Source: Candidatus Omnitrophota bacterium (lineage in GTDB: Bacteria > Omnitrophota > Gorgyraeia > Gygaellales > Profunditerraquicolaceae). From it: a stretch of 60,981 bases of DNA. The notes beneath the pieces are model-generated. The model was not told where the DNA came from, made no database searches, and saw only the letters and a list, made by a program, of their open reading frames with translations. Below are positions 1 through 60,981 of the stretch, piece after piece; position 1 is the first letter of the stretch, and every line of letters starts with the position of its first letter. The DNA is taken from assembly GCA_037134795.1 (NCBI GenBank), contig JBAXLM010000001.1:1-60981 (forward strand), in the 5' to 3' direction. Both the position numbers and the translations under genes were made by a program.

Positions 1-94
1 AGCTCCATTGGCTAAAATCGACATTCGCTGCGAAAACCAGCAGAGGCATTTTATTCATATTGCTAGCGTATGGCTTGGCTTGGATTTGAGCAGT

Positions 95-131
95 TTTTGC
101 CTCGCAGGGGCAAAACAAGCGTCCCTGCGAG
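95..131. other. GC-rich non-coding segment with two mutually exclusive inverted repeats
   Basis: TTTTGCC (95-101) pairs with GGCAAAA (109-115). Overlapping CTCGCAGGG (101-109) pairs with CCCTGCGAG (123-131). No U-tract follows on either strand. Confidence 0.4.
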
Positions 132-160
132 AACCAAGACAAGGCAGACGCGTAGGATAA

Positions 161-529
161 TTACTTGCCTAGAACATCTTTGATGTTGAAGAGCAATCTT
201 TGGTAATCGATGGGTTTTTCTATGTAGACGGTGATCCCGCTTTTGGCGGCGATATGCTTATCAACTTCTTCGTGTTTTAAGGAAGTAGCGATAATGGGGG
301 TGTCTTTGAACTCCGGGAGAGACCTTATATCCTGCGCTACCTTGAAGCCACTTTCATCTGGTAAGACTAAATCTAAAAGTATACAATCAGGCGCTTCTTC
401 TTTTACTTTTTCAATCCCCTCTTTAGCACTGTAAGCAACTACTACTGTATAGCCTGCTTTAAGCAATTCTTCCTTGGTTTTTTTGACGGTATTATAATCA
501 TCATCAATGATGAGGATTTTTTTACCCAT
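161..529 (-). CDS. Stand-alone response regulator receiver domain (CheY-like)
   Basis: Receiver motifs KILIIDDD, ILLDLVLPDESG, PIIATS and a conserved K; no output domain. I prefer the ATG at 529 to the GTG at 544 used in the ORF track. Confidence 0.85.
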   Translation of the reverse strand: MGKKILIIDDDYNTVKKTKEELLKAGYTVVVAYSAKEGIEKVKEEAPDCILLDLVLPDESGFKVAQDIRSLPEFKDTPIIATSLKHEEVDKHIAAKSGITVYIEKPIDYQRLLFNIKDVLGK

Positions 530-535
530 GAGTAG

Positions 536-564
536 ATTATACACTATAAAAATAGAGAATACAA
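536..564 (-). promoter_or_regulatory. Sigma70-like promoter TTGTAT-17-TATAAT, ending 6 nt before the ATG at 529
   Basis: On the minus strand, the -35 is at 564-559 and the -10 TATAAT at 541-536. No SD lies between the -10 and the start codon. Confidence 0.5.
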
Positions 565-648
565 TTTGACTTTTTATAGTTAGATTTAAGTTAATTTAAC
601 GTCTATTTAAGTGAGGGCTCAACATAGGGAAAGCAGAAAGGGGGAACA

Positions 649-978
649 ATGCTTAATTTTACTCTGGAAGAAAAAAAGGTAATCCTATTTCTCTTGGCTA
701 TTGGTTTTTTTGGGGTATTTATCAATGTTCTAACTAAGTTAAATTGCCCGGTGAAAAAGTTGATTTGTCCGCAGGTAAGCTTAGCTAGGCTTGACTTAAA
801 TAAAATATCTTTAGAAGAGTTGCTTAAAACCAAATGCCTTCCGCAAAAAACTGCACAGCGTATTATCGCCTATCGGCTGGAGCATGGCGCGTTTGTTAAT
901 CTGGATGGGTTAAAAGAAGTCGGAGGCATTGGCGAAAAACGCTATGAGAAGTTAAAAGGGCTTTTTTTCGTGGAATGA
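649..978 (+). CDS. comEA: ComEA-like helix-hairpin-helix DNA-binding competence protein
   Basis: N-terminal TM segment. C-terminal HhH region LNKISLEELLKTKCLPQKTAQRIIAYR...GLKEVGGIGEKRYEKL. SD AAGGGGG upstream. Stop overlaps the comEC start (ATGA). Confidence 0.75.
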   Translation: MLNFTLEEKKVILFLLAIGFFGVFINVLTKLNCPVKKLICPQVSLARLDLNKISLEELLKTKCLPQKTAQRIIAYRLEHGAFVNLDGLKEVGGIGEKRYEKLKGLFFVE

Positions 979-2390
979 AAAGGTTACTTGCGGTATTGAC
1001 TGTATTTTATTGCTTAGGCATTATCCTGGTTAGCTTAATTTGGGTTAATGTTTGGTTAATTTTTGGGTTGTGGTTAGCCGTTTTTATCACTACTTGTTTT
1101 AGTTTAAGAAAACAATATCAATTTCTGATTTTGGTATTCTTATTAGCTACGCTTTTAGGAGGATATAGCGTAAAGAATTCCTATATACTTAGCGCCTGCC
1201 ACATTAGTAAGTTTGTGCAGTATAAAGACCGTAATATTTATAGTTTAAGCGGTTTTGTTGATAGCCTTCCAGAAGTAACGCAAACTGGCACTTCATTTAT
1301 TTTTCGCGCTCAAGAGCTCCAAGGCCACAATTTAAAGTGGCGTTGCTGTGGCAAAGTGCTGGTTAATTTAGATTTTCCACAAGCAGTAGGCTATGGAGAT
1401 AAACTTATTTTAATTGGTAATTTATCACGCCCCGCTGGATTTGGAGATAAGCGATACACCTACCGAGATTATTTGATGCGTCAGGGTATTTATTTGACGA
1501 TGCATATAAAAAGTAGCTTGCAAATCATTCTTCGGGAGAGGAATATGGGTGTTAAATTAATTGGGTTTTCTTTTTGGTTGAGAGAGGGAATGGAGAAAAT
1601 TATTAGCAGGTATCTTCCAGATTTACCCTCGGGCATTCTCTCCGCTATGGTTTTAGGCCAAAGGCGCGGGGTTCCCTGGTTGGTGAATAACGCGATGGTT
1701 AAATCCGGCACCGTGCATATTTTGGTAGTAAGCGGTTTTAATGTCGGGATTATCGCTTTTATTATTAACCTGTTATTTAAAATTATGCGTATCAAGCGCA
1801 ACGCGCGTATTATTCTTGTGGTAATCTGCCTTTTGATTTATTGCATGGTTACAGGCGCAACTAATCCCGTTGTGCGTGCTACGGTTATGGGGATAATATT
1901 CTTGCTTGCGCATATCTTTAAGAGGCAGCCGGATATGTATAATTCTTTGGCTTGCGCTGTTTTATTTATTCTTATTATTAATCCCAGGCAGCTTTTTGAT
2001 ATTGGTTTTCAGTTGTCTTTTGCCAGCGTGTTAGCAATTGTGTATTTTTATCCAAAACTAAAAACGTTTTTACGCATCCATAATTGTCGAAACAAAGTAT
2101 TGAGATTTATTGCTGAGGGGTTAGCGGTTTCTTTATCTGCTTGGCTGGGGACAATGGGGATTATTGCTTATAATTTCCGCATTATTTCTCCGGTAACGGT
2201 TTTAGCCAATATGTTGATTGTGCCGCTGGCTACTTTAATTACTTTATCTGGCTTTACCCTGGTTTTATCTGGGGTGTTTTTTCCCGCGTTAGCGCATTTT
2301 TCAAGTATAACTATTAGCATACTCATTACTCTGCTTTTGAATATAAACGCCTTAATTATCAGGCTTCCATTTGCCTATTTTTATTTATAG
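975..2390 (+). CDS. comEC: ComEC/Rec2 DNA internalisation channel, short form without a metallo-beta-lactamase domain
   Basis: Polytopic 471-aa protein with an N-terminal DUF4131-like region and a competence domain (GTVHILVVSGFNVG, NPVVRA). Synteny with comEA. Confidence 0.8.
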   Translation: MKRLLAVLTVFYCLGIILVSLIWVNVWLIFGLWLAVFITTCFSLRKQYQFLILVFLLATLLGGYSVKNSYILSACHISKFVQYKDRNIYSLSGFVDSLPEVTQTGTSFIFRAQELQGHNLKWRCCGKVLVNLDFPQAVGYGDKLILIGNLSRPAGFGDKRYTYRDYLMRQGIYLTMHIKSSLQIILRERNMGVKLIGFSFWLREGMEKIISRYLPDLPSGILSAMVLGQRRGVPWLVNNAMVKSGTVHILVVSGFNVGIIAFIINLLFKIMRIKRNARIILVVICLLIYCMVTGATNPVVRATVMGIIFLLAHIFKRQPDMYNSLACAVLFILIINPRQLFDIGFQLSFASVLAIVYFYPKLKTFLRIHNCRNKVLRFIAEGLAVSLSAWLGTMGIIAYNFRIISPVTVLANMLIVPLATLITLSGFTLVLSGVFFPALAHFSSITISILITLLLNINALIIRLPFAYFYL

Positions 2391-2519
2391 ATGTAAAGGT
2401 GTCGCAATTCAGCGGGTCCTGCCTGCCGAGCCACCTCGCCGTGCTCACTTACGTTGCGCGCGGCAAGGGCTTCGTCTCGACAGTCACCCGCTGCCTATAC
2501 CCCGCGTTCACTTTTACCT
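2391..2519 (+). other. GC-rich, multi-stem structured intergenic element (candidate ncRNA or REP-like element)
   Basis: Visibly more GC-rich than its flanks. Long-range stem CAGCGGGT (2410-2417) / ACCCGCTG (2486-2493). Inner hairpin GCCGTGC...GCGCGGC. Outer AAAGGT/ACCTTT pairing. Confidence 0.45.
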
Positions 2520-2548
2520 TTGACAAAGGGCGATGGCTATGCTAAATT
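2520..2548 (+). promoter_or_regulatory. Sigma70-like promoter TTGACA-17-TAAATT, 9 nt upstream of the bamD ATG
   Basis: TTGACA at 2520-2525, TAAATT at 2543-2548, ATG at 2558. No SD in between. Confidence 0.55.
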
Positions 2549-2557
2549 CATAATATT

Positions 2558-3508
2558 ATGAAACGAATAATCTTAAGTATATTAATAATTTCTTTTCTTT
2601 GGATTCAGCCGGCTCACTCTTTTTGGATTTGGACTCCTAAAACAGGTAAATGGATCAATCCTAAGAACCTGCCTAAAGATAATCCCAAAGAGCAGTTTGC
2701 CTATGCTAAATCATTTTATGATATTAATAAATTTGAAGAAGCTAAGCGTGAATTTCGTAAATTGCTTAAAGCCTATCCTAAATCAGCTGAGGCCGCAGAA
2801 GGCCAGTATTATTTGGGTTTAACTGAAGAGCAGGAGGGGAAATTTTACGAAGCTTATCAGGCATATCAGATGCTGATTGATAAATATCCTTTTAGCGAAC
2901 GCATTCAGGAGGTTATCGAGCGGGAGTATAAGATTGCTGAGAAGTTTATGGCGGGGGAGAAGCGTAAGGCCTTTGGCGTAACTTTACCTGTGGATAACCC
3001 GGCGATTGAAATATTTGGTAAAGTAGTAGAGAATTCTACTTATGGCCCATTAGCTCCCAAAGCACAGTATAAATTAGGCTTGGTTTTAAAGGCCCTATTG
3101 CGTTATTATGAAGCAGAGGATGAGTTTAATAAAGTTATCTCCCGTTATCCAGATAGTGAATGGTCAGATGCAGCTAAATTTCAGATTGCGTCTTGCCGGG
3201 CAAGCTTATCCAAGGGCGCTGCTTATGATCAAGGTTCAGCCCAAGAAGCAAAAGAGAAGTTTGCGGCTTTTGTGAAAGAGCATCCTGATGCAGTGCTTTC
3301 TCTTGATGCCGAAAAGAATATTGGCCAGATCAGAGAAAAAGAGGCAGAGGCAAGCTATAATATTGCCTGTTTCTATGAAAAACAACTTGCCTTGGACGCA
3401 GCTAAGATCTATTATAATGATGTAATCAATAATTACGCAGAAAGCCCTTGGGCTATACAAGCTGCGGCGAAATTGCAGATAATGGAGCTTAAAAATGAAA
3501 AAAATTAA
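2558..3508 (+). CDS. bamD: Outer membrane assembly lipoprotein BamD/YfiO-like (TPR)
   Basis: Signal peptide followed by TPR-like repeats (FAYAKSFYDINKFEEAKREFRKLLKAYPKS..., YKLGLVL..., YNIACFYEKQ). Size and architecture are typical of BamD. Confidence 0.7.
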   Translation: MKRIILSILIISFLWIQPAHSFWIWTPKTGKWINPKNLPKDNPKEQFAYAKSFYDINKFEEAKREFRKLLKAYPKSAEAAEGQYYLGLTEEQEGKFYEAYQAYQMLIDKYPFSERIQEVIEREYKIAEKFMAGEKRKAFGVTLPVDNPAIEIFGKVVENSTYGPLAPKAQYKLGLVLKALLRYYEAEDEFNKVISRYPDSEWSDAAKFQIASCRASLSKGAAYDQGSAQEAKEKFAAFVKEHPDAVLSLDAEKNIGQIREKEAEASYNIACFYEKQLALDAAKIYYNDVINNYAESPWAIQAAAKLQIMELKNEKN

Positions 3509-4064
3509 ATTTTTTTTATCGCTAACTACTATATTTTATCTACTAACTACTGTTTTATCCGGTTGCGGTTATACTACGCGTTCCATGCTTTCCGGAAAAT
3601 ATAGTACAGTTTATATAACTCCGTTCTTAAATAAAGTTGATATAACCCAGGAAAGTTATTCTGCCAGTAAATACCGTATTTATCGCCCGATGCTAGAAAC
3701 CAATATTACGAAAAGGGTGATTAACCGCTATCTTTTTGACGGTAATCTTAAGCCGGTTAAAGAAGAGAAGGCTGATCTCCTGCTTAAAGGGGAGTTGGTA
3801 GAGTATCGTAAAGATCCTTTAACTTACACTTCGGATGGTAATGATGTTACTGAGTACCGTATAAATATTTATGTGAATTTAAGCCTTTGGGATACCAAGG
3901 AGAATAAACTGCTTTGGCAGGAGAACAACTTTAACGGCAACTATTCATACTTTACTAGCCTTGCTTCTAATAATGTGATTAAGGTATCCGAAGATGTAGC
4001 TGTGACTAATGCGATAGAGGATTTGGCGCGTCGCATTGTCGAGCGCACAGTTGAGCAATGGTAA
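3495..4064 (+). CDS. lptE: LptE-like LPS-assembly lipoprotein
   Basis: Lipobox LSGCGY. About 190 aa. Sits immediately upstream of holA, as in the conserved lptE-holA arrangement. Confidence 0.5.
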   Translation: MKKIKFFLSLTTIFYLLTTVLSGCGYTTRSMLSGKYSTVYITPFLNKVDITQESYSASKYRIYRPMLETNITKRVINRYLFDGNLKPVKEEKADLLLKGELVEYRKDPLTYTSDGNDVTEYRINIYVNLSLWDTKENKLLWQENNFNGNYSYFTSLASNNVIKVSEDVAVTNAIEDLARRIVERTVEQW

Positions 4065-4065
4065 T

Positions 4066-4704
4066 ATGGTTTATTTATTTATCGGCCAGGATCCCGCGCT
4101 TAAAGAAATCCAGCTTAATAAAATAAAGCAGGAATTCCTTCCTCAAAAACTTCGAGAGTTTAATTTAGATGTACTTTACTCTAAGGAAATAAATTTAAAA
4201 GCGATCCAGGAGAAGTTTCTCTCCCTTCCGTTAAAAAGCGCCAAACGCATTATTGTAATTAAAGACGCGCAATCCTTAGATGAGCAATCCCGTGATTTTC
4301 TGCTTAACTATTCTAAGTCGCCGCGGCAAGAGTTGGTTCTGGTTCTTGATTTCGAACATTATGATTATAAAGATGAGTTTATTAAAAGCATGGCGGCTTA
4401 TTCTAAAGTCATGCGTTTTCAGCAAACAGTTGACCCTGATACATTCACCTTAAACCGGCAGATTGAGTTAGGAAAAGCAGATTTTGCCCTGCGCCTGCTA
4501 AATCAGTTATTAAGTAACGGAGAGCCTGCGGAGAAGATATTAGGAGGTTTGCGTTATGCCTGGGAAAGGCAAAATATCCAAACGCTACAGGCCAAAAAGA
4601 AGCTCAAGCTTCTTTTGACTTGTGATATAGAAATAAAAACAGGCAGGCTAAAGCCTGCCTTTGCCTTGGAAAAATTAATAATTAGTTTATGCGGATTTGT
4701 TTAA
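4066..4704 (+). CDS. holA: DNA polymerase III delta subunit, short form
   Basis: N-terminus MVYLFIGQDPALKE... is typical of HolA. The ATG at 4066 lies one nt after the lptE stop; the TTG at 4036 in the ORF track was rejected. Only about 212 aa. Confidence 0.6.
   Translation: MVYLFIGQDPALKEIQLNKIKQEFLPQKLREFNLDVLYSKEINLKAIQEKFLSLPLKSAKRIIVIKDAQSLDEQSRDFLLNYSKSPRQELVLVLDFEHYDYKDEFIKSMAAYSKVMRFQQTVDPDTFTLNRQIELGKADFALRLLNQLLSNGEPAEKILGGLRYAWERQNIQTLQAKKKLKLLLTCDIEIKTGRLKPAFALEKLIISLCGFV
4631..4660 (-). terminator. Intrinsic terminator of rpsT embedded in the 3' end of the holA coding sequence
   Basis: Perfect 8-bp stem AGGCAGGC (4641-4648) / GCCTGCCT (4653-4660) with loop TAAA. On the minus strand it is followed by GTTTTTATTT (4640-4631). 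It lies 27 nt after the rpsT stop. Confidence 0.65.
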
Positions 4705-4950
4705 ACGCCGCATAAGCCTAGATTTTCTACGGTTAGCTGTAGCGGGATGGATGATGTTTTTCTTTGCTGCTTTGTCTAACTGAGAACATACCTTAGCAAT
4801 AAATTTTTTTGCTTCGTCACTCTTTTTTTCAGAAAGTAGTTCCTGGAATTTCTTTATTGCTTTTTTAAGCGTGACTTTGACCTTGAGATTGCGGGTATGT
4901 TTTCTTTTGTTAACACGGTTACTTTTTAATGATGTTCTGCGTCTAGGCAT
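4687..4950 (-). CDS. rpsT: 30S ribosomal protein S20
   Basis: An 87-aa, highly basic protein: MPRRRTSLKSNRVNKRKHTRN...ANRRKSRL. Confidence 0.9.
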   Translation of the reverse strand: MPRRRTSLKSNRVNKRKHTRNLKVKVTLKKAIKKFQELLSEKKSDEAKKFIAKVCSQLDKAAKKNIIHPATANRRKSRLMRRLNKSA

Positions 4951-4998
4951 ATATTCTCCTTAAGTTTAACTTAAATATTAAAGCATAATTCATTACTC

Positions 4999-6573
4999 AT
5001 GTCAACAAACAAATATCATCTAGGAGATCATAACAAAGCAGTCGCCCGTTGGGCAATGCTTATCGGTTCAGCTACCCTGGTTTCGCGTATATTAGGTTTT
5101 ATTCGCGATGTAATTATCGCCCGCCTGTTCGGTATTTATATTTACGCGCAAGCCTTTGTAATTGCTTTTCGTATCCCCAACCTCTTCCGGGATTTAGTGG
5201 GTGAGGGCGCAGCAAACGCCGCGATTGTCCCAGTTTTAACTGAATACAGCATTAAACGCTCAAAAGAAGAATTTTGGGAGTTAACCAATGTTTTGCTTAA
5301 TCTGCTGTTGGTTATCTTAAGCGTGATAACTTTTTTCGGGGTACTTTCCGCGCCTCTACTTGTGCGCCTGATTGCTCCGGGTTTTATGAGTTCCCCTGAA
5401 AAGTTAGAAGTAACCATTAATTTAACCCGGATTATTTTCCCCTATATTTTACTTATTGGTTTGGCAGCTTATGCCATGGCTGTTTTGAATTCTTTAAAGA
5501 ATTTCGCTGTTTCGGCATTTGCTCCTTGTCTTTTAAATATTTCTATAATTATTTTTGCTTTACTTTTTGGGGAAGGGACAAAAGGGTTAGCTACGGGTAT
5601 TTTAGTAGGCGGAATTCTTCAATTGGCAGTTCAGGTCCCGGTTTTATATAAAAAAGGTTTTCATGCCAAGCTGGCAATGCATTTTAAGCATCCAGGAGCA
5701 ATCCAGGTTGGGAAGTTAATGTTGCCGCGTTTGGCTAGCTCTAGCATTTATCAATTAAATAATTTTGTGGATTCAATCTTCGGCTCACTAGCCGGGATTG
5801 TGGGAGATGGCGGAGTTGCGGTGCTCTATTTTTCGTACAGGCTTATTCAGTTTCCCATAGGTATATTTAGCAATTCTCTGGCGCAGGCGATTTTACCTAC
5901 TTTTTCTACGCAAGTATTAGAGGAGAATCAAGAAAACCTTAAAATTACTCTTTCCTGGGGATTAAGAATAATTTTCTTTGTGATGTTGCCAGCAACCGTG
6001 ATCTTTATGGTTTTGGCTGATGGGTTAGTTTTTGGCCTTTTTGGCGGAGGGAGATTTGATTTGGCTAGCGGGTTGCTTACTGCCAACGCTTTATTTTATT
6101 ACAGTATTGGTTTATCTGCTTATGCGGGCACGAAGATATTGCAATCTTGTTTTTTCGCGTTAAAAGACACAGTTACTCCTACTAAGATCGCCTTTCTTGC
6201 TCTGGTTATGAATATCGTGCTTAATGCGATTTTGATGTTTCCACTTAAAATTGGAGGCCTGGCCTTAGCTACTTCTATATCAGGGATAAATTCGTTTTTT
6301 TTCCTATTTTTTATTCTTAAGCGCAAGTTGGGAGGGTTTGGAGAGCAAAAGATATTTCCTGCTTTTTTACGCATGCTCGCCGCAGCGGTTTGTATGGCAG
6401 TAGTATGTTTTTTGGTTAACCGCGCATTAAACTTTATCTGGGCGTTATTTTGTGGGGTGTTTTCTTATATTATTTTTTGTTTTATTTTTCGCGTAACTGA
6501 GCTCAAGGAACTTATACATTGGATAATTAAAAAAAATATCAAGGCGCCCTCATGGACTACTCACAAACAATAA
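4999..6573 (+). CDS. murJ: Lipid II flippase MurJ/MviN
   Basis: A 524-aa polytopic protein. N-terminal SRILGFIRDVIIARLFG and FVIAFRIPNLFRDLVGEGA are MurJ hallmarks. Confidence 0.9.
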   Translation: MSTNKYHLGDHNKAVARWAMLIGSATLVSRILGFIRDVIIARLFGIYIYAQAFVIAFRIPNLFRDLVGEGAANAAIVPVLTEYSIKRSKEEFWELTNVLLNLLLVILSVITFFGVLSAPLLVRLIAPGFMSSPEKLEVTINLTRIIFPYILLIGLAAYAMAVLNSLKNFAVSAFAPCLLNISIIIFALLFGEGTKGLATGILVGGILQLAVQVPVLYKKGFHAKLAMHFKHPGAIQVGKLMLPRLASSSIYQLNNFVDSIFGSLAGIVGDGGVAVLYFSYRLIQFPIGIFSNSLAQAILPTFSTQVLEENQENLKITLSWGLRIIFFVMLPATVIFMVLADGLVFGLFGGGRFDLASGLLTANALFYYSIGLSAYAGTKILQSCFFALKDTVTPTKIAFLALVMNIVLNAILMFPLKIGGLALATSISGINSFFFLFFILKRKLGGFGEQKIFPAFLRMLAAAVCMAVVCFLVNRALNFIWALFCGVFSYIIFCFIFRVTELKELIHWIIKKNIKAPSWTTHKQ

Positions 6574-7844
6574 AAGAAAAGATTTTATCTGCTGGCGAAT
6601 CCCCGGGCGTTTATCTGATGCGTGATGCCGCGGGTGTTGTTCAATATGTAGGTAAGGCTAAGAATTTAAAGAAAAGGCTGTTGAGCTATTTACCCGGCCT
6701 TATCGGAAAGGCCGGTACGCGCCGCTGCGCAGTACGTACAGGCCTTCCGCGTAAAACCGCTGCTCTTATGCAAAAGGTGGCCGATGTGGAGCTTAGATTG
6801 TGCGCAAGTGAAGATCTGGCTTTGTTGCTTGAAGCCAGCCTTATTCGTCAACTTAAACCCAGGTATAATGTTTCTTTGCGGGATGATAAAAGCTTTCCTT
6901 GCGTTAAGATTTCCGGTGAAGATTTCCCTGCCGTTTATATCACGCGCAAGAAAGATGATTTGGGCGCGCGGTACATCGGCCCGTATACTAATGCTAAGTT
7001 ATTAAAAAACGCTCTTAAGATTATTAGGTCAAGCGGTTTTGCCTACAGGTCATGTAAGCGCATGCCTAAGCGAAGCTGTGTTTATCATAAAATAAACCTT
7101 TGTCCTGCTTGTTGTATTGGCGCAATTAGCGTCAAAGAATATGCGCGTAATATCGACAATATTATTTTAATTTTAAATGGAAAAACTGATTTGTTAATTC
7201 GTAATTTAACTAGCTTCATGCAGGATAGATCTCAGGCCATGGATTTTGAGGCGGCGGCTAGATTACGTGATCAGATCACAGTTTTATCCGAATCGCTAGG
7301 CGTTTCTGGCCCAAGAGGGGTAAACCGTAAAAAAGAGTCGGAGGATTTAAAAAATAAATTAGGTTTAAGCAAGCTGCCCGTAAGGATTGAAGGGTTTGAT
7401 ATATCTAATATCTCCGGGAATCAGGCTGTTGGTTCAATGGTAAGTTTTTATAATGGCACTCCGGATAAGAATAATTACCGGCGTTTCCGCATAAAAACTG
7501 TTTGCGGTATTGATGATTATAAAATGCTTGCTGAAGTAGTGCGCCGGCGTTACACGCGTATTCTTAAAGAAGAGGGGATTTTACCGGATCTATTGCTTAT
7601 CGACGGAGGGAAGGGGCAGCTTCAGGCGGCAGTTAAGCAGCTTGAATATTTGCATCTTAAACTTCCTGTAGTTAGTATCGCTAAAAAAAACGAGTATATA
7701 TATAGTAGTTGTAAATCTCATCATTTAAAATTTCTAGAAGATACCCCGGCAATAAACTTAATACGCAGAGTGCGTGATGAGGCGCATAGGTTTGCCCTGG
7801 CTTATCATCAGTTGTTACGTAAAAGAGCGTTAATCGGAGGCTAG
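6552..7844 (+). CDS. uvrC: UvrC-like excinuclease subunit, short form lacking the C-terminal (HhH)2 domain
   Basis: GIY-YIG region (GVYLMRDAAGVVQYVGKAKNLKKR...LKPRYN), UVR motif (DFEAAARLRDQI) and endonuclease region (IEGFDISNISG...YRRFRIK...IDGGKGQL). Ends at aa 430 with no HhH. Confidence 0.8.
   Translation: MDYSQTIKEKILSAGESPGVYLMRDAAGVVQYVGKAKNLKKRLLSYLPGLIGKAGTRRCAVRTGLPRKTAALMQKVADVELRLCASEDLALLLEASLIRQLKPRYNVSLRDDKSFPCVKISGEDFPAVYITRKKDDLGARYIGPYTNAKLLKNALKIIRSSGFAYRSCKRMPKRSCVYHKINLCPACCIGAISVKEYARNIDNIILILNGKTDLLIRNLTSFMQDRSQAMDFEAAARLRDQITVLSESLGVSGPRGVNRKKESEDLKNKLGLSKLPVRIEGFDISNISGNQAVGSMVSFYNGTPDKNNYRRFRIKTVCGIDDYKMLAEVVRRRYTRILKEEGILPDLLLIDGGKGQLQAAVKQLEYLHLKLPVVSIAKKNEYIYSSCKSHHLKFLEDTPAINLIRRVRDEAHRFALAYHQLLRKRALIGG
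6694..6715. repeat. Perfect 8-bp inverted repeat inside a GC-rich in-frame insertion of uvrC
   Basis: CCGGCCTT (6694-6701), loop ATCGGA, then AAGGCCGG (6708-6715). It lies within codons 48-66 (PGLIGKAGTRRCAVRTGLP). Confidence 0.7.
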
Positions 7845-7850
7845 AGAACC

Positions 7851-8798
7851 GTGGTTGGCTCGTCGTATAATTTTCAGAGGATAAGAAGTTTCTTATTTTA
7901 CTCAAGCGTATTTTTATTTATTGCGGGCTTGCCTTTTATTTTATCATTCGCTTTGGGCTATAAGTTAAATCTACGTACTAAGAAATTTGTAAAAACCGGG
8001 TTAATTTATATCAAGACTCAGCCTGAAGGGGCAAAGGTTTACCTTAATAATAAAATGATTACCCAAAAAACTCCGGTGAGCATTCAGGAACTTATCCCGG
8101 GGGCTTATAAAATTACCTTAGAATTAGCTAAGCATTATCCTTGGAAGGCCGAGGTTAATGTGGAGGAGGGTAAGGTTAGCCGTGTGGATAAGGTTATTCT
8201 CTTTCCTTTAAGGCCTAATTTAGAGCAGTTAAGCCAGGAGAGATTTTCTTCTTTTCGCCTTGATGCCCAGAATGAGGCAATTTATTATCTGGATCCGGGA
8301 AATAGGGTTGTTTATAAGTCGAATCTAGATGGGAGTAATTTTAAGGATATTGCCGGCATCCCAATGAACTTCACGGATATCAAGGGTTGGGATGTTGCAG
8401 AGGATAAAACCAAATTGTTTATTTTTAACTCTCAGCAGATTATTGTAATCTTTTTTGACGCGAAAGATAACTATGAATATTCAGATTCACCTGTAATTAT
8501 TGATTATGCGCGAGAGAAAGTTTCGACAGTTTTCTGGCATTCGGATAGCTATCATCTGGTAGTGATAACTAATAAGCATGTCGCGGTAATTGAAGCTAGG
8601 GCCGCGGCAGAGCCAGTTAATCTGGTGGATTTGGAAAAAGAAAGTAAGGTATCTTTTTATGATGGAAAGCGTGACACACTTTATTTCACCCTTCCTTATA
8701 TGAGTGGCGGGGATATTGATAGTAATCTTTATAGGCTAGAGTTGGATACCGATCTTTTTATGTTGGAAGGCTTGATGCGAGGAAAGCAAAATGAATAA
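7851..8798 (+). CDS. Membrane-anchored PEGA-domain protein
   Basis: GTG start. N-terminal TM segment. PEGA-like segment IKTQPEGAKVYLNNKMITQKTPVSIQELIPGAYKITL. The C-terminal region is uncharacterised. Confidence 0.6.
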   Translation: MVGSSYNFQRIRSFLFYSSVFLFIAGLPFILSFALGYKLNLRTKKFVKTGLIYIKTQPEGAKVYLNNKMITQKTPVSIQELIPGAYKITLELAKHYPWKAEVNVEEGKVSRVDKVILFPLRPNLEQLSQERFSSFRLDAQNEAIYYLDPGNRVVYKSNLDGSNFKDIAGIPMNFTDIKGWDVAEDKTKLFIFNSQQIIVIFFDAKDNYEYSDSPVIIDYAREKVSTVFWHSDSYHLVVITNKHVAVIEARAAAEPVNLVDLEKESKVSFYDGKRDTLYFTLPYMSGGDIDSNLYRLELDTDLFMLEGLMRGKQNE

Positions 8799-10284
8799 AG
8801 CGAAAATTCTAAAGCGTGTTTTTGAGATTATACCCGGGGGGTTATCCTGGGGTATAATTATTTCGCTTATTTTGTTATCTATTGTGTATCCGATAGCAAG
8901 CGCGATTATTATCATTACTTTTGATTTTTATTGGATTATTCGCACGGTTTACTTAACCACTCTTTTGATTATGGCTCATCACAGGCTTGCTCGCCAAAAG
9001 GGTGATAATTGGCTGAATCGCTGCATGTCTTTAGGCCAAGATAAGGGTTGGCCAGATTTATATCAGTTAGTGATATTTCCGGTTTGTAATGAGGGATTGG
9101 AAGTTTTGCGCCCATCATTAGCAGCTTTAGAGGCGATACATTATCCGAAAGAAAAGATTATTGTTGTTATGTCTTTCGAAGAAAGAAATAAATTATCAAG
9201 AGGCAACGCCTTAATTTTAGAAAAAGAGTTTAGCGATAAGTTCGGAGTTTATCTATCCACTTTTCACCCTGACGCGTTGCCTGAGGAAAGCCGCACTAAA
9301 GGCGCGAATGCTACTTGGGCAGCTAAAATTGCCAGAAGTTTTATAGATACGCGTAAAATTGCTTATAAAAATGTGCTTGTTTCATGTTTTGACGCAGACA
9401 CTTGCGTTGAGATTGAGTATTTTGGCTGCCTGAGTTACCATTTCTTAACTTCTGATAAACCACATCAGGCCAGTTATCAGCCGATGCCGGTTTATAACAA
9501 TAATATCTGGCAGGCACCGTCTTTTGCCAGATTAGTTGAAATAAGCGGTTCATTTTGTCAAATGATCGAGAGTATGCGCCTTGAAAAATTTGTGACATTT
9601 TCCAGCCATAGCATGAGCTTTAGAACTTTGGTAGAAATTAATTATTGGCCGACCAATATGATTTCTGATGACTCGGTAATTTATTGGAAAGGTTTTTTGC
9701 ATTATAACGGAGAGTATCGCGTAATTCCGTTGTACATTACAGTTTCCATGGATGTGGCATACTCTAGCAATATTTGGCGCACCATGGTTATGCAGTATAA
9801 ACAGAAAAGAAGATGGGCTTGGGGCGTAGAGAATTTTCCATTTGTAGCCTGTGGATTTTTAGAGAATAAGCATATTTCGTTACTAAAAAAGTTAAGAAGG
9901 TTGTTCCATCTTTTAGAAAGCCATGTTACTTGGGCAGTTTGGGCAGTTATTTTGGTTTTAATCGGCCCTTTGCCTATTTTTTTCGGCGGGGTATTCTTTG
10001 GCCAAACAGCCATTGCTTACAACTTGCCGAAAATTACCGGTTTACTATTTAATTTTACGTTATTAACCAGCCTTACCTGGATATTTTTAAGCCGCACAAT
10101 TTTACCGCCTCGGCCTAAAGGTATTAGCTGGTTTAAAAATGTAATTTTAGTTTTAGAATGGTGTTTTGTGCCGTTTATTATATTGGTTTTGGGGTCTACT
10201 CCCGCGCTAGATGCCCAAAGCCGCCTTATGTTTGCTAAATACATGGAATTTAATCCTACATTAAAAGGGGATAAAGTGATATAA
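8791..10284 (+). CDS. Integral-membrane family-2-like glycosyltransferase
   Basis: TM helices at both ends. Central GT-A-like region (VIFPVCNEGLEVLRPSL...HYPKEKIIVV...CFDADT). Overlaps the preceding gene by 8 nt. Confidence 0.6.
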   Translation: MNKAKILKRVFEIIPGGLSWGIIISLILLSIVYPIASAIIIITFDFYWIIRTVYLTTLLIMAHHRLARQKGDNWLNRCMSLGQDKGWPDLYQLVIFPVCNEGLEVLRPSLAALEAIHYPKEKIIVVMSFEERNKLSRGNALILEKEFSDKFGVYLSTFHPDALPEESRTKGANATWAAKIARSFIDTRKIAYKNVLVSCFDADTCVEIEYFGCLSYHFLTSDKPHQASYQPMPVYNNNIWQAPSFARLVEISGSFCQMIESMRLEKFVTFSSHSMSFRTLVEINYWPTNMISDDSVIYWKGFLHYNGEYRVIPLYITVSMDVAYSSNIWRTMVMQYKQKRRWAWGVENFPFVACGFLENKHISLLKKLRRLFHLLESHVTWAVWAVILVLIGPLPIFFGGVFFGQTAIAYNLPKITGLLFNFTLLTSLTWIFLSRTILPPRPKGISWFKNVILVLEWCFVPFIILVLGSTPALDAQSRLMFAKYMEFNPTLKGDKVI

Positions 10285-11375
10285 TGAATTTGGAGGAAAA
10301 TATGGATATTAAAAAATTAATGCAAGAGATGATAACTAAGGGTGCTTCTGACCTTTTTTACCGCGCGGGAGGCACAACGCGTTTCCGTGTTGATGGTAAG
10401 ATTGTTTCCGTAAATGACAAGATCTTAAGTGTAGAGGATGTTATGTTGGCGATGGAGCAACTCACGAGCCCTAAACAGCGTGAAGCCTTTAAAAACAAGC
10501 TGGATGTGGATTTTTCTATATACCTTGATGAACTCGCCCGTCGTTTTAGGGTGAGTATTTTTATGCAAAGGAATTGGCCGTCTATTGTTATTAGAAATGT
10601 GCGTAATAATATAGCGGCATTCGAGGATTTAAATCTTCCCGCTGAGGTATTAAAAAGGTTGTCACTTGAAACTCGCGGCCTTGTGCTCTTAACCGGAAGT
10701 ATGGGTAGCGGAAAGTCCACCACTATTGCCAGTATGGTGGAATATATTAATAGTAATTGTAAAAAACATGTTTTAACTGCCGAGGAACCGATTGAATTTG
10801 TTTTTGAAGATAAACAATCCATTATTAATCAGCGAGAGCTGGGCACTGATGTTGCTTCTTATTCAGCTGCTTTGCGAGCCTTTACTTTGCAGAGCCCGGA
10901 TGTAATTTTTATCGGTAATATCCGAGATTATGATACTGTTTCCAGCGCTATGGCTGTTGCAGAGACTGGAGTTTTAGTTTTAAGTACTCTACATACTATT
11001 AATGCTTCTCAGACCGTAGAAAGATTAATCAATTTATTCCCGCCGCACCAGCATATTGAAGTAAGAAATCAATTGTCTACTTTATTAAAAGGGGTAATTT
11101 CATTGCGTTTAGTGCCTATTAAAAACGGAACAGGCCGTATTCCTGCTTATGAGGTTATGCTCTTAACTCCGACAATCAGCCGTTTAATTCGCGAAGGGAA
11201 AACTTGGGAGATTCCTCAATTTATTGATGATGGCGCCATATTTGGCATGCAATCATTTAATCAATCACTGGTTAAGCTGGTGCAGGAGGGAAAAATTACC
11301 GAAGAAGAAGGTGCGCAAGCCGCGGATAACCGCGATGAATTTATGCTCGCCCTTAAAGGAATAAAAAAATCATAA
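10284..11375 (+). CDS. pilT: PilT-family type IV pilus retraction ATPase
   Basis: Walker A GSMGSGKSTT, plus EEPIEF, LRAFTLQSPDVIFIGNIRD and TLHT motifs. 363 aa. The start overlaps the upstream stop by 1 nt. Confidence 0.85.
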   Translation: MNLEENMDIKKLMQEMITKGASDLFYRAGGTTRFRVDGKIVSVNDKILSVEDVMLAMEQLTSPKQREAFKNKLDVDFSIYLDELARRFRVSIFMQRNWPSIVIRNVRNNIAAFEDLNLPAEVLKRLSLETRGLVLLTGSMGSGKSTTIASMVEYINSNCKKHVLTAEEPIEFVFEDKQSIINQRELGTDVASYSAALRAFTLQSPDVIFIGNIRDYDTVSSAMAVAETGVLVLSTLHTINASQTVERLINLFPPHQHIEVRNQLSTLLKGVISLRLVPIKNGTGRIPAYEVMLLTPTISRLIREGKTWEIPQFIDDGAIFGMQSFNQSLVKLVQEGKITEEEGAQAADNRDEFMLALKGIKKS

Positions 11376-11404
11376 GCTTGCCTACTGGCAGGCAGGGAGA
11401 AATC

Positions 11405-12503
11405 ATGCTTGAAGAAATTAAGTCAAAGCTTGTAAATATCGGGGTAACTATTGAAAATCTAAGAGGTTATCTTTGACGTCCAGACAAAGAAGCAACAGAT
11501 AGATAAGCTATCCAGTCAAATGTCCGCGGCAGGATTCTGGGAGAACACAGAATATTCTACCAGAATAGTTAAAGAGTTAAAAATCCTTAAAGGAATTGTC
11601 GACCCCTGGGAACAAGCTTATAAAAAATATCAGGAACTTAAAGAGTTAACCCCTCTAGCGGGCGAGGAGGACAAGGAACTGGTTTTAGATTTAACGCGTA
11701 ATACCGAATTCCTCTTAAGTATTATAGGAAGGTTAGAGTTTCAAGCGCTTTTAGGCGCTCCACTTGATAAAAATGGCGCGATCTTAAGCATTAATGCCGG
11801 GGCAGGCGGGACAGAATCTTGTGATTGGGCAGGAATGCTTTTCAGAATGTATTCGCGTTTTGCCCAAAGCCGGGGTTATACGGTAAAAACAATTGATACG
11901 CTTCCCGGAGAAGAAGCCGGGATAAAAAACGTTACTATTCTAATTCAAGGCGATTACGCTTATGGTTATTTAAAAACAGAGCGTGGCGTACATCGCCTAG
12001 TGCGTATTTCGCCTTTTGATTCAAATAAGCGCCGGCATACTTCTTTTGCTTCGGTGGATGTGATTCCGGAGATTGAAGAAGATTTGGATATTAAGCTAGA
12101 TGAAAAAGATCTGCGTATTGATGTGTATCGCTCTAAAGGCGCAGGAGGCCAAAGCGTTAATACGACAGACTCAGCGGTAAGGATTACACATTTGCCTTCC
12201 GGAATTGTTGCACAATGCCAAAATGAACGTTCGCAGTTTCAGAATAAGCAAACTGCTTTAAAGATACTTAAAGGGCGTATTTACGAAGCCCAGCAGGCGA
12301 AAAAAGAGGAAGAGCTAAAACAGAGCGATTCGGATAAAAAGAAGATTGAGTGGGGTAGTCAGATCCGCTCTTACGTTTTACATCCGTATCATTTAGTTAA
12401 GGATCACCGCACAGATTTTGAAACCGGAGATAGCAATAAAGTTTTAGACGGGGGAATAGATGAATTTATTGAAGCATATCTTAAGTTTAGTGCTAAGAAG
12501 TAA
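11405..12503 (+). CDS. prfB: Peptide chain release factor 2, requiring a programmed +1 frameshift at 11471-11477
   Basis: Frame 0 gives MLEEIKSKLVNIGVTIENLRGYL then TGA. The +1 frame continues DVQTKKQQ... The body contains SPF (RISPFDS) and GGQ (GAGGQSVN). Confidence 0.95.
11461..11477 (+). promoter_or_regulatory. prfB programmed +1 frameshift site
   Basis: AGAGG TTAT CTT TGA C: an SD-like AGAGG lies upstream of the slippery CTT, followed by an in-frame TGA with C. This matches the canonical RF2 autoregulatory site. Confidence 0.9.
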
Positions 12504-12515
12504 TTTGAGGTACTC

Positions 12516-15437
12516 ATGTTAGGGTTAGTTAAGAAAATTATACTTAAAAATAAACAGGACGCCATTAGAAAGAAGTTTCCTGGTTTAAATATGGTTTTGC
12601 ATCCTGAGATGCCCAATCCTTCGATGAATAAGATGGTTGAGGTAGCTGCCGTAGTTGATCAAGTAAATGCTTGTGAATCCAGCGTGCAAGCTCTTACTGA
12701 CCTAGAACTTGCTGCCAAAACTCAAATATTTAAAAAACACTTAAGTATTAAATCCGAGCAAGTTGCGTTAGACCTGGAAGAGATACAAAAAAAGATGCTT
12801 TTAGTAGCAATGCCGGAAGAAAAAGAAAAACTAAAAGAAAAACTAAAAAATTGCCGGAACAAGATTTTTATTGAGATTCTGCCTGAGGCTTTTGCTGTTG
12901 TTAGGGAGGCGGCAAGGCGCACTATCGGCTTAAGGCATTTTGATGTGCAGATTGCCGGTGGGATTATTTTGCATGAAGGCAGGATCGCAGAGATGTCTAC
13001 AGGAGAAGGTAAAACTCTGGTGGCTACTTTGGCAGCATATCTTAACGCATTACTAGGCAAAGGCGTGCATATTGTTACGGTTAATGATTATTTAGCCCGG
13101 CGCGACCGTGAATGGATGGGGCCGATCTATGAATTTTTAGGGCTATCAGTGGGCACTATCCAGCATGACATGTCAGATGCAGAGAGAAAAATTGCCTACG
13201 CGAGTGATATAACTTATGGCACGAATAATGAATTTGGTTTTGATTATTTGCGGGATAATATGAAGTATTCTATCCCTGAATTAGTGCAGCGGCCTTTCTA
13301 TTACGCTATCGTAGATGAGGTTGATTCTATATTAATTGATGAAGCGCGCACCCCTTTGATTATTTCAGGCCCAGCAGAGGAATCCACGGATAAATATTAT
13401 ACTGCCAAGAAAATAGTTGAACAATTAAGTGGCCGCCGAGTAACAGAAAGCGATGAAATTGACGCTAAATATAAAGGAGTGGATTTAGGCGTGGGATTTG
13501 ATTATGTGGCAGATGAAAAGGCTCAAACTGTAGCTCTTACTGAAACTGGTGAGCTTAAGGCTTCTAAGCTTTGGGGAATTGACACATTGCATACCTTAGA
13601 GACTATTGAGTATCGGCATCATACTATTCAGGCTTTGCGCGCTAAAGAATTTTTTGAGCGCGATGTGGATTATGTAATTAAAGACGGCCAGGTACTTATC
13701 GTGGATGAGTTTACTGGTAGGCTTATGCCGGGAAGGCGTTGGTCAGATGGTTTGCACCAGGCAGTAGAATCTAAGGAAGGCTTAAAAATTGAACGCGAGA
13801 ACCAAACCTTAGCCACTGTAACTTTTCAGAATTATTTCCGTATGTATGAAAAATTAGCCGGTATGACTGGCACGGCTTTTACCGAGGCAAATGAATTTAA
13901 AAGTATTTATCAATTAGACGTAGTTGTCCTGCCGACAAATAAGCCTTTAGAGCGCAAAAATTATCCCGATCGTATTTATAAAACTGAAGAAGAGAAATTT
14001 ACCGCTGTGGTTGAGGAGATTGCCGAGCTATATAATTCAGGCAAGCCAGTGTTGGTAGGCACGATTACTATTAGCAAGTCTGAACAGCTTTCAGAGATGC
14101 TTAAGCGCCGGGGGATCAGCCATCAGGTGTTAAATGCTAAATATCATGAGATGGAAGCGCAAATCATTGCCCAGGCGGGTAGTTTTAAAGGTGTAACTAT
14201 TGCGACGAATATGGCAGGGCGCGGTACGGATATACTTTTGGGAGGTAACCCGGAGTTTATTGCTAAAAATGTAGCTAAGCAGAAATTAAATCTAGATGAT
14301 CCAAATTATTCCAGCGGATATAAAGCAATTCTGGATAAATATAAAAAAGAGGCGGCGCTTGAGCATGATAAAGTAGTGGGGTTGGGTGGTTTGCATATTT
14401 TGGGTACAGAGCGCCATGAAGCCAGGCGTATTGATAATCAGTTACGTGGTAGAAGCGGACGCCAAGGAGACCCAGGGTCTTCGCGTTTTTACGTTTCTTT
14501 AAAAGATGACCTTATGCGTTTATTCGGTTCAGATAGGATTATTGGCTTAATGGATAAGCTGGGCTTAGAAGAAGGCCAGGTTATTGAGCATCCCTGGGTA
14601 ACTGGCTCTATTGAGATCGCTCAGCGCCGGGTTGAACAGCATAATTTCGAGATTAGAAAACAGCTTTTAGAGTATGATAATATTATGAATAAGCAAAGAG
14701 AGATAATCTATGGCCAGCGCCGACAGATTTTAGGAGGTTTCTCTTTAAAAGAAAATATTACTGAGATTATTTATAAGCTTGCTGAAGATTACATGCAAAT
14801 CTACCACCAAGCTAATTCTGCGGAATTAGATAGTGCAGGTTTGGTTAACTCTATGCTGTTAAAATTCGGAATTGCCCTTGATCAAGAAAAATTTGCTACG
14901 TTTGATTTTCGGGAAGCAAAAGAACAGTTGCAAGATGCATTACTAAAATGCTATGCATCTAAAGAGCAGTCAGTGGGGAGCGATTTAATGCGGAATTTAG
15001 AGCGCATGGTTTTCTTGCAGATAATTGACGCGAAGTGGAAAGATCATCTCTACGCTATGGATAATTTACGCGAAGGTATCGGCCTACGCGCCTATGGACA
15101 GCGTGATCCTTTAATAGAATATAAACGCGAGGCTTTCGAAATGTTTAATCAAATGGTCGGCGCTATTGAAGAGGAGGCCGTGGAAACTATTTTTAAATTA
15201 CAGTTAGCTAAACCGGAAAAGTTGCACGGAGTTTTTAGTTCTTTACCTCAACAACTAATGCATCCAGAGGTGGCTGAATTTGAAATGCCTGCCAGAGAAG
15301 AGAAGGTTAGGCAGATACAAGATACGATACAGAAGCCTCCTGTTCATTCTACACAATCACACCAACCGAAAGTTGGCCGTAATGACCCATGCACTTGCGG
15401 TTCAGGTAAAAAGTATAAAAAGTGCTGTGCAAAATGA
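12516..15437 (+). CDS. secA: Preprotein translocase ATPase SecA
   Basis: 973 aa. Motifs [32 protein letters not shown] and [11 protein letters not shown]-terminal zinc motif [13 protein letters not shown]. Confidence 0.97.
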
Positions 15438-16906
15438 GCGTAGTAATCCTGTCTGTTTTATCTGCTTTTTTATTATCGCTAACATTTTCTAGCCATAATC
15501 TTGGAATATTTGCTTGGGTCGCATTCCTTCCCTTATTTATTGCCTTAGAAAAAAAATCATTTTTACTGTCGTTTGCCATCAGCTATCTTTGCGGAGTTGT
15601 TTTTTGGTCGTTCACAATTTATTGGCTAGCGCATGTTACTCTTCTGGGTACAATTATTTTAATTTTGTATTTGGCTTTATATTTCGGTTTTTTTGGTTTT
15701 TTTCTTTTAACGTTCAATACCCAACGCCCAACCTTTAACTTATTTTTTATCCCTTCCGCCTGGGTTCTCTTAGAATACCTGCGCAGCTATTTATTCACGG
15801 GTTTTCCTTGGGCGGTTTTAGGCCTTTCGCAATACAGGAATTTACCGCTTATTCAATTTGCTGATATTACCGGTGCTTGGGGGGTTTCTTTTCTAATTGT
15901 TCTGATTAATATTGTGTTCTATTTATGCTTGCGTAGGAAGTTATCAGCAAGAGTTGTTTTGAGCGGCGTAATAATATTAGTGGCTTGTTTAATTTACGGT
16001 TTTTATAATTTAGCGCGGCATCCAGTAAACCACGCTGGCAATAAAGTAAAGGTGTCGGTAATTCAGGGTAATATTTCTCAGGATTTAAAATGGGATCCTC
16101 AGGCGGTAAATTTTATATTAGATAGTTATTCTGGATTGACTTCCGCGTCTGCTAAAGATAGCCCAGAGTTAATTATTTGGCCTGAGGCATCTGTTCCCGG
16201 GATCTTAGGCGAGGATGAATTGATATTTGAGCAGGTTTTTTCTTTGGCGCACACGCTGGATACTGATCTATTAGTGGGTACGGTAACGCATTCGCGCGGA
16301 AGTTACTATAATAGCGCTTTATTTATTGAAAGGTCAGGTAAGGGAAATAAAATTTACAATAAATTACATTTGGTTCCGTTTGGTGAATATGTTCCGCTTA
16401 AGAAAATATTTCCCTTTTTACAGGTTTTTACCATAATAGGCGATATTACACCAGGGAGAGAGTTTACCATATTTACTAAGCCAACTAATTTTGGCGTGCT
16501 TATTTGTTTTGAAGATCTTTTTCCTGAGTTATCCCGCCAGTTTGTAAGAAGAGGAGCAAAGTTTTTGGTGAATATTACCAATGATGCCTGGTATAAAGAA
16601 GGAAGTGCTTCTTATCAACATTTCTCCGCTTCCGTATTTAGAGCGGTAGAAAATCGCGTATATTTAGCTCGTGCCGCTAATACGGGAATTTCCGGGTTTA
16701 TTGATCCAGCGGGAAGGATTTTACAAGTTGTGCAGGATGCTAACCATAAAAAAATATTTGTTAATGGTTTCGTTACTCAAGATATCTATCCCTCTGGCGG
16801 GAAATCTTTTTACGGTAGCTTTGGAGATTTATTTGTCCTGCTTTGTTTATTATTTGACAGCTGTGTTATAATATTTATTCTGATAAAGCGCAAGGTGATA
16901 ATTTGA
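15434..16906 (+). CDS. lnt: Apolipoprotein N-acyltransferase
   Basis: Multi-TM N-terminus plus a C-terminal nitrilase/CN-hydrolase domain ([19 protein letters not shown]). The ATG at 15434 overlaps the secA stop (ATGA). Confidence 0.85.
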
Positions 16907-16917
16907 TTTCGTAACTT

Positions 16918-17415
16918 ATGCCGTCATTAATGAAAAAAATATTACTAATTATTTTAATTTTAGCCGCAGTTTGTATTTTTATAGGTTTAGCGTCACTGGA
17001 TAAGCAGTACTTTATCTGTCCGGTTAAATATAAGAGCGATATTGTTATTCGCCACGATAATTACGGCAACGGGTTATTTGCTTCGGACCGCTCGGGAAAT
17101 AGGATCCATAAAGGAACTGATATGTTGGCTAAGGTGGGCACTCCTGTTTTGGCTGCAAAAAGTGGCCGGGTATTGGCTGCAACGCAAAATCGCGGGATGG
17201 GTAAATATGTGATTATCCAGCATAAGCACAATATTATTAGTATTTACGGGCATCTTTCAGAGATTTCTGTGCGTAAACATGATTATGTGTCTCAAGGTGG
17301 GGTTATCGGTAAAGTAGGCAAGACTGGAAATGCCGCGTATCGGGCTATGCTGCCACATCTGCATTTTGAAATCAGGAAAAATGGGGTTCCTCAGGATCCG
17401 CTGCAGTATATCTAA
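16918..17415 (+). CDS. M23 family metallopeptidase (LytM-like)
   Basis: Motifs HKGTDM, GKYVIIQH, IYGHLSEI and PHLHFEI. N-terminal TM or signal segment. Confidence 0.85.
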   Translation: MPSLMKKILLIILILAAVCIFIGLASLDKQYFICPVKYKSDIVIRHDNYGNGLFASDRSGNRIHKGTDMLAKVGTPVLAAKSGRVLAATQNRGMGKYVIIQHKHNIISIYGHLSEISVRKHDYVSQGGVIGKVGKTGNAAYRAMLPHLHFEIRKNGVPQDPLQYI

Positions 17416-18290
17416 CTTTCCTTGGGCTCCATATGCACTACTACGTCAGTTATTCCGGGGATAGATGATTTAATCGTATTTTCAATGCGGTAGCATATTT
17501 GGTGGGCATCATCAATATGCATATCTGGGCGTACCTGCACATGTAAGTCCATATAAATATCATCAATTCTGCCGCGGCTACGGATTTTGTGGCAGGCTTG
17601 CACTCCTTTTATTTTTAATACAATATCAATAATTTTCTGATCATCGAGAAAAACCGCGGTGTCACAGAGCACATCAGAGCTTTGTTTGGCTATCTGGAAA
17701 GCAGCAAAGAGAATAAAGAGCGATATAAGCATTGTAACTATCGGGTCGATTAAAGGAAACCCCAGCCGGGTTACAATCAATGAGACAATTACTGAAATTG
17801 AAGTAAAGATATCTGCTCGGGTGTGTAGGGAATCAGAAACCAGGATATCGCTTTTTAAAGCGATGCCTTTTTTGTATTCATAGCGCATTACCCAGATGTT
17901 TACTGCTAAAGTAACAAACATCACTATAAAGCTACCTAGGTCATTTTGGAATACAACTGGATGATGAAAGCGTTTCCAGCCCTCTTTGAGTAAATTAAAC
18001 GCAACAATAAAAAGCATGGCAGCAATCCCTAATGAAAAAAGTGTTTCATATTTTTTATGTCCGTAAGGGTGGCCTTTATCTATTGGTTGGCAGGCAAAAT
18101 GAATTCCTAATATCCCGATAAGATTAGAAGTTCCGTCAGATAAAGAATGAAATCCGTCCGCAGTCATACTAAAGCAGCGGCTGCTTAAACCGTAAAGAAT
18201 TTTAGCTAGAGCTACTGCCCAGTTTAAAAAAAGGATAATTATAAGGATTTTCCTTATTTTTTGATAGTGTAGATGGGTATTGGTTACCAT
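17412..18290 (-). CDS. Cation diffusion facilitator family metal efflux transporter
   Basis: Six TM helices with HSLSD and DSLHTRADI metal-site motifs, plus a C-terminal cytoplasmic domain. Convergent 4-nt overlap with the M23 gene. Confidence 0.85.
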   Translation of the reverse strand: MVTNTHLHYQKIRKILIIILFLNWAVALAKILYGLSSRCFSMTADGFHSLSDGTSNLIGILGIHFACQPIDKGHPYGHKKYETLFSLGIAAMLFIVAFNLLKEGWKRFHHPVVFQNDLGSFIVMFVTLAVNIWVMRYEYKKGIALKSDILVSDSLHTRADIFTSISVIVSLIVTRLGFPLIDPIVTMLISLFILFAAFQIAKQSSDVLCDTAVFLDDQKIIDIVLKIKGVQACHKIRSRGRIDDIYMDLHVQVRPDMHIDDAHQICYRIENTIKSSIPGITDVVVHMEPKES

Positions 18291-18332
18291 AAAATTATTC
18301 TACCCTATTTAAGTTTTTTTGCAAATTATTTC

Positions 18333-18361
18333 TCGACTATAGATTTACATGATGCTAGAAT
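18333..18361 (+). promoter_or_regulatory. Promoter TCGACT-17-TAGAAT, ending 6 nt before the ATG at 18368
   Basis: The -10 TAGAAT is at 18356-18361. There is no SD before the start codon. Confidence 0.4.
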
Positions 18362-18367
18362 ATAAAC

Positions 18368-19774
18368 ATGAGTAAGAGAGTAACATTCATTTTTTTAGTA
18401 GCTATTTTATTTAGTGGCTGTGCAAGTACAGATAAATCTAGCCTTACGCGTTGGCAACCCTTGCCTGTTTTGGAGCCATTTAAGCAGGACGAGCGTGTAT
18501 TGATTTTAGCCCCGCATCCTGATGATGAGGCTATTGCTTGCGCGGGTGTTATCCAACAAGCACTTAAAGCAGGCGCTAAGGTAAAAATAGTTTATTTGAC
18601 TAGTGGCGACCACAATGAACTTGCTTTTATCGTTTATGAGAAAAGAATAACTGTGAGGCAGGGTGAGTTTATACATATGGGCCAGCTGCGCCAACAAGAA
18701 TCTATTAAGGCGATGAAGTTCTTAGGCCTAACCGAGGACGATCTTGTATTTTTAGGATATCCTGATTATGGGACTTTTGCTATATTTAGCCAGTATTGGC
18801 AGGTGCAGAAGCCATTTCGTGACCGGTTAACCCGCATATCTAGCGTGCCTTATAAAGATAATCCTTCTTACGGGGCTCCTTATCAAGGGGAGAGTATTTT
18901 AAGTGATTTAAGCAGGCAGCTTTTAGATTACAAGCCCGATAAAATATTTGTTTCACATCCGGCGGATGTCAATGTGGACCATAAATCACTTTATTTGTTT
19001 TTACAAGTAGCTTTAAGTGATTTAGAGGGGCTGATGCGTAAACCTAAGGTTTATCCTTATCTTGTTCATTGCGTGGGTTGGCCTAAGCCCAGGCATTACC
19101 ATCCAGAGCTAGAGCTATACCCTCCAGATAAATTTATTGGTTCCCAGATTAACTGGCAGCGTTTAAATTTAAGCTTTGAGGAACTAGATAAAAAATACAA
19201 GTCTATCTTTTATTATAAGAGCCAAACAGCATCAAGTGCTTTTTACCTGCTTGCTTTTGCGCGAGAAAATGAATTATTCGGTGACTATCCGGCTCTAGAA
19301 TTAAATCCTCAAACAACGTTGAAAGAGAAAGTTATTTCTTATTTTGGTTTCTCAGAGATGTTCAGGGAGTCAGAAGATTTAGGGTCATTTAAGCAGGATG
19401 ATCTTGTAGGAGACAAGGGCCAGGTTAGTTATGCCCAAGCAGATGATTATTTTATTATACGCGTGGATAAAACTAAAAAGCTAAGCAGAAGATTTGGGGT
19501 AATGCTTTATATATTTGGGTATAGCAAAGCCACTTCTTTCGCCGCAATGCCTAAAATAAAAATTATTACCATAGGAAATAAATTTAAGGTGTTTAACGGC
19601 AAAAAAAGAGTTACTGATTCAAAAGTGGCCTTAGATTTTAGCGGTAATTCTTTAATTTTAAAAATTCCGCTTGAACTTCTTAAGCGTCCGGATTACGTGT
19701 TGGCGTCACTTAAGGCTTATCATGAAAATTTGTCTGTTGACGCAGTTGGTTTTCGTAAAATTAAGATTAAATAG
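18368..19774 (+). CDS. PIG-L/LmbE-family deacetylase lipoprotein with an uncharacterised C-terminal half
   Basis: Lipobox FSGCAS. PIG-L motif LILAPHPDDEAIACAG, then HPADVNVDH. The last roughly 230 aa carry no motif I recognise. Confidence 0.7.
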   Translation: MSKRVTFIFLVAILFSGCASTDKSSLTRWQPLPVLEPFKQDERVLILAPHPDDEAIACAGVIQQALKAGAKVKIVYLTSGDHNELAFIVYEKRITVRQGEFIHMGQLRQQESIKAMKFLGLTEDDLVFLGYPDYGTFAIFSQYWQVQKPFRDRLTRISSVPYKDNPSYGAPYQGESILSDLSRQLLDYKPDKIFVSHPADVNVDHKSLYLFLQVALSDLEGLMRKPKVYPYLVHCVGWPKPRHYHPELELYPPDKFIGSQINWQRLNLSFEELDKKYKSIFYYKSQTASSAFYLLAFARENELFGDYPALELNPQTTLKEKVISYFGFSEMFRESEDLGSFKQDDLVGDKGQVSYAQADDYFIIRVDKTKKLSRRFGVMLYIFGYSKATSFAAMPKIKIITIGNKFKVFNGKKRVTDSKVALDFSGNSLILKIPLELLKRPDYVLASLKAYHENLSVDAVGFRKIKIK

Positions 19775-19815
19775 GAGATAGGATTTCGTTAGATTTTATG
19801 GGTGCTCAATTTTTC

Positions 19816-19843
19816 TTGCAATTTGGTTTACTTTTGTTATAAT
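19816..19843 (+). promoter_or_regulatory. Promoter TTGCAA-16-TATAAT upstream of the acyltransferase gene
   Basis: TTGCAA at 19816-19821 and TATAAT at 19838-19843. An 18-nt AT-rich stretch without SD precedes the ATG at 19862. Confidence 0.5.
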
Positions 19844-19861
19844 TCTTTTAATTGAATTAAT

Positions 19862-20773
19862 ATGGACTCTAAAAAATTACGTAAAAGCCTAAATCGTTTC
19901 TTAGCTTGGTTCGGTTTAAATATATGTTCTGGAATAGTTAAGGTTATCCCTGCTAGCTATCTTTATGTTTTTGCTAATAATATCGCCTCTTTGGCGTATA
20001 TCTTTGCGGTAAAACAGAAAAAGATTGCTTTGAATAGTTTAAGCATTGCTTTTGGCAAAGAAAAATCTCAAGTAGAGATTGAAAAGATCGCCAAAGATTG
20101 CTTTATTTACATGGCTAAGAGCGCGGTGGAACTGATGTTTCTCATGGATAAGCCGCTTGTTTTAAAAGAGCGGACAGATATCGTAGGTAAAGAAAATCTG
20201 GATAAGGCTTTAGCCAAGGGAAACGGAGTTATTTTAGTCAGCGCGCATTTTGGTAATTTTCCGCTTCTTTTAGGAAGGTTAGCGGTTGATGGTTATAAGG
20301 CAGGCGGGATTATGCGGCCGATGCGGGATGATAGGGTTGAGAAAATATTTCTTAAAAAACGGGATAAATTCGGAGTAAAAACTATTTATAGCCAGCCGCG
20401 CAATGAATGTGTAAATAATACCATCGGTGCTTTACGTAATAATGAACTAGTTTTTATTCCTATTGACCAGAATTTTGGGACCGGGGGGATATTCGTAAAC
20501 TTCTTCGGAGAAAAAGCAGCAACTGCTACTGGCCCGGTAATTTTAGCACAACGCACTAAAGCAGCGCTGATTCCTTGTTTTATCTTAAGGCAGCCTGGCG
20601 ATAAACATAAAATAATTTTTGAGCCTGCGTTAGAGTTAAAAGAGGGCAAAGACGTAGGAGATACTATATTAATAAATATTCAGAGGCTTACAGATATAAT
20701 TGAATCGTATATACGCAAATATCCTGCGGAGTGGGGTTGGATACACCGCAGATGGAAAAGTAAACCGGGATAG
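19862..20773 (+). CDS. LpxL/HtrB-family (lysophospholipid/lipid A) acyltransferase
   Basis: 303 aa with an N-terminal TM segment. Contains VSAHFGNFP (HX4D-type region), and the size is typical of late lipid A acyltransferases. Confidence 0.7.
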   Translation: MDSKKLRKSLNRFLAWFGLNICSGIVKVIPASYLYVFANNIASLAYIFAVKQKKIALNSLSIAFGKEKSQVEIEKIAKDCFIYMAKSAVELMFLMDKPLVLKERTDIVGKENLDKALAKGNGVILVSAHFGNFPLLLGRLAVDGYKAGGIMRPMRDDRVEKIFLKKRDKFGVKTIYSQPRNECVNNTIGALRNNELVFIPIDQNFGTGGIFVNFFGEKAATATGPVILAQRTKAALIPCFILRQPGDKHKIIFEPALELKEGKDVGDTILINIQRLTDIIESYIRKYPAEWGWIHRRWKSKPG

Positions 20774-20790
20774 AATAAGGAGGTGTACAA

Positions 20791-21015
20791 ATGGCAGTAG
20801 AAGAAAAGAAAGGTTGTGATACCAAGAAGACATGTTGTGATGCTAAGAAGACATTGTCTACGCTTCTTAAGGTTGTTTTAGGCCTAGCATTTTTAGTATT
20901 AGGTGGCTTGGCGATTTTAAGTTGGTGGGGTCCGCTTCTTATAATCGTTAAAGGTTGTGTTGGGCTGTTTTTAATTTTAGCTGGCGTAATCACTTTAGCT
21001 ATAGCTAAAGAATAA
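20791..21015 (+). CDS. Small two-TM membrane protein with a tandem Cys-rich N-terminal repeat
   Basis: Strong SD AAGGAGG 7 nt upstream. N-terminus GCDTKKT-CCDAKKT is encoded by a 21-nt tandem repeat, followed by two hydrophobic helices. Confidence 0.5.
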   Translation: MAVEEKKGCDTKKTCCDAKKTLSTLLKVVLGLAFLVLGGLAILSWWGPLLIIVKGCVGLFLILAGVITLAIAKE

Positions 21016-21040
21016 TAAAACAGTTTGAGATGGAAACTGT

Positions 21041-21083
21041 GGGGTCGGGTTATAAAAGAATAGCCCGGCCCCATTTTCTTTTT
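21041..21083 (+). terminator. Intrinsic terminator
   Basis: A 9-bp stem GGGGTCGGG (21041-21049) / CCCGGCCCC (21064-21072) with one G-U pair, followed by ATTTTCTTTTT. Confidence 0.7.
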
Positions 21084-21109
21084 GCTTTTATTTAGTTTTC
21101 ATATATAAT
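21082..21109 (+). promoter_or_regulatory. Candidate bioY promoter TTGCTT-16-TATAAT, with an overlapping AT palindrome
   Basis: TATAAT is at 21104-21109. The palindrome ATATAAT-N6-ATTATAT spans 21103-21122. Confidence 0.4.
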
Positions 21110-21139
21110 ATAGGAATTATATTTAAGAAGGAGCCTAAT

Positions 21140-21709
21140 ATGGAAGCCGTTATTAAGAGAGAGTTAGTCACCGATAAAAGAGTTTGTCAGCTGTTGGCAG
21201 TGGTGAGTTTTGTTGCGCTAACTGCTTTATCTGCTTTTGTGCGCATACCATTGCCTTTTACCCCTGTGCCACTTACCTTACAAACATTCTTTGTTCTGTT
21301 GTCCGGAGCGCTTCTGGGTAGGAGATTGGGTTTATTCACGCAAGGAGTTTATGTGCTTTTGGGATTCGTCGGTTTACAGGTGTTTACAGGTTCTGGTAGC
21401 GGAATGCTTTATCTTCTGGGCCCTACTGGGGGCTATATTTTTGGTTTTCTCCTGGCTGCTTTTTTTGCAGGCAGTTTGTTCGTAAAGGGAAAACAAGGGG
21501 TAGCTGCTATTTTTCTTAAGTTTCTTTTCTGCGATTTTATAATTTTGTTTAGTGGCATGCTTTGGCTTAAAATAACCTTATCTTGCTCTTTAACTCAAGC
21601 ATTTTTGCTTGGGGCGCTACCGTTTGTTTTTGGTGATATGCTGAAAGTAATTCTTGCAACAGCTGTTTATGCCAAAACGCACTCGCGTATTAAAGCAGCT
21701 CTTTATTAA
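21140..21709 (+). CDS. bioY: Biotin transporter BioY
   Basis: 189 aa with 5-6 TM helices. The motif IPLPFTPVPLTLQTFFVLLSGALLG is characteristic of BioY. SD AAGGAG. Confidence 0.8.
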   Translation: MEAVIKRELVTDKRVCQLLAVVSFVALTALSAFVRIPLPFTPVPLTLQTFFVLLSGALLGRRLGLFTQGVYVLLGFVGLQVFTGSGSGMLYLLGPTGGYIFGFLLAAFFAGSLFVKGKQGVAAIFLKFLFCDFIILFSGMLWLKITLSCSLTQAFLLGALPFVFGDMLKVILATAVYAKTHSRIKAALY

Positions 21710-21743
21710 TCAGCAGCCTACTTAGTAACTTGTTTTGGAATAA

Positions 21744-23135
21744 ATGAAAATCCTGTTTTTCAAGTTGCTTTCTCTGTTTCTGCTTTCTCTTTGCCTGGGG
21801 ATTTGCGCTAATTCCTTTGGAATGAATGCGCATCAGGCCCTTTCCATAAGTATATTTTCTGCTTCTATTCTGGGTACGCTTTTTTTCTGGGATTTCCGCC
21901 TCAGCTTTGCTTTTATCGGCACATCCGTATTGCTAATGACTAAAACCATCGATTTAGAGCATGTTATTGAATTCTCGTCGCTTGAAGTGATCCTTTTTCT
22001 GGTGGGAATGATGGTGATTATCGGCTTACTGAAAGATTCCGGAGTTTTTGCTTGGATCGTAAGCCTGATTCTACGTATCCCCAGGTTAAGCGGTAGAAAG
22101 TTTGTGTTATTTATAGCACTGATATCTGCTTTACTTGCTTGTACCATTGATGAAGTAACTTCGATTATCTTTATGGTTGTTGCGATCATAGAGATTTGTG
22201 ATTACTTTGAGGCTAACCCGGTACCTTTTGTGATAATCTCTGTTTTGGCGACTAATATTGGCTCTGCAGCTACAGTTTTAGGCAACCCAATAGGAATACT
22301 TATTGCCTCAAAATCCGGCTTAACCTTTGAAGATTTTATTACCAAAGCCTTTCCTTTGGCTGCAGTTTGTTTATTAGTTACTATTGCCATACTTTTATTT
22401 TGGTATAAAAAATCAATTAAAGTTCTTAATGATCAGATGCAAAGATTAGGGGCTAATGAAATGTTGATTAAGCTAATCTCAGTGCCGCCGGCAAGGGATC
22501 TAAAAATAAGTTTAGGAATATTTGCAGTAATGTTAGTTTTTCTAACACTACATCATCGTATGGAAGTAGCCTGGGGGTTACCTGCTAATACTATTTTATT
22601 GGTTGTGCCACTTGTGGCCAGCGGTTTGGTAATGATCTGGAAGCACCAGAAGGCCAGGAAATATATTGAAAAAGACGTAGAATGGTGGACGCTGCTTTTC
22701 TTTTTGCTTTTATTTATTCAGGCGGGAACATTAAAATATACTGGAGTAACTGTTTTTATTGCTAAACATATGCTTGCAGCAACTGGCAATAATCTCGATC
22801 TTTTGACTTCTGCTATACTCTGGATAAGTACAATAGGATCAAGCGTATTGGATAACGTAGTTTTAGTAGCGGCTTTTATCCCCGTTGTGCAGGGATTCCA
22901 AAGTTTAAATATAAACCTGCAGCCGTTATGGTGGGCGTTGCTTTTTGGGGGGTGCTTAGGAGGCAATATTACTTTAATTGGCTCAACTGCAAATATTGTA
23001 GCAATTGGTATTGTAGAAAAAGAAAAACATATTAAAATAAGTTTTCTTAATTGGTTCTGGGTAGGTTTAACCGTGGGTTTAATTACAACAGTAATTGTAA
23101 TGGCGGCACTTTTATTTCTTCCGTTTTACAGATAA
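21744..23135 (+). CDS. ArsB/NhaD-superfamily (CitMHS-like) anion permease
   Basis: A 463-aa polytopic protein with repeated GNPIGILIA and GSTANIVA hairpin-type motifs. A paralogue lies at 33896-35164. Confidence 0.7.
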   Translation: MKILFFKLLSLFLLSLCLGICANSFGMNAHQALSISIFSASILGTLFFWDFRLSFAFIGTSVLLMTKTIDLEHVIEFSSLEVILFLVGMMVIIGLLKDSGVFAWIVSLILRIPRLSGRKFVLFIALISALLACTIDEVTSIIFMVVAIIEICDYFEANPVPFVIISVLATNIGSAATVLGNPIGILIASKSGLTFEDFITKAFPLAAVCLLVTIAILLFWYKKSIKVLNDQMQRLGANEMLIKLISVPPARDLKISLGIFAVMLVFLTLHHRMEVAWGLPANTILLVVPLVASGLVMIWKHQKARKYIEKDVEWWTLLFFLLLFIQAGTLKYTGVTVFIAKHMLAATGNNLDLLTSAILWISTIGSSVLDNVVLVAAFIPVVQGFQSLNINLQPLWWALLFGGCLGGNITLIGSTANIVAIGIVEKEKHIKISFLNWFWVGLTVGLITTVIVMAALLFLPFYR

Positions 23136-23190
23136 CTTGACAAATATAAAAAACTGTGTTAATTTTATAAATATCCAAGGAGGCATAAAA

Positions 23191-23739
23191 ATGAATATTG
23201 CTAGAAGTTTAGTTATTACTGTTTTTATCTTATTTATCGCCATGGGTACATTTGTTGTTTTTGCGCAAGAGACAGCTATTTTATCTCCAAATGACCTTGC
23301 GCCTGCTTCCACGTTAGAGAGTCCTGAGGATACGGAAGGGAATACACAGTGGGTTTGGGGAGAAGTAACTAATCTAGATATAAAGGCTAATACAATTACT
23401 TTAAAATACCTTGATTATGAAAATGACCAGGAGAAAGAGTTCGCTTTGGTGGTTGACGGAAATACTGCTTATGAGAATTTAAAAAGTTTTGATGAGATAA
23501 AGATTAAAGATACCTTAAGCATAGATTATAAAGTAACATCAGATGGAAAGAATCTTGCTAAAAATATAAGCCTTGAGAAGTCAGACATTCTTCCTGCTGA
23601 TGCGCAAGATTCTGCTGTTGGCAATATGCCTTTAAGCGTTCCTTTGCAGACAGCTGCTCCTATTATGGAACAGCCAATAGTGGAATCAGTTACAGCTGCA
23701 CCAGAAGTAGCACCGGTTGCTGCGCAACAAGCTCAGTAA
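23191..23739 (+). CDS. Secreted hypothetical protein
   Basis: SD GGAGG 5 nt before the ATG at 23191. Signal peptide ...VVFAQE. Pro/Ala/Gln-rich C-terminal tail. No recognisable domain. Confidence 0.5.
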   Translation: MNIARSLVITVFILFIAMGTFVVFAQETAILSPNDLAPASTLESPEDTEGNTQWVWGEVTNLDIKANTITLKYLDYENDQEKEFALVVDGNTAYENLKSFDEIKIKDTLSIDYKVTSDGKNLAKNISLEKSDILPADAQDSAVGNMPLSVPLQTAAPIMEQPIVESVTAAPEVAPVAAQQAQ

Positions 23740-23774
23740 TTATTCAAGAGAGATGAACATTCCCTCGCTTAAAC

Positions 23775-23859
23775 ATCCCGAAAATCTCTCCGATATTTTC
23801 AGGATAAGCTCGGGATAAATTCGCACAATAACTTACTCACACTCCGTGTTCGTAAGTTA
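23775..23859 (+). other. Structured intergenic segment with stacked hairpins
   Basis: ATCCC (23775-79) pairs with GGGAT (23812-16), enclosing GAAAAT (23780-85) / ATTTTC (23795-800). A separate 8-bp stem TAACTTAC (23829-36) / GTAAGTTA (23852-59) follows. Confidence 0.4.
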
Positions 23860-23871
23860 TGTACTCATTTA

Positions 23872-23906
23872 TAGGCAGGGGTTGTAGCCCTGCCTAAATT
23901 ATTTTA
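23872..23906 (+). terminator. Intrinsic-terminator-like hairpin directly abutting the next start codon
   Basis: TAGGCAGGG (23872-80), loop GTTGTAG, then CCCTGCCTA (23888-96), then AATTATTTTA, then the ATG at 23907. Confidence 0.55.
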
Positions 23907-24545
23907 ATGCAGAAAATAAAATTAATTATTTTTGATTTAGACGGTACTTTAGTTGACGCTTATTCAGCAATAGAAAGTAGTTTTAACTATTGTATGCGTA
24001 AATTGGGGAAAAAACCAAAAAGCTCGGCTCTTATCCGTCGAGCGGTAGGTTGGGGAGATAAAAATCTGCTTGCGCCATATGTAGATAAGAAAGACTTGTC
24101 TACTGCTGTTTCTCTTTATCGTAAGCATCATAAATCTAGTTTGCGTAAGCATGCCAGGCTTTATCCAAAGGTACGTTTACTTTTGCGGCAATTTAAAGCC
24201 AAGGGGTATAAATTAGCAGTAGCAAGTAACCGGCCGACTGAGTTTTCTCTTATTTTGTTAAAGCATTTGCATATTATTAAATTCTTTGATTATTTTCTTT
24301 GCGCCGATAAATTAAAACATGGCAAGCCTGCTCCGGAAATCTTAGATAAGATAATTCGTAGGTTTACATTTAAGAAATCTCAAGCGTTATATGTGGGTGA
24401 CATGACAATTGATGCTCAAGCAGGAAGAAGGGCGGGAATTAAAACAATCATTGTAGCTACTGGCTCTAGCAGTTTATCTGAGATTAAAAAAGAGCGCCCG
24501 TTCAAAATAATTCCTGAAGTTAGTAAATTAGCTGATTTAATGTAA
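23907..24545 (+). CDS. HAD-superfamily phosphatase (phosphoglycolate phosphatase-like)
   Basis: Motif I IIFDLDGTLVDA, motif II ASNR, and motif III/IV K...YVGDMTIDAQAG. Confidence 0.8.
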   Translation: MQKIKLIIFDLDGTLVDAYSAIESSFNYCMRKLGKKPKSSALIRRAVGWGDKNLLAPYVDKKDLSTAVSLYRKHHKSSLRKHARLYPKVRLLLRQFKAKGYKLAVASNRPTEFSLILLKHLHIIKFFDYFLCADKLKHGKPAPEILDKIIRRFTFKKSQALYVGDMTIDAQAGRRAGIKTIIVATGSSSLSEIKKERPFKIIPEVSKLADLM

Positions 24546-24548
24546 ACC

Positions 24549-25244
24549 TTGCGAGGTAAAGCCTTGACAGTTAGATCAATCGGTAATATATTAAAAAGCA
24601 AGGTGAAGAGAAACTTTAGGTTATTTGTCTTTGGGGTTGTTTTATTTTTGGCAGGGTGTTTTTCAACCAAGCCATGTATACAATTAGATAAGAGTTTGAT
24701 AGGGGAAGTTTTAGGGCCTTATTCCGGGCAAAAAGCGAAAATAGCGGTTAGCGATTTTGAATTGAAAACATCCGGAGCTAACGCACAGGCCGGGTTGGCT
24801 TTAAAAGATGCTTTTATCAGCATATTAAATAATTCTCAGCGTTTTTTAATCGTTTCTTTGTCTGATGCGGATTTAATTATTAACGTTAATATTAATGAAT
24901 TTGTTCCGGAAAGCTCCGGTGGTAAATCCGGAATAGGCGGAGGCGGTAGCGGGCAAAGTAATTTTATGGGAGGTTTATTGAGCCCAACTTTGAGTAAATC
25001 CAATATGCAGTTAGGTTTACGTATTATTGACCACGCTAGCTCAAGTGTAATAAGTAACCGGGATATCTACAGCCAGGTATCACAGATTCCCGGTCATAAA
25101 ATAAAAATTCCTCGTGTTATGGTTTTTAAGGCAGGCTTAAGTATGTACGCGGACACTCCTATGGGAAAAGTAATTTATGATTGCCTACTTGAGGCAACAC
25201 GTTATATCGCGCAAAATGTACCATTGAATTACTACAAAAATTAA
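24549..25244 (+). CDS. CsgG-family-like outer-membrane lipoprotein
   Basis: Lipobox LAGCFS. Blocks align by eye with CsgG: KIAVSDFELKTSG..AGLALKDAFISILNNSQRFLIVS, a Gly-rich SGGKSGIGGGGSG, and LGLRIIDHASSSVIS. The start is uncertain (TTG at 24549 or GTG near 24603). Confidence 0.55.
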   Translation: MRGKALTVRSIGNILKSKVKRNFRLFVFGVVLFLAGCFSTKPCIQLDKSLIGEVLGPYSGQKAKIAVSDFELKTSGANAQAGLALKDAFISILNNSQRFLIVSLSDADLIINVNINEFVPESSGGKSGIGGGGSGQSNFMGGLLSPTLSKSNMQLGLRIIDHASSSVISNRDIYSQVSQIPGHKIKIPRVMVFKAGLSMYADTPMGKVIYDCLLEATRYIAQNVPLNYYKN

Positions 25245-25246
25245 AT

Positions 25247-25327
25247 ATGGGAAAAAGAAAACGTAGAGGAAAGCTTAACTGGCGTTCCAAGAAAGCAAAT
25301 AAAGGCAGAAAACCCTGTTTAGGTTAA
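25247..25327 (+). CDS. Unannotated 26-codon, highly basic ORF resembling ribosomal protein bTHX
   Basis: MGKRKRRGKLNWRSKKANKGRKPCLG. It shares the MGK...RRGK(I/L)xW...K.RK pattern of Thermus Thx ([25 protein letters not shown]). It starts 2 nt after the upstream stop. Confidence 0.35.
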   Translation: MGKRKRRGKLNWRSKKANKGRKPCLG

Positions 25328-25337
25328 ACTCCTACAT

Positions 25338-26081
25338 ATGGTTTTACTCTGGATTTTAGCCAGTACATTTTTAGTAAGTTTAATATCTTTAGTAGGCATT
25401 TTTACCCTGGCTATAAAGGATAATTTGCTGCATAAGATCCTTTTTTGTCTAATCGGCTTCTCTGCCGGGGCCCTCATCGGCAGTGCCTTTTTGCACATCC
25501 TTCCGGAATGCCTGGAAAACAACAAAAGCAATGTTGTTTTTTCTTACCTGATTCTTGGAATCATTATTTTCTTCCTTATGGAAAGATACCTGCATTGGCG
25601 GCATTGCCATGAGGAGGGTGCTTGCAAAACCCATGCCTTTACTTATTTAACATTAGTTGGAGACGGATTCCATAACTTTATTGACGGTATGGTAATTGCC
25701 GCAAGTTTTACGGTGTCAATAAAGCTTGGGTTAGTTACTACTTTGGCGGTTATCTTGCATGAGATTCCCCAAGAGTTGAGTGATTTCGCGGTATTGGTTT
25801 ATGGCGGGTTTACCAAGAAAAAGGCATTATTATTTAATTTTGCTTCAGCGCTTATGGCTATGATTGGGGCAGTAATAGGATTTTTTTTAACAGGCTTAAG
25901 CGTGAATTTTTCAAACTTTATTTTGCCAATTACTGCCGGAGGGTTTATCTATATCGCAACTAGCGATCTCATTCCGGAGCTGCATAAAGAAAATGACCTT
26001 AAACGCTCAACTGCTGCTTTTTGTGCCTTTTTGCTGGGGATAGCATTCATGGCATTAGCGAAGAAATTCTTACCAGGGTAA
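25338..26081 (+). CDS. ZIP-family divalent metal transporter (ZupT-like)
   Basis: 247 aa with 8 TM helices. ZIP signatures GDGFHNFIDG and HEIPQELSDFAVL. Confidence 0.85.
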   Translation: MVLLWILASTFLVSLISLVGIFTLAIKDNLLHKILFCLIGFSAGALIGSAFLHILPECLENNKSNVVFSYLILGIIIFFLMERYLHWRHCHEEGACKTHAFTYLTLVGDGFHNFIDGMVIAASFTVSIKLGLVTTLAVILHEIPQELSDFAVLVYGGFTKKKALLFNFASALMAMIGAVIGFFLTGLSVNFSNFILPITAGGFIYIATSDLIPELHKENDLKRSTAAFCAFLLGIAFMALAKKFLPG

Positions 26082-26102
26082 TTAAAACATTTAAAGATTT
26101 TT

Positions 26103-27083
26103 ATGAAGATAAAAGCGTTGGCTCTGATTTCTGGCGGCCTGGATAGCCTATTGGCGGCAAAACTTATTAAAGATCAGGGCGTGGAAGTAATTGGCCTGCA
26201 TTTTAAAATTCCTTTTTGTAAAATAGACATAAAGAAAAGTTTTCCCGATATTGGTATAAGAATAATCGAAGTGAATTTAAGTAATGAATTTCTTGAAGTG
26301 GTGAAAAATCCTCACCACGGATTTGGGTCTAATATGAACCCTTGCATTGACTGCAAGATCCTTATGTTTACTAAAGCTAAAGAAATGCTTTCTGAATTAG
26401 GCGCTAGTTTTGTCATTACCGGTGAGGTGCTTGGGCAGCGCCCGATGTCTCAGAATAAACAGGCATTAAGGTTAATTAAGCGGAAAAGCGGCCTGGATGA
26501 TTTATTACTCCGGCCATTATCAGCTAAGTTTTTCCCCGAAAGCGTTGCCGAGAAGCAAGGGTGGGTAAAAAGAGATGGACTCTTGGATTTCAACGGCCGC
26601 AGGCGTAATCCACAAAAGAAATTAGCTCAAGAGTTGGGCATTGTTAAATACGCACAGGCTGCCGGAGGATGCTTGTTAACTGATCCATGTTTTTCTAAAA
26701 GGCTAGAAGAGTTATTGGCGCATAAAGAGCTAAATTTGGATAATCTTGAACTATTAAAAATTGGCAGGCATTTTCGTATAAGTAAAAATACTAGATTTGT
26801 GGTAGGTAGAAACGAGTCTGAGAATATGCAACTTATGAAACTAGTTAAGCCTGGTGATTATTTATTTCATGCGCAAAACGATTTAGCTGGGCCTGTTTCT
26901 TTAGCTAGGGGGGTAGTTGATTCTAAGTTGCTTGCACTTTGCGCGCAAATAACAGCGGCCTATTCTGATACTGCGGAAGTTCCTGCAATCGATGTGTTTT
27001 ATAGGCATCTTCCTACGCTAGAAGAAAAAAAACTTAAAACCCCTTGTGTGCCTAAAAGTGATTTTGTACATTTATTATTATGA
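26103..27083 (+). CDS. PP-loop ATPase of the ThiI/MnmA-like tRNA sulfurtransferase superfamily
   Basis: PP-loop ALISGGLDS. Cys motifs NPCIDCK and GGCLLTDPC. No THUMP domain. Confidence 0.65.
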   Translation: MKIKALALISGGLDSLLAAKLIKDQGVEVIGLHFKIPFCKIDIKKSFPDIGIRIIEVNLSNEFLEVVKNPHHGFGSNMNPCIDCKILMFTKAKEMLSELGASFVITGEVLGQRPMSQNKQALRLIKRKSGLDDLLLRPLSAKFFPESVAEKQGWVKRDGLLDFNGRRRNPQKKLAQELGIVKYAQAAGGCLLTDPCFSKRLEELLAHKELNLDNLELLKIGRHFRISKNTRFVVGRNESENMQLMKLVKPGDYLFHAQNDLAGPVSLARGVVDSKLLALCAQITAAYSDTAEVPAIDVFYRHLPTLEEKKLKTPCVPKSDFVHLLL

Positions 27084-28108
27084 AGGAAGCCCAGCTGTAT
27101 AACGTTTTAGAAAATAAACAGGCGCATTGTTTTCTTTGCGCTCATAGTTGCAGGATTCCCGAAGGGAAATTTGGTTTTTGCCGAGTAAGGCAGAATATAA
27201 GAGGAGTTTTATATGCAAATAGTTATGGTAAACTTGTTGCTGTACATGTAGATCCAGTCGAGAAAAAACCGTTTTATCATTTTTTACCAGGGTCGCGTAC
27301 CTTTTCTATTGCTAGCGCGGGTTGTAATTTTCGTTGTGGATTTTGTCAGAATTGGCAGATCTCTCAGGTTGATTTTGCCAATCAGCAGCTGGGTGAGGAT
27401 TTTAGCGGTGATAAAGTTGTTAAGGCCGCTAGAGAGAATAATTGCGCAGCAATAGCTTATACTTACACTGAGCCAACAGTATCTTTTGAGTTTGTTTTAG
27501 AAACAGCAAGGTTAGCCAGGCTTTCAGGTTTATACAATTTATTTATTACTAACGGTTACTTGAGCCCTGAGGCGATTTTTCTAATTGCTCCATATCTGGA
27601 TGCAGTTAATATTGATTTAAAATTTTTTAAAGATAGTTCTTATCAGAAAATATGTTCAGGCCGCCTAGCACCGGTTCTTGATTCTATTCGTTTGTTCAAA
27701 GAGGCTGGAGTTTGGGTTGAAGTTACTACTTTAGTGATTCCAGGAGAAAATGACGCTCAGGATGAGCTTTCCGGGATTGCTAAATTTATTGCCCGGATAA
27801 GCAAAGATATCCCCTGGCATATCTCTAGCTTTCATGCGGATTATAAATTTAAGCATTATCCTGATACTTGCGAAACTACCATGAAATTAGCTTATGATTT
27901 AGGTAAAAAAGAAGGATTACATTATGTTTATGCTGGTAACGTCTATGGCTGGGGCCAGGATACTTTTTGCCCAGTATGCAAAAAGCTTCTCATTAAAAGA
28001 GATGGGTTTAGAATCGAGCAATTACATATTACGCAGGATAAATGTGAATTTTGCCAGGTAAAATTAGCCGGGGTTTTTAGTGTTGACAGCTCCAGCGTAA
28101 AGGGTTAA
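27080..28108 (+). CDS. amrS: AmmeMemoRadiSam-system-type radical SAM enzyme (AmrS-like)
   Basis: N-terminal CFLCAHSC...FGFC, radical SAM CNFRCGFCQNW, EVTTLVIPGEND, PWHISSFHADYK, and a C-terminal CPVC...C..C. The end-to-end pattern is typical of AmrS. Confidence 0.8.
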   Translation: MKEAQLYNVLENKQAHCFLCAHSCRIPEGKFGFCRVRQNIRGVLYANSYGKLVAVHVDPVEKKPFYHFLPGSRTFSIASAGCNFRCGFCQNWQISQVDFANQQLGEDFSGDKVVKAARENNCAAIAYTYTEPTVSFEFVLETARLARLSGLYNLFITNGYLSPEAIFLIAPYLDAVNIDLKFFKDSSYQKICSGRLAPVLDSIRLFKEAGVWVEVTTLVIPGENDAQDELSGIAKFIARISKDIPWHISSFHADYKFKHYPDTCETTMKLAYDLGKKEGLHYVYAGNVYGWGQDTFCPVCKKLLIKRDGFRIEQLHITQDKCEFCQVKLAGVFSVDSSSVKG

Positions 28109-28119
28109 AATAATATGAA

Positions 28120-28794
28120 ATGATAAATAAAGCCAACCAATTTGATCCAAGGAAATGCGTTATTTTCTTTGATTTTGATAACACCATTGCTACTTGTGAT
28201 GTTTTTGATAATATGCTTTTACTTTTTTCCCGTGACGACCGTTGGGTGGAGTTGGAAAAAAGGTGGACAAGCGGAAGAATAGGCTCAAAAACTTGCTTGG
28301 AAGGCCAACTCCGCGGCATGGATTTAGATAAAAAATCTTTGGATGCTTATCTACCCAAGATAAAACTTGACCCTTATTTTAAACAGCTTTACAAATTTCT
28401 GCAGGCCAAAAAAGTAAAAACTTTTATCTTAAGCGATAATTTTGATTATATAATCAACCGGATTCTTTCGGTTAATGGGATAAAAAACCTTAAGGTTTAT
28501 GCTAACAAACTCAGCTTTCCTCGGGGTAAAGTTGCTACAGAGTATCCTTATAAAAATAAAGATTGTCAAATTTGCGCGCATTGTAAGACAAAAAATCTTT
28601 TGGCAAAAGCGCCAAAAGATTATCTAATAATTTACGTTGGCGATGGCTCAACAGACATTTGTCCGGCTAAGCATGCTAATGTTGTTTTTGCAAAGGACAA
28701 TCTGCTTAAGCATTTCAAGGATAACAAATTAGATTATATGGCTTTTCATAATTTAAAAGATGTGTTTGTCTACTTAAAAAGCAAATTAAAATGA
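28120..28794 (+). CDS. HAD-IB phosphatase (MtnX/phosphoserine-phosphatase-like)
   Basis: Motif I FFDFDNTI, then YVGDGSTD, and the Cys cluster CQICAHCK as seen in MtnX-type enzymes. Confidence 0.65.
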   Translation: MINKANQFDPRKCVIFFDFDNTIATCDVFDNMLLLFSRDDRWVELEKRWTSGRIGSKTCLEGQLRGMDLDKKSLDAYLPKIKLDPYFKQLYKFLQAKKVKTFILSDNFDYIINRILSVNGIKNLKVYANKLSFPRGKVATEYPYKNKDCQICAHCKTKNLLAKAPKDYLIIYVGDGSTDICPAKHANVVFAKDNLLKHFKDNKLDYMAFHNLKDVFVYLKSKLK

Positions 28795-28805
28795 ATAGAA
28801 AGCAA

Positions 28806-28834
28806 TTGACCGCGGCACTTAAGAAATCTTAAAT
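28806..28834 (+). promoter_or_regulatory. Promoter TTGACC-17-TTAAAT, ending 7 nt before the ATG at 28842
   Basis: TTGACC at 28806-28811 and TTAAAT at 28829-28834. No SD. Confidence 0.5.
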
Positions 28835-28841
28835 TTCATGT

Positions 28842-29771
28842 ATGCTGGATAGATCTATTCGTGTATTGAATTTTGATAATAGCGTTATCCGTCAGCTCAC
28901 GCTTCTTAACCGTTATCAAACTGAAGTAATCGATTTTACTGGTCTGGCTCCTTCAGCCAGGTTTTTTATGTCAGGGGGCATGCGAGGAAAAATAGCAGAT
29001 TCTCTTAACTTCCAAGAGAAAAATCATCCTACCTTTTTAGGTTCGGGAGATTTCCATCATATTAGTGAAATATTAACAGCTCAGATTAATGAGCCTGCTT
29101 GTTTGGTTGTATTTGATTTTCATCCAGACTGGGATATTTTGCCTCCGCGTTTCGGCTGTGGGTCATGGGTTAGCCAGGCTTTAAAAAATAGGAATATTTC
29201 TAAATGCCTACTTATCGGCATGGGTTCAGACGATTTATCCGGGTTCGCATTGCTAACAGGTGATTTGGCTGCTTTAGCCGCTAACCGCCTAGAAATTTAT
29301 CCTTTCAGGCATAAACCCAGCCGGGTTTATTTTAGGGCTATCGCAGAAAATAATTCAATTGTTACCAAAAAATATTTTCTCTCAAACAGGATTATATGGC
29401 ATGAGCTGGAAAAAGAAGATTTAGCTGAGTTTACCTTGAAATTGATCAAGCAATTGCCTACGCAAAGGGTGTATATCTCAATAGATAAAGATTGCCTCAA
29501 AAGTGATTTTGCGCTTACCAACTGGGAGGAAGGGGCTTTACGTTTGGATCAACTTTTAGTTATGCTTAGGCTTATGCGTGAGAATTTAGATATAATCGGC
29601 TTAGATGTGGTAGGAGACTATTCAGTTCCAGTAATCTCTGGAAGGCTCAAAGCCGCGCTATCCAGGCTGGACCATCCCAAAAAACTTGCAGTAGATAATT
29701 GCCCTGAGGATTTAATCCAAAAGGTCAATGAACAGGCCAACCTTCAGATTCTTCAAGAACTGTTTTCTTAA
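28842..29771 (+). CDS. Divergent arginase/agmatinase/formiminoglutamase-family (ureohydrolase) protein
   Basis: Motif equivalents: GSGDFHH (for GGDHS), FDFHPDWD (for DAHxD) and SIDKDCL (for SxDxD). Confidence 0.55.
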   Translation: MLDRSIRVLNFDNSVIRQLTLLNRYQTEVIDFTGLAPSARFFMSGGMRGKIADSLNFQEKNHPTFLGSGDFHHISEILTAQINEPACLVVFDFHPDWDILPPRFGCGSWVSQALKNRNISKCLLIGMGSDDLSGFALLTGDLAALAANRLEIYPFRHKPSRVYFRAIAENNSIVTKKYFLSNRIIWHELEKEDLAEFTLKLIKQLPTQRVYISIDKDCLKSDFALTNWEEGALRLDQLLVMLRLMRENLDIIGLDVVGDYSVPVISGRLKAALSRLDHPKKLAVDNCPEDLIQKVNEQANLQILQELFS

Positions 29772-30631
29772 ATCTTATATTTTTCAAAAAAGGCTACAGT
29801 TTTCTCGGCAACTTTATCTCTTTCCTGGTCGGCAATAATAATGTGGTAGGAGTTTTCGAATAGCACAACTTCTTTATTTTGGGAGCCGATATGATTATAG
29901 ATATAATAGGAGTTTTTGGGGCTGGTTACGTCATCATCTTTCGCCTGCAACAGCTGTATGGGTGTAGTCATACTCGGTAATATCTTCATCACGCATTTTG
30001 CCAATAAATGGTTTTGCTGCATACTGGATACCGGTATAACTGAGTAGCCATATAGGTGAACTTTGCTATAATCGAATAAATCCGATTTTGTGTAAAAACT
30101 TTCAATTCTTGATCTCAGTCTTTCATTTTTAATCCCATAAGGATATCCTTCTTTAAGATAAAAATAATATTGCAAGGGTGTTTTAAAGATTAGAGGTAAA
30201 AGAATTCTTAGTTTTGGGTTTGCCCAGCCGTCAAAAAATAGGGTGGGAGAGAAACAGTTCAGTGCTTTCACTTTATGAGGGAATTCATGCGTTAATAATA
30301 TTCCGATTAAGGCGCCAAAAGATAATCCAGCCACAAAGATGTTCTCGTAGTCATTGGTATATTTAAGAAATTCATTACGTATAGAGCTATAGATATCCTG
30401 CCAGGTTGTTCTTTTAAGGCAAGATATGGATTTATCGTGGTTGAGCATTAAGGGCGCAGCCACGGAAAATCCCTGTTTATTTAAACACTTGCCAATAGAG
30501 CCCATTTCCTTAGGTGTCCCGGTAAGCCCGTGGATTAAAAAGCATAAGTTTTTCCCCCCGGGTAAGAAAAAGCTGGAATCGGGTATGCCGGTAATTAAGC
30601 GTTTGTCTTCTTTAGTTGAAAAAATTATCAT
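29768..30631 (-). CDS. Alpha/beta hydrolase (esterase/lysophospholipase-like)
   Basis: HGLTGTPKEM oxyanion region, nucleophile elbow GLSFGA, and a C-terminal D...H (SYHII). Confidence 0.7.
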   Translation of the reverse strand: MIIFSTKEDKRLITGIPDSSFFLPGGKNLCFLIHGLTGTPKEMGSIGKCLNKQGFSVAAPLMLNHDKSISCLKRTTWQDIYSSIRNEFLKYTNDYENIFVAGLSFGALIGILLTHEFPHKVKALNCFSPTLFFDGWANPKLRILLPLIFKTPLQYYFYLKEGYPYGIKNERLRSRIESFYTKSDLFDYSKVHLYGYSVIPVSSMQQNHLLAKCVMKILPSMTTPIQLLQAKDDDVTSPKNSYYIYNHIGSQNKEVVLFENSYHIIIADQERDKVAEKTVAFFEKYKI

Positions 30632-30641
30632 AGTATTCTTT

Positions 30642-31862
30642 TTAAAGCTGCTTGAGTTTCTTGATTATATTGCTTAAGTCAACGTTATTTAAAAATGTGC
30701 TTGTACTTAAGGTTATTGTTCTTTCTGCGATCAGGCGAGCATGCGCACAATCAGCATTAGGGACAATATCTTTTAAATAAGCATAGTCGGTAATTGCCCG
30801 CAAATACACTTGGGATACCCCCAGGCCGGAATACTTGAAAATATTTAGCGCAGAGTTTCTTTTTTCTGCTGTTTCAAAAATGATAGTAAGGTAAGGGTAG
30901 CTTGCTTTTGTCTGCGCCAATTCTGTAATTGGCTTGATCGCGGGAAACTCCTCAAGTCTTTTTAAATAAAAATTCACCTTTTCCCTTTGTTTATCCATTT
31001 CTTTGTTTAAGTAAGGGAAATTAAGATGTCCGATATATTCCCTGAAAGCAGAAACTTTATGTACGGGGAAATTAGGCTCGAAATATTCTCCCATTGCTTT
31101 TATGGGGTTTTTGCGTATTAGCCAGAATATCTGGGGTAATCTAAAGGCAAACCAAAATAAAGCCGGTTGATAAAAAATACTATAAGCAAACAACTCTATT
31201 ATTTTTAAATATTCAGAAAAAATATCCGTAGGCATAATTTCTTTTGCGGTCTTAACTAAGAGTTGGGCATATTTTGCTTGGCTGGTTAAAGCTATCCCGC
31301 CTTCATAAATAGTCAGGCCTTTTCCCCGGCAAAGGCTGAAAAAAGAAAACTCTCCAATTGTGCCTGTTTTTTTGTTTTGATATTCAGCTCCTAAGCTTTG
31401 CGCGCAGTCTTCAATAATGAAAATATTATTTTCTTTAGTTATTTTTTTAATGTTTTCTAGCTCTAAGGGGATGCCGGCTAAGTGCACGGCGAGGATTGCC
31501 AGGATGTCTTTATCTAGAGCGCAGATCTGGCGTAGTTTATCTATATCAAAATCAAAATTATCCTGGTTTATGTCGCAAGGCATTATTTTTAAGCCGGCCC
31601 TTTTTATTGCTAAAGGAATTAGCGGGCAGGTAAACGCAGGGATGATTACTGTTTTTTTGCCGGAGAGTTTTTTTATGCTTTCTAGGATTAAGTAGAACGC
31701 AGCGGTTCCGGAGTAGGTAAGTAAGGCAGCTGGGACGTTTAAGTATTTTTTAAAATCCTCTCCTAGTAACCCTTTAGGGAGTTTTTTAAAAAGCGGGGGG
31801 ATTAAGTCTTTGGTTTTAATCGGCCAGCCTGCGGTTGGCGGGATTTCTCTAATTAGGCTCAA
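30642..31862 (-). CDS. DegT/DnrJ/EryC1/StrS-family PLP aminotransferase (ArnB-like)
   Basis: TTG start. IIPAFTCP, IIEDCAQSLGA and FSFFSLCRGKGLT (PLP-lysine region). Confidence 0.8.
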   Translation of the reverse strand: MSLIREIPPTAGWPIKTKDLIPPLFKKLPKGLLGEDFKKYLNVPAALLTYSGTAAFYLILESIKKLSGKKTVIIPAFTCPLIPLAIKRAGLKIMPCDINQDNFDFDIDKLRQICALDKDILAILAVHLAGIPLELENIKKITKENNIFIIEDCAQSLGAEYQNKKTGTIGEFSFFSLCRGKGLTIYEGGIALTSQAKYAQLLVKTAKEIMPTDIFSEYLKIIELFAYSIFYQPALFWFAFRLPQIFWLIRKNPIKAMGEYFEPNFPVHKVSAFREYIGHLNFPYLNKEMDKQREKVNFYLKRLEEFPAIKPITELAQTKASYPYLTIIFETAEKRNSALNIFKYSGLGVSQVYLRAITDYAYLKDIVPNADCAHARLIAERTITLSTSTFLNNVDLSNIIKKLKQL

Positions 31863-31954
31863 ATTTAGCTTCCTTTTTTCTCACACACTTATCTATTCTA
31901 TGCTAAAATAGCAGAAATTCAAGCTAACTCTGTGGTTCTGCGGTTCTCTAATCT

Positions 31955-33076
31955 ATGCCTGAGATTAATTACAAGATATTCGACAATATAAATAAGATTG
32001 ATAAAAAAGACTGGGATGCTGTTTTCGGCGATATTCCAGAGAGTTACCCGTTTTATAGGGTCCTGGGTAATTCCGAACTTGTTGAGTTTGTTTTTTATTA
32101 CTTAGTTATCTATCGTAATAATGAAATCGTGGTTATTGCTCCATTGTTTAGCGCAGATTTTAATCTAGACATCGCGGTTGAAGGATTGTTTGCCAGAATG
32201 ATTAAGTTAATGCGTAAGGTTTTCCCGCGCTTTTTGATGCTTAAGGCATTATTCTGCGGTTCTCCTTTTGGGGAGTATGGAGTTTTGGGGATTAGGGATG
32301 GTTTTCGGTTTGATCCTGAACTTGTCCCGCAGCTTTTAGCAGGCATGAAAGATTTAGCGCTTAAGATCGGCGCTCCTTTGACTATTTTTAAAGATTTTTT
32401 AAAAGATAGCACGTTGTTATTGGATGTTTTGAGGCGTAAAGGATTTACTAAAGTAGAGAGTTTTCCTAATGTGCTTCTAGATTTAAGTTTTTCTTCTTTT
32501 GAGGGGTATCTTAAAAGCCTGGGTAGTTCCACGCGCAAAAATTTAAACAAGAAGCTAAAGCAGGCCTCTGCCCGGGGTAATATTGAAGTCAAGGTAGTTA
32601 AGGATGTGGGTAACCAGATTGACCAGGTAATTGGACTTTATGAGAATACTTATCATGGGGGTTCAACAAAGTTTGAGCGTTTGACTAAGAAGTTTTTTTT
32701 ACAGGTATCCGAGGATCTATCTGAGCACACGCGATTTTTTCTCTACTATGTAGATGGCGAGTTGGCTGCTTTTAATCTCTGTTTTATCTACAAAGATTTA
32801 CTCATTGATAAATTTATCGGTTTCAATTATGATATATCTAATCAATATAATCTGTATTTTTTTAGTTGGGCGTATAATATTAAGTGGTGCATAGATAATT
32901 CTTTGCGCTATTATCATCCGGGACAGACGGATTATGAGCCGAAGATCAGGTTGGGCGGGAAGATTATTCCGCTTTATGCTTATTTAAAGCATAGAAATGT
33001 TTTTTTTAACCTTTTACTTAAATTACTTGCGGTATTGTTAAAACCTGGTAATTTTGATAAGGATATCAGAAAATAG
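31955..33076 (+). CDS. GNAT-fold acyltransferase of the CelD/FemAB-like (BioF2-like) type
   Basis: 373 aa. SFEGYLKSLGSSTRKNLNKKLKQ and the FFLYYVDGELAAFNLCF core resemble CelD/Acetyltransf_6 proteins. An extended -10 TGcTAAAAT lies at 31901-31909. Confidence 0.6.
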   Translation: MPEINYKIFDNINKIDKKDWDAVFGDIPESYPFYRVLGNSELVEFVFYYLVIYRNNEIVVIAPLFSADFNLDIAVEGLFARMIKLMRKVFPRFLMLKALFCGSPFGEYGVLGIRDGFRFDPELVPQLLAGMKDLALKIGAPLTIFKDFLKDSTLLLDVLRRKGFTKVESFPNVLLDLSFSSFEGYLKSLGSSTRKNLNKKLKQASARGNIEVKVVKDVGNQIDQVIGLYENTYHGGSTKFERLTKKFFLQVSEDLSEHTRFFLYYVDGELAAFNLCFIYKDLLIDKFIGFNYDISNQYNLYFFSWAYNIKWCIDNSLRYYHPGQTDYEPKIRLGGKIIPLYAYLKHRNVFFNLLLKLLAVLLKPGNFDKDIRK

Positions 33077-33081
33077 AATCT

Positions 33082-33495
33082 ATGTTTAAGAAGAAGGTTA
33101 CGCTAAAAATATTGCTGTTACTTATTACAAGTGACGTTTTGGAAACGGCAATACATTTCTTTTTCAAAAAGAGCGCTTTAGCTCAAATTCAGTTTTCGGT
33201 AGTTGATTCTGGTAGCGCGATAGTTTTCTTTAAAGCGGTTTTTTCTTCGCCATTTTTATGGGCCGGATTATTAATGGCAGCTACAGTATTTATTATCTGG
33301 TCTACGATTCTTTCTAAGATAGATTTAAGTGTAGCCGTGCCTATTGCAAGTTTTAGCTATATTCTTGTTCCGGTGGTTTCGGTTATCTTCCTGCATGAGC
33401 AGATCTCTGTTTTGAGGTGGGTGGGGATATTGTTTATTCTTACGGGGGTTATCTTTGTTTCTTTAAGCAGTAAAGAAAGGCTTGCGAGAGAGTAA
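33082..33495 (+). CDS. Half-size EamA/DMT membrane protein (ArnE/ArnF-like), subunit 1
   Basis: 137 aa with four TM helices. Ends with GILFILTGVIFVSLS, a typical EamA end. Confidence 0.6.
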   Translation: MFKKKVTLKILLLLITSDVLETAIHFFFKKSALAQIQFSVVDSGSAIVFFKAVFSSPFLWAGLLMAATVFIIWSTILSKIDLSVAVPIASFSYILVPVVSVIFLHEQISVLRWVGILFILTGVIFVSLSSKERLARE

Positions 33496-33879
33496 ATGAG
33501 AGAAGGCTTGTTGATTATTCTTTTTATGATTGCCTTAACCAGCTTATGCGATACGGCAAATCAGTTGTTTTTAAAGTCTGCGATAGACTCTTTAAATTTT
33601 CCGGTTAAATTTAGTTTTAGAAATATTTTTAAATTTTTTTTCCAGTTATTGGCTAAGCCGCGAATCTGGCTGTGTTTTGTTTTTAGCGTCGTGTCTCTGT
33701 GTATTTGGTTATTGGTACTTTCCAAGGCAGATCTTAATTTTGCCTTTTCTGCCGACAGTATGCATTATATCTTCATTGCTTTGGCAGCCAGGTTTATTTT
33801 AAAAGAGAAATTCAGCCATTTGCGCTGGTTGGGTACCGGGTTAATCGTTGTGGGGATAGTTTTTGTGAGTTTAAGTTAA
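33496..33879 (+). CDS. Half-size EamA/DMT membrane protein (ArnE/ArnF-like), subunit 2
   Basis: 127 aa with four TM helices. Starts immediately after the upstream stop. Ends with GLIVVGIVFVSLS. Confidence 0.6.
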   Translation: MREGLLIILFMIALTSLCDTANQLFLKSAIDSLNFPVKFSFRNIFKFFFQLLAKPRIWLCFVFSVVSLCIWLLVLSKADLNFAFSADSMHYIFIALAARFILKEKFSHLRWLGTGLIVVGIVFVSLS

Positions 33880-33895
33880 AATTTGGAGATTGAAT

Positions 33896-35164
33896 ATGGA
33901 TGCTAAGATCATAGCGTTAATAGTTTTTATTATTGCTTACACGCTCTTTGTAATTCTTCCGCAGAGGCGCACAATAATTGCTTTGGCCGGCAGCCTGTTG
34001 CTGGTTCTAACCCAGGCGATTTCTTTTAAGGATGCGTTTTTGGCGGTTAACTGGAATGTGATGGGAATTTTTGTCGGCACTTTAATCCTTGCGGATGTAT
34101 TTATGCAGAGCAGGGTTCCTGCTTATATTGCCGAAATAGTTGTGGATAAGGCTAAAAGCACAGCTTGGGCGATTTTGTTTATCTGTATTTTAAGCGGTTT
34201 TATTTCTGCATTTGTGGAGAATGTCGCCACAGTATTGATTGTGGCGCCTATTGCCCTGGCTTTAGCCAAGAAACTAAAAATTAATCCTACGAACATGATG
34301 ATTGCTATTGCTTTATCAAGCAACCTTCAGGGTACCGCTACTTTAATTGGGGATCCGCCAAGTATGCTTTTGGGAGGTTTTGCTAAAATGAACTTTGGGG
34401 ATTTCTTTTTTTATCGCGGTAAGCCCAGTATATTTTTTGCTGTAGAGCTGGGGGCATTTTTTTCTTTCTTTGTGCTTTATTTTATTTTCAGAAAGCACAA
34501 AGAGAAAACACAGCTTATTCCGGTGGAGAAGGTAAAAAGCTGGGTACCCACTATTTTATTGGTAAGTTTAATTGTTTTGTTGGCACTTTCTTCATTTTTT
34601 GATGCTAATTTCAGCTCTTTGGCCGGGCAAATTTGTATGGTTTTTGGCATTATTGCTTTGATCTGGGAAAAATTTATTAATAAATCTTCCATAAGGAGCG
34701 GCCTTAGGAAACTTGATTGGGATACGACATTCTTTCTGATGGGTATTTTTATTATTGTCGGGGGGATTTCGCTTACCGGATGGATTCAGGTTTTAGCTAA
34801 TTATCTGGCCAGCCTGGTAGGTGGCAATATATTCTTAGGCTATACCGCGATAGTATTCCTATCGGTAATCCTTTCGGCATTTATCGACAATGTTCCTTTC
34901 TTGGCAGCTATGCTTCCTGTGGCCATGATTATGGCGGATAAATTGCAGATCAATCCTTCTTTATTACTTTTTGGTTTATTGATTGGCACTAGCCTTGGCG
35001 GTAACATAACTCCTATCGGAGCTTCGGCTAATATTGTTGTCTGTGGCTTACTTAAAAAAGAAGGCTATCCGGTTAAATTCACGCATTTTATGAAAATAGG
35101 TATTCCTTTTACCATTGTCGCGGTAACTGCGGGTTATTTATTTATCTGGTTTATCTGGCGTTAG
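33896..35164 (+). CDS. ArsB/NhaD-superfamily anion permease (paralogue of 21744-23135)
   Basis: Polytopic protein with GDPPSMLLG and GASANIVV hairpin motifs. I prefer the ATG at 33896 with GGAG 7 nt upstream to the TTG at 33890. Confidence 0.7.
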   Translation: MDAKIIALIVFIIAYTLFVILPQRRTIIALAGSLLLVLTQAISFKDAFLAVNWNVMGIFVGTLILADVFMQSRVPAYIAEIVVDKAKSTAWAILFICILSGFISAFVENVATVLIVAPIALALAKKLKINPTNMMIAIALSSNLQGTATLIGDPPSMLLGGFAKMNFGDFFFYRGKPSIFFAVELGAFFSFFVLYFIFRKHKEKTQLIPVEKVKSWVPTILLVSLIVLLALSSFFDANFSSLAGQICMVFGIIALIWEKFINKSSIRSGLRKLDWDTTFFLMGIFIIVGGISLTGWIQVLANYLASLVGGNIFLGYTAIVFLSVILSAFIDNVPFLAAMLPVAMIMADKLQINPSLLLFGLLIGTSLGGNITPIGASANIVVCGLLKKEGYPVKFTHFMKIGIPFTIVAVTAGYLFIWFIWR

Positions 35165-35177
35165 ACGGGAGTTAGAT

Positions 35178-36215
35178 ATGCCCAATGATCATGCTTGCTG
35201 CTCAAACTCTGGCAGAGGTATTTTTAAGAATAAGTTATTTTTAATTTTTGTTTTTACGCTTGCCTTAGTTTTGCTATCGTATATTTTTCCAGCGTTAGTT
35301 TCCTTCCGCAAAGTTTTATTTTCTTATTTCAAATCTATCTGGTGGGCAGTAGCTTTGGGTTTATTCCTAGGGGGGATGATTGATTATTATATCCCTCGGG
35401 AGTATATCTCCAAGGTTTTATCTAGAAAATCTCCGCTTACTATTGTTAATGCAGTGCTCTTGGGATTTTTAATGAGTGCCTGTAGCCATGGGATATTAGC
35501 CTTGTCTATCCAATTGCATAAAAAAGGGGCATCTAACCCGGCAGTGGTAAGTTTTCTTTTAGCTAGCCCCTGGGCGAATTTTGCCGTAACCATGATGCTT
35601 TTAAGCCTTTTTGGGCTAAAAGGCCTTTTTATTATTCTTGCAGCCGTAATTATTGCTTTGAATACAGGTTTTATATTTCTTTTCCTTGAGAAAAAAGGAT
35701 TGATCGAGAAAAACAAGAATATCGTAGAGGTCTCTAAAGATTATTCAATCCGGGAAGATTTTCGTAAGCGAATAAGGAATTATAAATTTAACCGGGCTTC
35801 TTTAAATAATGATTTAAGAGGGGTCTTTAGTGGGTCAATCGCATTATCTCAAATGGTGCTTTGGTGGATAATTCTAGGCATGCTTTTAGCTAGCCTTGCT
35901 GGCGCGTTTATTCCAGTGCATTTCTTCCATAGATTTATGGGCCCGACTTTTTTGGGATTAATAGTTACATTAACTTTAGCTACGGTAATTGAGGTTTGCT
36001 CTGAAGGTTCAAGCCCTCTGGCATTTGAGATTTATCGGCAGAGCCAAGCTTTAGGTAATAGTTTTGTATTTTTAATGGCGGGGGTAGTTACCGATTATAC
36101 AGAGATTGGTTTACTTTGGGCTAACGTGGGAAGGCGCGTGGCTTTATGGATGCCGCTGGTCAGTGTTCCGCAGGTAATACTTGTGGGGTATTTGTTTAAC
36201 AAATTAATAAAATAA
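35178..36215 (+). CDS. UPF0718/ArsP-like permease
   Basis: 345 aa with 8-10 TM helices. Conserved Cys-containing motifs MSACSHG and VIEVCSEGSSP are typical of the PF03773-type permease family. Confidence 0.6.
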   Translation: MPNDHACCSNSGRGIFKNKLFLIFVFTLALVLLSYIFPALVSFRKVLFSYFKSIWWAVALGLFLGGMIDYYIPREYISKVLSRKSPLTIVNAVLLGFLMSACSHGILALSIQLHKKGASNPAVVSFLLASPWANFAVTMMLLSLFGLKGLFIILAAVIIALNTGFIFLFLEKKGLIEKNKNIVEVSKDYSIREDFRKRIRNYKFNRASLNNDLRGVFSGSIALSQMVLWWIILGMLLASLAGAFIPVHFFHRFMGPTFLGLIVTLTLATVIEVCSEGSSPLAFEIYRQSQALGNSFVFLMAGVVTDYTEIGLLWANVGRRVALWMPLVSVPQVILVGYLFNKLIK

Positions 36216-36222
36216 AAATTTC

Positions 36223-36251
36223 TTGACAAATGATACTATTATGGTATCATT
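36223..36251 (+). promoter_or_regulatory. Promoter TTGACA-16-TATCAT overlapped by a 23-bp 11-1-11 palindrome (candidate Rrf2/NsrR-type operator)
   Basis: TTGACA at 36223-28 and TATCAT at 36245-50. The palindrome AATGATACTAT-T-ATGGTATCATT spans 36229-36251, with 10 of 11 arm positions complementary. Confidence 0.6.
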
Positions 36252-36278
36252 TAACTAATGTAGAGGAGGTGATTAAAA

Positions 36279-36362
36279 ATGTTGGTAACGATAAAATATA
36301 TGCTGAGGCCGGTAGCTCACTGTAAAGAAGGCTGCAGTAGATTGTCCCGGGCACGACGTTAA
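36279..36362 (+). CDS. Unannotated 27-codon ORF with a strong SD, first cistron after the operator-controlled promoter
   Basis: GAGGAGGTGA 8 nt upstream of the ATG. Peptide MLVTIKYMLRPVAHCKEGCSRLSRARR contains CxxxC and a basic tail. Confidence 0.3.
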   Translation: MLVTIKYMLRPVAHCKEGCSRLSRARR

Positions 36363-36409
36363 ACTACCCATTGTTTTTATAAATTATAAATAAGGATTAG
36401 GAGTTTTTA

Positions 36410-36805
36410 ATGAAATTGATAACCAGGAATACGGATTACGCGTTACGCGCGCTTTGTTATATTGCCAAACAAGATAAATCAAAAGTAAGCGCAGAAGAAT
36501 TGGTTAATAAGCTTGGAGTGCCGCAGCCGTTTATGCGTAAGATTTTGCAGTTATTAAGTAAAAATAAAGTGCTGGAGTCTTCCAAAGGCCAAAACGGCGG
36601 ATTTAAATTACGCATTCCTGCTGGGAAAATTTATTTATTCAAGATAATGCGCATTTTTCAAGGTGAAGTAGTTTTAAACGCATGTTTCTTAAAAAAGAAT
36701 ATCTGCCCTAACAAAGGTAAGTGTGTCTTAAGAGATAAAATAAAAAGTATCGAGAATGATGTATTCAGGCAACTTAAGGCAATTAATATCGCTTCATTGC
36801 TATGA
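36410..36805 (+). CDS. Rrf2-family transcriptional regulator with three-Cys cluster-binding motif (NsrR/IscR-like)
   Basis: N-terminal wHTH (TRNTDYALRALCYIA...) and a C-x6-C-x5-C motif (CFLKKNICPNKGKC). Confidence 0.85.
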   Translation: MKLITRNTDYALRALCYIAKQDKSKVSAEELVNKLGVPQPFMRKILQLLSKNKVLESSKGQNGGFKLRIPAGKIYLFKIMRIFQGEVVLNACFLKKNICPNKGKCVLRDKIKSIENDVFRQLKAINIASLL

Positions 36806-36835
36806 AGGCGCTAGGGTATATAAAGGGGGTGTTCA

Positions 36836-38125
36836 ATGTTTTGCTATCAGTGTGAACAGACAGCGGGTGGAAGTGGTTGCACAAAACTTGGCGTTTGCGG
36901 CAAGAATGAAGATATCCAGAGCCTTCAGGATACTCTTTTATACGGTTTAAAAGGCATTGCGGCGTATGCTTATCATGCCCGGGAACTTGGTGTCCATGAA
37001 GAAGAGGTGGATGCGTTTATGCATGAGGCACTTTTTAAAACCGTGACTAATGTTAGCTTTGATTTAAACCAGTATCTGGATTTAGTTTTAAAATGCGGAG
37101 CAGTTAATTTAAAAACTATGGAGGTGCTGGATAGGGTACATACGCAAAAATTTGGCAATCCTGTTCCTACCGCGGTTGAAACCGGAACCAAAGCTGGGCC
37201 TGGTATTTTAGTTACCGGGCATGATTTACTTGATCTTTATGAGTTACTTAAACAAACCGAAGGAAGCGGAGTAAATGTTTATACGCATAGCGAGATGCTT
37301 CCTGCGCATGGATATCCTGAGCTTAAGAAATTTAAACATTTAGTAGGTAATTATGGCGGTGCTTGGCAGGAGCAGAAGAAAGAGTTTAATGCTTTTAGTG
37401 GCGCGTTGCTTGCTACGACTAACTGTATATTAATCCCTCCGGAAAGTACTTATCTAAATAGGTTATTTACTATAGGTATTACTGGTGTGCCGGGCGCAAC
37501 GCATTTAAAATCCAGGGATTTTAAAGCTTTAATTGAAAAAGCTAAATCTTTACCGCCTTTACCTGAAGCATCCGGTAAAAAGATCTGGACAGGTTTTCAT
37601 CACACAGCAATTTTAGGTTTAGCTGATAAAATTGTTAGTTTAGTTAAGCAAGGTAAGATTAAACATTTCTTTTTAATCGGCGGTTGTGATGGAGCTAAGC
37701 CCGGTAGAAATTATTATACTGAGTTTGCCGAAAAAGTACCTAAGGATTGTGTAATTCTTACACTTGCTTGCGGAAAATACCGGTTTAACAAACTGGATTT
37801 CGGTGATATTGAAGGAATTCCTAGGTTAATTGATTTAGGCCAGTGTAACAATGCTTATTCTGCGGTTCAGGTAGCGGTAGCTTTAGCTAAGGCGTTTAAC
37901 TGCACGGTAAATGAATTGCCTTTAACTTTAGTGCTATCTTGGTTTGAGCAAAAAGCAATTGCCATTCTGCTTACTTTGCTGTATCTTAATATTAAAGGAA
38001 TTTATATCGGCCCGACACCGCCGGCTTTTCTATCCAGAAATGTTTTTGCTGTTCTGCAAGATAAATTCGACTTAAAGTTAGTCAGTACGCCAGGCGAGGA
38101 TTTAAAGAAAATATTAAAAAAATAG
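36836..38125 (+). CDS. hcp: Hybrid cluster protein (hydroxylamine/NO reductase), short class
   Basis: MFCYQCEQTAGGSGCTKLGVCGK N-terminal cluster motif, then GGCDG, LACGKYRF and LGQCNNAYS. 429 aa. Confidence 0.9.
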   Translation: MFCYQCEQTAGGSGCTKLGVCGKNEDIQSLQDTLLYGLKGIAAYAYHARELGVHEEEVDAFMHEALFKTVTNVSFDLNQYLDLVLKCGAVNLKTMEVLDRVHTQKFGNPVPTAVETGTKAGPGILVTGHDLLDLYELLKQTEGSGVNVYTHSEMLPAHGYPELKKFKHLVGNYGGAWQEQKKEFNAFSGALLATTNCILIPPESTYLNRLFTIGITGVPGATHLKSRDFKALIEKAKSLPPLPEASGKKIWTGFHHTAILGLADKIVSLVKQGKIKHFFLIGGCDGAKPGRNYYTEFAEKVPKDCVILTLACGKYRFNKLDFGDIEGIPRLIDLGQCNNAYSAVQVAVALAKAFNCTVNELPLTLVLSWFEQKAIAILLTLLYLNIKGIYIGPTPPAFLSRNVFAVLQDKFDLKLVSTPGEDLKKILKK

Positions 38126-38138
38126 CGGGGAGGTAAAC

Positions 38139-38534
38139 ATGGCAGATTTAAAAGACCTATTGCAGAGCGCGGATTGGAAAACTGAAAAACATGTTCCGGT
38201 TATTGATGCGCCGGAGAAAATAAAAAAGGGTGAGGTTCTAAAACTAGAAGTAAGCGTGGGCAAGCAGATAGCCCATCCTAATACTACTGAGCATCATATT
38301 AAGTCTATTGAGGTATATTTTTTGGCAGCGGGTGAAAAATTCCCTTATCAGGTGGCCCGTTTTGAATTTAACACACACGGCGAATCTGTCCAGGGGCCGA
38401 ATACTAGTACGATATTTTCCGAGCCAAAAGTAACCACATCTTTTAAAACTGAAAAAAGTGGCCTGATTATGGCTACATCCTATTGCAATATCCATGGTAT
38501 TTGGAAAAGTGAAAAGGAAATTAAAATAGAATAA
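38139..38534 (+). CDS. Superoxide reductase (neelaredoxin-type, 1Fe-SOR)
   Basis: EKHVPVI, HPNTTEHHI and CNIHGIW iron-ligand motifs. 131 aa with no desulforedoxin domain. Confidence 0.85.
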   Translation: MADLKDLLQSADWKTEKHVPVIDAPEKIKKGEVLKLEVSVGKQIAHPNTTEHHIKSIEVYFLAAGEKFPYQVARFEFNTHGESVQGPNTSTIFSEPKVTTSFKTEKSGLIMATSYCNIHGIWKSEKEIKIE

Positions 38535-38562
38535 AAGATAGAACTTAAAAGAGGAGGTAAAT

Positions 38563-38865
38563 ATGTGTTGTATGTCAAAGATCTCGTCAATAATAGCTGT
38601 TATTCCAATCGCGCTTCTTCTGGCTTTGAGTTTTTTTGTTTTGTTATCAATTAATAAAGCGCAGACAAAAGTATTAAAGATTTTTGGTTATGCAGTTGCT
38701 GTTATCTTATGGTTAGCTGTTGCAACGATTATTTTAGGTGGAGTCTATGGGTTAGCTAAAGGCGGTGATAAGGCAAAATGCATGATGCAGAAAAAGATGA
38801 TGATGCAGAATGCCCAGGGAATGCCAGGAATGCTACCGGAACAGAAGGTTGGAAAGGGGAATTAA
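38563..38865 (+). CDS. Small two-TM membrane protein with a Met-rich C-terminal tail
   Basis: SD GAGGAGG 5 nt upstream. The tail is [23 protein letters not shown]. The stop overlaps the rubredoxin start. Confidence 0.5.
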
Positions 38866-39026
38866 TGAGTAAATATAAATGCTTAGTTTGCGGCTATATC
38901 TACTATCCTAGTGCGGGTGATCCAGAGAATGGAATTGCTCCGGGGACAAGTTTTGAAGATTTACCAAATACTTGGGTTTGCCCTGAATGCGGCGTAGGCA
39001 AAGATCAATTTGAAAAAATAGTTTAA
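38865..39026 (+). CDS. Rubredoxin
   Basis: A 53-aa protein, [13 protein letters not shown]...WVCPECG, with two CxxC motifs. The ATG overlaps the upstream TAA. The longer ORF-track start at 38778 was rejected. Confidence 0.9.
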
Positions 39027-39068
39027 AGGTTTTAACGCACATTAGGGCCTGCTTAAGGCTTAAAATAT

Positions 39069-39773
39069 ATGCCCGCGGAAATCAAAGCTAAAATAAAAGA
39101 AGTTATCCAGCGTAACTATAACGTGAAGAGTTTTCGCTTGGAGATTACTGATACATTAGATTTTAAAGCCGGGCAATTCCTTTCTGTTACGCTGGATAAC
39201 GATCCTAAACTAAAAAGATATCTTTCGATATCTAACTCTCCTACTGAAAAAGGTTATCTTGAGTTTACCAAGAAAATAACTCAGAGTGATTTTTCGCGAA
39301 TGCTTAATAGTTTAAAAACTAATGATCAGGTAACTATCCAATATCCTTTTGGAAAATTTGTTTTAGATGAGAGCGCGCGTAAAATTGCTTTTTTATCCGG
39401 GGGTATAGGTATAACTCCTATTAGAAGTATCTCCAAATATGTTGTGGATAAGAAATTAGGGATAGAGATCGTATTAATTTATTCTAACCGCACTGCAGGC
39501 GATATTGTTTTTAAAGATGATTTTGATGCTATGGCGAATGAGTATCCGCTTTTAAGGGTAGCGCATGTATTGTCTGTTGCTGAAGCAAATTTTAAATGTA
39601 CTGTTGGCCGTATTAATAGCGAGGTTATAAAAAACGAAATTCCGGATTACCAACAAAGAAAGTTTTATCTTTGTGGCCCGCCTCAGATGGTGGAGGCAAT
39701 GCGCAAAATACTGGCGGAAGATTTAAATTTGCCGACAGAAAAAATAGTTACAGAAAACTTTCAAGGTTATTAG
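39069..39773 (+). CDS. FNR-like FAD/NAD(P)-binding oxidoreductase (candidate NAD(P)H:rubredoxin reductase)
   Basis: RYLSISN (RxYS FAD motif), GGIGITP (NAD-binding) and CGPPQM. 234 aa with no Fe-S domain. Confidence 0.7.
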   Translation: MPAEIKAKIKEVIQRNYNVKSFRLEITDTLDFKAGQFLSVTLDNDPKLKRYLSISNSPTEKGYLEFTKKITQSDFSRMLNSLKTNDQVTIQYPFGKFVLDESARKIAFLSGGIGITPIRSISKYVVDKKLGIEIVLIYSNRTAGDIVFKDDFDAMANEYPLLRVAHVLSVAEANFKCTVGRINSEVIKNEIPDYQQRKFYLCGPPQMVEAMRKILAEDLNLPTEKIVTENFQGY

Positions 39774-39784
39774 GGGGTAAAGTT

Positions 39785-40975
39785 ATGGCTGCCATACAAA
39801 TATTACCTGGAATATATTCAGTAGGTGTGGTGGATTGGAATGTACGTAATTTCCACGGGCACACCTATACTACGGCCAGGGGTTCTTCTTATAACGCCTA
39901 TCTTATTATCGATGAGAAGGTCGCTCTTATCGATACTGTTTATGGCCCGTTTGCCCAAGAATTAATCTCAAATATTAAAGAAATCATCCCTCTTGAAAAA
40001 ATAGATTATATTATCGCTAATCATGTTGAAACAGACCACTCAGGAGCTTTGCCCAGCCTTATGCCGCTTTGCCCGAAGGCTAAGATTTTGGGCACGGCTA
40101 AATGCAAAGAAGGGCTGTATAAACATTATTACCAGAACTGGGATTTTCAGGTTGTTAAAACTAACGATACGCTAAAATTAGGCAAGCGTACGCTTAGTTT
40201 TATTGAGGCGCCGATGATCCATTGGCCGGATAGCATGTTTACGTATTCTGCTAGCGATGCTCTGCTTATGCCTAATGATGCTTTTGGCCAGCATTTTGCA
40301 GCGAGCGAAAGATTTGATGATCAGGTTGATCAATGCAGCTTGATGGAAGAGGCAGAAAAATATTACGCCAATATCCTTTGGCCTTTAGGATCGGTAATCT
40401 TAAAAAAAATCGAAGAGGTTAAAAATTTAAATATCCCGATTAAAATAATTGCACCCAGCCATGGGATTATCTGGCGTAAAGATCCGGGTAAGATAATTAA
40501 TGCTTATGTTTCCTGGGCTAAAGGAGAAACTAAAAATAAAGTGGTTATTGTTTATGAAACTATGTGGGGCGCGACTGCTCAGATGGCTAGAAAAATTGCT
40601 GAGGGCCTTACTGCTTCGCAAGTAGAGGTTAAGCTTTATAATGTGGCTGAAAGTGATCGCACCGAGATAATTACGCAGATGTTATCCGCTAAAGGTTTTT
40701 TATTTGGATCTTCTACGCACGACAATGATATGTTGCCTAACATTGCCGCATTCTTAGAGATAGTTAAAGGTTTAAAAGCCAAGGGGAGACTGGTGAGTTT
40801 TTTTGGCTCTTTCGGCTGGGGTGGCGGAGCAGTTAAGGAGATGTCTGAGATGCTTAAGGATAGCGGTGTGGATTTAAATCAACTTGCGGGGATATCTTTC
40901 AAATATGTTCCTGATAAAAACGAATTAAAAAGCTGTTTTGAATTTGGAAGTAATTTTGCTAAGCTCTTGAAATAG
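39785..40975 (+). CDS. Flavodiiron protein (rubredoxin:oxygen/NO oxidoreductase, FprA/ROO type)
   Basis: Metallo-beta-lactamase-like diiron motif NHVETDHSG plus a C-terminal flavodoxin domain (VVIVYETMWGAT...). The ATG at 39785 is preceded by GGGGG. Confidence 0.9.
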   Translation: MAAIQILPGIYSVGVVDWNVRNFHGHTYTTARGSSYNAYLIIDEKVALIDTVYGPFAQELISNIKEIIPLEKIDYIIANHVETDHSGALPSLMPLCPKAKILGTAKCKEGLYKHYYQNWDFQVVKTNDTLKLGKRTLSFIEAPMIHWPDSMFTYSASDALLMPNDAFGQHFAASERFDDQVDQCSLMEEAEKYYANILWPLGSVILKKIEEVKNLNIPIKIIAPSHGIIWRKDPGKIINAYVSWAKGETKNKVVIVYETMWGATAQMARKIAEGLTASQVEVKLYNVAESDRTEIITQMLSAKGFLFGSSTHDNDMLPNIAAFLEIVKGLKAKGRLVSFFGSFGWGGGAVKEMSEMLKDSGVDLNQLAGISFKYVPDKNELKSCFEFGSNFAKLLK

Positions 40976-40986
40976 GGCAAAATAAA

Positions 40987-41466
40987 ATGCAGCAAATTCC
41001 GACTCAAGTCATCGATTTTTTAAGTGCCCAAAGTTTTGTGATTGTTTCTTCTTTGGATAAAAACGGATTTCCCCATAGTTCCTGCAAGAATATAGTTAAG
41101 CTTGACCCTCTAGGGGAAGTTTATCTGATTGATGTTTATAGCGGTATAACCGGGGAGAATATAAAGCGTAATTCCCAGGTAAGTATCAGCGCTGTTGACG
41201 AGCATAAATTTGCAGGTTTTTGCCTGAAAGGTAAAGCTAAAATTTTACCCGATGACCATCTCAGCCAGGAGATTATCAAATCCTGGGAAGATAATATTAC
41301 ATCGCGGTTAACTCAAAGGCTCCTGAGGAATTTAGCTCAAGATAAAGCCCATAATCATCATCCGGAAGCTAGCCTGCCAAAACCAAAACATCTTATTATT
41401 ATGGAAGTAGAAGAGATAATTGATCTTGCTCCATATCATTTAAGAAAGAAAGGCATAGATGGCTAA
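40987..41466 (+). CDS. Pyridoxamine 5'-phosphate oxidase-like FMN-binding split-barrel protein
   Basis: 159 aa. The pattern FVIVSSLDKNGFPHSSCK...YLIDVYSG...NS is typical of the PNPOx-like family. Confidence 0.6.
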   Translation: MQQIPTQVIDFLSAQSFVIVSSLDKNGFPHSSCKNIVKLDPLGEVYLIDVYSGITGENIKRNSQVSISAVDEHKFAGFCLKGKAKILPDDHLSQEIIKSWEDNITSRLTQRLLRNLAQDKAHNHHPEASLPKPKHLIIMEVEEIIDLAPYHLRKKGIDG

Positions 41467-41695
41467 AAGCATTAAAGTTTATAGCACCCCTACATGCCCC
41501 TGGTGTGTTCGGGTTAAGCAATTTTTGAAAGAGAATAATATAAATTTCCAAAGTATTGATGTTTCTGCTGACAAGGCAGCTGCTGATGAGATGATGAAGA
41601 AAACCGGACAAATGGGTGTACCGGTATTAGATATTGATGGCGAGATTATTGTAGGGTTTGATAAAGCGAAAATAAGCAGATTATTAGAGATATAG
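41459..41695 (+). CDS. Glutaredoxin-like (NrdH/YruB-type) thiol-disulfide protein
   Basis: 78 aa with CPWC, and GVPVLDIDGEIIVGFD of the glutaredoxin fold. Confidence 0.75.
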   Translation: MAKSIKVYSTPTCPWCVRVKQFLKENNINFQSIDVSADKAAADEMMKKTGQMGVPVLDIDGEIIVGFDKAKISRLLEI

Positions 41696-41731
41696 ATTTG
41701 CGGTAGGCAGGGACTCGCAAATAAAATTTTT
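41696..41731 (+). terminator. Terminator-like hairpin after the glutaredoxin-like gene
   Basis: ATTTGCG (41696-41702) pairs with CGCAAAT (41716-41722) around a 13-nt loop, followed by AAAATTTTT. Confidence 0.45.
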
Positions 41732-41743
41732 CTAACTAATAAG

Positions 41744-41771
41744 TTGCAGACAACTTTTGTAGTGGTACAAT
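41744..41771 (+). promoter_or_regulatory. Promoter TTGCAG-16-TACAAT upstream of the Nfu gene
   Basis: TTGCAG at 41744-49 and TACAAT at 41766-71. A leader of about 40 nt with GGAG precedes the ATG at 41819. Confidence 0.45.
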
Positions 41772-41818
41772 TAGAACAGAAGAATAGAACAAGGATAATA
41801 CTTAAAAATGGAGAAAAA

Positions 41819-42040
41819 ATGAGAGAAAGAATCGAAAAGGCTTTAGATAAGGTTAGGCCAATGTTAGCAGCAGATGGCGGTAATGTAGAGTTAGTTGAAG
41901 TAACTAGCGACGGGATAGTTAAATTAAAGTTAAAGGGAAGTTGTAGCTGTTGTCCGATGAGTTCGATGACCCTAAAGAATGGGATTGAAAAAATACTAAA
42001 GCAGGAAGTTCCTGAAATCAAAGAAGTCGTGGCATTATAA
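41819..42040 (+). CDS. NifU C-terminal domain (Nfu-type) Fe-S scaffold/carrier
   Basis: 73 aa. [24 protein letters not shown]...GSCSCCPMS...TLKNGIE. The long TTG-started version in the ORF track was rejected. Confidence 0.8.
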
Positions 42041-42049
42041 AGTTTTTTC

Positions 42050-42859
42050 GTGATAACTCTTTCGAAGAAACTTTCTTGTCTTAAGCGCATAATTTCCGGT
42101 TATAAATCATGCGTAATTGCTTTTTCCGGCGGCCAGGATAGTGGTCTTTTACTTAAAATTTGTTCTCTAGTTTTACCCAAAAATAAGTTTTTGGCAGTTA
42201 CCGCTGTTTCTGAAACTTATCCTTTGGCGGAATTAGCTAAGGCAAAAATACTGGCTCGCGACATAGGCGTAAGCATCAAGGTAATTAAAACCGCAGAGCT
42301 AGATAACAAAAAATTCTCGGATAATTCTATTTCGCGTTGTTATTTTTGTAAGAAAGAGCTTTTTTCAAAGTTAATTTTAATTGCTAAGCATAATAAATTA
42401 AATTTTGTAATAGATGCCAGCAATATTTCGGATAATTTAGATTATCGCCCGGGGAATATTGCCAAGAAAGAACTGGGTATTAAATCTCCATTATTGAAAG
42501 CGGGTTTTAGCAAACAAGATATCTGTAAATTAAGCAAGAAACTAGGTTTGCTTAGTTGGAATAAGCCTAGCCTGGCTTGTCTTGCTTCTCGGATACCCTA
42601 TGGTATTAAGATTACTGCCGGCTTGCTTAAGCGCATTGACCAAGCCGAGGTATATTTGGTTTCCTTAGGTTTTAAGGTTGTGCGTTTACGTCATTATAAT
42701 GGGCTTTGCCGTATTGAGGTGGGTAAAAACGAAATTCCGCGTTTACTAAATAAACGTCAGGAGATTGTGAGCAAGTTAAAAAAATTAGGTTATAATTATA
42801 TTACTCTAGATTTAGAAGGGTATCGTACGGGAAGTTTAAATGAGGTGATTAAGAAATGA
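42050..42859 (+). CDS. LarE-family PP-loop ATP-dependent sulfur transferase (TIGR00268-like)
   Basis: PP-loop AFSGGQDS. Three conserved-position Cys: CYFC, and C in ACLASRIPYG. GTG start. Confidence 0.75.
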   Translation: MITLSKKLSCLKRIISGYKSCVIAFSGGQDSGLLLKICSLVLPKNKFLAVTAVSETYPLAELAKAKILARDIGVSIKVIKTAELDNKKFSDNSISRCYFCKKELFSKLILIAKHNKLNFVIDASNISDNLDYRPGNIAKKELGIKSPLLKAGFSKQDICKLSKKLGLLSWNKPSLACLASRIPYGIKITAGLLKRIDQAEVYLVSLGFKVVRLRHYNGLCRIEVGKNEIPRLLNKRQEIVSKLKKLGYNYITLDLEGYRTGSLNEVIKK

Positions 42860-44019
42860 AAAAAGTGTACTTAGATTATGCGGCAACTACCCCGACAGAT
42901 CCGGAAGTAGTTTCTGCTATCGAGCCTTATTTCTTTGAGAAGTTCGGTAACCCCTCAAGTTTACATGCTTATGGCCAAGAGGCTAAAAAGGCAGTAGAGG
43001 ATAGCCGTGAAAGTTTAGCGGGATTTATTAATGCTTTGCCTGAGGAGATCATCTTTACTTCCGGTGGAACAGAGTCAGATAATTATGCGCTTTTCGGAGC
43101 TGCTTACGCGTTGGAGAAAAAAGGTAATCATATTATTACTTCGGTTATTGAGCATCACGCTATTAGCGAACCGGCTAAGTTATTAGAAAAAAAATGTTTT
43201 AAGGTTACTTATCTCAAAGTCGATAAAGACGGTTTGGTTTCTTGCGATGATTTAAAGAAAGCAATTACTGATAAGACTATTTTGATCAGTGTTATGCAGG
43301 CGAATAACGAGATCGGAACACTCCAGCCAATTGCGCAACTTGGTAAGATCGCCCGCGAAAAAGGAATTTATTTCCATACTGACGCAGTACAGACAGTTGG
43401 GCATATTCCAATAGATGTGGATCAGCTTAATGTAGATATGCTTTCGCTTTCCGCGCATAAATTTTACGGGCCCAAAGGAGTAGGCGCTTTATATGTTAGA
43501 AAAGGGATACGTATTGATACTTTTTTACGTGGGGGCGACCAGGAAAGAGGCAGGCGCGCCTCAACGCTTAATACCACCGGAATAGTAGGATTAGGCAAAG
43601 CAGTAGAATTATGCCAGAAACAGATGGGAGTTGAAATTAAATTTCAAAGTTCTTTACGCGATAGGCTGATTAAAGAGATTCCCGCAAGGATCCCTGAGGT
43701 AAGGCTTAATGGCCACCCTACTAAGCGGTTACCGAACAATGTAAATTTTTCTATTAAATATATTGAAGGAGAATCAATGCTTTTAAGTTTGGATATGTTT
43801 GGTATTGCTTGTTCAACTGGCTCAGCGTGCACATCCAGTTCTTTAGAGCCTTCACATGTTTTGTTGGCTATTGGTTTGGATCATGAAACTGCGCATGGCT
43901 CTCTTAGGATTACGCTTGGCCGTTGGACTAAAGAAAAAGATATTGATTATCTTTTAGAAAAGCTACCTCAAGTTGTGCAAAAACTCCGCGAGATGTCCCC
44001 GCTTTATGAAAAGAAATGA
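42856..44019 (+). CDS. nifS: Cysteine desulfurase (NifS/IscS class I)
   Basis: YLDYAATTP, SAHKFYGPKG (PLP lysine) and the active-site loop STGSACTS. Confidence 0.9.
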   Translation: MKKVYLDYAATTPTDPEVVSAIEPYFFEKFGNPSSLHAYGQEAKKAVEDSRESLAGFINALPEEIIFTSGGTESDNYALFGAAYALEKKGNHIITSVIEHHAISEPAKLLEKKCFKVTYLKVDKDGLVSCDDLKKAITDKTILISVMQANNEIGTLQPIAQLGKIAREKGIYFHTDAVQTVGHIPIDVDQLNVDMLSLSAHKFYGPKGVGALYVRKGIRIDTFLRGGDQERGRRASTLNTTGIVGLGKAVELCQKQMGVEIKFQSSLRDRLIKEIPARIPEVRLNGHPTKRLPNNVNFSIKYIEGESMLLSLDMFGIACSTGSACTSSSLEPSHVLLAIGLDHETAHGSLRITLGRWTKEKDIDYLLEKLPQVVQKLREMSPLYEKK

Positions 44020-44972
44020 AAGAAAAGATACTTGAGTATTTGAAGAAAAAACACGACTATTTATCCGGTGATGAAATTAGCCATTCTTTAGGCATCAGCC
44101 GGCAGGGTTTGTGGAAGCATATTCAGGATTTAAAGGATTCAGGGTATGATATTGTAGCGGTTCCGCATTTAGGGTATCGTCTTGAGTCTTGTCCGGATAG
44201 GCTTTTCCCTATAGAAATAGCACATGGGTTAAATACAAAATTTGTTGCTAAAAAAATAAATTATTTTGATTATTTAGTTTCAACCATGAACTTAGCGATG
44301 CAACTTGGTATTCAGCAAGCTGGTAATGGCACGCTTGTATTAGCTGAATCGCAAACTAAAGGCCGCGGTAGGTTAGGCAGAAGTTGGTTTTCACCTAAGT
44401 ATAAGGGGATTTATTTATCTTTGATTTTGAGGCCAAAAATAACGCCTGTGGCTTCACCCATATTAACTCTTCTTACTGCTGTAAGTATTTGCGAAGCAGT
44501 AAAAGAGGTTACGGATTTAGATGTGCAGATTAAGTGGCCTAATGACATACTTATTCACAATAAAAAACTTGCGGGTATCCTAACTGAAATGAACGCAGAA
44601 GTAGATAAGGTGAATTTTGTAGTTATTGGTATTGGCCTGAATGTAAATAATGACAGGAAGTCTTTAATTGCTGGAGCTACTTCTTTAAAAGAGCAAGTTG
44701 GCCGCACAATAAGCCGTATTTTGGTTTTGCAGGAGCTGTTGCGTAGGATAGAAAAAAACTATTCTTTATTAGAAGATAAGGGCAGCGAGATTATAATTGA
44801 TAAATGGCGTAGTTTTACTATTACTTTAGGAAGGCGAGTCAAAGTTTATTGCCAGAACAAGCATGTTGAGGGCCAGGCTACTGATATTGATCAGGACGGG
44901 GGTTTACTCATCCGTAAAGATTCCGGGATAATTCAAAAAGTTATGAGCGGAGATGTAATGCATTGCCGCTAA
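44016..44972 (+). CDS. birA: Bifunctional biotin-[acetyl-CoA-carboxylase] ligase and repressor BirA
   Basis: N-terminal wHTH (LSGDEISHSLGISRQGLWKHIQDLKDSGY), catalytic GRGRLGRSW and KWPNDIL, and a C-terminal SH3-like domain. Confidence 0.9.
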   Translation: MKEKILEYLKKKHDYLSGDEISHSLGISRQGLWKHIQDLKDSGYDIVAVPHLGYRLESCPDRLFPIEIAHGLNTKFVAKKINYFDYLVSTMNLAMQLGIQQAGNGTLVLAESQTKGRGRLGRSWFSPKYKGIYLSLILRPKITPVASPILTLLTAVSICEAVKEVTDLDVQIKWPNDILIHNKKLAGILTEMNAEVDKVNFVVIGIGLNVNNDRKSLIAGATSLKEQVGRTISRILVLQELLRRIEKNYSLLEDKGSEIIIDKWRSFTITLGRRVKVYCQNKHVEGQATDIDQDGGLLIRKDSGIIQKVMSGDVMHCR

Positions 44973-44997
44973 CTGTAAACCATATATAATCTATTGG

Positions 44998-45025
44998 TTG
45001 ACAATTAAGCCTCAAGCTTTATAAT
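44998..45025 (+). promoter_or_regulatory. Consensus promoter TTGACA-16-TATAAT, ending 6 nt before the ATG at 45032
   Basis: TTGACA at 44998-45003 and TATAAT at 45020-45025. No SD. The predicted TSS coincides with the start codon. Confidence 0.6.
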
Positions 45026-45031
45026 TATTGT

Positions 45032-46828
45032 ATGTTTAAAATAAAGCTTCTGGCTTTTTTTATTATTCTTGCCGTAATTTTCCCTCCGCTATCTTTTCCC
45101 TCTGAAGATGAACCGGTCAACCTAGAGCCGTTGGTTATTACCAAACAAAAACAGTTTCTTTTGAATGCTTACTCGAAAGATCCTGTTGAAAGTAGCGCTT
45201 TTAATTATGAATCTGCAGTTGAATCTTTAAGTAGCCTTCCAGTAGATTTGCAAAGTCGTGCATTAAAAAGCGGTATCCAGACGGATTTTTCCTTGAGGGG
45301 TTCAACTTTTCAGCAGGTTTTAATTCTACTTAATGGCCAAAGAATAAATGACCCCCAGACTGCGCATCATAACAGTGATATTCCCTTTACTAAAGCAGAT
45401 ATTAAAAAAATAGAGGTAATTCCCGGCGCCAGTTCTTCTTTATTTGGCCCGGATGCTATTGGGGGAGCAATAAATTTTGCGTTGGTTCCGCCTAAAGACA
45501 AAAAAACAGTTTGGGAGTTTGGCGTAGGCAACAACCGTAACGGATATGGATTATTCAGTATAAGCGATAAGTTTAAGAATTTGGGCTTCAGGGTTTCCGT
45601 AGAAGATGCGCAATCAAAAGGTTTTCGAAATGACACGGATTATAAGAAATTTACGGCATCTTTAAACGCGTCTTTAGATTTACCGAATGGTTTATGGGAA
45701 AACAATTTTGGCTATCAGGAGAAGGATTTCGGGGCCTATGATTTTTATACTCCCGGATTAGGTTATCCCTCTCAGGAATGGACCAAAACTTATCTTATTA
45801 ATAGTGGGCTTACTTTAGATAGCCCGGATTTATTAATTAAACCTAATTTTCTTTGGCGTAGGCATTTTGACAAATTTGTTTTAGACAGAACGCAACTGCG
45901 TTCGACTTCCGTTAATAATCATCATACGGATATTTTTACCCCTAGTGTTTATTTCCAAAAAGATATGGGGTTATTTGGTAAGACTGGCTTGGGGCTTGAA
46001 TGGAGTCAGGAGAGGATTATTTCGTCAAATATGGGCAAGCATATACGTGATCACAGGAGTATATTTCTAGATGATAGTGTAGCAATCGGCCGAAAATGGG
46101 ATTTAGGTTTTTCTTTGCGTGTGGATGATTTTTCCGATTTTAATATGGAATACACAGGTTCTCTAAGTGCTAAATTTAAACTTACTAATACATCAGCTTT
46201 TAATTTTGGTATTTCAAGAAATATACGCGTTCCGTCATTTACTGAACTCTATTATAGCGATTCAACTACAATAGGTAATGTTGATTTGACTGCAGAAAAT
46301 TCCTGGAATTATCAGGTAGGATTTGAATATAAAGAAGAAGGATTTTTGTCAGCTTTGACTCTATTTTTACGCCAGGAGAAAGAGATGATTGATTGGGTTA
46401 GATCTGATCCCGTCCAAAAATGGCAAGCACGAAATTTTACCCGTGATAATGTTTTTGGGGTTGAATATTCCTTACGTAAGAAGATTAATCAGGTTTTAAG
46501 TTTGGATGCTTCTTACGCTTATACCAATAAGAGTATAGATAATCAGGGGTATCTTTATAAATATGGCCCAAATTATGCCCAACATTTAATTAATACTGTA
46601 TTTAGTTTGCAGCTGCCTTTTGGCAGGCAGGAGATAGGGTTTAATTATAAGAAAAGGCCAGCTCGGCGCGGCTGGTTGCTAATGAATGCCGGGTTAAATT
46701 ATAATTTAACCCAAAATTCGAAGATTTTCTTAAATTCAACTAATCTTTTAAACGTTGAGTATCAAGATATTGAGGGCATACCGCAAGCTGGCAGGTATGT
46801 TGAAGCGGGGCTGAGGCTTGAATGGTAA
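45032..46828 (+). CDS. TonB-dependent outer-membrane receptor
   Basis: Signal peptide. Plug domain (LRGSTFQQVLILLNGQRINDPQT, IEVIPGASSSLFGPDAIGGAINF). Beta-barrel ending in ...GLRLEW. Confidence 0.8.
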   Translation: MFKIKLLAFFIILAVIFPPLSFPSEDEPVNLEPLVITKQKQFLLNAYSKDPVESSAFNYESAVESLSSLPVDLQSRALKSGIQTDFSLRGSTFQQVLILLNGQRINDPQTAHHNSDIPFTKADIKKIEVIPGASSSLFGPDAIGGAINFALVPPKDKKTVWEFGVGNNRNGYGLFSISDKFKNLGFRVSVEDAQSKGFRNDTDYKKFTASLNASLDLPNGLWENNFGYQEKDFGAYDFYTPGLGYPSQEWTKTYLINSGLTLDSPDLLIKPNFLWRRHFDKFVLDRTQLRSTSVNNHHTDIFTPSVYFQKDMGLFGKTGLGLEWSQERIISSNMGKHIRDHRSIFLDDSVAIGRKWDLGFSLRVDDFSDFNMEYTGSLSAKFKLTNTSAFNFGISRNIRVPSFTELYYSDSTTIGNVDLTAENSWNYQVGFEYKEEGFLSALTLFLRQEKEMIDWVRSDPVQKWQARNFTRDNVFGVEYSLRKKINQVLSLDASYAYTNKSIDNQGYLYKYGPNYAQHLINTVFSLQLPFGRQEIGFNYKKRPARRGWLLMNAGLNYNLTQNSKIFLNSTNLLNVEYQDIEGIPQAGRYVEAGLRLEW

Positions 46829-46837
46829 GATATTTAG

Positions 46838-46865
46838 TTGACAGTTAGGGAAAATAATGTAAAAT
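46838..46865 (+). promoter_or_regulatory. Near-consensus promoter TTGACA-16-TAAAAT, about 130 nt upstream of the cold-shock gene
   Basis: TTGACA at 46838-43 and TAAAAT at 46860-65. A second -10 TATAAT lies at 46963-68, closer to the gene. Confidence 0.5.
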
Positions 46866-46901
46866 TATCTCTGTAGTTAGCAAGGGAGTAGAAGTCTTTA
46901 C

Positions 46902-46939
46902 CCGTAAGGAGAGAGAATAACACACCTTACGGTTTTTTT
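46902..46939 (+). terminator. Intrinsic terminator between the TonB receptor gene and csp, or an attenuator within a long csp leader
   Basis: CCGTAAGG (46902-09) pairs with CCTTACGG (46925-32) around a 15-nt loop, followed by TTTTTTT (46933-39). Confidence 0.65.
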
Positions 46940-46994
46940 ATTAATCTAGCCCCTTAAGCTGCTATAATTTTCCTGAAAGGAGGAAACAAAGCAA

Positions 46995-47195
46995 ATGGCA
47001 AAAGGTAAAGTAAAGTGGTTTTCCAATCAAAAGGGTTATGGTTTTATTACTCCTGAGAACGGTGCTGATGTATTCGTACATCATACTGCGATCCAGGGTG
47101 ATGGCTATAAAACTTTAGAGGAGGGCCAGGAAGTTGAGTTTGAAATTGAAAAAGGTCCTAAAGGTGAACAAGCTACTAAAGTAGTGAAGTTATAA
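46995..47195 (+). CDS. cspA: Cold-shock protein (CspA family)
   Basis: 66 aa. RNP1 KGYGFI and RNP2 VFVHH. SD AAAGGAGG. Confidence 0.95.
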
Positions 47196-47216
47196 CCTAA
47201 CAGGAACAAAGCATCA

Positions 47217-47257
47217 ATGGGGATGGTTCTATTTAGGATCGTCCCCATTTTCTTTTT
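47217..47257 (+). terminator. Intrinsic terminator after csp
   Basis: ATGGGGA (47217-23) pairs with TCCCCAT (47242-48), followed by TTTCTTTTT. Confidence 0.65.
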
Positions 47258-47290
47258 ATTAGCTTTAGGCATTATGTTATAATAAAGGCC

Positions 47291-48358
47291 ATGAAAAAAC
47301 GCGTAGTCGTAGCTATGAGTGGAGGCGTAGATTCTTCGGTTGCCGCAGCTTTGCTTAAAGCCCAAGGTTATGAGGTAATCGGTGTAACTATGTGTTTTAA
47401 TTTGGCGGAAGCTAAAACCGGTAAACCCAGCTGTTGCGGCTTAATCGGGATTGAAGATGCCCGGATAGTTGCAGGAAAACTTGGAATTAAACACTATGTT
47501 TTAAATCTGGATAAAGATTTCAAACGCGAAGTAATCCAGGATTTTTACCAGGAGTATATCTCCGGCAGGACCCCAAACCCTTGTGTCCGGTGCAATCAAT
47601 TTATTAAATTTAATATCTTGTTAAAAAAGGCAATTAATTTAGGCGCGCGTTTTTTAGCAACCGGGCACTACGCCAGAATAGTAAAATATAGACAGAATTA
47701 TTTGCTTAAAAAGGCTAAGGATCTTAAAAAAGACCAATCCTATTTTTTATATCGATTAAATCAATGGCAGCTTAAACATATATTATTCCCATTAGGAAAT
47801 TTTACTAAACCTAAAGTAAGAAACATAGCAAGAGATCTTGGGCTGAATGTGGCGGAAAAAAAAGATAGCCAGGAGATCTGTTTTTCCCCTGACGGGGATT
47901 ACGGGGCTTTAATTAAGAGCAGAGGATTAGCTGATATTAAGCCTGGTAATTTGGTAGATAAAGACGGCTTTATTCTTGGGGTGCATAAGGGAATCCCATT
48001 TTATACTATAGGCCAACGCCAGGGACTAGGTTTGGCTAAAGGTTATCCATTATACGTAACGCAGATTAACGCTAAAAATAACCGTATTACCGTAGGAAAG
48101 CGAGAAGATGCTTGTAAAAAAGAATTTTTGGTAAAAAAGGTAAATTTTTTGGAGAAGCCTATCAAAAAGAAGGTTGAGATTAAAGTGAGGATACGCTATA
48201 ATCATAAAGAATCGCTTGCTTTAGTTTCTCCGTTAAATGGTAAGCTAAAAGTATCTTTTAAAAAAGCACAGTTTGCCATTACTCCCGGGCAATCCGCGGT
48301 TTTTTATGATAAGGATACGGTTTTAGGCGGAGGAATAATCGAAAGGGTGTTGGATTAA
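47291..48358 (+). CDS. mnmA: tRNA-specific 2-thiouridylase MnmA
   Basis: PP-loop VAMSGGVDSS, NPCVRCN and ATGHYAR. 355 aa. Confidence 0.95.
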   Translation: MKKRVVVAMSGGVDSSVAAALLKAQGYEVIGVTMCFNLAEAKTGKPSCCGLIGIEDARIVAGKLGIKHYVLNLDKDFKREVIQDFYQEYISGRTPNPCVRCNQFIKFNILLKKAINLGARFLATGHYARIVKYRQNYLLKKAKDLKKDQSYFLYRLNQWQLKHILFPLGNFTKPKVRNIARDLGLNVAEKKDSQEICFSPDGDYGALIKSRGLADIKPGNLVDKDGFILGVHKGIPFYTIGQRQGLGLAKGYPLYVTQINAKNNRITVGKREDACKKEFLVKKVNFLEKPIKKKVEIKVRIRYNHKESLALVSPLNGKLKVSFKKAQFAITPGQSAVFYDKDTVLGGGIIERVLD

Positions 48359-48359
48359 G

Positions 48360-49277
48360 ATGATTAAAGAAGATAAACAATTAGTTGATAAGATTAAACA
48401 GTTGAAGAAGAAGCGTAATGCTGTAATTCTGGCACACAACTATCAGTTACCTGAAGTACAGGATATCGCGGATTTTCGGGGAGATTCACTGGAGCTTTCG
48501 CGCATTGCCGCAAAAACTGATGCCGAGGTGATTGTTTTCTGCGGAGTTTATTTTATGGCAGAGACTGCTTCCATTCTTTCTCCTAACAAAAAGGTAATTA
48601 TGCCAGATGCTTCTGCAGGATGCCCTATGGCTAATATGATGAATGCCGAGGACCTAAAGAAACTTAAGAAAGCTTATCCTGGCGCTGTAGCTATAGGTTA
48701 TGTGAATACTTCTGCTGAAGTTAAAGCAGAGCTAGATTATTGCTGTACTTCTGCTAATGCCGTAGCTGTGGTTAATGCGCTTAAAGATAAAAAAGAAATA
48801 ATCTTTGTTCCGGATAAATATTTGGCGGATTATGTCGCTAAAAAAAGCGGAAGAAAACTTATCAGCTGGCATGGTTTTTGCCCTACTCATGTAAAAATAT
48901 TGCCTGAAGATGTGGCAAGAGAGAGAAGATTCCATCCTAAGGCAAAATTAATGGTGCATCCAGAATGCTTAGCTTCCGTGGTTTCTTTAGCTGACGCTGT
49001 GTTATCTACCAGCCAGATGTCTAAATATGCTGCCGCCAACCCGGCAAAAGAATTTATCGTCGGTACAGAGTTAGGTTTGATTTACCGGCTTAAGCAGGAT
49101 AATCCGGATAAAGAGTTTTATCCGGCTAGTGAACGTGCGATATGCCCGAATATGAAACTTACGACTCTTGAGAAAGTACTTTGGGCATTAGAAGAGCTTA
49201 AAGATGAAGTTAAGGTTTCCGACACAATAAGAAAGAAAGCGCACTTGGCTATTGAACGCATGTTGGCTATTATTTGA
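48360..49277 (+). CDS. nadA: Quinolinate synthase NadA
   Basis: ILAHNYQ, VFCGVYFMAETA, CPMA, YVNTSAEVKA, HPEC and CPNMK motifs. Confidence 0.93.
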   Translation: MIKEDKQLVDKIKQLKKKRNAVILAHNYQLPEVQDIADFRGDSLELSRIAAKTDAEVIVFCGVYFMAETASILSPNKKVIMPDASAGCPMANMMNAEDLKKLKKAYPGAVAIGYVNTSAEVKAELDYCCTSANAVAVVNALKDKKEIIFVPDKYLADYVAKKSGRKLISWHGFCPTHVKILPEDVARERRFHPKAKLMVHPECLASVVSLADAVLSTSQMSKYAAANPAKEFIVGTELGLIYRLKQDNPDKEFYPASERAICPNMKLTTLEKVLWALEELKDEVKVSDTIRKKAHLAIERMLAII

Positions 49278-49906
49278 TGAATATACCGATCGTCTACGAA
49301 GATGATTGGCTTTTAGTAGTTAATAAACCGGCTGGGTTGTTAAGCGTACCCACGCCTAAAAATGAATCGCGTACTTTAACAAGTATTTTAAACCAAGATT
49401 TAGAAGAAAGCGGAAATAAAACCGTCAGGCTTTATCCTTGTCATCGTCTTGATCGGGAAACTTCTGGGCTTATAATTTATGCCAAAAGTAGAAGTACCCA
49501 GGAAAAGATGATGAATACGTTTCGTAATAGATTAGTAAGTAAAAAATATATCGCTTTTGTGCATGGAAAATTAGTGCATTTATCTGGCCAAATCAATTCT
49601 GTTATTGAAGGCAAAAGCGCTCTTACAAAATATAAAGTTATTCAAGAGAAAAGCAATTATAGCGTTGTCGAGGTTTCTCCTGTTACCGGCAGGACCAATC
49701 AAATTCGTATTCATTTTAAAAGTATTCAGCACCCTTTGGTGGGGGAGGATAAATTTGCTTTTCGCAGAGATTTCACTTTACGTTTTAAACGCATCTGTCT
49801 AGACGCGCAAGAGCTAAATTTTAAACATCCCGTAACTGGCAAAGATTTGAGAATTAGTATTGATTTAGCGCCTGATCTGAAAGATTTTCTCATTAAACAT
49901 GATTAA
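49274..49906 (+). CDS. RluA-family pseudouridine synthase (no S4 domain)
   Basis: NKPAGLL, catalytic HRLDRETSGL, and GRTNQIRIH. Confidence 0.85.
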   Translation: MMNIPIVYEDDWLLVVNKPAGLLSVPTPKNESRTLTSILNQDLEESGNKTVRLYPCHRLDRETSGLIIYAKSRSTQEKMMNTFRNRLVSKKYIAFVHGKLVHLSGQINSVIEGKSALTKYKVIQEKSNYSVVEVSPVTGRTNQIRIHFKSIQHPLVGEDKFAFRRDFTLRFKRICLDAQELNFKHPVTGKDLRISIDLAPDLKDFLIKHD

Positions 49907-50642
49907 ATATATATTGCTGGGTATAGTTCAAGGCTTAACTGAGTTTCTGCCTGTTAGTTCAAGCGGGCACTTGGTTATTTTACAGAAGATTTTAGGGTTT
50001 CATGCTCATCAAGTGGCTATTTCAGTTGTCCTGCATCTAGGTACACTTTTAGCGGTAATTATATTTTTTTGGAAGGACATTTTAAGCCTGCTAAAGAATT
50101 TCAAGCTGCTTATTTTAGTAGTAATAGTTGTGGCGATTACGGGAATTATTGGTGTTTTGGGTAAGGATTTCTTCGAGAGTTTATTTAGCTCACCTAAAAT
50201 AGTTGGGTTAGCTTGGGTATTTACGGGATTGGTACTTATTTCTACAAAAAGAATTACTCAGCTTAATAGAAATACACTTAAAACTAAAGATGCGCTTATT
50301 TTGGGTCTGGCTCAAGGTTTAGCGGTTATTCCCGGGATATCTCGTTCCGGGATAACTATTTCAACTTTATTCTTTAGGAGGATTAATCGCTCCCTGGCTT
50401 TTACTATATCATTTTTAGTTTCTATTCCTGTTATTTTAGGCGCGGCAATCCTGGAGGCAAAAAAAATACAGGTAATTCCTGAAGGTGATATCATGAATCT
50501 AGGGATAGGTTTCATCTTTAGCTTTCTCACCGGGTTATTGGCTATTTTATTTCTAAAAATAATGATAGATAAAGCTAAGTTTCATTATTTTGGGTATTAT
50601 TGTCTTTTTTTAGCGGCAGTTACATTACTGTTTGTAAAATGA
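49899..50642 (+). CDS. uppP: Undecaprenyl-diphosphate phosphatase UppP/BacA
   Basis: GIVQGLTEFLPVSSSGHL and PGISRSGITIS motifs. 8 TM helices. Confidence 0.9.
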   Translation: MIKYILLGIVQGLTEFLPVSSSGHLVILQKILGFHAHQVAISVVLHLGTLLAVIIFFWKDILSLLKNFKLLILVVIVVAITGIIGVLGKDFFESLFSSPKIVGLAWVFTGLVLISTKRITQLNRNTLKTKDALILGLAQGLAVIPGISRSGITISTLFFRRINRSLAFTISFLVSIPVILGAAILEAKKIQVIPEGDIMNLGIGFIFSFLTGLLAILFLKIMIDKAKFHYFGYYCLFLAAVTLLFVK

Positions 50643-51538
50643 GTATAATCGTATTAGGCACAGTAGCGCTTGATAGCGTAAAAACTCCTTTTGGTAAAAG
50701 AAAAGAGTTGCTTGGCGGTTCAGCTGCGCATTTTTCCATGGCTGCGCGGCTTTTTACTAAAGTGAACTTGGTAGCGATTGTGGGCCGTGATTTTCCACAA
50801 AAGCATATCGCTTTTTTAAGAAGCAAAGGTTTAAATCTTACGTCTCTAGTAATAGATAAGGGAAAAACTTTTAGATGGGAAGGTGAGTATAAGGGTAATT
50901 TGGATTCCGCGCTTACTTTAAATACAGAGTTAGGCGTGCTTTCAGTGTTTAAGCCACGCGTCTCGCAAGAGCAGCGTAATATAAAGAATATATTTTTGGC
51001 AAATGTTGATCCTGATATTCAGGAAGAACTCTTGCGTAAAATGCGTGACCCCAAATTGGTGGGTTTAGATAGTATGAACTATTGGATTCATCATAAACGT
51101 AAAGAATTAATTAGGCTGCTTAAGCGTGTGGATATATATGTGGCTAATGATCAAGAAGCGCGCGTATTAAGTGGTGAGAACAATATAATTAAAGCAGCGA
51201 AAATATTGAAGAATTACGGTGCCAAGATGGTATTGATTAAGAAGGGTGAGAATGGAGTCTTATTTTATAGCGATAGATTTATTTTTTCTCTTCCCGCTTA
51301 CCCAGTTGAGCATGTTGTGGATCCTACGGGTGCAGGGGATACCTTTGCCGGTGGCTTCATGGGCTATTTGGCCAAAGTAGGCAGGGTTAATTCTTTAGTT
51401 CTAAAAAAAGCCTTAGCTTATGGCACAGTAGCAGCATCTTTTAATGTAGAGGAGTTTGGCCTGAATAGAACCAGCAGGCTTAAGCCGCAGGATTTAGAAA
51501 AACGTTTAGTTAATTTTAAAGAATGCTTTTCTTTTTGA
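50639..51538 (+). CDS. PfkB-family carbohydrate/nucleoside kinase
   Basis: N-terminal GTVALD...LGGSAAHF and a C-terminal DPTGAGDTFAGGF anion hole. The ATG at 50639 overlaps the uppP stop (ATGA). Confidence 0.75.
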   Translation: MSIIVLGTVALDSVKTPFGKRKELLGGSAAHFSMAARLFTKVNLVAIVGRDFPQKHIAFLRSKGLNLTSLVIDKGKTFRWEGEYKGNLDSALTLNTELGVLSVFKPRVSQEQRNIKNIFLANVDPDIQEELLRKMRDPKLVGLDSMNYWIHHKRKELIRLLKRVDIYVANDQEARVLSGENNIIKAAKILKNYGAKMVLIKKGENGVLFYSDRFIFSLPAYPVEHVVDPTGAGDTFAGGFMGYLAKVGRVNSLVLKKALAYGTVAASFNVEEFGLNRTSRLKPQDLEKRLVNFKECFSF

Positions 51539-51560
51539 TAAATAGTAGTTATTAACAATA

Positions 51561-51584
51561 TAGCGGACGTTTAAACGTCCGCTA
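51561..51584. repeat. Perfect 24-nt palindrome
   Basis: TAGCGGACGTTT|AAACGTCCGCTA. No U-tract follows on either side. Confidence 0.8.
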
Positions 51585-51613
51585 CTAAGCAGGCTTAAGC
51601 CAGGAGAAAAGCT

Positions 51614-52066
51614 ATGTTAAACGATAAAGTTTTTAATGATTATAAAGAAGCGATGAAAGCTAGGGATAGCTTGAAGAGTTCAGTTTTAAGTTTCTTGCGT
51701 TCAGATATGTTAAATTTGGCTACTGCTAAGAAAAAGGATAAGCTTGATGATTTGGAAATAGTTACAGTGATCAGGAAGCAGATTAAGCAGCGTCAGGATT
51801 CTATTGAGCAGTTTACTAAAGGCGCGCGTCTTGAGATGGCGGAAAAAGAAAAAAAAGAATTGGATATTCTAAAAAGCTATTTGCCTCCGGAGCTGTCCGC
51901 TGAGGAGATTAAGCGGTTAATTGAAGAGGTGATTATTGCAATTGGAGCAAACGGCGTAAAAGATATGGGCCGCCTGATGAAAGAGCTGACTCAAAAGACA
52001 GCTGGAAAAGCTGATGGCAGGTTAGTAAGCGATTTGGTAAAACAAAGGTTAAGCACGCCTTCCTAA
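51614..52066 (+). CDS. GatB/YqeY-domain protein
   Basis: 150 aa. MKARD..K...LR...A......K.....D.E...V....IKQR..S...F...GR.E.A.KE..E...L..YLP follows the YqeY pattern. Confidence 0.8.
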   Translation: MLNDKVFNDYKEAMKARDSLKSSVLSFLRSDMLNLATAKKKDKLDDLEIVTVIRKQIKQRQDSIEQFTKGARLEMAEKEKKELDILKSYLPPELSAEEIKRLIEEVIIAIGANGVKDMGRLMKELTQKTAGKADGRLVSDLVKQRLSTPS

Positions 52067-52079
52067 AAAGTTCAAAAGT

Positions 52080-53276
52080 ATGTTCTCTTCGCTAAAAGTA
52101 AAATATTTCCGCATTTATTGGCTGGGTATGTTTGTATCTCTGGTTGGTACATGGATACAAAGCGTTGCCCAGAGCTGGCTGGTATTTCAGTTAACCAACT
52201 CTGCATTCCTTTTGGGGGTAGTGGGTTTCTTAGGTTCGATACCTATATTCGTGCTTTCTTTATTTGGCGGGGTTTTAGCTGATAGGGTAAATAAAAGGAA
52301 TATTCTGATTTTTACTCAAGTACTTTTTATGCTGCTTGCATTCTTACTTGCATTTTTAACCCAGTTTCAGCTTATAAAGCCGCAGCAGATTATGGTTATT
52401 GCTTTACTTAACGGAATAATTATGGCATTTGATGCGCCGGCAAGACAGTCGATAGTAGTGGAGTTGGTGGGTAAAGAGCATCTTTTTAATGCCATTGTAT
52501 TAAACTCAGTAGCTTTTAATTCCTCGAGGGTTATCGGGCCGGCTATTGCGGGTTTATTGATATTTACAATAGGCATGAGCGGTTGTTTTTATCTTAACGG
52601 GCTAAGTTTTTTGGCAGTGATTGTCGCGCTTTTTTTAATTAAATTAAATAAAAATCCCGGTTTACAGAATAATAACTCTGCGTTAAGTGATCTTAAGCAA
52701 GGTTTGGTTTTTATAAGTAAGGATCGCCTTATTCTAGCCTTGGTATCTATGGTAGCAGCAATGAGTCTTTTTGGCATATCTTATGTTATACTCATGCCGG
52801 TTTTTGCTAATGATATCCTGCGCGTGGGCGCAAAAGGCTTAGGTATTCTTATGTCCAGCACAGGATTAGGAGCTTTAATCGGCGCTTTAGCTTTGGCGCG
52901 CCTGGGGGATTTTAAATATAAGGGCAAGCTTTTAATTTGGTCGGTGTTTTCTTTTGCTTGTTCTTTAATTGTATTTTCGTTTTCTCGGGGTTATCTGGTA
53001 TCTATTGTTTCATTAATTTGCATAGGGTGTTCCAGCGTTACGGCAATTGCTTTAATTAATACGCTTATCCAAATTAAAGTCCCTGACGAATTCCGCGGCA
53101 GGGTGATGAGTTTATTTATGATTACTTTTGCCGGGGTCATGCCTTTTGGCAATTTGATCTCGGGGACATTAGCGGAAGCTTTTGGGGTATCGCAAGCTTT
53201 GTTTTTCTGCGGTTTAATTTGTTTAGTCCTGTTTGCGGTGGTTAATTTCTTATTTCCTGGTTTGAGAAGGTTATAG
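52080..53276 (+). CDS. MFS transporter
   Basis: 398 aa with 12 TM helices and the GGVLADRVNKR loop motif between TM2 and TM3. Confidence 0.8.
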   Translation: MFSSLKVKYFRIYWLGMFVSLVGTWIQSVAQSWLVFQLTNSAFLLGVVGFLGSIPIFVLSLFGGVLADRVNKRNILIFTQVLFMLLAFLLAFLTQFQLIKPQQIMVIALLNGIIMAFDAPARQSIVVELVGKEHLFNAIVLNSVAFNSSRVIGPAIAGLLIFTIGMSGCFYLNGLSFLAVIVALFLIKLNKNPGLQNNNSALSDLKQGLVFISKDRLILALVSMVAAMSLFGISYVILMPVFANDILRVGAKGLGILMSSTGLGALIGALALARLGDFKYKGKLLIWSVFSFACSLIVFSFSRGYLVSIVSLICIGCSSVTAIALINTLIQIKVPDEFRGRVMSLFMITFAGVMPFGNLISGTLAEAFGVSQALFFCGLICLVLFAVVNFLFPGLRRL

Positions 53277-53379
53277 TAGATATTATTTGCATTATTACTA
53301 TATTTTGCTAAAATTATAATAAGTAAGTTTAAAGCCATAATTATAAAAATATATTTATTAATCTAGAGAGGAGAGAAGT

Positions 53380-53811
53380 ATGAAAAGGTTGTTAAGTTTT
53401 GCAGTAGTGGTTTTGGTGTTAGTGGCATTATCTGGTTGTGGTAAAAAGCAGGAGATGGAGGAGTTACAGCCGATTACCATGGAATCTTTAAGTACAGTTA
53501 CTGGTTCTACTGTCGCTGTTCCAGATTTTAAGGATCAAGAAATTAAAGTAACTGCTTCTGTAACTAAGGAATCGTTACCTTTACCTCCACAAGGGCCTTA
53601 TAAGCCTTCAGCTAACGAGATTCAGACAGCTTTAAAGAATGCAGGTTTTTATACTGGTAGCGTGGATGGAAAAATTGGCCCAAAGAGCAAAAAAGCAATA
53701 GAAGATTTCCAGAGTGCCAATGGTTTAAAAGTTGACGGTAAAGTGGGCACTAAGACTTGGGAAGCGATGGGCAAGTATCTAAGTGTTGCTGCTGAGCCTG
53801 TTAAAAGATAA
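53380..53811 (+). CDS. Lipoprotein with a C-terminal peptidoglycan-binding (PG_binding_1) domain
   Basis: Lipobox LSGCGK. IQTALKNAGFYTGSVDGKIGPKSKKAIEDFQSANGLKVDGKVGTKTW. Confidence 0.75.
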   Translation: MKRLLSFAVVVLVLVALSGCGKKQEMEELQPITMESLSTVTGSTVAVPDFKDQEIKVTASVTKESLPLPPQGPYKPSANEIQTALKNAGFYTGSVDGKIGPKSKKAIEDFQSANGLKVDGKVGTKTWEAMGKYLSVAAEPVKR

Positions 53812-53841
53812 ATTAGAATAATTCAGGAGCGTTTTAGTACA

Positions 53842-53878
53842 AGAGAATCCTAACAATTATGTTGGGATTCTCTTTTTT
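53842..53878 (+). terminator. Intrinsic terminator
   Basis: AGAGAATCC (53842-50) pairs with GGATTCTCT (53865-73), followed by TTTTT. Confidence 0.7.
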
Positions 53879-53882
53879 ACAA

Positions 53883-53891
53883 TGGTATAAT
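53883..53891 (+). promoter_or_regulatory. Extended -10 promoter TGgTATAAT, ending 10 nt before the GH1 start codon
   Basis: TG at 53883-84, TATAAT at 53886-91, and the ATG at 53902. No SD. Confidence 0.5.
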
Positions 53892-53901
53892 ATAAACTAA
53901 T

Positions 53902-55119
53902 ATGGCAAATTTACCGCATGATTTTCTTTGTGGCGCAGCAACTTCGGCGCATCAGGTTGAAGGAGATAATATTCATAATGACTGGTGGGCTGCTGAGCAG
54001 AATGGCGCTTTAAAAGAGGCTTCTGGATGCGCTTGCCGCCATTATGAGCAATATAGCCAAGATTTTGCAATCGCCCAAGAGCTAAGCCATAATTGCCATC
54101 GTTTTTCTATAGAGTGGAGCCGCATTGAGCCCAAAGAGGGTATTTTCGACGCAGCTGCAATTGAACATTATCGTAAAGTTATCAGGGATTTGAGAAGCCG
54201 AGGAATCCAACCAGTAGTTACTTTGCTTCATTTTACTAACCCAGCTTGGTTTGCTCAGAAAGGCGGATGGGTAAAGTTTAAACTTAGGAAATATTTCCTG
54301 CGTTTTGTAGAAACAGTAGTAAAGGAATATGCTCATGAGGTGAAATTCTGGATTACTATAAATGAACCACTAGTTTATTCTTCGCATTCGTATTTATTGG
54401 GGGCTTGGCCTCCTAAGAAATGTTCATTATTTCAAACCGCTAAAGTAACGCTTAATTTAGCAGAAGCACATATTAAAGCCTACCATATCATCCATAAAAT
54501 TTATCAAGATAGGTCTTTAACAAAACCTTTTGTGTCTATCGCGGCAAATCTACAGGCATTTGAGATCTGCCAGCCGACAATAAAAAATAGGGTAGCTTTT
54601 TATTTACGGCATAAATTGTATAATCTTTATTTTATTGAACGGCTTTTACATTTTCGCACCCTGGATTACATAGGGATAAATTATTATGGCAGGAATTTGG
54701 TGCATGTAGAAGATTGGAGTTTAAGGAGTTTGTTGCTTGCTACCTGTAAATATAATCACCACCCATTACGCAAGAACTCCTTGGGTTGGGATATCTACCC
54801 GGAGGGCCTGTATAAACTTTTATTATTTTTTAAAAAATATCATCTACCGATTATAATTACTGAAAATGGCATTTGTACTAATGATGATGATTTAAGATGG
54901 GATTATATCCGTGAGCATTTACTGCAGGTGCATAAGGCAATGCAGGAGGGGGTTAAGGTAATCGGGTATATTTATTGGTCATTGATTGATAATTTTGAGT
55001 GGGATAAAGGTTTCACCCCACGTTTTGGCTTGGTAGATGTAGATTACCGTAGCCAGCAGCGTATAATTAGGCAAAGTGCAAGAAAATTGGCGGAAGTTTT
55101 TAAGACCAAAATAATTTAA
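53902..55119 (+). CDS. Glycoside hydrolase family 1 (beta-glucosidase-like)
   Basis: GAATSAHQVEG. Acid/base TINEP and nucleophile ITENG. C-terminal YWSLIDNFEW. Confidence 0.9.
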   Translation: MANLPHDFLCGAATSAHQVEGDNIHNDWWAAEQNGALKEASGCACRHYEQYSQDFAIAQELSHNCHRFSIEWSRIEPKEGIFDAAAIEHYRKVIRDLRSRGIQPVVTLLHFTNPAWFAQKGGWVKFKLRKYFLRFVETVVKEYAHEVKFWITINEPLVYSSHSYLLGAWPPKKCSLFQTAKVTLNLAEAHIKAYHIIHKIYQDRSLTKPFVSIAANLQAFEICQPTIKNRVAFYLRHKLYNLYFIERLLHFRTLDYIGINYYGRNLVHVEDWSLRSLLLATCKYNHHPLRKNSLGWDIYPEGLYKLLLFFKKYHLPIIITENGICTNDDDLRWDYIREHLLQVHKAMQEGVKVIGYIYWSLIDNFEWDKGFTPRFGLVDVDYRSQQRIIRQSARKLAEVFKTKII

Positions 55120-55120
55120 T

Positions 55121-57133
55121 ATGGACTATAAAGATAAAGAGTTTGTTATAAAAGAATTGCCATTTTTTGCTGGGGTTAGCAAAGCGCAGCTGGCAGCAAT
55201 TAATGCCAAAAGCGAGATTGTTGAATACCGTAAGGGCCAGTTGATTTATAAAGAAGGTTCTGCTCCGAGTGCTTTTTATTGCATTATCTCTGGGCGCGTG
55301 CAGATTTATATAAAAGATAACGCAGGCGAGTGTCTTGTTTTAGAGTATTTGCATCGCGGAAAATATTTTGGGATTATTTCTTTGCTTACAAGCGAGCCGC
55401 ATTCAGTTAGTAGCGAGGCGATAAATGATTGCACAATTCTAGTTATCAAGAAAGATAATTTTGATTTTCTGTTAAAGAGTATTCCTCGTCTGGCTATTGA
55501 TTTAAGCCGTACATTAAGCCGCCGTCTTAAGCGTAAAGATATACATCAGAAGAGAATATTTGAGAGTACGGTTATTTCAGTTTTTAGTTCCTATTCTCAA
55601 TCGGGTAAGACTACCTATGCCTTAAATCTTGCGCTTAGCCTTAATCGCGAGACACATAAATCAGTGATCATACTGGATATCTTGCCTCAAGATAAGACGC
55701 ACACATTACCGCATAAGTTAGCGCTGGATGTGCCGGCTGCGCTGAATCTATCTTCTCAAGCTGAGATTCGTACTTTACCACAGGATTTTATTTCTAAAAG
55801 TAAATTTGGCGTTGATCTTTTTTGTTTTTATTATTCCGAAGATGATTCTGCTTGTTTGAAGAGGTTAATTGAAATAATCAGTTTTTTAGTCAATGATTAT
55901 CATTATATTATTTTAGATTTGCCCGCGGCTATGGATCGGGCGATTATCAGCATGCTTAATCAGTCTGATTTGATCCATATATTAAGTAGCCCAGAGGCTG
56001 TGGATTTAAAGCGTACCAATAATCTGATTAGCCGGCTTAAGAGGGATTTTAATTTTGATGCCCAAAAGATAAAAACAATTATAAATGAATATAAGTTAGC
56101 CAGGATTAATTATAGCGATCAGTTAGACATTTTAGGGCAGGAAATTTTTGCTACCATTCCGAGAATAGGCTTTAATGCAGCAGAGCGTTTAATTATTGAT
56201 CAGCCGGATTGTGAATATTCTAAGGCTGTCAGAAGGATCGCCCGGCAACTTGGCGATTGTTTGGTGGGCTTGGTTCTGGGTGTAGGCGTGGGGTATGGAT
56301 TTTGTCATGTAGGCGTATTAAAAGTTATCGAAGAAGAAAATATTCCCATTGATATTATTGCGGGTTCAAGTATTGGTGCGCTTATTGCCAGTCTTTGGGC
56401 TATAGGTAAAAGTAGTAAAGAGATTTTAGAGATTACCCGGGAATTTAAAGAGCCTAAACATATTTGGGGGCTGATTGATATGACTTTTCCCCGGCTGGGT
56501 TTTATTAAGGGCAATAAGTTTTATCGTTTCTTAAGAAAGCATTTAGGTAGTAAAACATTTTATGATGTAAAATTGCCTTTAAAGATAATTGCCAGTGATG
56601 TGCGCAAAAAAGAGCCGAGAATTTTAGACAAAGGCCTCTTAGTTGATGCTATAATGGCTAGTTGTTCAATGCCAGGTATATTTGCTCCCTTTAAATTCAA
56701 AGGAGAGATGCTTCTTGATGGCGGGGTGACTTATCCGTTGCCAACTGAGCCGTTATTAAAGATGGGAGTGAGGAAAATTATTGCTGTAAATGTAACTCCT
56801 TCGCGGGAAGATATCTTGAACCAAGTGCAAAGGTTAAAAAATAACCTTTCTTCTGAAACGAAAGAAAGTGTCCCGAAAAATAAACCGTTTGATTTATTAG
56901 GCCGTTTAAAAAGTATTTTTAACTTAAACATAGTGGATATTATTTTTAGTAGTGTTGAGGTGTTGCAATCTGAAGTAGCTAGGCGTGAGGGTGAGCTAGC
57001 GGATATTGTATTACATCCGGATACTTCTGGTTTATTTTGGTTGGAATTGCATAAGGCTGATGAGTTTGCTCGCAGGGGTGAGGTTGAGGCGCGTAAAAAC
57101 TTAGATAAAATTTGGCAATTGATTAATGAATAG
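55121..57133 (+). CDS. Three-domain protein: cyclic-nucleotide-binding domain, MinD/ParA-like domain with degenerate P-loop, and patatin-like phospholipase
   Basis: Residues 10-130 are Crp/cNMP-like (FFAGV...GKYFGIISLL). Residues 150-375 are MinD-like (VISVFSSYSQSGKTT, YIILDLP). Residues 385-560 are patatin (GVGVGYG, G-S-S417-I-G, D533-G-G). Confidence 0.8.
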   Translation: MDYKDKEFVIKELPFFAGVSKAQLAAINAKSEIVEYRKGQLIYKEGSAPSAFYCIISGRVQIYIKDNAGECLVLEYLHRGKYFGIISLLTSEPHSVSSEAINDCTILVIKKDNFDFLLKSIPRLAIDLSRTLSRRLKRKDIHQKRIFESTVISVFSSYSQSGKTTYALNLALSLNRETHKSVIILDILPQDKTHTLPHKLALDVPAALNLSSQAEIRTLPQDFISKSKFGVDLFCFYYSEDDSACLKRLIEIISFLVNDYHYIILDLPAAMDRAIISMLNQSDLIHILSSPEAVDLKRTNNLISRLKRDFNFDAQKIKTIINEYKLARINYSDQLDILGQEIFATIPRIGFNAAERLIIDQPDCEYSKAVRRIARQLGDCLVGLVLGVGVGYGFCHVGVLKVIEEENIPIDIIAGSSIGALIASLWAIGKSSKEILEITREFKEPKHIWGLIDMTFPRLGFIKGNKFYRFLRKHLGSKTFYDVKLPLKIIASDVRKKEPRILDKGLLVDAIMASCSMPGIFAPFKFKGEMLLDGGVTYPLPTEPLLKMGVRKIIAVNVTPSREDILNQVQRLKNNLSSETKESVPKNKPFDLLGRLKSIFNLNIVDIIFSSVEVLQSEVARREGELADIVLHPDTSGLFWLELHKADEFARRGEVEARKNLDKIWQLINE

Positions 57134-57146
57134 GCGAGGAGGGATA

Positions 57147-57629
57147 ATGAAAAGAAGTATGTGTTTTGTTCTAACTACTACCTGCTGTCTGCTAGCTACT
57201 GTTTTTTTCGGGTGTGCGGCAGTTAAAGAAATGGGCAAGGGTTTTGTCGGGGTATCAACTGAGGTTTTAGAATCTAAACGTAAAGATTCCCTGAAGAAGT
57301 CTTTTGCTTTAGACTATAATAATTGCTATAAAGAGGTAAAAGAGTTGTTAAAAGGAAAAGAAATACAAGCAGGGAATGGAATACAAGCAGAGAATGAGCC
57401 TTATATCTATGCAGAGGACCTTAACAAAAAGATGATTGCGCTCTATCTTTCACAGATAGATACAGCGCCGGTAGGGATATTTTTTACTGAGGAAGCAAAA
57501 AATAAAACTTTAATTGAGGTATCCAGTCCGAGCAGCTATGCTAAGGAGCTTATTGCTAAGAAGATCTTTGCCGGAATTGATGTATTAATTAATCCAAAGA
57601 TTAAGGAGAATAAAATTAATGTTAAATAA
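57147..57629 (+). CDS. Lipoprotein of unknown function
   Basis: SD GGAGGG before the ATG at 57147. Lipobox FFGCAA. Contains an 18-nt tandem duplication (57363-57398). Confidence 0.5.
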   Translation: MKRSMCFVLTTTCCLLATVFFGCAAVKEMGKGFVGVSTEVLESKRKDSLKKSFALDYNNCYKEVKELLKGKEIQAGNGIQAENEPYIYAEDLNKKMIALYLSQIDTAPVGIFFTEEAKNKTLIEVSSPSSYAKELIAKKIFAGIDVLINPKIKENKINVK

Positions 57630-57927
57630 AAAACCGGCGATTAATGATTTAATTAAAGAGTGCCATCGTATTGCCAAAAGCAAAGGTTGGTGGATAGATG
57701 AGCGTAATGACGGAGAATTGATAGCGCTTATGCATTCAGAGTTATCTGAGGCCTTAGAGGCAATGCGCAATCACAGGGATAAGGGCGAGCTAGCTGAGGA
57801 GCTAGCTGATTGTTGTATCCGCATATTTGATTATTGCGGCTCTCGTAAAATTGATCTGGAAAAGGCGCTATTAAAAAAAATAGAATATAATAAGACGCGG
57901 CCATACCGTCACGGAAAGAAGTTCTAA
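57619..57927 (+). CDS. MazG-like nucleoside triphosphate pyrophosphohydrolase (small all-alpha NTP-PPase)
   Basis: 102 aa. Metal-binding pattern HSELSEALEA ... AEELADCCIR (E..E ... E..D). Overlaps the upstream gene by 11 nt. Confidence 0.7.
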   Translation: MLNKKPAINDLIKECHRIAKSKGWWIDERNDGELIALMHSELSEALEAMRNHRDKGELAEELADCCIRIFDYCGSRKIDLEKALLKKIEYNKTRPYRHGKKF

Positions 57928-57936
57928 GGAGGAATT

Positions 57937-58170
57937 ATGCCATACGATAGCAATTTGGATGCGCAGGTTTTTAGTAGGTTTTGGGAGAATGATGCAGGCA
58001 AAGTTGTAGTAAGCGTTTATTCTTATAATAACGGCCCTAAGAAAATTCAAATAGTTCGCGAGATTAAGGATAGAAATGGCGAGTATGCCTTTGCAAAACT
58101 TGGGCGGTTAATAAAAGAAGAAGCTGAAGGTATATTACCGTTGATTCAAGAAGCGCTTAAAGCTATGTAG
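57937..58170 (+). CDS. PC4/YdbC-like putative ssDNA-binding protein
   Basis: 77 aa. VVVSVYSYNNGPKKIQIVRE...AKLGRLIKEEAEGILPLIQEAL mirrors the YdbC pattern (beta-sheet segment, then a G.. T/L.EE...L C-terminal helix). Confidence 0.45.
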   Translation: MPYDSNLDAQVFSRFWENDAGKVVVSVYSYNNGPKKIQIVREIKDRNGEYAFAKLGRLIKEEAEGILPLIQEALKAM

Positions 58171-58253
58171 GAATTATGGTTGTGGGTAATTTTTGTTTTT
58201 CTTCTTTTCTTTTTAGGGAATTTGTGTACAATATAGCAAGTGTGAAAACTTTA

Positions 58254-58325
58254 GCCGAGGTAGCTCAGTGGTAGAGCGCGGCCCTGAAAAGGCCGGCGTG
58301 GGAAGTTCGATTCTTCTCCTCGGCA
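58254..58325 (+). tRNA. tRNA-Phe (anticodon GAA), CCA not encoded
   Basis: Manual cloverleaf: acceptor GCCGAGG/CCTCGGC, D arm GCTC-AGTGGTA-GAGC, anticodon arm CGGCC-CTGAAAA-GGCCG, T arm GGAAG-TTCGATT-CTTCT, discriminator A. Confidence 0.93.
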
Positions 58326-58333
58326 TTTTATAA

Positions 58334-58363
58334 AAAGAGGGGGTTTTATAACCCCTCTTTTTT
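58334..58363 (+). terminator. Intrinsic terminator after tRNA-Phe
   Basis: AAAGAGGGG (58334-42) pairs with CCCCTCTTT (58352-60), followed by TTT. Confidence 0.75.
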
Positions 58364-58396
58364 ATTGTATTTAGGCGTAATTTACTCAAAATAAAG

Positions 58397-59833
58397 ATGA
58401 TTGAGAATATTAATTCAAAGTCCTACGAATGTTGTATTATAGGCGCAGGTCCAGCGGGTTTAGGGGTCGCATATGAACTAGTCAAAAATGGCGTTAAGGA
58501 TATTTTAATCATAGATAAGAATAAGCTGGTAGGAGGATTAGCCAGAACAGAAGTTTTTAATGGCACCAGGTTTGATATCGGTCCGCACCGTTTTTATACT
58601 AAAAACAAAGAAGTTGATAAGATTTGGCATGATACTTTAGGTTCGGTTTTTCAGCCCGTAACTCGCTTTTCTAGAATATACTATAAAAATAAGTATTTTA
58701 GCTATCCGATAAAACCCATAGATGTATTAATAAAAATGGGGCCTCTGGGTTCTTTAAACGCAACACTTTCCTTTTTTGCTTCTCAAATGAGTAAAAAAAA
58801 TAAGCCAATTACTTTTGAAGAATGGATAGTTCAGAAGTTTGGCCGTAAATTGTATGAAACTTTTTTTAAAACATACACGGAAAAAGTGTGGGGGATTCCT
58901 TGTAATCAGATAGGAGCAGAATGGGCTGCCCAAAGGATTAAAAATTTAGATGTTCTTGAGGTTCTTAAAAATGCGCTGTTTAAAGATAAAAATAAAAAAA
59001 TAAAGACGCTTATTGAAAAATTTTATTTTCCGGTTTTAGGTGCTGGTCAAATGTATGAAACTATGTGTGAAAAGTTAGTTTCGCAGGGCGTTGAATTAAT
59101 GCTAGAAAGCAAAGTTATCCGATTTAACCGACAAGATAATACTGTCAAATCGATAGATGTTTTAAAATCTGACGGCGAAAAAATAAACATTAACGCTAAA
59201 CAGTTCTTTAGCAGTGTTCCTTTAGCTCATTATTTTAGAATGTTAAATCCTGTCGAGTCGCATCAAATTCTTGATTCTGCGGAAATGTTGAGGTATAGGG
59301 ATCATATTACTGTTGATTTATTAATAGGGAGAAAAAAAGTTTTTCCAGATCAATGGATTTATGTGCATTCTCCGGATGTACAAACCGCCAGAATATCTAA
59401 TTATAAAAACTTTTCAAAAAAAATGGTGGAAGATGAAAATAAAACAGGTTTGTGCGTTGAATACTTTGCTAATATGTCCGATAACCTTTGGAATAAAACA
59501 GATGAATTTTTGGCAGCTTTGGCGATTAGTGAATTAGAAAAAATGTGTTTGATAAAAAGGGGTGAGGTCCAAAGGCATTGGATTGTCCGTGAAACAGAGG
59601 CTTATCCTATTTATTATTTGGGTTTTGGCGATCACTATAACCTGTTGAAATCGAGAGTAGACCAATTTGTTAACTTCTATTCCGTTGGAAGAGCAGGTAT
59701 GCATAAGTATAACAATCAAGATCATTCCCTTATTAGCGGTGTATTGGCAGCTCGGAACTATCTCAAATTACCCGGTGCTCCTTATGTGCTGTGGGATATT
59801 AATGTCGATGCTGAATACTACGAGAGCGCCTAA
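58397..59833 (+). CDS. FAD-dependent oxidoreductase (amine-oxidase / UDP-galactopyranose-mutase-like fold)
   Basis: N-terminal dinucleotide-binding CCIIGAGPAGLGVAYEL...IIDKN. 478 aa. Confidence 0.75.
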   Translation: MIENINSKSYECCIIGAGPAGLGVAYELVKNGVKDILIIDKNKLVGGLARTEVFNGTRFDIGPHRFYTKNKEVDKIWHDTLGSVFQPVTRFSRIYYKNKYFSYPIKPIDVLIKMGPLGSLNATLSFFASQMSKKNKPITFEEWIVQKFGRKLYETFFKTYTEKVWGIPCNQIGAEWAAQRIKNLDVLEVLKNALFKDKNKKIKTLIEKFYFPVLGAGQMYETMCEKLVSQGVELMLESKVIRFNRQDNTVKSIDVLKSDGEKININAKQFFSSVPLAHYFRMLNPVESHQILDSAEMLRYRDHITVDLLIGRKKVFPDQWIYVHSPDVQTARISNYKNFSKKMVEDENKTGLCVEYFANMSDNLWNKTDEFLAALAISELEKMCLIKRGEVQRHWIVRETEAYPIYYLGFGDHYNLLKSRVDQFVNFYSVGRAGMHKYNNQDHSLISGVLAARNYLKLPGAPYVLWDINVDAEYYESA

Positions 59834-59866
59834 AATATATAGGTAGGATTATTATAAAGTAAATTA

Positions 59867-60981
59867 TCAAATTTTTAATAGGACAACGATGCAGATAATT
59901 ATTAAAGGTAGAAATAAGATAGGCGTAAATTTTAATATCGGCTTGTTAAGAAACCGATCTACGTTTAGATACCATAGGTCAAATCCCTTATAATAAGAAA
60001 CGACAGAAGTATCTACCTGTGTTTCTGAATTTATCCCGAATTCAGAAAGGCTATATACATTATTTTTTCTAACCAGCTTATGTTTTAATATTATAAGCGA
60101 CCCGACAATCTGGGCTGGCATACCTTTGCGTACGCCTTCCTGTTCGTTTGCATTACAAATCCTAAGGTACTCAAGGTTTCCCTGCAGAATACTGATTCCC
60201 TGAATAGAAACGGATAAGAAAATAAGAGTTATTAATATTGCTTTAACCGCTCCTTTTTTGTAAAAAAAGATGTAGCAGGGTATAAGCCATAATGGAGCTA
60301 CTGGAACTAAATATCTCGGCCCCCAGGAGCTTCCTCCGTGCCAGCCATACCATATACAGGTTAAAATGAAATTAAGCGCGATGATAGAGATAAAAAAGAC
60401 TGCTTCCTTCCGGAATGTTTTAAAAAATTTAAAATACCCCAAAATCCCCAGAATAAATAAGGGGTTATAAATGAATACTCCTTTGTCAAGCCAGTAGAGC
60501 AGCTTTGCCGCATGTTCTTTAATTCCTGATAAATAAAAATTACCTGCTTCTTTGCCGTATCCAAATTCAAAAAATTCTCCAAATCTTATATAATTCAGGA
60601 AAAGAATAAATCCAAAGCCTAGTAGTGTGATAAAAATAAATATACTTGCGCGCGCAAGGAGGCCCTTCATATTTTTTCTGTTTTTCATTAAGATGTATAA
60701 AAGAAAAATAGGCAGGTAAAATATATATAGGGTTTTCAATAAAAGCAAACAGGATAGAGAGAGCGCCCCTAAGCCTACTTCTTTAAGGCTATTTTTAAGC
60801 AAGCAATAAACAGCCAGAAAGAGAAAAAACATTTGGGTTGTTTCAGGGAAGTCCCAGACGCTATAACGCCAGCAGAAAGTCCCAAGGCCTAATAATAGGG
60901 CCATGATCAGGGATATACGGTTAGAGTTTCCGAAAAACCTGATGAGGTAGAACATTATTACGCAGGCACCGGCGCCAAAAA
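59867..60981 (-). CDS. GT-C-fold polytopic membrane glycosyltransferase (ArnT/PMT-like), 5' end outside the window
   Basis: Many TM helices and the motif GGSSWGPRYLVP. The reading frame stays open upstream of the M at 60955 to the window edge (...FGAGACVIM...). Confidence 0.55.
   Translation of the reverse strand, partial: FGAGACVIMFYLIRFFGNSNRISLIMALLLGLGTFCWRYSVWDFPETTQMFFLFLAVYCLLKNSLKEVGLGALSLSCLLLLKTLYIFYLPIFLLYILMKNRKNMKGLLARASIFIFITLLGFGFILFLNYIRFGEFFEFGYGKEAGNFYLSGIKEHAAKLLYWLDKGVFIYNPLFILGILGYFKFFKTFRKEAVFFISIIALNFILTCIWYGWHGGSSWGPRYLVPVAPLWLIPCYIFFYKKGAVKAILITLIFLSVSIQGISILQGNLEYLRICNANEQEGVRKGMPAQIVGSLIILKHKLVRKNNVYSLSEFGINSETQVDTSVVSYYKGFDLWYLNVDRFLNKPILKFTPILFLPLIIICIVVLLKI

Follow-up and report, generated by a model that had tools for sequence, protein, structure and literature searches.

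What task is served by five closely packed genes that place a glycosidase and a lipase beside a lipoprotein, a MazG-like protein and a small possible nucleic acid binder? Omnitrophota, bacteria that are often ultra-small, have not been cultured, and their physiology is known solely by inference from genomes. The genes in question lie in a 61-kb stretch of DNA (60,981 nucleotides, hereafter the window) from Candidatus Omnitrophota, and the initial annotation entertained two readings of them, lipid remodeling and antiphage defense. Here we ask whether the five genes form a unit, what their products resemble, how far they travel together, and which reading the evidence favors.

The five ORFs are all on the + strand between 53902 and 58170, with spacings of 1, 13, -11, and 9 nt (Table 1). 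The compact arrangement described earlier is therefore borne out, and the flanking terminators and extended -10 promoter with a near-absent leader were all found by sequence analysis. Compactness and the conserved promoter also support the proposed co-expression as one unit. Judged from sequence, the five genes are a real transcription unit, vertically inherited in one Omnitrophota lineage. The tight spacing is itself not special, because the median same-strand gap across the window is 11 nt (20 nt or less in 33/52 gaps); 56 of its 63 ORFs are on the + strand. We scanned 18 ORFs of the window with Pfam and identified the remaining ones by eye as housekeeping genes, including SecA, PrfB, MurJ, UvrC, Lnt, Hcp, NifS, BirA, MnmA, NadA, and others. 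An Rfam search returned the tRNA as its sole match. The downstream hairpin sits 3' of tRNA-Phe rather than of the last ORF.

Table 1. Coordinates of the five genes, the lipase domains, and the flanking elements within the window
Feature	Position	Strand	Basis
Intrinsic terminator: 14-bp stem, loop ATTA, T-run	53843..53880	+	sequence, 50-locus covariation
Promoter: TTGGGA, 18 nt, extended -10 TGGTATAAT	53862..53891	+	promoter scan
GH1 beta-glycosidase, 405 aa	53902..55119	+	PF00232, PDB 1vff match
Three-domain lipase, 670 aa	55121..57133	+	cNMP_binding, AAA_31/CbiA, patatin Pfam matches
cNMP-binding-like domain (residues 34-119)	55220-55477	+	cNMP_binding 6.6e-20
ParA/MinD-like P-loop domain, AAA_31/CbiA (residues 150-348)	55568-56164	+	Pfam
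Patatin domain (residues 384-545)	56270-56755	+	Pfam 2.4e-30
DUF3568/Flpp3-like lipoprotein	57147..57629	+	orthologue PF12092 matches, Foldseek
MazG-like protein, 102 aa	57619..57927	+	PF03819, phrog_3301
77-aa protein, possible PC4/Pur-alpha-like	57937..58170	+	AF2 model + Foldseek
tRNA-Phe (GAA)	58254..58325	+	conserved downstream neighbor
Terminator hairpin GGGGGTTTTATAACCCCT, T-run to 58364	58339-58356	+	sequence scan

The unit begins with an element in which terminator and promoter are superimposed. The arms of the upstream hairpin, AGAGAATCCTAACA and TGTTGGGATTCTCT, span 53843-53874 and are followed by a T-run; the hairpin was found from sequence, having been missed by the terminator scan even though that scan called the overlapping promoter. 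Predicted to terminate the preceding peptidoglycan-binding lipoprotein gene, the hairpin also contains the -35-like TTGGGA in its 3' arm. Since the -10 element ends 10 nt 5' of the GH1 ATG, the predicted leader is only about 3-4 nt and the mRNA would be nearly leaderless. This layout recurs in 50 aligned related loci, whose TGnTATAAT shows conservation of at least 90% and a distance of 5-11 nt to the ATG. In the hairpin alignment of the 50 loci, 95.3% of cells pair and compensatory changes affect 6 of the 14 pairs, values reached by 0/500 shuffles; the inner 8 pairs served to pick the sequences, but the outer 6 did not, and these hold most of the covariation. Each locus of about 14 kb contains one copy of the element, and where GH1 is missing (L038, L058, L080) the same element stands directly 5' of the lipase gene. 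The palindrome might instead act as an operator bound by a protein (a CRP-type site near -41, for instance), but we rejected this as the main reading because its changes keep RNA pairing (G-U wobbles and compensatory outer pairs), a T-run lies next to it, and its conserved 3' arm also serves as the -35. Operator function would be at most a second role.

The largest product had been called a cNMP-gated patatin lipase. The patatin domain and the cNMP-binding-like fold both stand, in that order from the C and N termini, but a ParA/MinD-like P-loop domain between them had been overlooked and the gating is doubtful. The patatin match (PF01734, 106.6 bits versus a cutoff of 27.7) includes the catalytic dyad: the serine of GSSIG and the aspartate of DGG are in place, and neither position (GxSxG, DGG) varies among 50 diverse members of the family. 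The oxyanion-hole motif GGxR/K is absent from the lipase, which reads GVGVGYG there; Arg or Lys at this motif is confined to the most distant family members. The protein is without a transmembrane segment, and its best NCBIfam match is RssA (NF007623, 1.3e-32, residues 382-669). It is most likely a cytoplasmic patatin-type lipid acyl hydrolase, a putative assignment from these motifs and matches.

The sensor-like domain matches PF00027 at 71.3 bits (cutoff, 27.5) and aligns with the PKG, PKA, and CRP domains. In the canonical phosphate-binding cassette, Glu contacts the ribose 2'-OH and Arg the cyclic phosphate. The lipase cassette reads FGIISLLTSEPHS versus FGE...RS in PKG, PKA, and CRP, and the canonical FGE...R[ST]A contacts are absent: when FGIISLLTSEPHSVS is aligned to FGE...PRSAT of PKG, Ile85 falls at the Glu position and His94 at that of Arg. 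Of 50 family members, 44 have His at the Arg position and 4 distant ones retain Arg. Because both canonical contacts are lost, gating by a cyclic nucleotide is doubtful. The ParA/MinD-like domain scores just above its cutoffs (AAA_31, 28.8 versus 27 bits; CbiA, 26.7 versus 25.4). In place of the deviant Walker A KGGxGK[ST] the window protein has SSYSQSGKT, which retains GKT yet lacks the signature Lys; GK[ST] is invariant inside the close clade, whereas only about 11 of 50 family members preserve it.

This architecture recalls NTE/PNPLA6 and the bacterial NTE-family esterases, which likewise have an N-terminal cNMP-binding-type domain followed by patatin, a Ser-Asp dyad, and lipid deacylation as their activity. 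Mycobacterium tuberculosis Rv2565, for example, consists of a cNMP-binding domain plus patatin. It is listed among the bacterial NTE-family esterases (PMC10865251), and JGI names the lipase orthologues "NTE family protein." The Omnitrophota lipase differs from the NTE type in the roughly 200-aa ParA/MinD-like domain in between, its single sensor domain, the lack of a transmembrane segment, the cassette Arg-to-His change, and its occurrence so far only in Omnitrophota. Escherichia coli RssA/YchK resembles the patatin half, and both are cytoplasmic housekeeping-type patatins, but RssA has no sensor or P-loop domain and the lipase reaches only 113 bits versus the equivalog cutoff of 272. The literature that we searched contained no paper on this three-domain family or on a sensor/ParA-like/patatin architecture. 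From its domain order and motifs, the lipase is an undescribed variant of the NTE/RssA-type lipases.

Immediately upstream, the glycosidase belongs to GH1 (PF00232, 2.4e-83, 280.5 bits) and scores well below the cutoff of the canonical BGL equivalog TIGR03356 (278.8 versus 478.5 bits). Its closest solved relative is Pyrococcus horikoshii BGPh (PDB 1vff; 4.4e-90, full length), with which its NEP acid/base and TENG nucleophile align, and it falls in the short, BGPh-like subgroup: the window enzyme has 405 aa and BGPh 423. No signal peptide was found in GH1. Membrane-associated BGPh acts preferentially on long-chain alkyl glucosides, and steryl glucosides are hydrolyzed by one of its homologues (PMC4687101). 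BGPh differs in being archaeal and hyperthermophilic; extrapolating from this distant homologue, the window enzyme would prefer a hydrophobic aglycone.

The third product, originally annotated simply as a lipoprotein, is indeed one, and its identity can be tentatively refined to DUF3568/Flpp3-like, with a predicted Bet v1-like fold. It has a lipobox (...FFGC) with the acceptor at Cys23, and at least 90% of orthologues retain Gly22-Cys23. The orthologue N termini do not support a second possible in-frame start, the ATG at 57126. PF12092 (DUF3568) matches 24 of 67 orthologues (best, 4.9e-6); the window protein itself is without a Pfam match, and a PDB profile search with it gave none. Its AF2 model (pLDDT 76.6) has a predicted Bet v1-like alpha+beta fold, for which the best Foldseek match is Flpp3 (6pny; E 2.3e-3, prob 1.00, a borderline score), with KA1, START, and Bet v1 folds among the others. 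Flpp3 of Francisella tularensis is likewise a small DUF3568 lipoprotein, Bet v1-like and with a possible internal cavity (PMC12236611). The match conveys fold, not mechanism.

The genes of these three proteins largely stay together. The best 120 protein clusters matching the lipase share 66-100% identity and measure 611-726 aa (all but one 662-726 aa), and every phylum-named cluster among them is Omnitrophota. A relative is encoded on 190 genome stretches; all 80 loci that we fetched are collinear, and the core of genes stays together across at least 80 species-level genomes. For a divergent clade, we counted linkage in orthologues at 62-69% identity whose loci had enough flank. The lipoprotein gene follows the lipase gene without exception, in 35/35 loci of the close clade and 41/41 of the divergent one. 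GH1 is present in 31/35 divergent loci (missing in 4/35), and still adjoins the lipase at 53% identity (L085); the MazG-like gene is kept in 32/40. The proposed examination of lipase orthologue neighborhoods thus bears out a traveling core but not a five-gene set, since the 77-aa PC4-like gene is loosely linked (14/38), no better than the transporters. Unrelated neighbors are retained in the divergent clade about as well as GH1 and the MazG-like gene (peptidoglycan-binding lipoprotein, 32/35; NSS, 20/26; MFS, 21/29), and close-clade synteny also takes in ribokinase-like, YqeY, MFS, and NSS transporter genes, so adjacency alone is weak evidence of shared function. By eye, we also saw a YjeF_N-like epimerase, a 4HBT thioesterase, or a hydrogenase-protease-like gene inserted after MazG in some lineages.

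More distant relatives provide a different kind of context. The wider family includes more than 100 full-length three-domain representatives at 26-43% identity, and 4/4 of the phylum-named distant members are Omnitrophota. In 11 of 26 distant loci, fatty acid beta-oxidation genes lie 3' of the lipase on the same strand; the fullest sets comprise thiolase, 3-hydroxyacyl-CoA dehydrogenase, enoyl-CoA hydratase, acyl-CoA synthetase, and alpha/beta hydrolase. Such genes lie 5' of the lipase in 2 further distant loci, and in one locus, L082, an AsmA-like gene overlaps the lipase gene. HMMs of the lipoprotein, MazG-like, and 77-aa proteins found no counterparts beside the distant lipase homologues, and no beta-oxidation genes occur within the 61-kb window.

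The last two genes appear to concern nucleotides or nucleic acids. The 102-aa protein is, by its profile matches and motifs, a MazG-like all-alpha NTP pyrophosphohydrolase, as first annotated: it matches PF03819 just over the cutoff (22.8 versus 22.0 bits) and phrog_3301 at 1.5e-33, and its ExxE/EExxD metal-binding motifs (HSELSEALE, AEELAD) are conserved in 65 orthologues. Those orthologues share 75-93% identity, and 401 phage records contain relatives, all at less than 60%. The gene overlaps the lipoprotein gene by 11 nt, which suggests translational coupling and counts against firm passenger status. The earlier assignment of the 77-aa product as a PC4-like single-stranded DNA-binding protein has weak agreement in fold and none in sequence. 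Its AF2 model (pLDDT 87.9) has four beta strands and a C-terminal helix, as in the Whirly-like PC4/YdbC/Pur-alpha binders, and Foldseek ranks the PC4 homologue of phage T5 highest (4bg7; E 0.076, prob 0.97, TM 0.42/0.35), followed by Borrelia Pur-alpha; no hit reached E ≤0.001, and TM-scores were 0.35-0.52. Sequence searches with the protein against Pfam, NCBIfam, PHROG, and PDB gave no match. Scanning 43 orthologues with an E limit of 10 gave no Pfam match, PF02229 included, a PDB profile search recovered no PC4 chain, hhalign against human PC4 (an approximate query sequence) gave E 0.27, and tblastn against phages gave no convincing match. MEF2/MADS matches at E of ~0.1 were judged to be chance. 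The modeled fold thus makes the protein possibly a PC4/Pur-alpha-like nucleic acid binder.

Based on these observations, we favor, with moderate confidence, the view that the GH1-lipase-lipoprotein core breaks down or remodels membrane lipids as a housekeeping unit in which the last two genes are passengers. Transcription would start from the extended -10 promoter and yield the nearly leaderless mRNA of this unit. The lipase would deacylate membrane lipids through its Ser-Asp dyad, with its two N-terminal domains, the sensor without canonical contacts and the P-loop domain, acting as regulators. In other Omnitrophota, the fatty acids so freed may feed the adjacent beta-oxidation operon; in the window lineage the lipase would be paired instead with GH1, which may cleave a beta-linked hexose off a hydrophobic aglycone, and with the exported lipoprotein, which may bind or shuttle an envelope lipid. 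Together the three would turn over or remodel a glycolipid or phospholipid, and the MazG-like pyrophosphatase and 77-aa protein would probably be co-transcribed for nucleotide or nucleic acid housekeeping. The earlier lipid reading, with GH1 removing a sugar headgroup and patatin deacylating, fits the BGPh-type GH1, the Flpp3/Bet v1-like lipoprotein, and the beta-oxidation contexts. The analysis directly shows the genes present, their domains and catalytic motifs, the conservation of promoter and terminator, the synteny counts, and the settings of distant homologues. What we infer are the substrates, the coupling of the three core proteins, the sensor ligand, and the status of the MazG-like and 77-aa genes as passengers.

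It seems somewhat unlikely that genome compactness and strand bias have simply co-transcribed five unrelated housekeeping genes whose core does not cooperate. The window-wide strand bias and short gaps, the reach of the syntenic block into MFS, YqeY, ribokinase-like, and NSS transporter genes, the insertions after MazG, and the occasional absence of GH1 would all agree with it, but the invariant lipase-lipoprotein pair, the retention of GH1 at 53% identity despite a different remaining context, and a promoter element that tracks the lipase gene do not, and three independent lines favor hydrophobic or lipid substrates for GH1, lipase, and lipoprotein. We regard as quite improbable a role in envelope phospholipid homeostasis alone, in which lipase and lipoprotein would act in an AsmA-like/Mla manner and GH1 would be an unrelated sugar metabolism enzyme. 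The overlapping AsmA-like gene of L082, the RssA match, and the status of lipase-lipoprotein as the only invariant pair speak for it; against it, GH1 is widely retained in the divergent clade, is of the membrane-associated BGPh type, and lies 1 nt from the lipase in the window and about as near in many close relatives. A bolder scheme appears very doubtful: the His-for-Arg pocket would bind a ligand other than cAMP or cGMP to gate the lipase, the ParA/MinD-like domain would switch its membrane assembly, and with GH1 and the lipoprotein this would be a pathway whereby host-dependent, ultra-small Omnitrophota dismantle lipids or glycolipids from other cells, the overlapping MazG-like gene being tied to the nucleotide signal.

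Defense or abortive infection, the other reading of the initial annotation, would have a nucleotide signal activate the patatin lipase to destroy the membrane while the MazG-like and PC4-like proteins act on phage nucleotides or DNA; we consider it extremely unlikely. CBASS CapV (patatin fold) and Pycsar effectors (cNMP-binding domain) each share one domain type with the lipase, and all fit the notion of a membrane lipase switched on by a nucleotide; the phage relatives of the MazG-like protein and the T5 fold match of the 77-aa protein also point this way. PADLOC, as had been suggested, returned domain-level matches alone for the five proteins (phospholipase effector, 3.4e-10; cNMP part of PycTIR, 2.7e-7), and neither it nor NCBIfam and PHROG scans gave a system-level assignment. 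Scores fall far below the cutoffs of the CBASS lipase model NF041079 (18.5 versus 200 bits) and the DS2_1 phospholipase model (23.7 versus 400). As originally noted for the window, no cyclase or CD-NTase was found among the five genes, their neighbors, and ten other window ORFs, and no CD-NTase occurs in the conserved flanks of the 80 loci, where tRNA, NSS, MFS, and peptidoglycan-binding lipoprotein genes lie. The lipase lacks the cNMP contacts, distant homologues sit in beta-oxidation operons, and IMG/VR viral contigs yielded no relative. The cluster keeps a fixed position amid housekeeping genes in all 80 loci and is vertically inherited rather than mobile, the opposite of patchy island-borne systems. 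The cluster does adjoin tRNA-Phe, but not as an island would: two genes, for an NSS-type transporter and a lipoprotein, separate it from the same tRNA-Phe in most relatives, so the adjacency reflects loss of two genes and not insertion, and the flanks read contain no integrase.

The practical consequence of these results is modest. A combination of patatin, cNMP domain, and MazG should be checked for conservation and ligand-binding residues before it is called defense. The locus defines a lipase family seen so far only in Omnitrophota, whose gene contexts suggest lipid turnover: some lineages place the gene in beta-oxidation operons, the window lineage beside a glycosidase gene and a lipoprotein gene. 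It thereby offers a testable entry point into membrane-lipid handling by Omnitrophota.

The five plus-strand genes initially annotated as an operon are present at the positions assigned to them (see the table), with intergenic distances of 1, 13, -11 and 9 nt in order. The GH1 ATG lies 10 nt past the -10 element, so the predicted leader would span only a few bases. We aligned the upstream region from 50 related loci (alignment A7: the window, positions 4722-4793 of L003, and 48 others; L numbers denote fetched genomic loci carrying relatives of the 670-aa lipase). In this alignment, 95.3% of cells in the upstream hairpin are paired and compensatory changes occur in 6 of its 14 pairs. These pairing values were matched by none of 500 shuffles, and slid registers drop to 48-60% paired. 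Because the sequences were gathered with a pattern that included the inner eight pairs, the outer six are the sole unbiased test of covariation, and it is they that carry most of it. The extended -10 element, TGnTATAAT, shows at least 90% conservation among related loci and precedes the start codon by 5-11 nt. The terminator-promoter element is found in one copy per ~14-kb locus, and in three loci lacking GH1 (L038, L058 and L080) it sits immediately 5' of the lipase gene. Taken together, the conserved hairpin with its compensatory changes, the conserved promoter and the single occurrence of the element per locus argue that the predicted transcription unit and its boundaries are real, as the annotation of an operon with bounding terminators had proposed.

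Features of the cluster and its surroundings, with retention of each gene in loci of <70% lipase identity (counts restricted to loci with sufficient flank)
Feature	Position in the window	Description	Kept in loci <70%
Upstream hairpin	53843-53874	14 bp + T-run	
Cluster promoter	53862-53891	TTGGGA, 18 nt, TGGTATAAT	
GH1	53902-55119	ORF	31/35
670-aa protein (lipase)	55121-57133	ORF	
Lipoprotein	57147-57629	ORF	41/41
MazG-like protein	57619-57927	ORF	32/40
77-aa protein	57937-58170	ORF	14/38
tRNA-Phe	58254-58325	3' of cluster	
Downstream hairpin	58339-58356	hairpin + T-run after tRNA-Phe	
Peptidoglycan-binding lipoprotein			32/35
NSS transporter			20/26
MFS			21/29
YqeY			5/28
Ribokinase-like			5/27

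The terminator of the upstream gene overlaps the cluster promoter (53843-53891). The 3' arm of the hairpin, TGTTGGGAT, is almost invariant and includes the -35-like TTGGGA, and the 5' arm varies by G-U-compatible changes; the palindrome could possibly have an additional role as a sequence-specific operator. The compactness of the cluster is not distinctive: the plus strand holds 56 of the 63 ORFs in the window, with a median same-strand gap of 11 nt. Two stretches, 38866-39670 (805 nt) and 46829-47290 (462 nt), contain no ORF of at least 70 aa and no Rfam match, and the rest is tightly packed. By eye, positions 36836-41466 encode a hybrid-cluster protein and desulfoferrodoxin-like, flavodiiron and pyridoxamine-oxidase-like proteins, a set of anaerobe oxidative and nitrosative stress genes with an Rrf2-type regulator just 5' of it (36410-36805). 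Three ORFs matched no Pfam family at E ≤1e-5: 23137-23739 (200 aa), 24549-25244 (231 aa) and 8791-10284 (497 aa), the last, judged by eye, similar to a membrane glycosyltransferase.

Named homologues of the lipase come from Candidatus Omnitrophota. In a one-genome-per-species scan, 190 stretches encode a relative, and in 80 fetched loci the lipase is 62-98% identical to the window protein. Loci of at least 70% identity share one gene order (ribokinase-like, YqeY, MFS, peptidoglycan-binding lipoprotein, GH1, lipase, lipoprotein, MazG, 77-aa gene, NSS transporter); since this whole stretch is collinear, synteny at that identity is uninformative on function. Among the more divergent loci, the lipase and the lipoprotein form the sole invariant pair, and most loci also have GH1 and MazG. 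The linkage of the 77-aa gene is no stronger than that of the transporters. L085, with 53% identity, still shows the peptidoglycan-binding lipoprotein gene followed by GH1 and the lipase gene.

In most relatives, a sodium symporter of the NSS/SNF type (522 aa) and a lipoprotein of 134 aa separate the cluster from tRNA-Phe (e.g., L003 9055-11146 and L053 8744-10312). Both are absent from the window (58171-58253), L025 and L077, which indicates a lineage-specific deletion. The tRNA adjacency that had been read as a hint of a defence locus therefore arises from gene loss and not from an integrated island. In the 62-66% clade, extra genes lie between MazG and the 77-aa gene (L061 8819-9875, L043 8911-9558, L079 3565-4026, L035 8746-9237); read by eye, the genes inserted after MazG encode a YjeF_N-like NAD(P)HX epimerase, a 4HBT (YbgC-like) acyl-CoA thioesterase and a hydrogenase-maturation-protease-like protein. 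One MAG, JAKLQX01 (bin S2.101), holds two syntenic copies (L001 and L014, with lipases 98% and 79% identical to that of the window), most likely because the bin mixes two related populations.

The 670-aa protein was annotated as a cNMP-binding domain joined to a patatin. Both domains are confirmed by Pfam (cNMP_binding, residues 34-119; patatin, 384-545), but a third, a ParA/MinD-like P-loop domain (AAA_31/CbiA, 150-348), lies between them. All of 50 diverse family members share the patatin Ser (GSSIG) and Asp (DGG). The Walker A motif of the central domain, SSYSQSGKT, lacks the ParA/MinD signature lysine, and GK[ST] persists in only ~11 of the 50. The sensor domain aligns well to those of PKG, PKA and CRP. 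In a canonical cNMP pocket, Glu contacts the ribose 2'-OH and Arg the cyclic phosphate; here the phosphate-binding cassette reads FGIISLLTSEPHS against FGE...PRS in PKG, PKA and CRP, with Ile for Glu and His for Arg. Of 50 family members, 44 have His at the Arg position, and Arg is retained only in four distant ones. The segment around the cassette is invariant within the close clade. This conservation, together with the lost Glu and Arg, suggests that the domain probably retains a ligand pocket but that canonical binding of cAMP or cGMP there is unlikely. Gating of the lipase by cyclic nucleotides, as in the description "cNMP-gated", is therefore doubtful.

An exhaustive search of cluster representatives returned >100 full-length three-domain proteins of 26-43% identity, and all four with an assigned phylum belong to Omnitrophota. 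The strongest clue to the role of the lipase is that genes for fatty-acid activation and oxidation recur in its neighbourhood. Of 26 distant loci, 11 have fatty-acid beta-oxidation genes after the lipase gene and on its strand, the fullest sets comprising thiolase, 3-hydroxyacyl-CoA dehydrogenase, enoyl-CoA hydratase, acyl-CoA synthetase and a lysophospholipase-type alpha/beta hydrolase; in two more they lie upstream. The 61-kb window itself contains no beta-oxidation genes, and the distant loci, whose gene contexts differ from that of the window, have no counterpart of its lipoprotein, MazG or 77-aa gene. In L082 (1944-3404), a gene of the AsmA/YhdP type, a group linked to intermembrane lipid transport, shares 11 nt with the start of a lipase homologue of 42% identity. 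PilZ and YajQ are c-di-GMP-binding protein families, and a PilZ-YajQ-PilZ trio is often upstream of distant homologues, including 5' of lipase/beta-oxidation operons (L087 3635-5611, L093 4479-6257, L104 4538-6255, L081 6384-7799), which hints at c-di-GMP control of lipid catabolism in distant Omnitrophota.

GH1 matches PF00232 strongly (2.4e-83). It is short, lacks a signal peptide and scores under the canonical BGL equivalog cutoff. Its closest solved structure is 1vff (4.4e-90, full length), and the two align at the NEP and TENG catalytic motifs. 1vff is a membrane-associated Pyrococcus horikoshii beta-glycosidase that acts preferentially on alkyl glucosides with long chains, and one of its homologues cleaves steryl glucosides (PMC4687101). 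The lipoprotein has a conserved Gly-Cys lipobox, and 24 of 67 orthologues match PF12092 (DUF3568). Its model (pLDDT 76.6) best matches Flpp3, which has been characterised in Francisella as a Bet v1-like lipoprotein (PMC12236611); KA1, START and Bet v1-type folds come next.

The MazG-like protein is just over the Pfam cutoff, matches phrog_3301 (1.5e-33) and keeps its acidic metal-binding motifs, with 75-93% identity among orthologues. For the 77-aa protein, sequence-level searches found no relative beyond its own orthologues. Its model (pLDDT 87.9) has four beta strands and a helix; a phage T5 PC4 homologue does head the fold matches, alongside Pur-alpha, but none is significant, so "PC4-like" is plausible as a guess at the fold and does not amount to assigning the protein to a family.

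The initial annotation offered two readings, lipid remodelling by GH1 and patatin, and a defence or abortive-infection module. The latter could draw on the many phage relatives of the MazG-like protein, but the small family to which that protein belongs is widespread. The defence reading fails each test applied: PADLOC matches to the cluster proteins are domain-level only, curated defence models score far under cutoff, no cyclase or CD-NTase was found among the scanned window ORFs, the cNMP pocket is non-canonical, the locus is fixed in position and collinear in 80/80 fetched loci, and viral contigs yielded no relative. The lipid reading is favoured by the beta-oxidation genes beside lipase relatives, the kinship of GH1 to 1vff and the predicted Bet v1-like fold of the lipoprotein. 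The simplest view of MazG and the 77-aa protein is that they ride along in a mixed operon as passengers, and some lineages carry additional housekeeping genes after MazG; the 11-nt gene overlap means that lipoprotein and MazG may nevertheless be coupled.

The best-supported reading, in essence the first of the two in the initial annotation, is that the patatin enzyme deacylates membrane lipids under regulation. In the lineage of the window, its partners would be a glycosidase fitted to substrates with hydrophobic aglycones and an exported lipoprotein of predicted Bet v1-like fold. The architecture of the lipase is an undescribed variant of NTE/RssA-type lipases, seen so far only in one candidate phylum.

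Follow-up and report, generated by a model that had tools for sequence, protein, structure and literature searches.

Patatin-type lipases are controlled in several known ways, among them by protein co-activators, by cyclic oligonucleotides and by ubiquitin. In the NTE proteins (PNPLA6/PNPLA7/Swiss-cheese), a patatin (lyso)phospholipase is preceded by cyclic-nucleotide-binding (CNB) domains, and whether these proteins depend on cNMP is debated. CapV and CapE, which share the patatin fold and its catalytic dyad with E. coli RssA and PlpD, are activated by nucleotides. Outside the lipases, TadZ/CpaE proteins combine a sensor-like domain with an atypical MinD-like domain that serves dimerisation and localisation (PMC13170226).

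Here we describe a gene in a 60,981-nt stretch of Omnitrophota DNA (the window) that places a MinD/ParA-fold domain between a CNB-type sensor and a patatin lipase. We found no report in the literature of a patatin lipase wired through a MinD/ParA-fold domain, and searches for patatin-MinD/ParA fusions or Omnitrophota patatins returned nothing relevant. We propose, with middling confidence, that the protein is a cytoplasmic ligand-gated lipid acyl-hydrolase whose MinD/ParA-fold part is chiefly a structural relay or a scaffold for dimerisation and not an ATP-hydrolysing switch.

Results

Domain organisation of the 670-aa protein

The gene is a complete ORF encoding 670 aa (Table 1). The first-pass annotation, made from the letters, had read it as a cNMP-binding domain, a MinD/ParA-like domain and a patatin, and this order was upheld by Pfam, by sequence matches in the PDB and by a confident AlphaFold model (pLDDT 84, pTM 0.82). 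Pfam drew the boundaries at residues 34–119 for cNMP_binding (PF00027; E 6.6e-20, 71.3 bits against a cut-off of 27.5), 150–307 for AAA_31 (E 1.4e-6, 28.8 bits against 27), 152–348 for CbiA (E 5.7e-6, 26.7 bits against 25.4) and 384–545 for Patatin (PF01734; E 2.4e-30, 106.6 bits against 27.7), each match exceeding its gathering score. The motifs quoted from the translation were all at the residues given for them (YIILDLP; GVGVGYG at 387–393; G-S-S417-I-G; D533-G-G). Three features had been overlooked: a non-canonical cNMP phosphate-binding cassette (PBC), the Arg-less patatin motif and the RssA-type C-terminal part at 561–670. No signal peptide or transmembrane (TM) segment was found in the protein, and no paralogue of the gene was found within the window.

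Table 1 Features of the lipase gene and its neighbours (positions in the window; residues of the 670-aa protein)
Feature	Residues	Position	Strand	Basis or remark
CNB-like sensor + MinD/ParA-fold domain + RssA-type patatin lipase	1–670	55121..57133	+	Pfam, AlphaFold, Foldseek
CNB-type beta-barrel	10–121	55148..55483	+	Pfam cNMP_binding; CRP/PKA/PKG matches
Non-canonical PBC, FGIISLLTSEPHSVS	83–97	55367..55411	+	I85 for Glu, H94 for Arg
C-helix and basic linker, LSRTLSRRLKRKDIHQKRIFES	122–149	55484..55567	+	presumed signal relay
MinD/ParA-class P-loop fold	150–378	55568..56254	+	Pfam AAA_31 and CbiA; 3ea0 profile match; Foldseek
Atypical Walker A, FSSYSQSGKTT	155–165	55583..55615	+	GKT kept; KGG replaced by Y-S-Q
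Walker B-like strand YIILDLP, D266	262–268	55904..55924	+	motif and family alignment
Patatin catalytic domain	382–560	56264..56800	+	Pfam, PlpD sequence match, Foldseek
Codon of nucleophile Ser417 in G-S-S-I-G	417	56369..56371	+	Ser in 452/452
Codon of catalytic Asp533 in D-G-G	533	56717..56719	+	Asp in 452/452
Helical C-terminal extension of RssA-type module	561–670	56801..57130	+	NCBIfam RssA alignment
Lipoprotein with peptidoglycan-binding domain, conserved upstream neighbour		53380..53811	+	lipobox LSGC
Best promoter-like site, immediately ahead of GH1		53862..53891	+	consensus match only
GH1 glycoside hydrolase, ends 1 nt before lipase start codon		53902..55119	+	Pfam Glyco_hydro_1, E 2.4e-83
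DUF3568-like lipoprotein, conserved downstream neighbour, 8-nt overlap with lipase stop codon		57126..57629	+	
Small MazG-like nucleotide pyrophosphohydrolase, 11-nt overlap with DUF3568-like ORF		57619..57927	+	Pfam MazG

Distribution of the family

Two sequence searches, with 8000 candidates scored in each, returned the same end-to-end architecture in at least 1162 and at least 1298 clusters at 90% identity, and about 106 of the best 150 representatives at 50% identity aligned from end to end. The members belong nearly all to Omnitrophota, with one copy per assembly in the assemblies seen, and Desulfobacterales, among them cultured species of Desulfobacter, have a sister family. Chloroflexota proteins of ~540 aa (L047, L048, L054 and L078) have a short middle region without significant similarity to the MinD-like HMM. 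For the analyses below we aligned 452 full-length members: 121 of the close clade, 109 from wider Omnitrophota, 105 representatives at 50% identity and 117 from Desulfobacterales.

Database labels cover the two outer domains only; “NTE family protein”, as JGI labels it, is the generic name of an orthology group, and Rv2565 turned up in the literature found solely in a review table, where it is listed as uncharacterised. The architecture had been called unusual, with the caveat that it might turn out to be common and already characterised. Common it is, across Omnitrophota and with a sister family in Desulfobacterales, but neither a description nor a characterisation of it appeared in the literature found.

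A sensor domain with an altered phosphate-binding cassette

The N-terminus of the AlphaFold model was matched by Foldseek to the CNB domains of CRP, PKA and PKG, and together with the Pfam score this bears out the proposed Crp-type beta-barrel. Its PBC lacks the conserved Glu (for the ribose 2'-OH) and Arg (for the cyclic phosphate): in a Toxoplasma CNB domain, Glu and Arg align with I85 and H94, as do Glu72 and Arg82 of CRP. His94 is fixed in all 121 close-clade proteins and in all 109 members from wider Omnitrophota, whereas the PBC Arg is present in 117/117 Desulfobacterales proteins. With both the Arg and the Glu gone, the Omnitrophota pocket probably either takes a ligand other than a canonical 3',5'-cNMP or holds its ligand in a different way. 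A point on the other side is that His94 may still bind a phosphate.

The segment that follows the barrel is the most conserved of the protein within the close clade (mean identity 93% over residues 122–149). The AlphaFold model shows a helix at 122–140, with low confidence at 140–144.

The MinD/ParA-fold domain and its variable nucleotide site

Taken alone, the middle domain matched solved ParA/MinD/Soj proteins by sequence, among them 3ea0 (E 3.2e-6) and Aquifex MinD (E 2.5e-5). A profile of 13 middle-domain sequences matched 3ea0 in the PDB at E 2.7e-22 over 11–233 of 242 positions, with further matches to ParA (8e-14), Soj (8e-13) and MinD (1e-11), and the middle part of the AlphaFold model was likewise matched to 3ea0 by Foldseek (E 1.4e-11, TM 0.77). 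The concern that this region might be unlike P-loop NTPases is thus removed, since Pfam, PDB sequence and profile matches were all positive.

In the P-loop region (VISVFSSYSQSGKTT, residues 151–165), MinD GKGGVGKT aligns to SYSQSGKT, in agreement with the earlier reading that KGG is replaced. The Walker A Lys-Thr (K163-T164) and the Walker B Asp (D266) are present in the protein but are not conserved throughout the family. At the Walker A Lys position, Lys occurs in 121/121 close-clade sequences; the wider Omnitrophota clade sampled has Arg in 82/109 and Lys in 8/109, the 50%-identity representatives have Lys in 32/105, and Desulfobacterales have Lys in 0/117 and no recognisable P-loop (SATDPDLGLSHF). 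KGGxGK[ST], the deviant Walker A with its signature Lys, was found in none of the 452 members. Because this Lys varies and KGGxGK[ST] is absent, ATP hydrolysis cannot be the conserved role of the family. The closest solved relative, 3ea0, reads KGGDGGS and is itself without the Walker A Lys.

The Desulfobacterales middle region matched the Omnitrophota middle-domain HMM at E 7e-23, and it is on this match that we call it homologous; D266 is replaced there by Ser or Asn. Being homologous yet P-loop-less, it appears to have kept the fold without the site. A model of the Desulfobacter homologue (pLDDT 74) has the same beta/alpha order as the 670-aa protein, and its best 50 Foldseek matches are all to PlpD or CNB domains. 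Within the close clade the mean conservation of the middle domain is close to that of the sensor (76% vs 74%), which, with the still higher value of the linker, argues that this part of the protein is under selection and not decaying.

An alternative, which we consider unlikely, is that the MinD-like domain of the close clade is a working nucleotide switch, in which ATP-dependent dimerisation or binding to the membrane or a partner would gate the lipase, with the CNB ligand and ATP/ADP as the two inputs. In its favour, all 121 close-clade sequences keep G162-K163-T164, D186, D266 and N322; the sensor-like level of conservation also fits, and TadZ binds ATP for dimerisation despite its deviant Walker A. 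Apart from the KGG signature, all residues that contact the nucleotide are invariant in the close clade, a pattern that suits a scaffold and a working nucleotide site equally well and that we counted against our preferred explanation. Against the switch, Y-S-Q has replaced KGG, its signature Lys and the two Gly alike, and work on Soj and MinD has established that the sandwich dimer is blocked when a bulky residue takes the place of the second Gly. Opposite the D-x-D of MinD the protein has D186-I-L188, so that Leu (L188 in 114/121 close-clade sequences) occupies the position of the switch I Asp (MinD D40, Soj D44). There is no C-terminal amphipathic membrane-targeting helix of the MinD type, because the patatin domain starts directly after, at residue 382. 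Finally, most orthologues have a P-loop that carries Arg or is degenerate, or have none at all, and therefore a nucleotide switch is not the conserved mechanism of the family. At the family level, the same observations weaken the original suggestion of dimerisation or membrane targeting that depends on nucleotide. The close-clade domain may still bind nucleotide without forming a MinD-type sandwich dimer, and from the motif states the MinD/ParA-fold domain is most likely a relay or dimerisation scaffold.

The patatin lipase domain

The patatin part matched PlpD both by sequence (E 2.2e-22) and, for the AlphaFold model, by Foldseek (TM 0.83). The Ser-Asp dyad lies in regular GxSxG and DG[GA] motifs. 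The domain had been described as complete, which holds for the domain itself and for S417 and D533 but not for the glycine-rich oxyanion motif, where G-V-G-V-G-Y-G replaces G-G-x-[RK]-G and Tyr392 takes the position of the usual Arg; the glycines G389 and G393 are retained, G389 in every one of the 452 members. Neutral-lipid patatins, e.g. ATGL, are likewise without this Arg. We counted Y392 against our preferred explanation, as it bears on the substrate class that we infer.

The NCBIfam RssA model (NF007623) aligned over residues 382–669 with 113.2 bits, below its cut-off of 272, and by this alignment the C-terminal module is RssA-like and not an RssA orthologue. The extension contains a variable loop at 583–602 with low model confidence. 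Loss of the PBC Arg seemed in raw counts to co-vary with loss of the patatin Arg (300 vs 121), but this reflects clade structure (Fisher p = 0.49 among the 50%-identity representatives) and the idea was dropped.

Gene neighbourhood

The window is a housekeeping chromosomal context, and the local synteny is conserved within the orthologous clade (at least 55% identity). The GH1 gene adjoins the lipase gene in L001–L014 and L033 and is thus a conserved upstream partner in the close clade. The MazG match is just above its Pfam cut-off (E 1.1e-4, 22.8 bits against 22), and the ORF is 77–88% identical in L001–L009. The promoter-like site ahead of GH1 is a possible operon start, judging by its consensus match.

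More distant Omnitrophota show another kind of linkage: beta-oxidation genes stand beside the lipase gene in 16/27 loci, and in 14 of these 16 the lipase gene is their immediate same-strand neighbour at a distance of 0–53 bp. Four arrangements were seen, in which ACAD precedes the lipase gene, the lipase gene precedes thiolase and FadB, it precedes FadB alone, or FadB precedes it. The partners in the close clade are GH1 and the two lipoproteins, and the beta-oxidation linkage was seen in other subclades. We counted the lack of this linkage in the close clade, too, against our preferred explanation.

The neighbourhood also bears on a possible defence role, in which the protein would be an effector of abortive infection or phage defence like CapV/CapE of CBASS or those of Pycsar: a cyclic nucleotide would switch on the phospholipase during infection, and the membrane would be destroyed. 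The combination of CNB and patatin is consistent with such a logic, Foldseek matched CapE and CapV at E ~1e-12, and weak matches came from PADLOC, with phospholipase effectors at E 3.4e-10 and the CNB portion of the Pycsar TIR effectors at E 1.8e-9. However, the NCBIfam CBASS_lipase model (NF041079) scored 18.5 bits against a cut-off of 200, no cyclase or defence gene lies nearby, and PADLOC found 0 matches among the neighbours. The gene is single-copy in a housekeeping window with locally conserved synteny, distant members sit in other non-defence contexts with tight linkage to beta-oxidation genes in other clades, and the PBC is without the Arg and Glu that bind cNMP. We regard a defence role as very improbable, and it was dropped as the main reading on the weak, domain-level PADLOC matches, the silent neighbours and the housekeeping context. 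Least probable of all is a role in predation or parasitism, with Omnitrophota secreting or injecting the lipase to attack host membranes: the phylum includes host-dependent nanobacteria (PMC12419801), ExoU and PlpD are virulence patatins and lipoprotein genes flank the lipase gene, but the protein has neither signal peptide nor TM segment and carries two cytoplasmic-type regulatory domains, free-living Desulfobacter has a homologous family, and the linkage is to cytoplasmic beta-oxidation enzymes.

Discussion

A ligand-gated lipase with a scaffold-like middle domain is the explanation that we prefer. The catalytic output would come from the C-terminal RssA-type patatin with its intact Ser417-Asp533 dyad, and the N-terminal CNB-type beta-barrel would be the sensor. 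The signal would pass through the C-helix and basic linker, the presumed relay, into the MinD/ParA-fold domain, which in the close clade cannot form a sandwich dimer of the MinD type with a signature lysine. Physiologically, the enzyme may free fatty acids from lipids for catabolism, or take part in membrane-lipid turnover.

A more elaborate version seems improbable to us. The proteins would form one orthologous family in which the middle domain ranges from a possibly working nucleotide site (close clade), via Arg-substituted loops, to a P-loop-less pseudo-ATPase (Desulfobacterales). The close-clade protein would then be a two-input allosteric lipase, in which an acyl-hydrolase for neutral lipids or glycolipids, feeding beta-oxidation, is gated both by a non-cNMP ligand at the His-substituted CNB domain and by the adenylate state, read at the P-loop. 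If true, this would be a mode of regulation not previously described for a patatin enzyme.

The family is core and single-copy in Omnitrophota, a phylum that is large and has hardly been cultured. It offers a natural series for the passage from ParA-type switch to pseudo-enzyme scaffold and supplies a CNB pocket in which the change from Arg to His is fixed. The linkage to acyl-CoA dehydrogenase, FadB and thiolase leads to a physiological hypothesis of regulated lipid mobilisation, and experiments are feasible because the sister family occurs in cultured Desulfobacter species.

Comparison with described proteins places the 670-aa protein next to several systems. NTE differs in its N-terminal TM segment, three CNB domains and ER anchoring and has no intervening P-loop-fold domain; with one CNB domain and no TM segment, the 670-aa protein is not an NTE/PNPLA6 member, and the shared order of domains implies no orthology. 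CapV and CapE bind the cyclic (oligo)nucleotide on the lipase chain itself, according to PDB entry titles. The likeness to TadZ/CpaE of Tad pili lies in an atypical sensor-like domain (there a pseudo-receiver) joined to a deviant-Walker-A MinD-like domain that is not used for turnover, and the differences lie in the type of N-terminal domain and in the missing enzymatic effector domain of TadZ/CpaE. Because TadZ (3fkq) was absent among the PDB profile matches at E <= 0.001, a specific relationship was dropped and the analogy kept. CapV and CapE are not known to carry a CNB domain.

With MinD, ParA and Soj, and nearest to 3ea0 (a ParA-family ATPase of Chlorobium tepidum), the middle domain shares the fold, the strand order, the Walker B Asp, helix alpha-1 (NLAxxL) and a length of ~230 residues. 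The family differs from them in having a loop one residue shorter throughout ([KR]GxG[KR][ST]), in lacking KGG, a counterpart of the catalytic Asp and a helix for membrane targeting, and in the placement of the domain between two others instead of alone. The Desulfobacterales proteins have the same order of an N-terminal CNB domain, a middle region of ~230 residues and an RssA-type patatin with the Ser-Asp dyad. They have a canonical PBC with Glu and Arg, the canonical patatin GGARG and no P-loop, whereas in the 670-aa protein the PBC carries His and Ile, Tyr stands in the patatin motif and GKT is retained.

Results

The open reading frame at 55121-57133 encodes a cyclic-nucleotide-binding (CNB) sensor, a P-loop-fold domain and a patatin domain in the order that the first-pass annotation had described. 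The observation holds, far beyond what chance would give: it was confirmed by Pfam matches (all exceeding the gathering score), by sequence matches to PDB entries and by Foldseek comparison of an AlphaFold2 model, and every motif that had been quoted was found at the residues assigned to it. The NCBIfam RssA model scored 113 bits, far under its equivalog cut-off of 272, but because its alignment covers residues 382-669, the C-terminal 110 residues are part of an RssA-type patatin module. No signal peptide or transmembrane segment was found in the three-domain protein, and no paralogue was found within the window.

Features of the three-domain protein, its gene neighbourhood and related loci
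Feature	Location	Remarks
Three-domain gene	55121-57133	+ strand, 670 residues
cNMP_binding	residues 34-119	Pfam E 6.6e-20
C-helix and basic linker	residues 122-149 (55484-55567)	
AAA_31	residues 150-307	Pfam E 1.4e-6; 28.8 bits, cut-off 27
CbiA	residues 152-348	Pfam E 5.7e-6; 26.7 bits, cut-off 25.4
Patatin	residues 384-545	Pfam E 2.4e-30
Lipoprotein with peptidoglycan-binding domain	53380-53811	upstream of the three-domain gene
GH1 glycosidase	53902-55119	three-domain gene starts 1 nt after its end
DUF3568-like lipoprotein gene	57126-57629	overlapped by stop of the three-domain gene
Small MazG-like gene	57619-57927	overlapped by the DUF3568-like gene
tRNA-Phe (GAA)	58254-58325	
Bidirectional terminator-like hairpin	58339-58356	follows tRNA-Phe
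497-aa ORF	8791-10284	no Pfam match at E <= 1e-5
CitMHS-family transporter paralogues	21744-23135; 33890-35164	citrate/arsenite type; within 12 kb of each other
Loci with hybrid histidine kinases (HAMP-HisKA-HATPase-REC)	L038 6561-7700; L040 3363-4508; L041 7484-8632	directly downstream of CNB-less variants
Chloroflexota CNB-patatin genes	L047 4347-5966; L048 6001-7638; L078 6001-7623	~540 aa
Desulfobacterales sister-family locus	L084 4250-6713	

Residues 148-379 alone matched the solved proteins 3ea0 (E 3.2e-6), Aquifex MinD (2.5e-5) and Soj (3.8e-5) by sequence. A profile was built from 13 diverse middle domains, 11 of which individually matched Pfam AAA_31; it aligned with positions 11-233 of the 242 in 3ea0 (E 2.7e-22), followed by ParA (8e-14), Soj (8e-13) and MinD (1e-11). 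The AlphaFold2 model, built from an alignment of 56 sequences, was confident (pLDDT 84, pTM 0.82), with low confidence only at residues 140-144, 455-458 and 583-602. When it was compared with the PDB by Foldseek, the patatin part matched PlpD (TM 0.83), the middle part matched 3ea0 (E 1.4e-11, TM 0.77, 241 columns) and the N-terminus matched the CNB domains of CRP, PKA and PKG. Because the middle domain matches ParA, MinD and Soj by sequence, profile and fold, its proposed kinship with P-loop NTPases holds and the architecture stands; a true MinD/ParA fold sits between sensor and lipase.

The same architecture had been called unusual, and it is indeed undescribed in the literature that we found, but it is not rare. 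At E <= 1e-5, a word-indexed search returned at least 1162 clusters built at 90% identity, of which the best 120 were 611-726 aa long (nearly all 662-686) with at least 66% identity; the named ones among these were Candidatus Omnitrophota. With phmmer, all 1.84 billion representatives at 50% identity were searched, giving 1456 matches at E <= 1e-30; of the top 150, about 106 were 600-760 aa long, and most of these 106 aligned unbroken over approximately residues 5-668 at 26-66% identity. A profile of 32 distant members retrieved almost exclusively Omnitrophota proteins, many with a precomputed AAA_31, CbiA or ParA match in the middle. Two of its matches, P0365 and P0336, which are 40-44% identical to the lead query P0123, bear the labels Thermoproteota archaeon and Candidatus Eisenbacteria; these labels probably reflect misbinning or wrong taxonomy, not real transfer.

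Among GTDB species representatives, full-length matches were found in 30-odd Omnitrophota assemblies, a few labelled Planctomycetales or Verrucomicrobiia, with one copy per matched assembly, and in two Desulfobacteraceae genomes at 24-25% identity. A search seeded with a Desulfobacteraceae relative revealed a sister family of ~650 aa across Desulfobacterales, including the cultured Desulfobacter curvatus and D. latus. Given the Omnitrophota-wide matches and this sister family, the architecture is common and old. Throughout the phylum Omnitrophota the gene belongs to the core set, and one of its domains has gone unannotated. A CNB-less variant (MinD-like and patatin, ~500 aa) occurs at four Omnitrophota loci (L037, L038, L040 and L041), three of which carry a hybrid histidine kinase gene directly downstream; in these proteins, which have no CNB domain of their own, the input signal may come in trans. 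The Chloroflexota CNB-patatin proteins have a canonical phosphate-binding cassette (PBC) and a canonical GGARG motif; their middle region, at only ~130 residues, has a beta-alpha-beta pattern reminiscent of a reduced Rossmann-like core, and its similarity to the MinD-like HMM was below significance.

An alignment of 452 full-length members to a single HMM was used to compare key columns between four groups: 121 sequences from the close clade of the window protein, 105 representatives at 50% identity, 109 sequences from a wider Omnitrophota clade and 117 from Desulfobacterales. Patatin Ser417, Asp533 and Gly389 were invariant in all four groups. The Walker A Lys (K163) was present in 121/121 of the close clade and 32/105 representatives, was mostly Arg in the wider Omnitrophota (Arg 82, Lys 8 of 109) and was never Lys in Desulfobacterales; the Walker B Asp (D266) was present in 121/121, 53/105 and 107/109, respectively, and was Ser or Asn in Desulfobacterales. 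The canonical deviant Walker A, KGGxGK[ST], was seen in none of the 452; the family has a loop shorter by one residue, [KR]GxG[KR][ST], which could not be recognised in 66 of the 105 representatives. The Desulfobacterales middle region is clearly homologous (E 7e-23 over the full Omnitrophota middle-domain HMM) and has the same predicted beta/alpha order as the window protein. The closest solved relative, 3ea0, likewise has no Walker A Lys (KGGDGGS). Because the Walker motifs vary or vanish while the fold persists, and 3ea0 also is without the Lys, ATP hydrolysis cannot be the conserved role of the middle domain. What is conserved across the family, a natural gradient from P-loop to pseudo-ATPase, is the fold.

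In the close clade, the atypical loop FSSY[SA][QR][AS]GKT is invariant, as are D186, D266 and N322. The middle domain (76% identity to the query) is conserved equally with the sensor (74%), and conservation is highest in the C-helix and basic linker, LSRTLSRRLKRKDIHQKRIFES (93%), higher even than in the patatin core (87%). The invariant loop and these identities of the middle domain and linker indicate that the middle region is under purifying selection, not decaying. To judge from these residues, GKT, D186, D266 and N322 may still bind nucleotide, and for this clade the nucleotide switch of the first-pass annotation, with the MinD-like domain gating the lipase, is a possible but less likely reading. 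Three features speak against a MinD-type ATP sandwich-dimer cycle: the loss of the KGG Lys and both Gly, Leu at the catalytic Asp site and the lack of a membrane-targeting helix.

The sensor pocket appears retuned. In CNB domains, the conserved PBC Glu holds the ribose 2'-OH and the conserved Arg holds the cyclic phosphate. Alignment of the PBC, FGIISLLTSEPHS, to a Toxoplasma CNB domain placed I85 and H94 at these two sites, and the same residues align with Glu72 and Arg82 of what we take to be the E. coli CRP sequence. His at the Arg site is fixed in both Omnitrophota clades; the Desulfobacterales cassette is canonical (Glu 116/117, Arg 117/117). Arg-less CNB domains with other ligands exist, as in the nucleoside-binding "cAMP-independent" PKA regulatory subunits of trypanosomes, which are present among the fold matches. 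The usual basic residue of the patatin glycine-rich motif is Tyr392 in the window protein, Leu, Met or Phe in the wider Omnitrophota and Arg in Desulfobacterales. Since neutral-lipid patatins of the ATGL group also are without this Arg, its replacement hints at a non-phospholipid substrate. Co-variation of the PBC and patatin Arg losses was rejected as clade structure only (Fisher p = 0.49 among representatives).

The window has the gene content of an ordinary chromosomal region (ComEC, MurJ, UvrC, SecA, Lnt, transporters). The top-ranking promoter-like site is immediately 5' of GH1, and the tRNA-Phe and hairpin end the gene block holding the three-domain gene. The GH1/lipoprotein synteny is kept in every relative at 55% identity or more (L001-L014), and GH1 adjacency was seen again in a relative at 33% identity (L033). 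The MazG-like ORF (102 aa) is 77-88% identical across L001-L009, exceeding the conservation of the three-domain protein, and is absent from L010-L014; co-transcription of a MazG-like pyrophosphohydrolase with a protein bearing two nucleotide-type pockets may not be accidental.

The distant Omnitrophota loci (L015-L041) have partners other than those of the close clade, and 16 of the 27 contain beta-oxidation genes. In 14 of these 16, the three-domain gene directly adjoins such a gene on the same strand at 0-53 bp, in four orders: after a VLCAD-like acyl-CoA dehydrogenase, before thiolase and FadB, before FadB, or after FadB. This recurrent linkage in varied orders is the best functional clue and fits a lipase that frees fatty acids for oxidation. 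The Desulfobacterales locus L084, where FeeM/Acetyltransf_5 (N-acyl amino acid synthase-like) and FAD_binding_4 genes precede the sister-family gene, is another lipid-related neighbourhood.

Discussion

The domains, the state of their motifs, the distribution of the family and the gene linkage are shown directly; the gating, the scaffold role and the substrate are inferred. From these data we propose that the gene encodes a lipid acyl-hydrolase that is cytoplasmic and gated by a ligand. Its CNB-type barrel would sense a small molecule, in Omnitrophota probably other than canonical cAMP or cGMP, and the signal would pass through the conserved C-helix and linker to the MinD-fold domain, a putative relay or dimerisation scaffold controlling the RssA-type patatin domain. 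The first-pass annotation was partly right: it correctly placed a MinD/ParA module between sensor and lipase, but the family comparison argues for a structural, not an ATP-driven, conserved role of that module.

A CBASS/Pycsar-like defence effector is unlikely: PADLOC matches to the protein are weak and domain-level, its neighbours have none, no cyclase lies nearby, the PBC is non-canonical, and the gene is single-copy with local synteny kept within the clade. Nor is the protein likely to be a secreted predatory lipase, given the lack of an export signal, two regulatory domains of cytoplasmic type and a homologous family in free-living Desulfobacter.

The family offers a natural P-loop to pseudo-ATPase series with a retuned sensor pocket, its beta-oxidation linkage suggests a testable tie to fatty-acid catabolism, and the cultured Desulfobacter species are an experimental entry point. 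A precedent is found in TadZ/CpaE, in which a sensor-like domain is joined to an atypical MinD-like domain that serves dimerisation and localisation instead of turnover (PMC13170226). Bacterial CNB-patatin lipases are a known kind; what is added here is a MinD/ParA fold between the sensor and the lipase.
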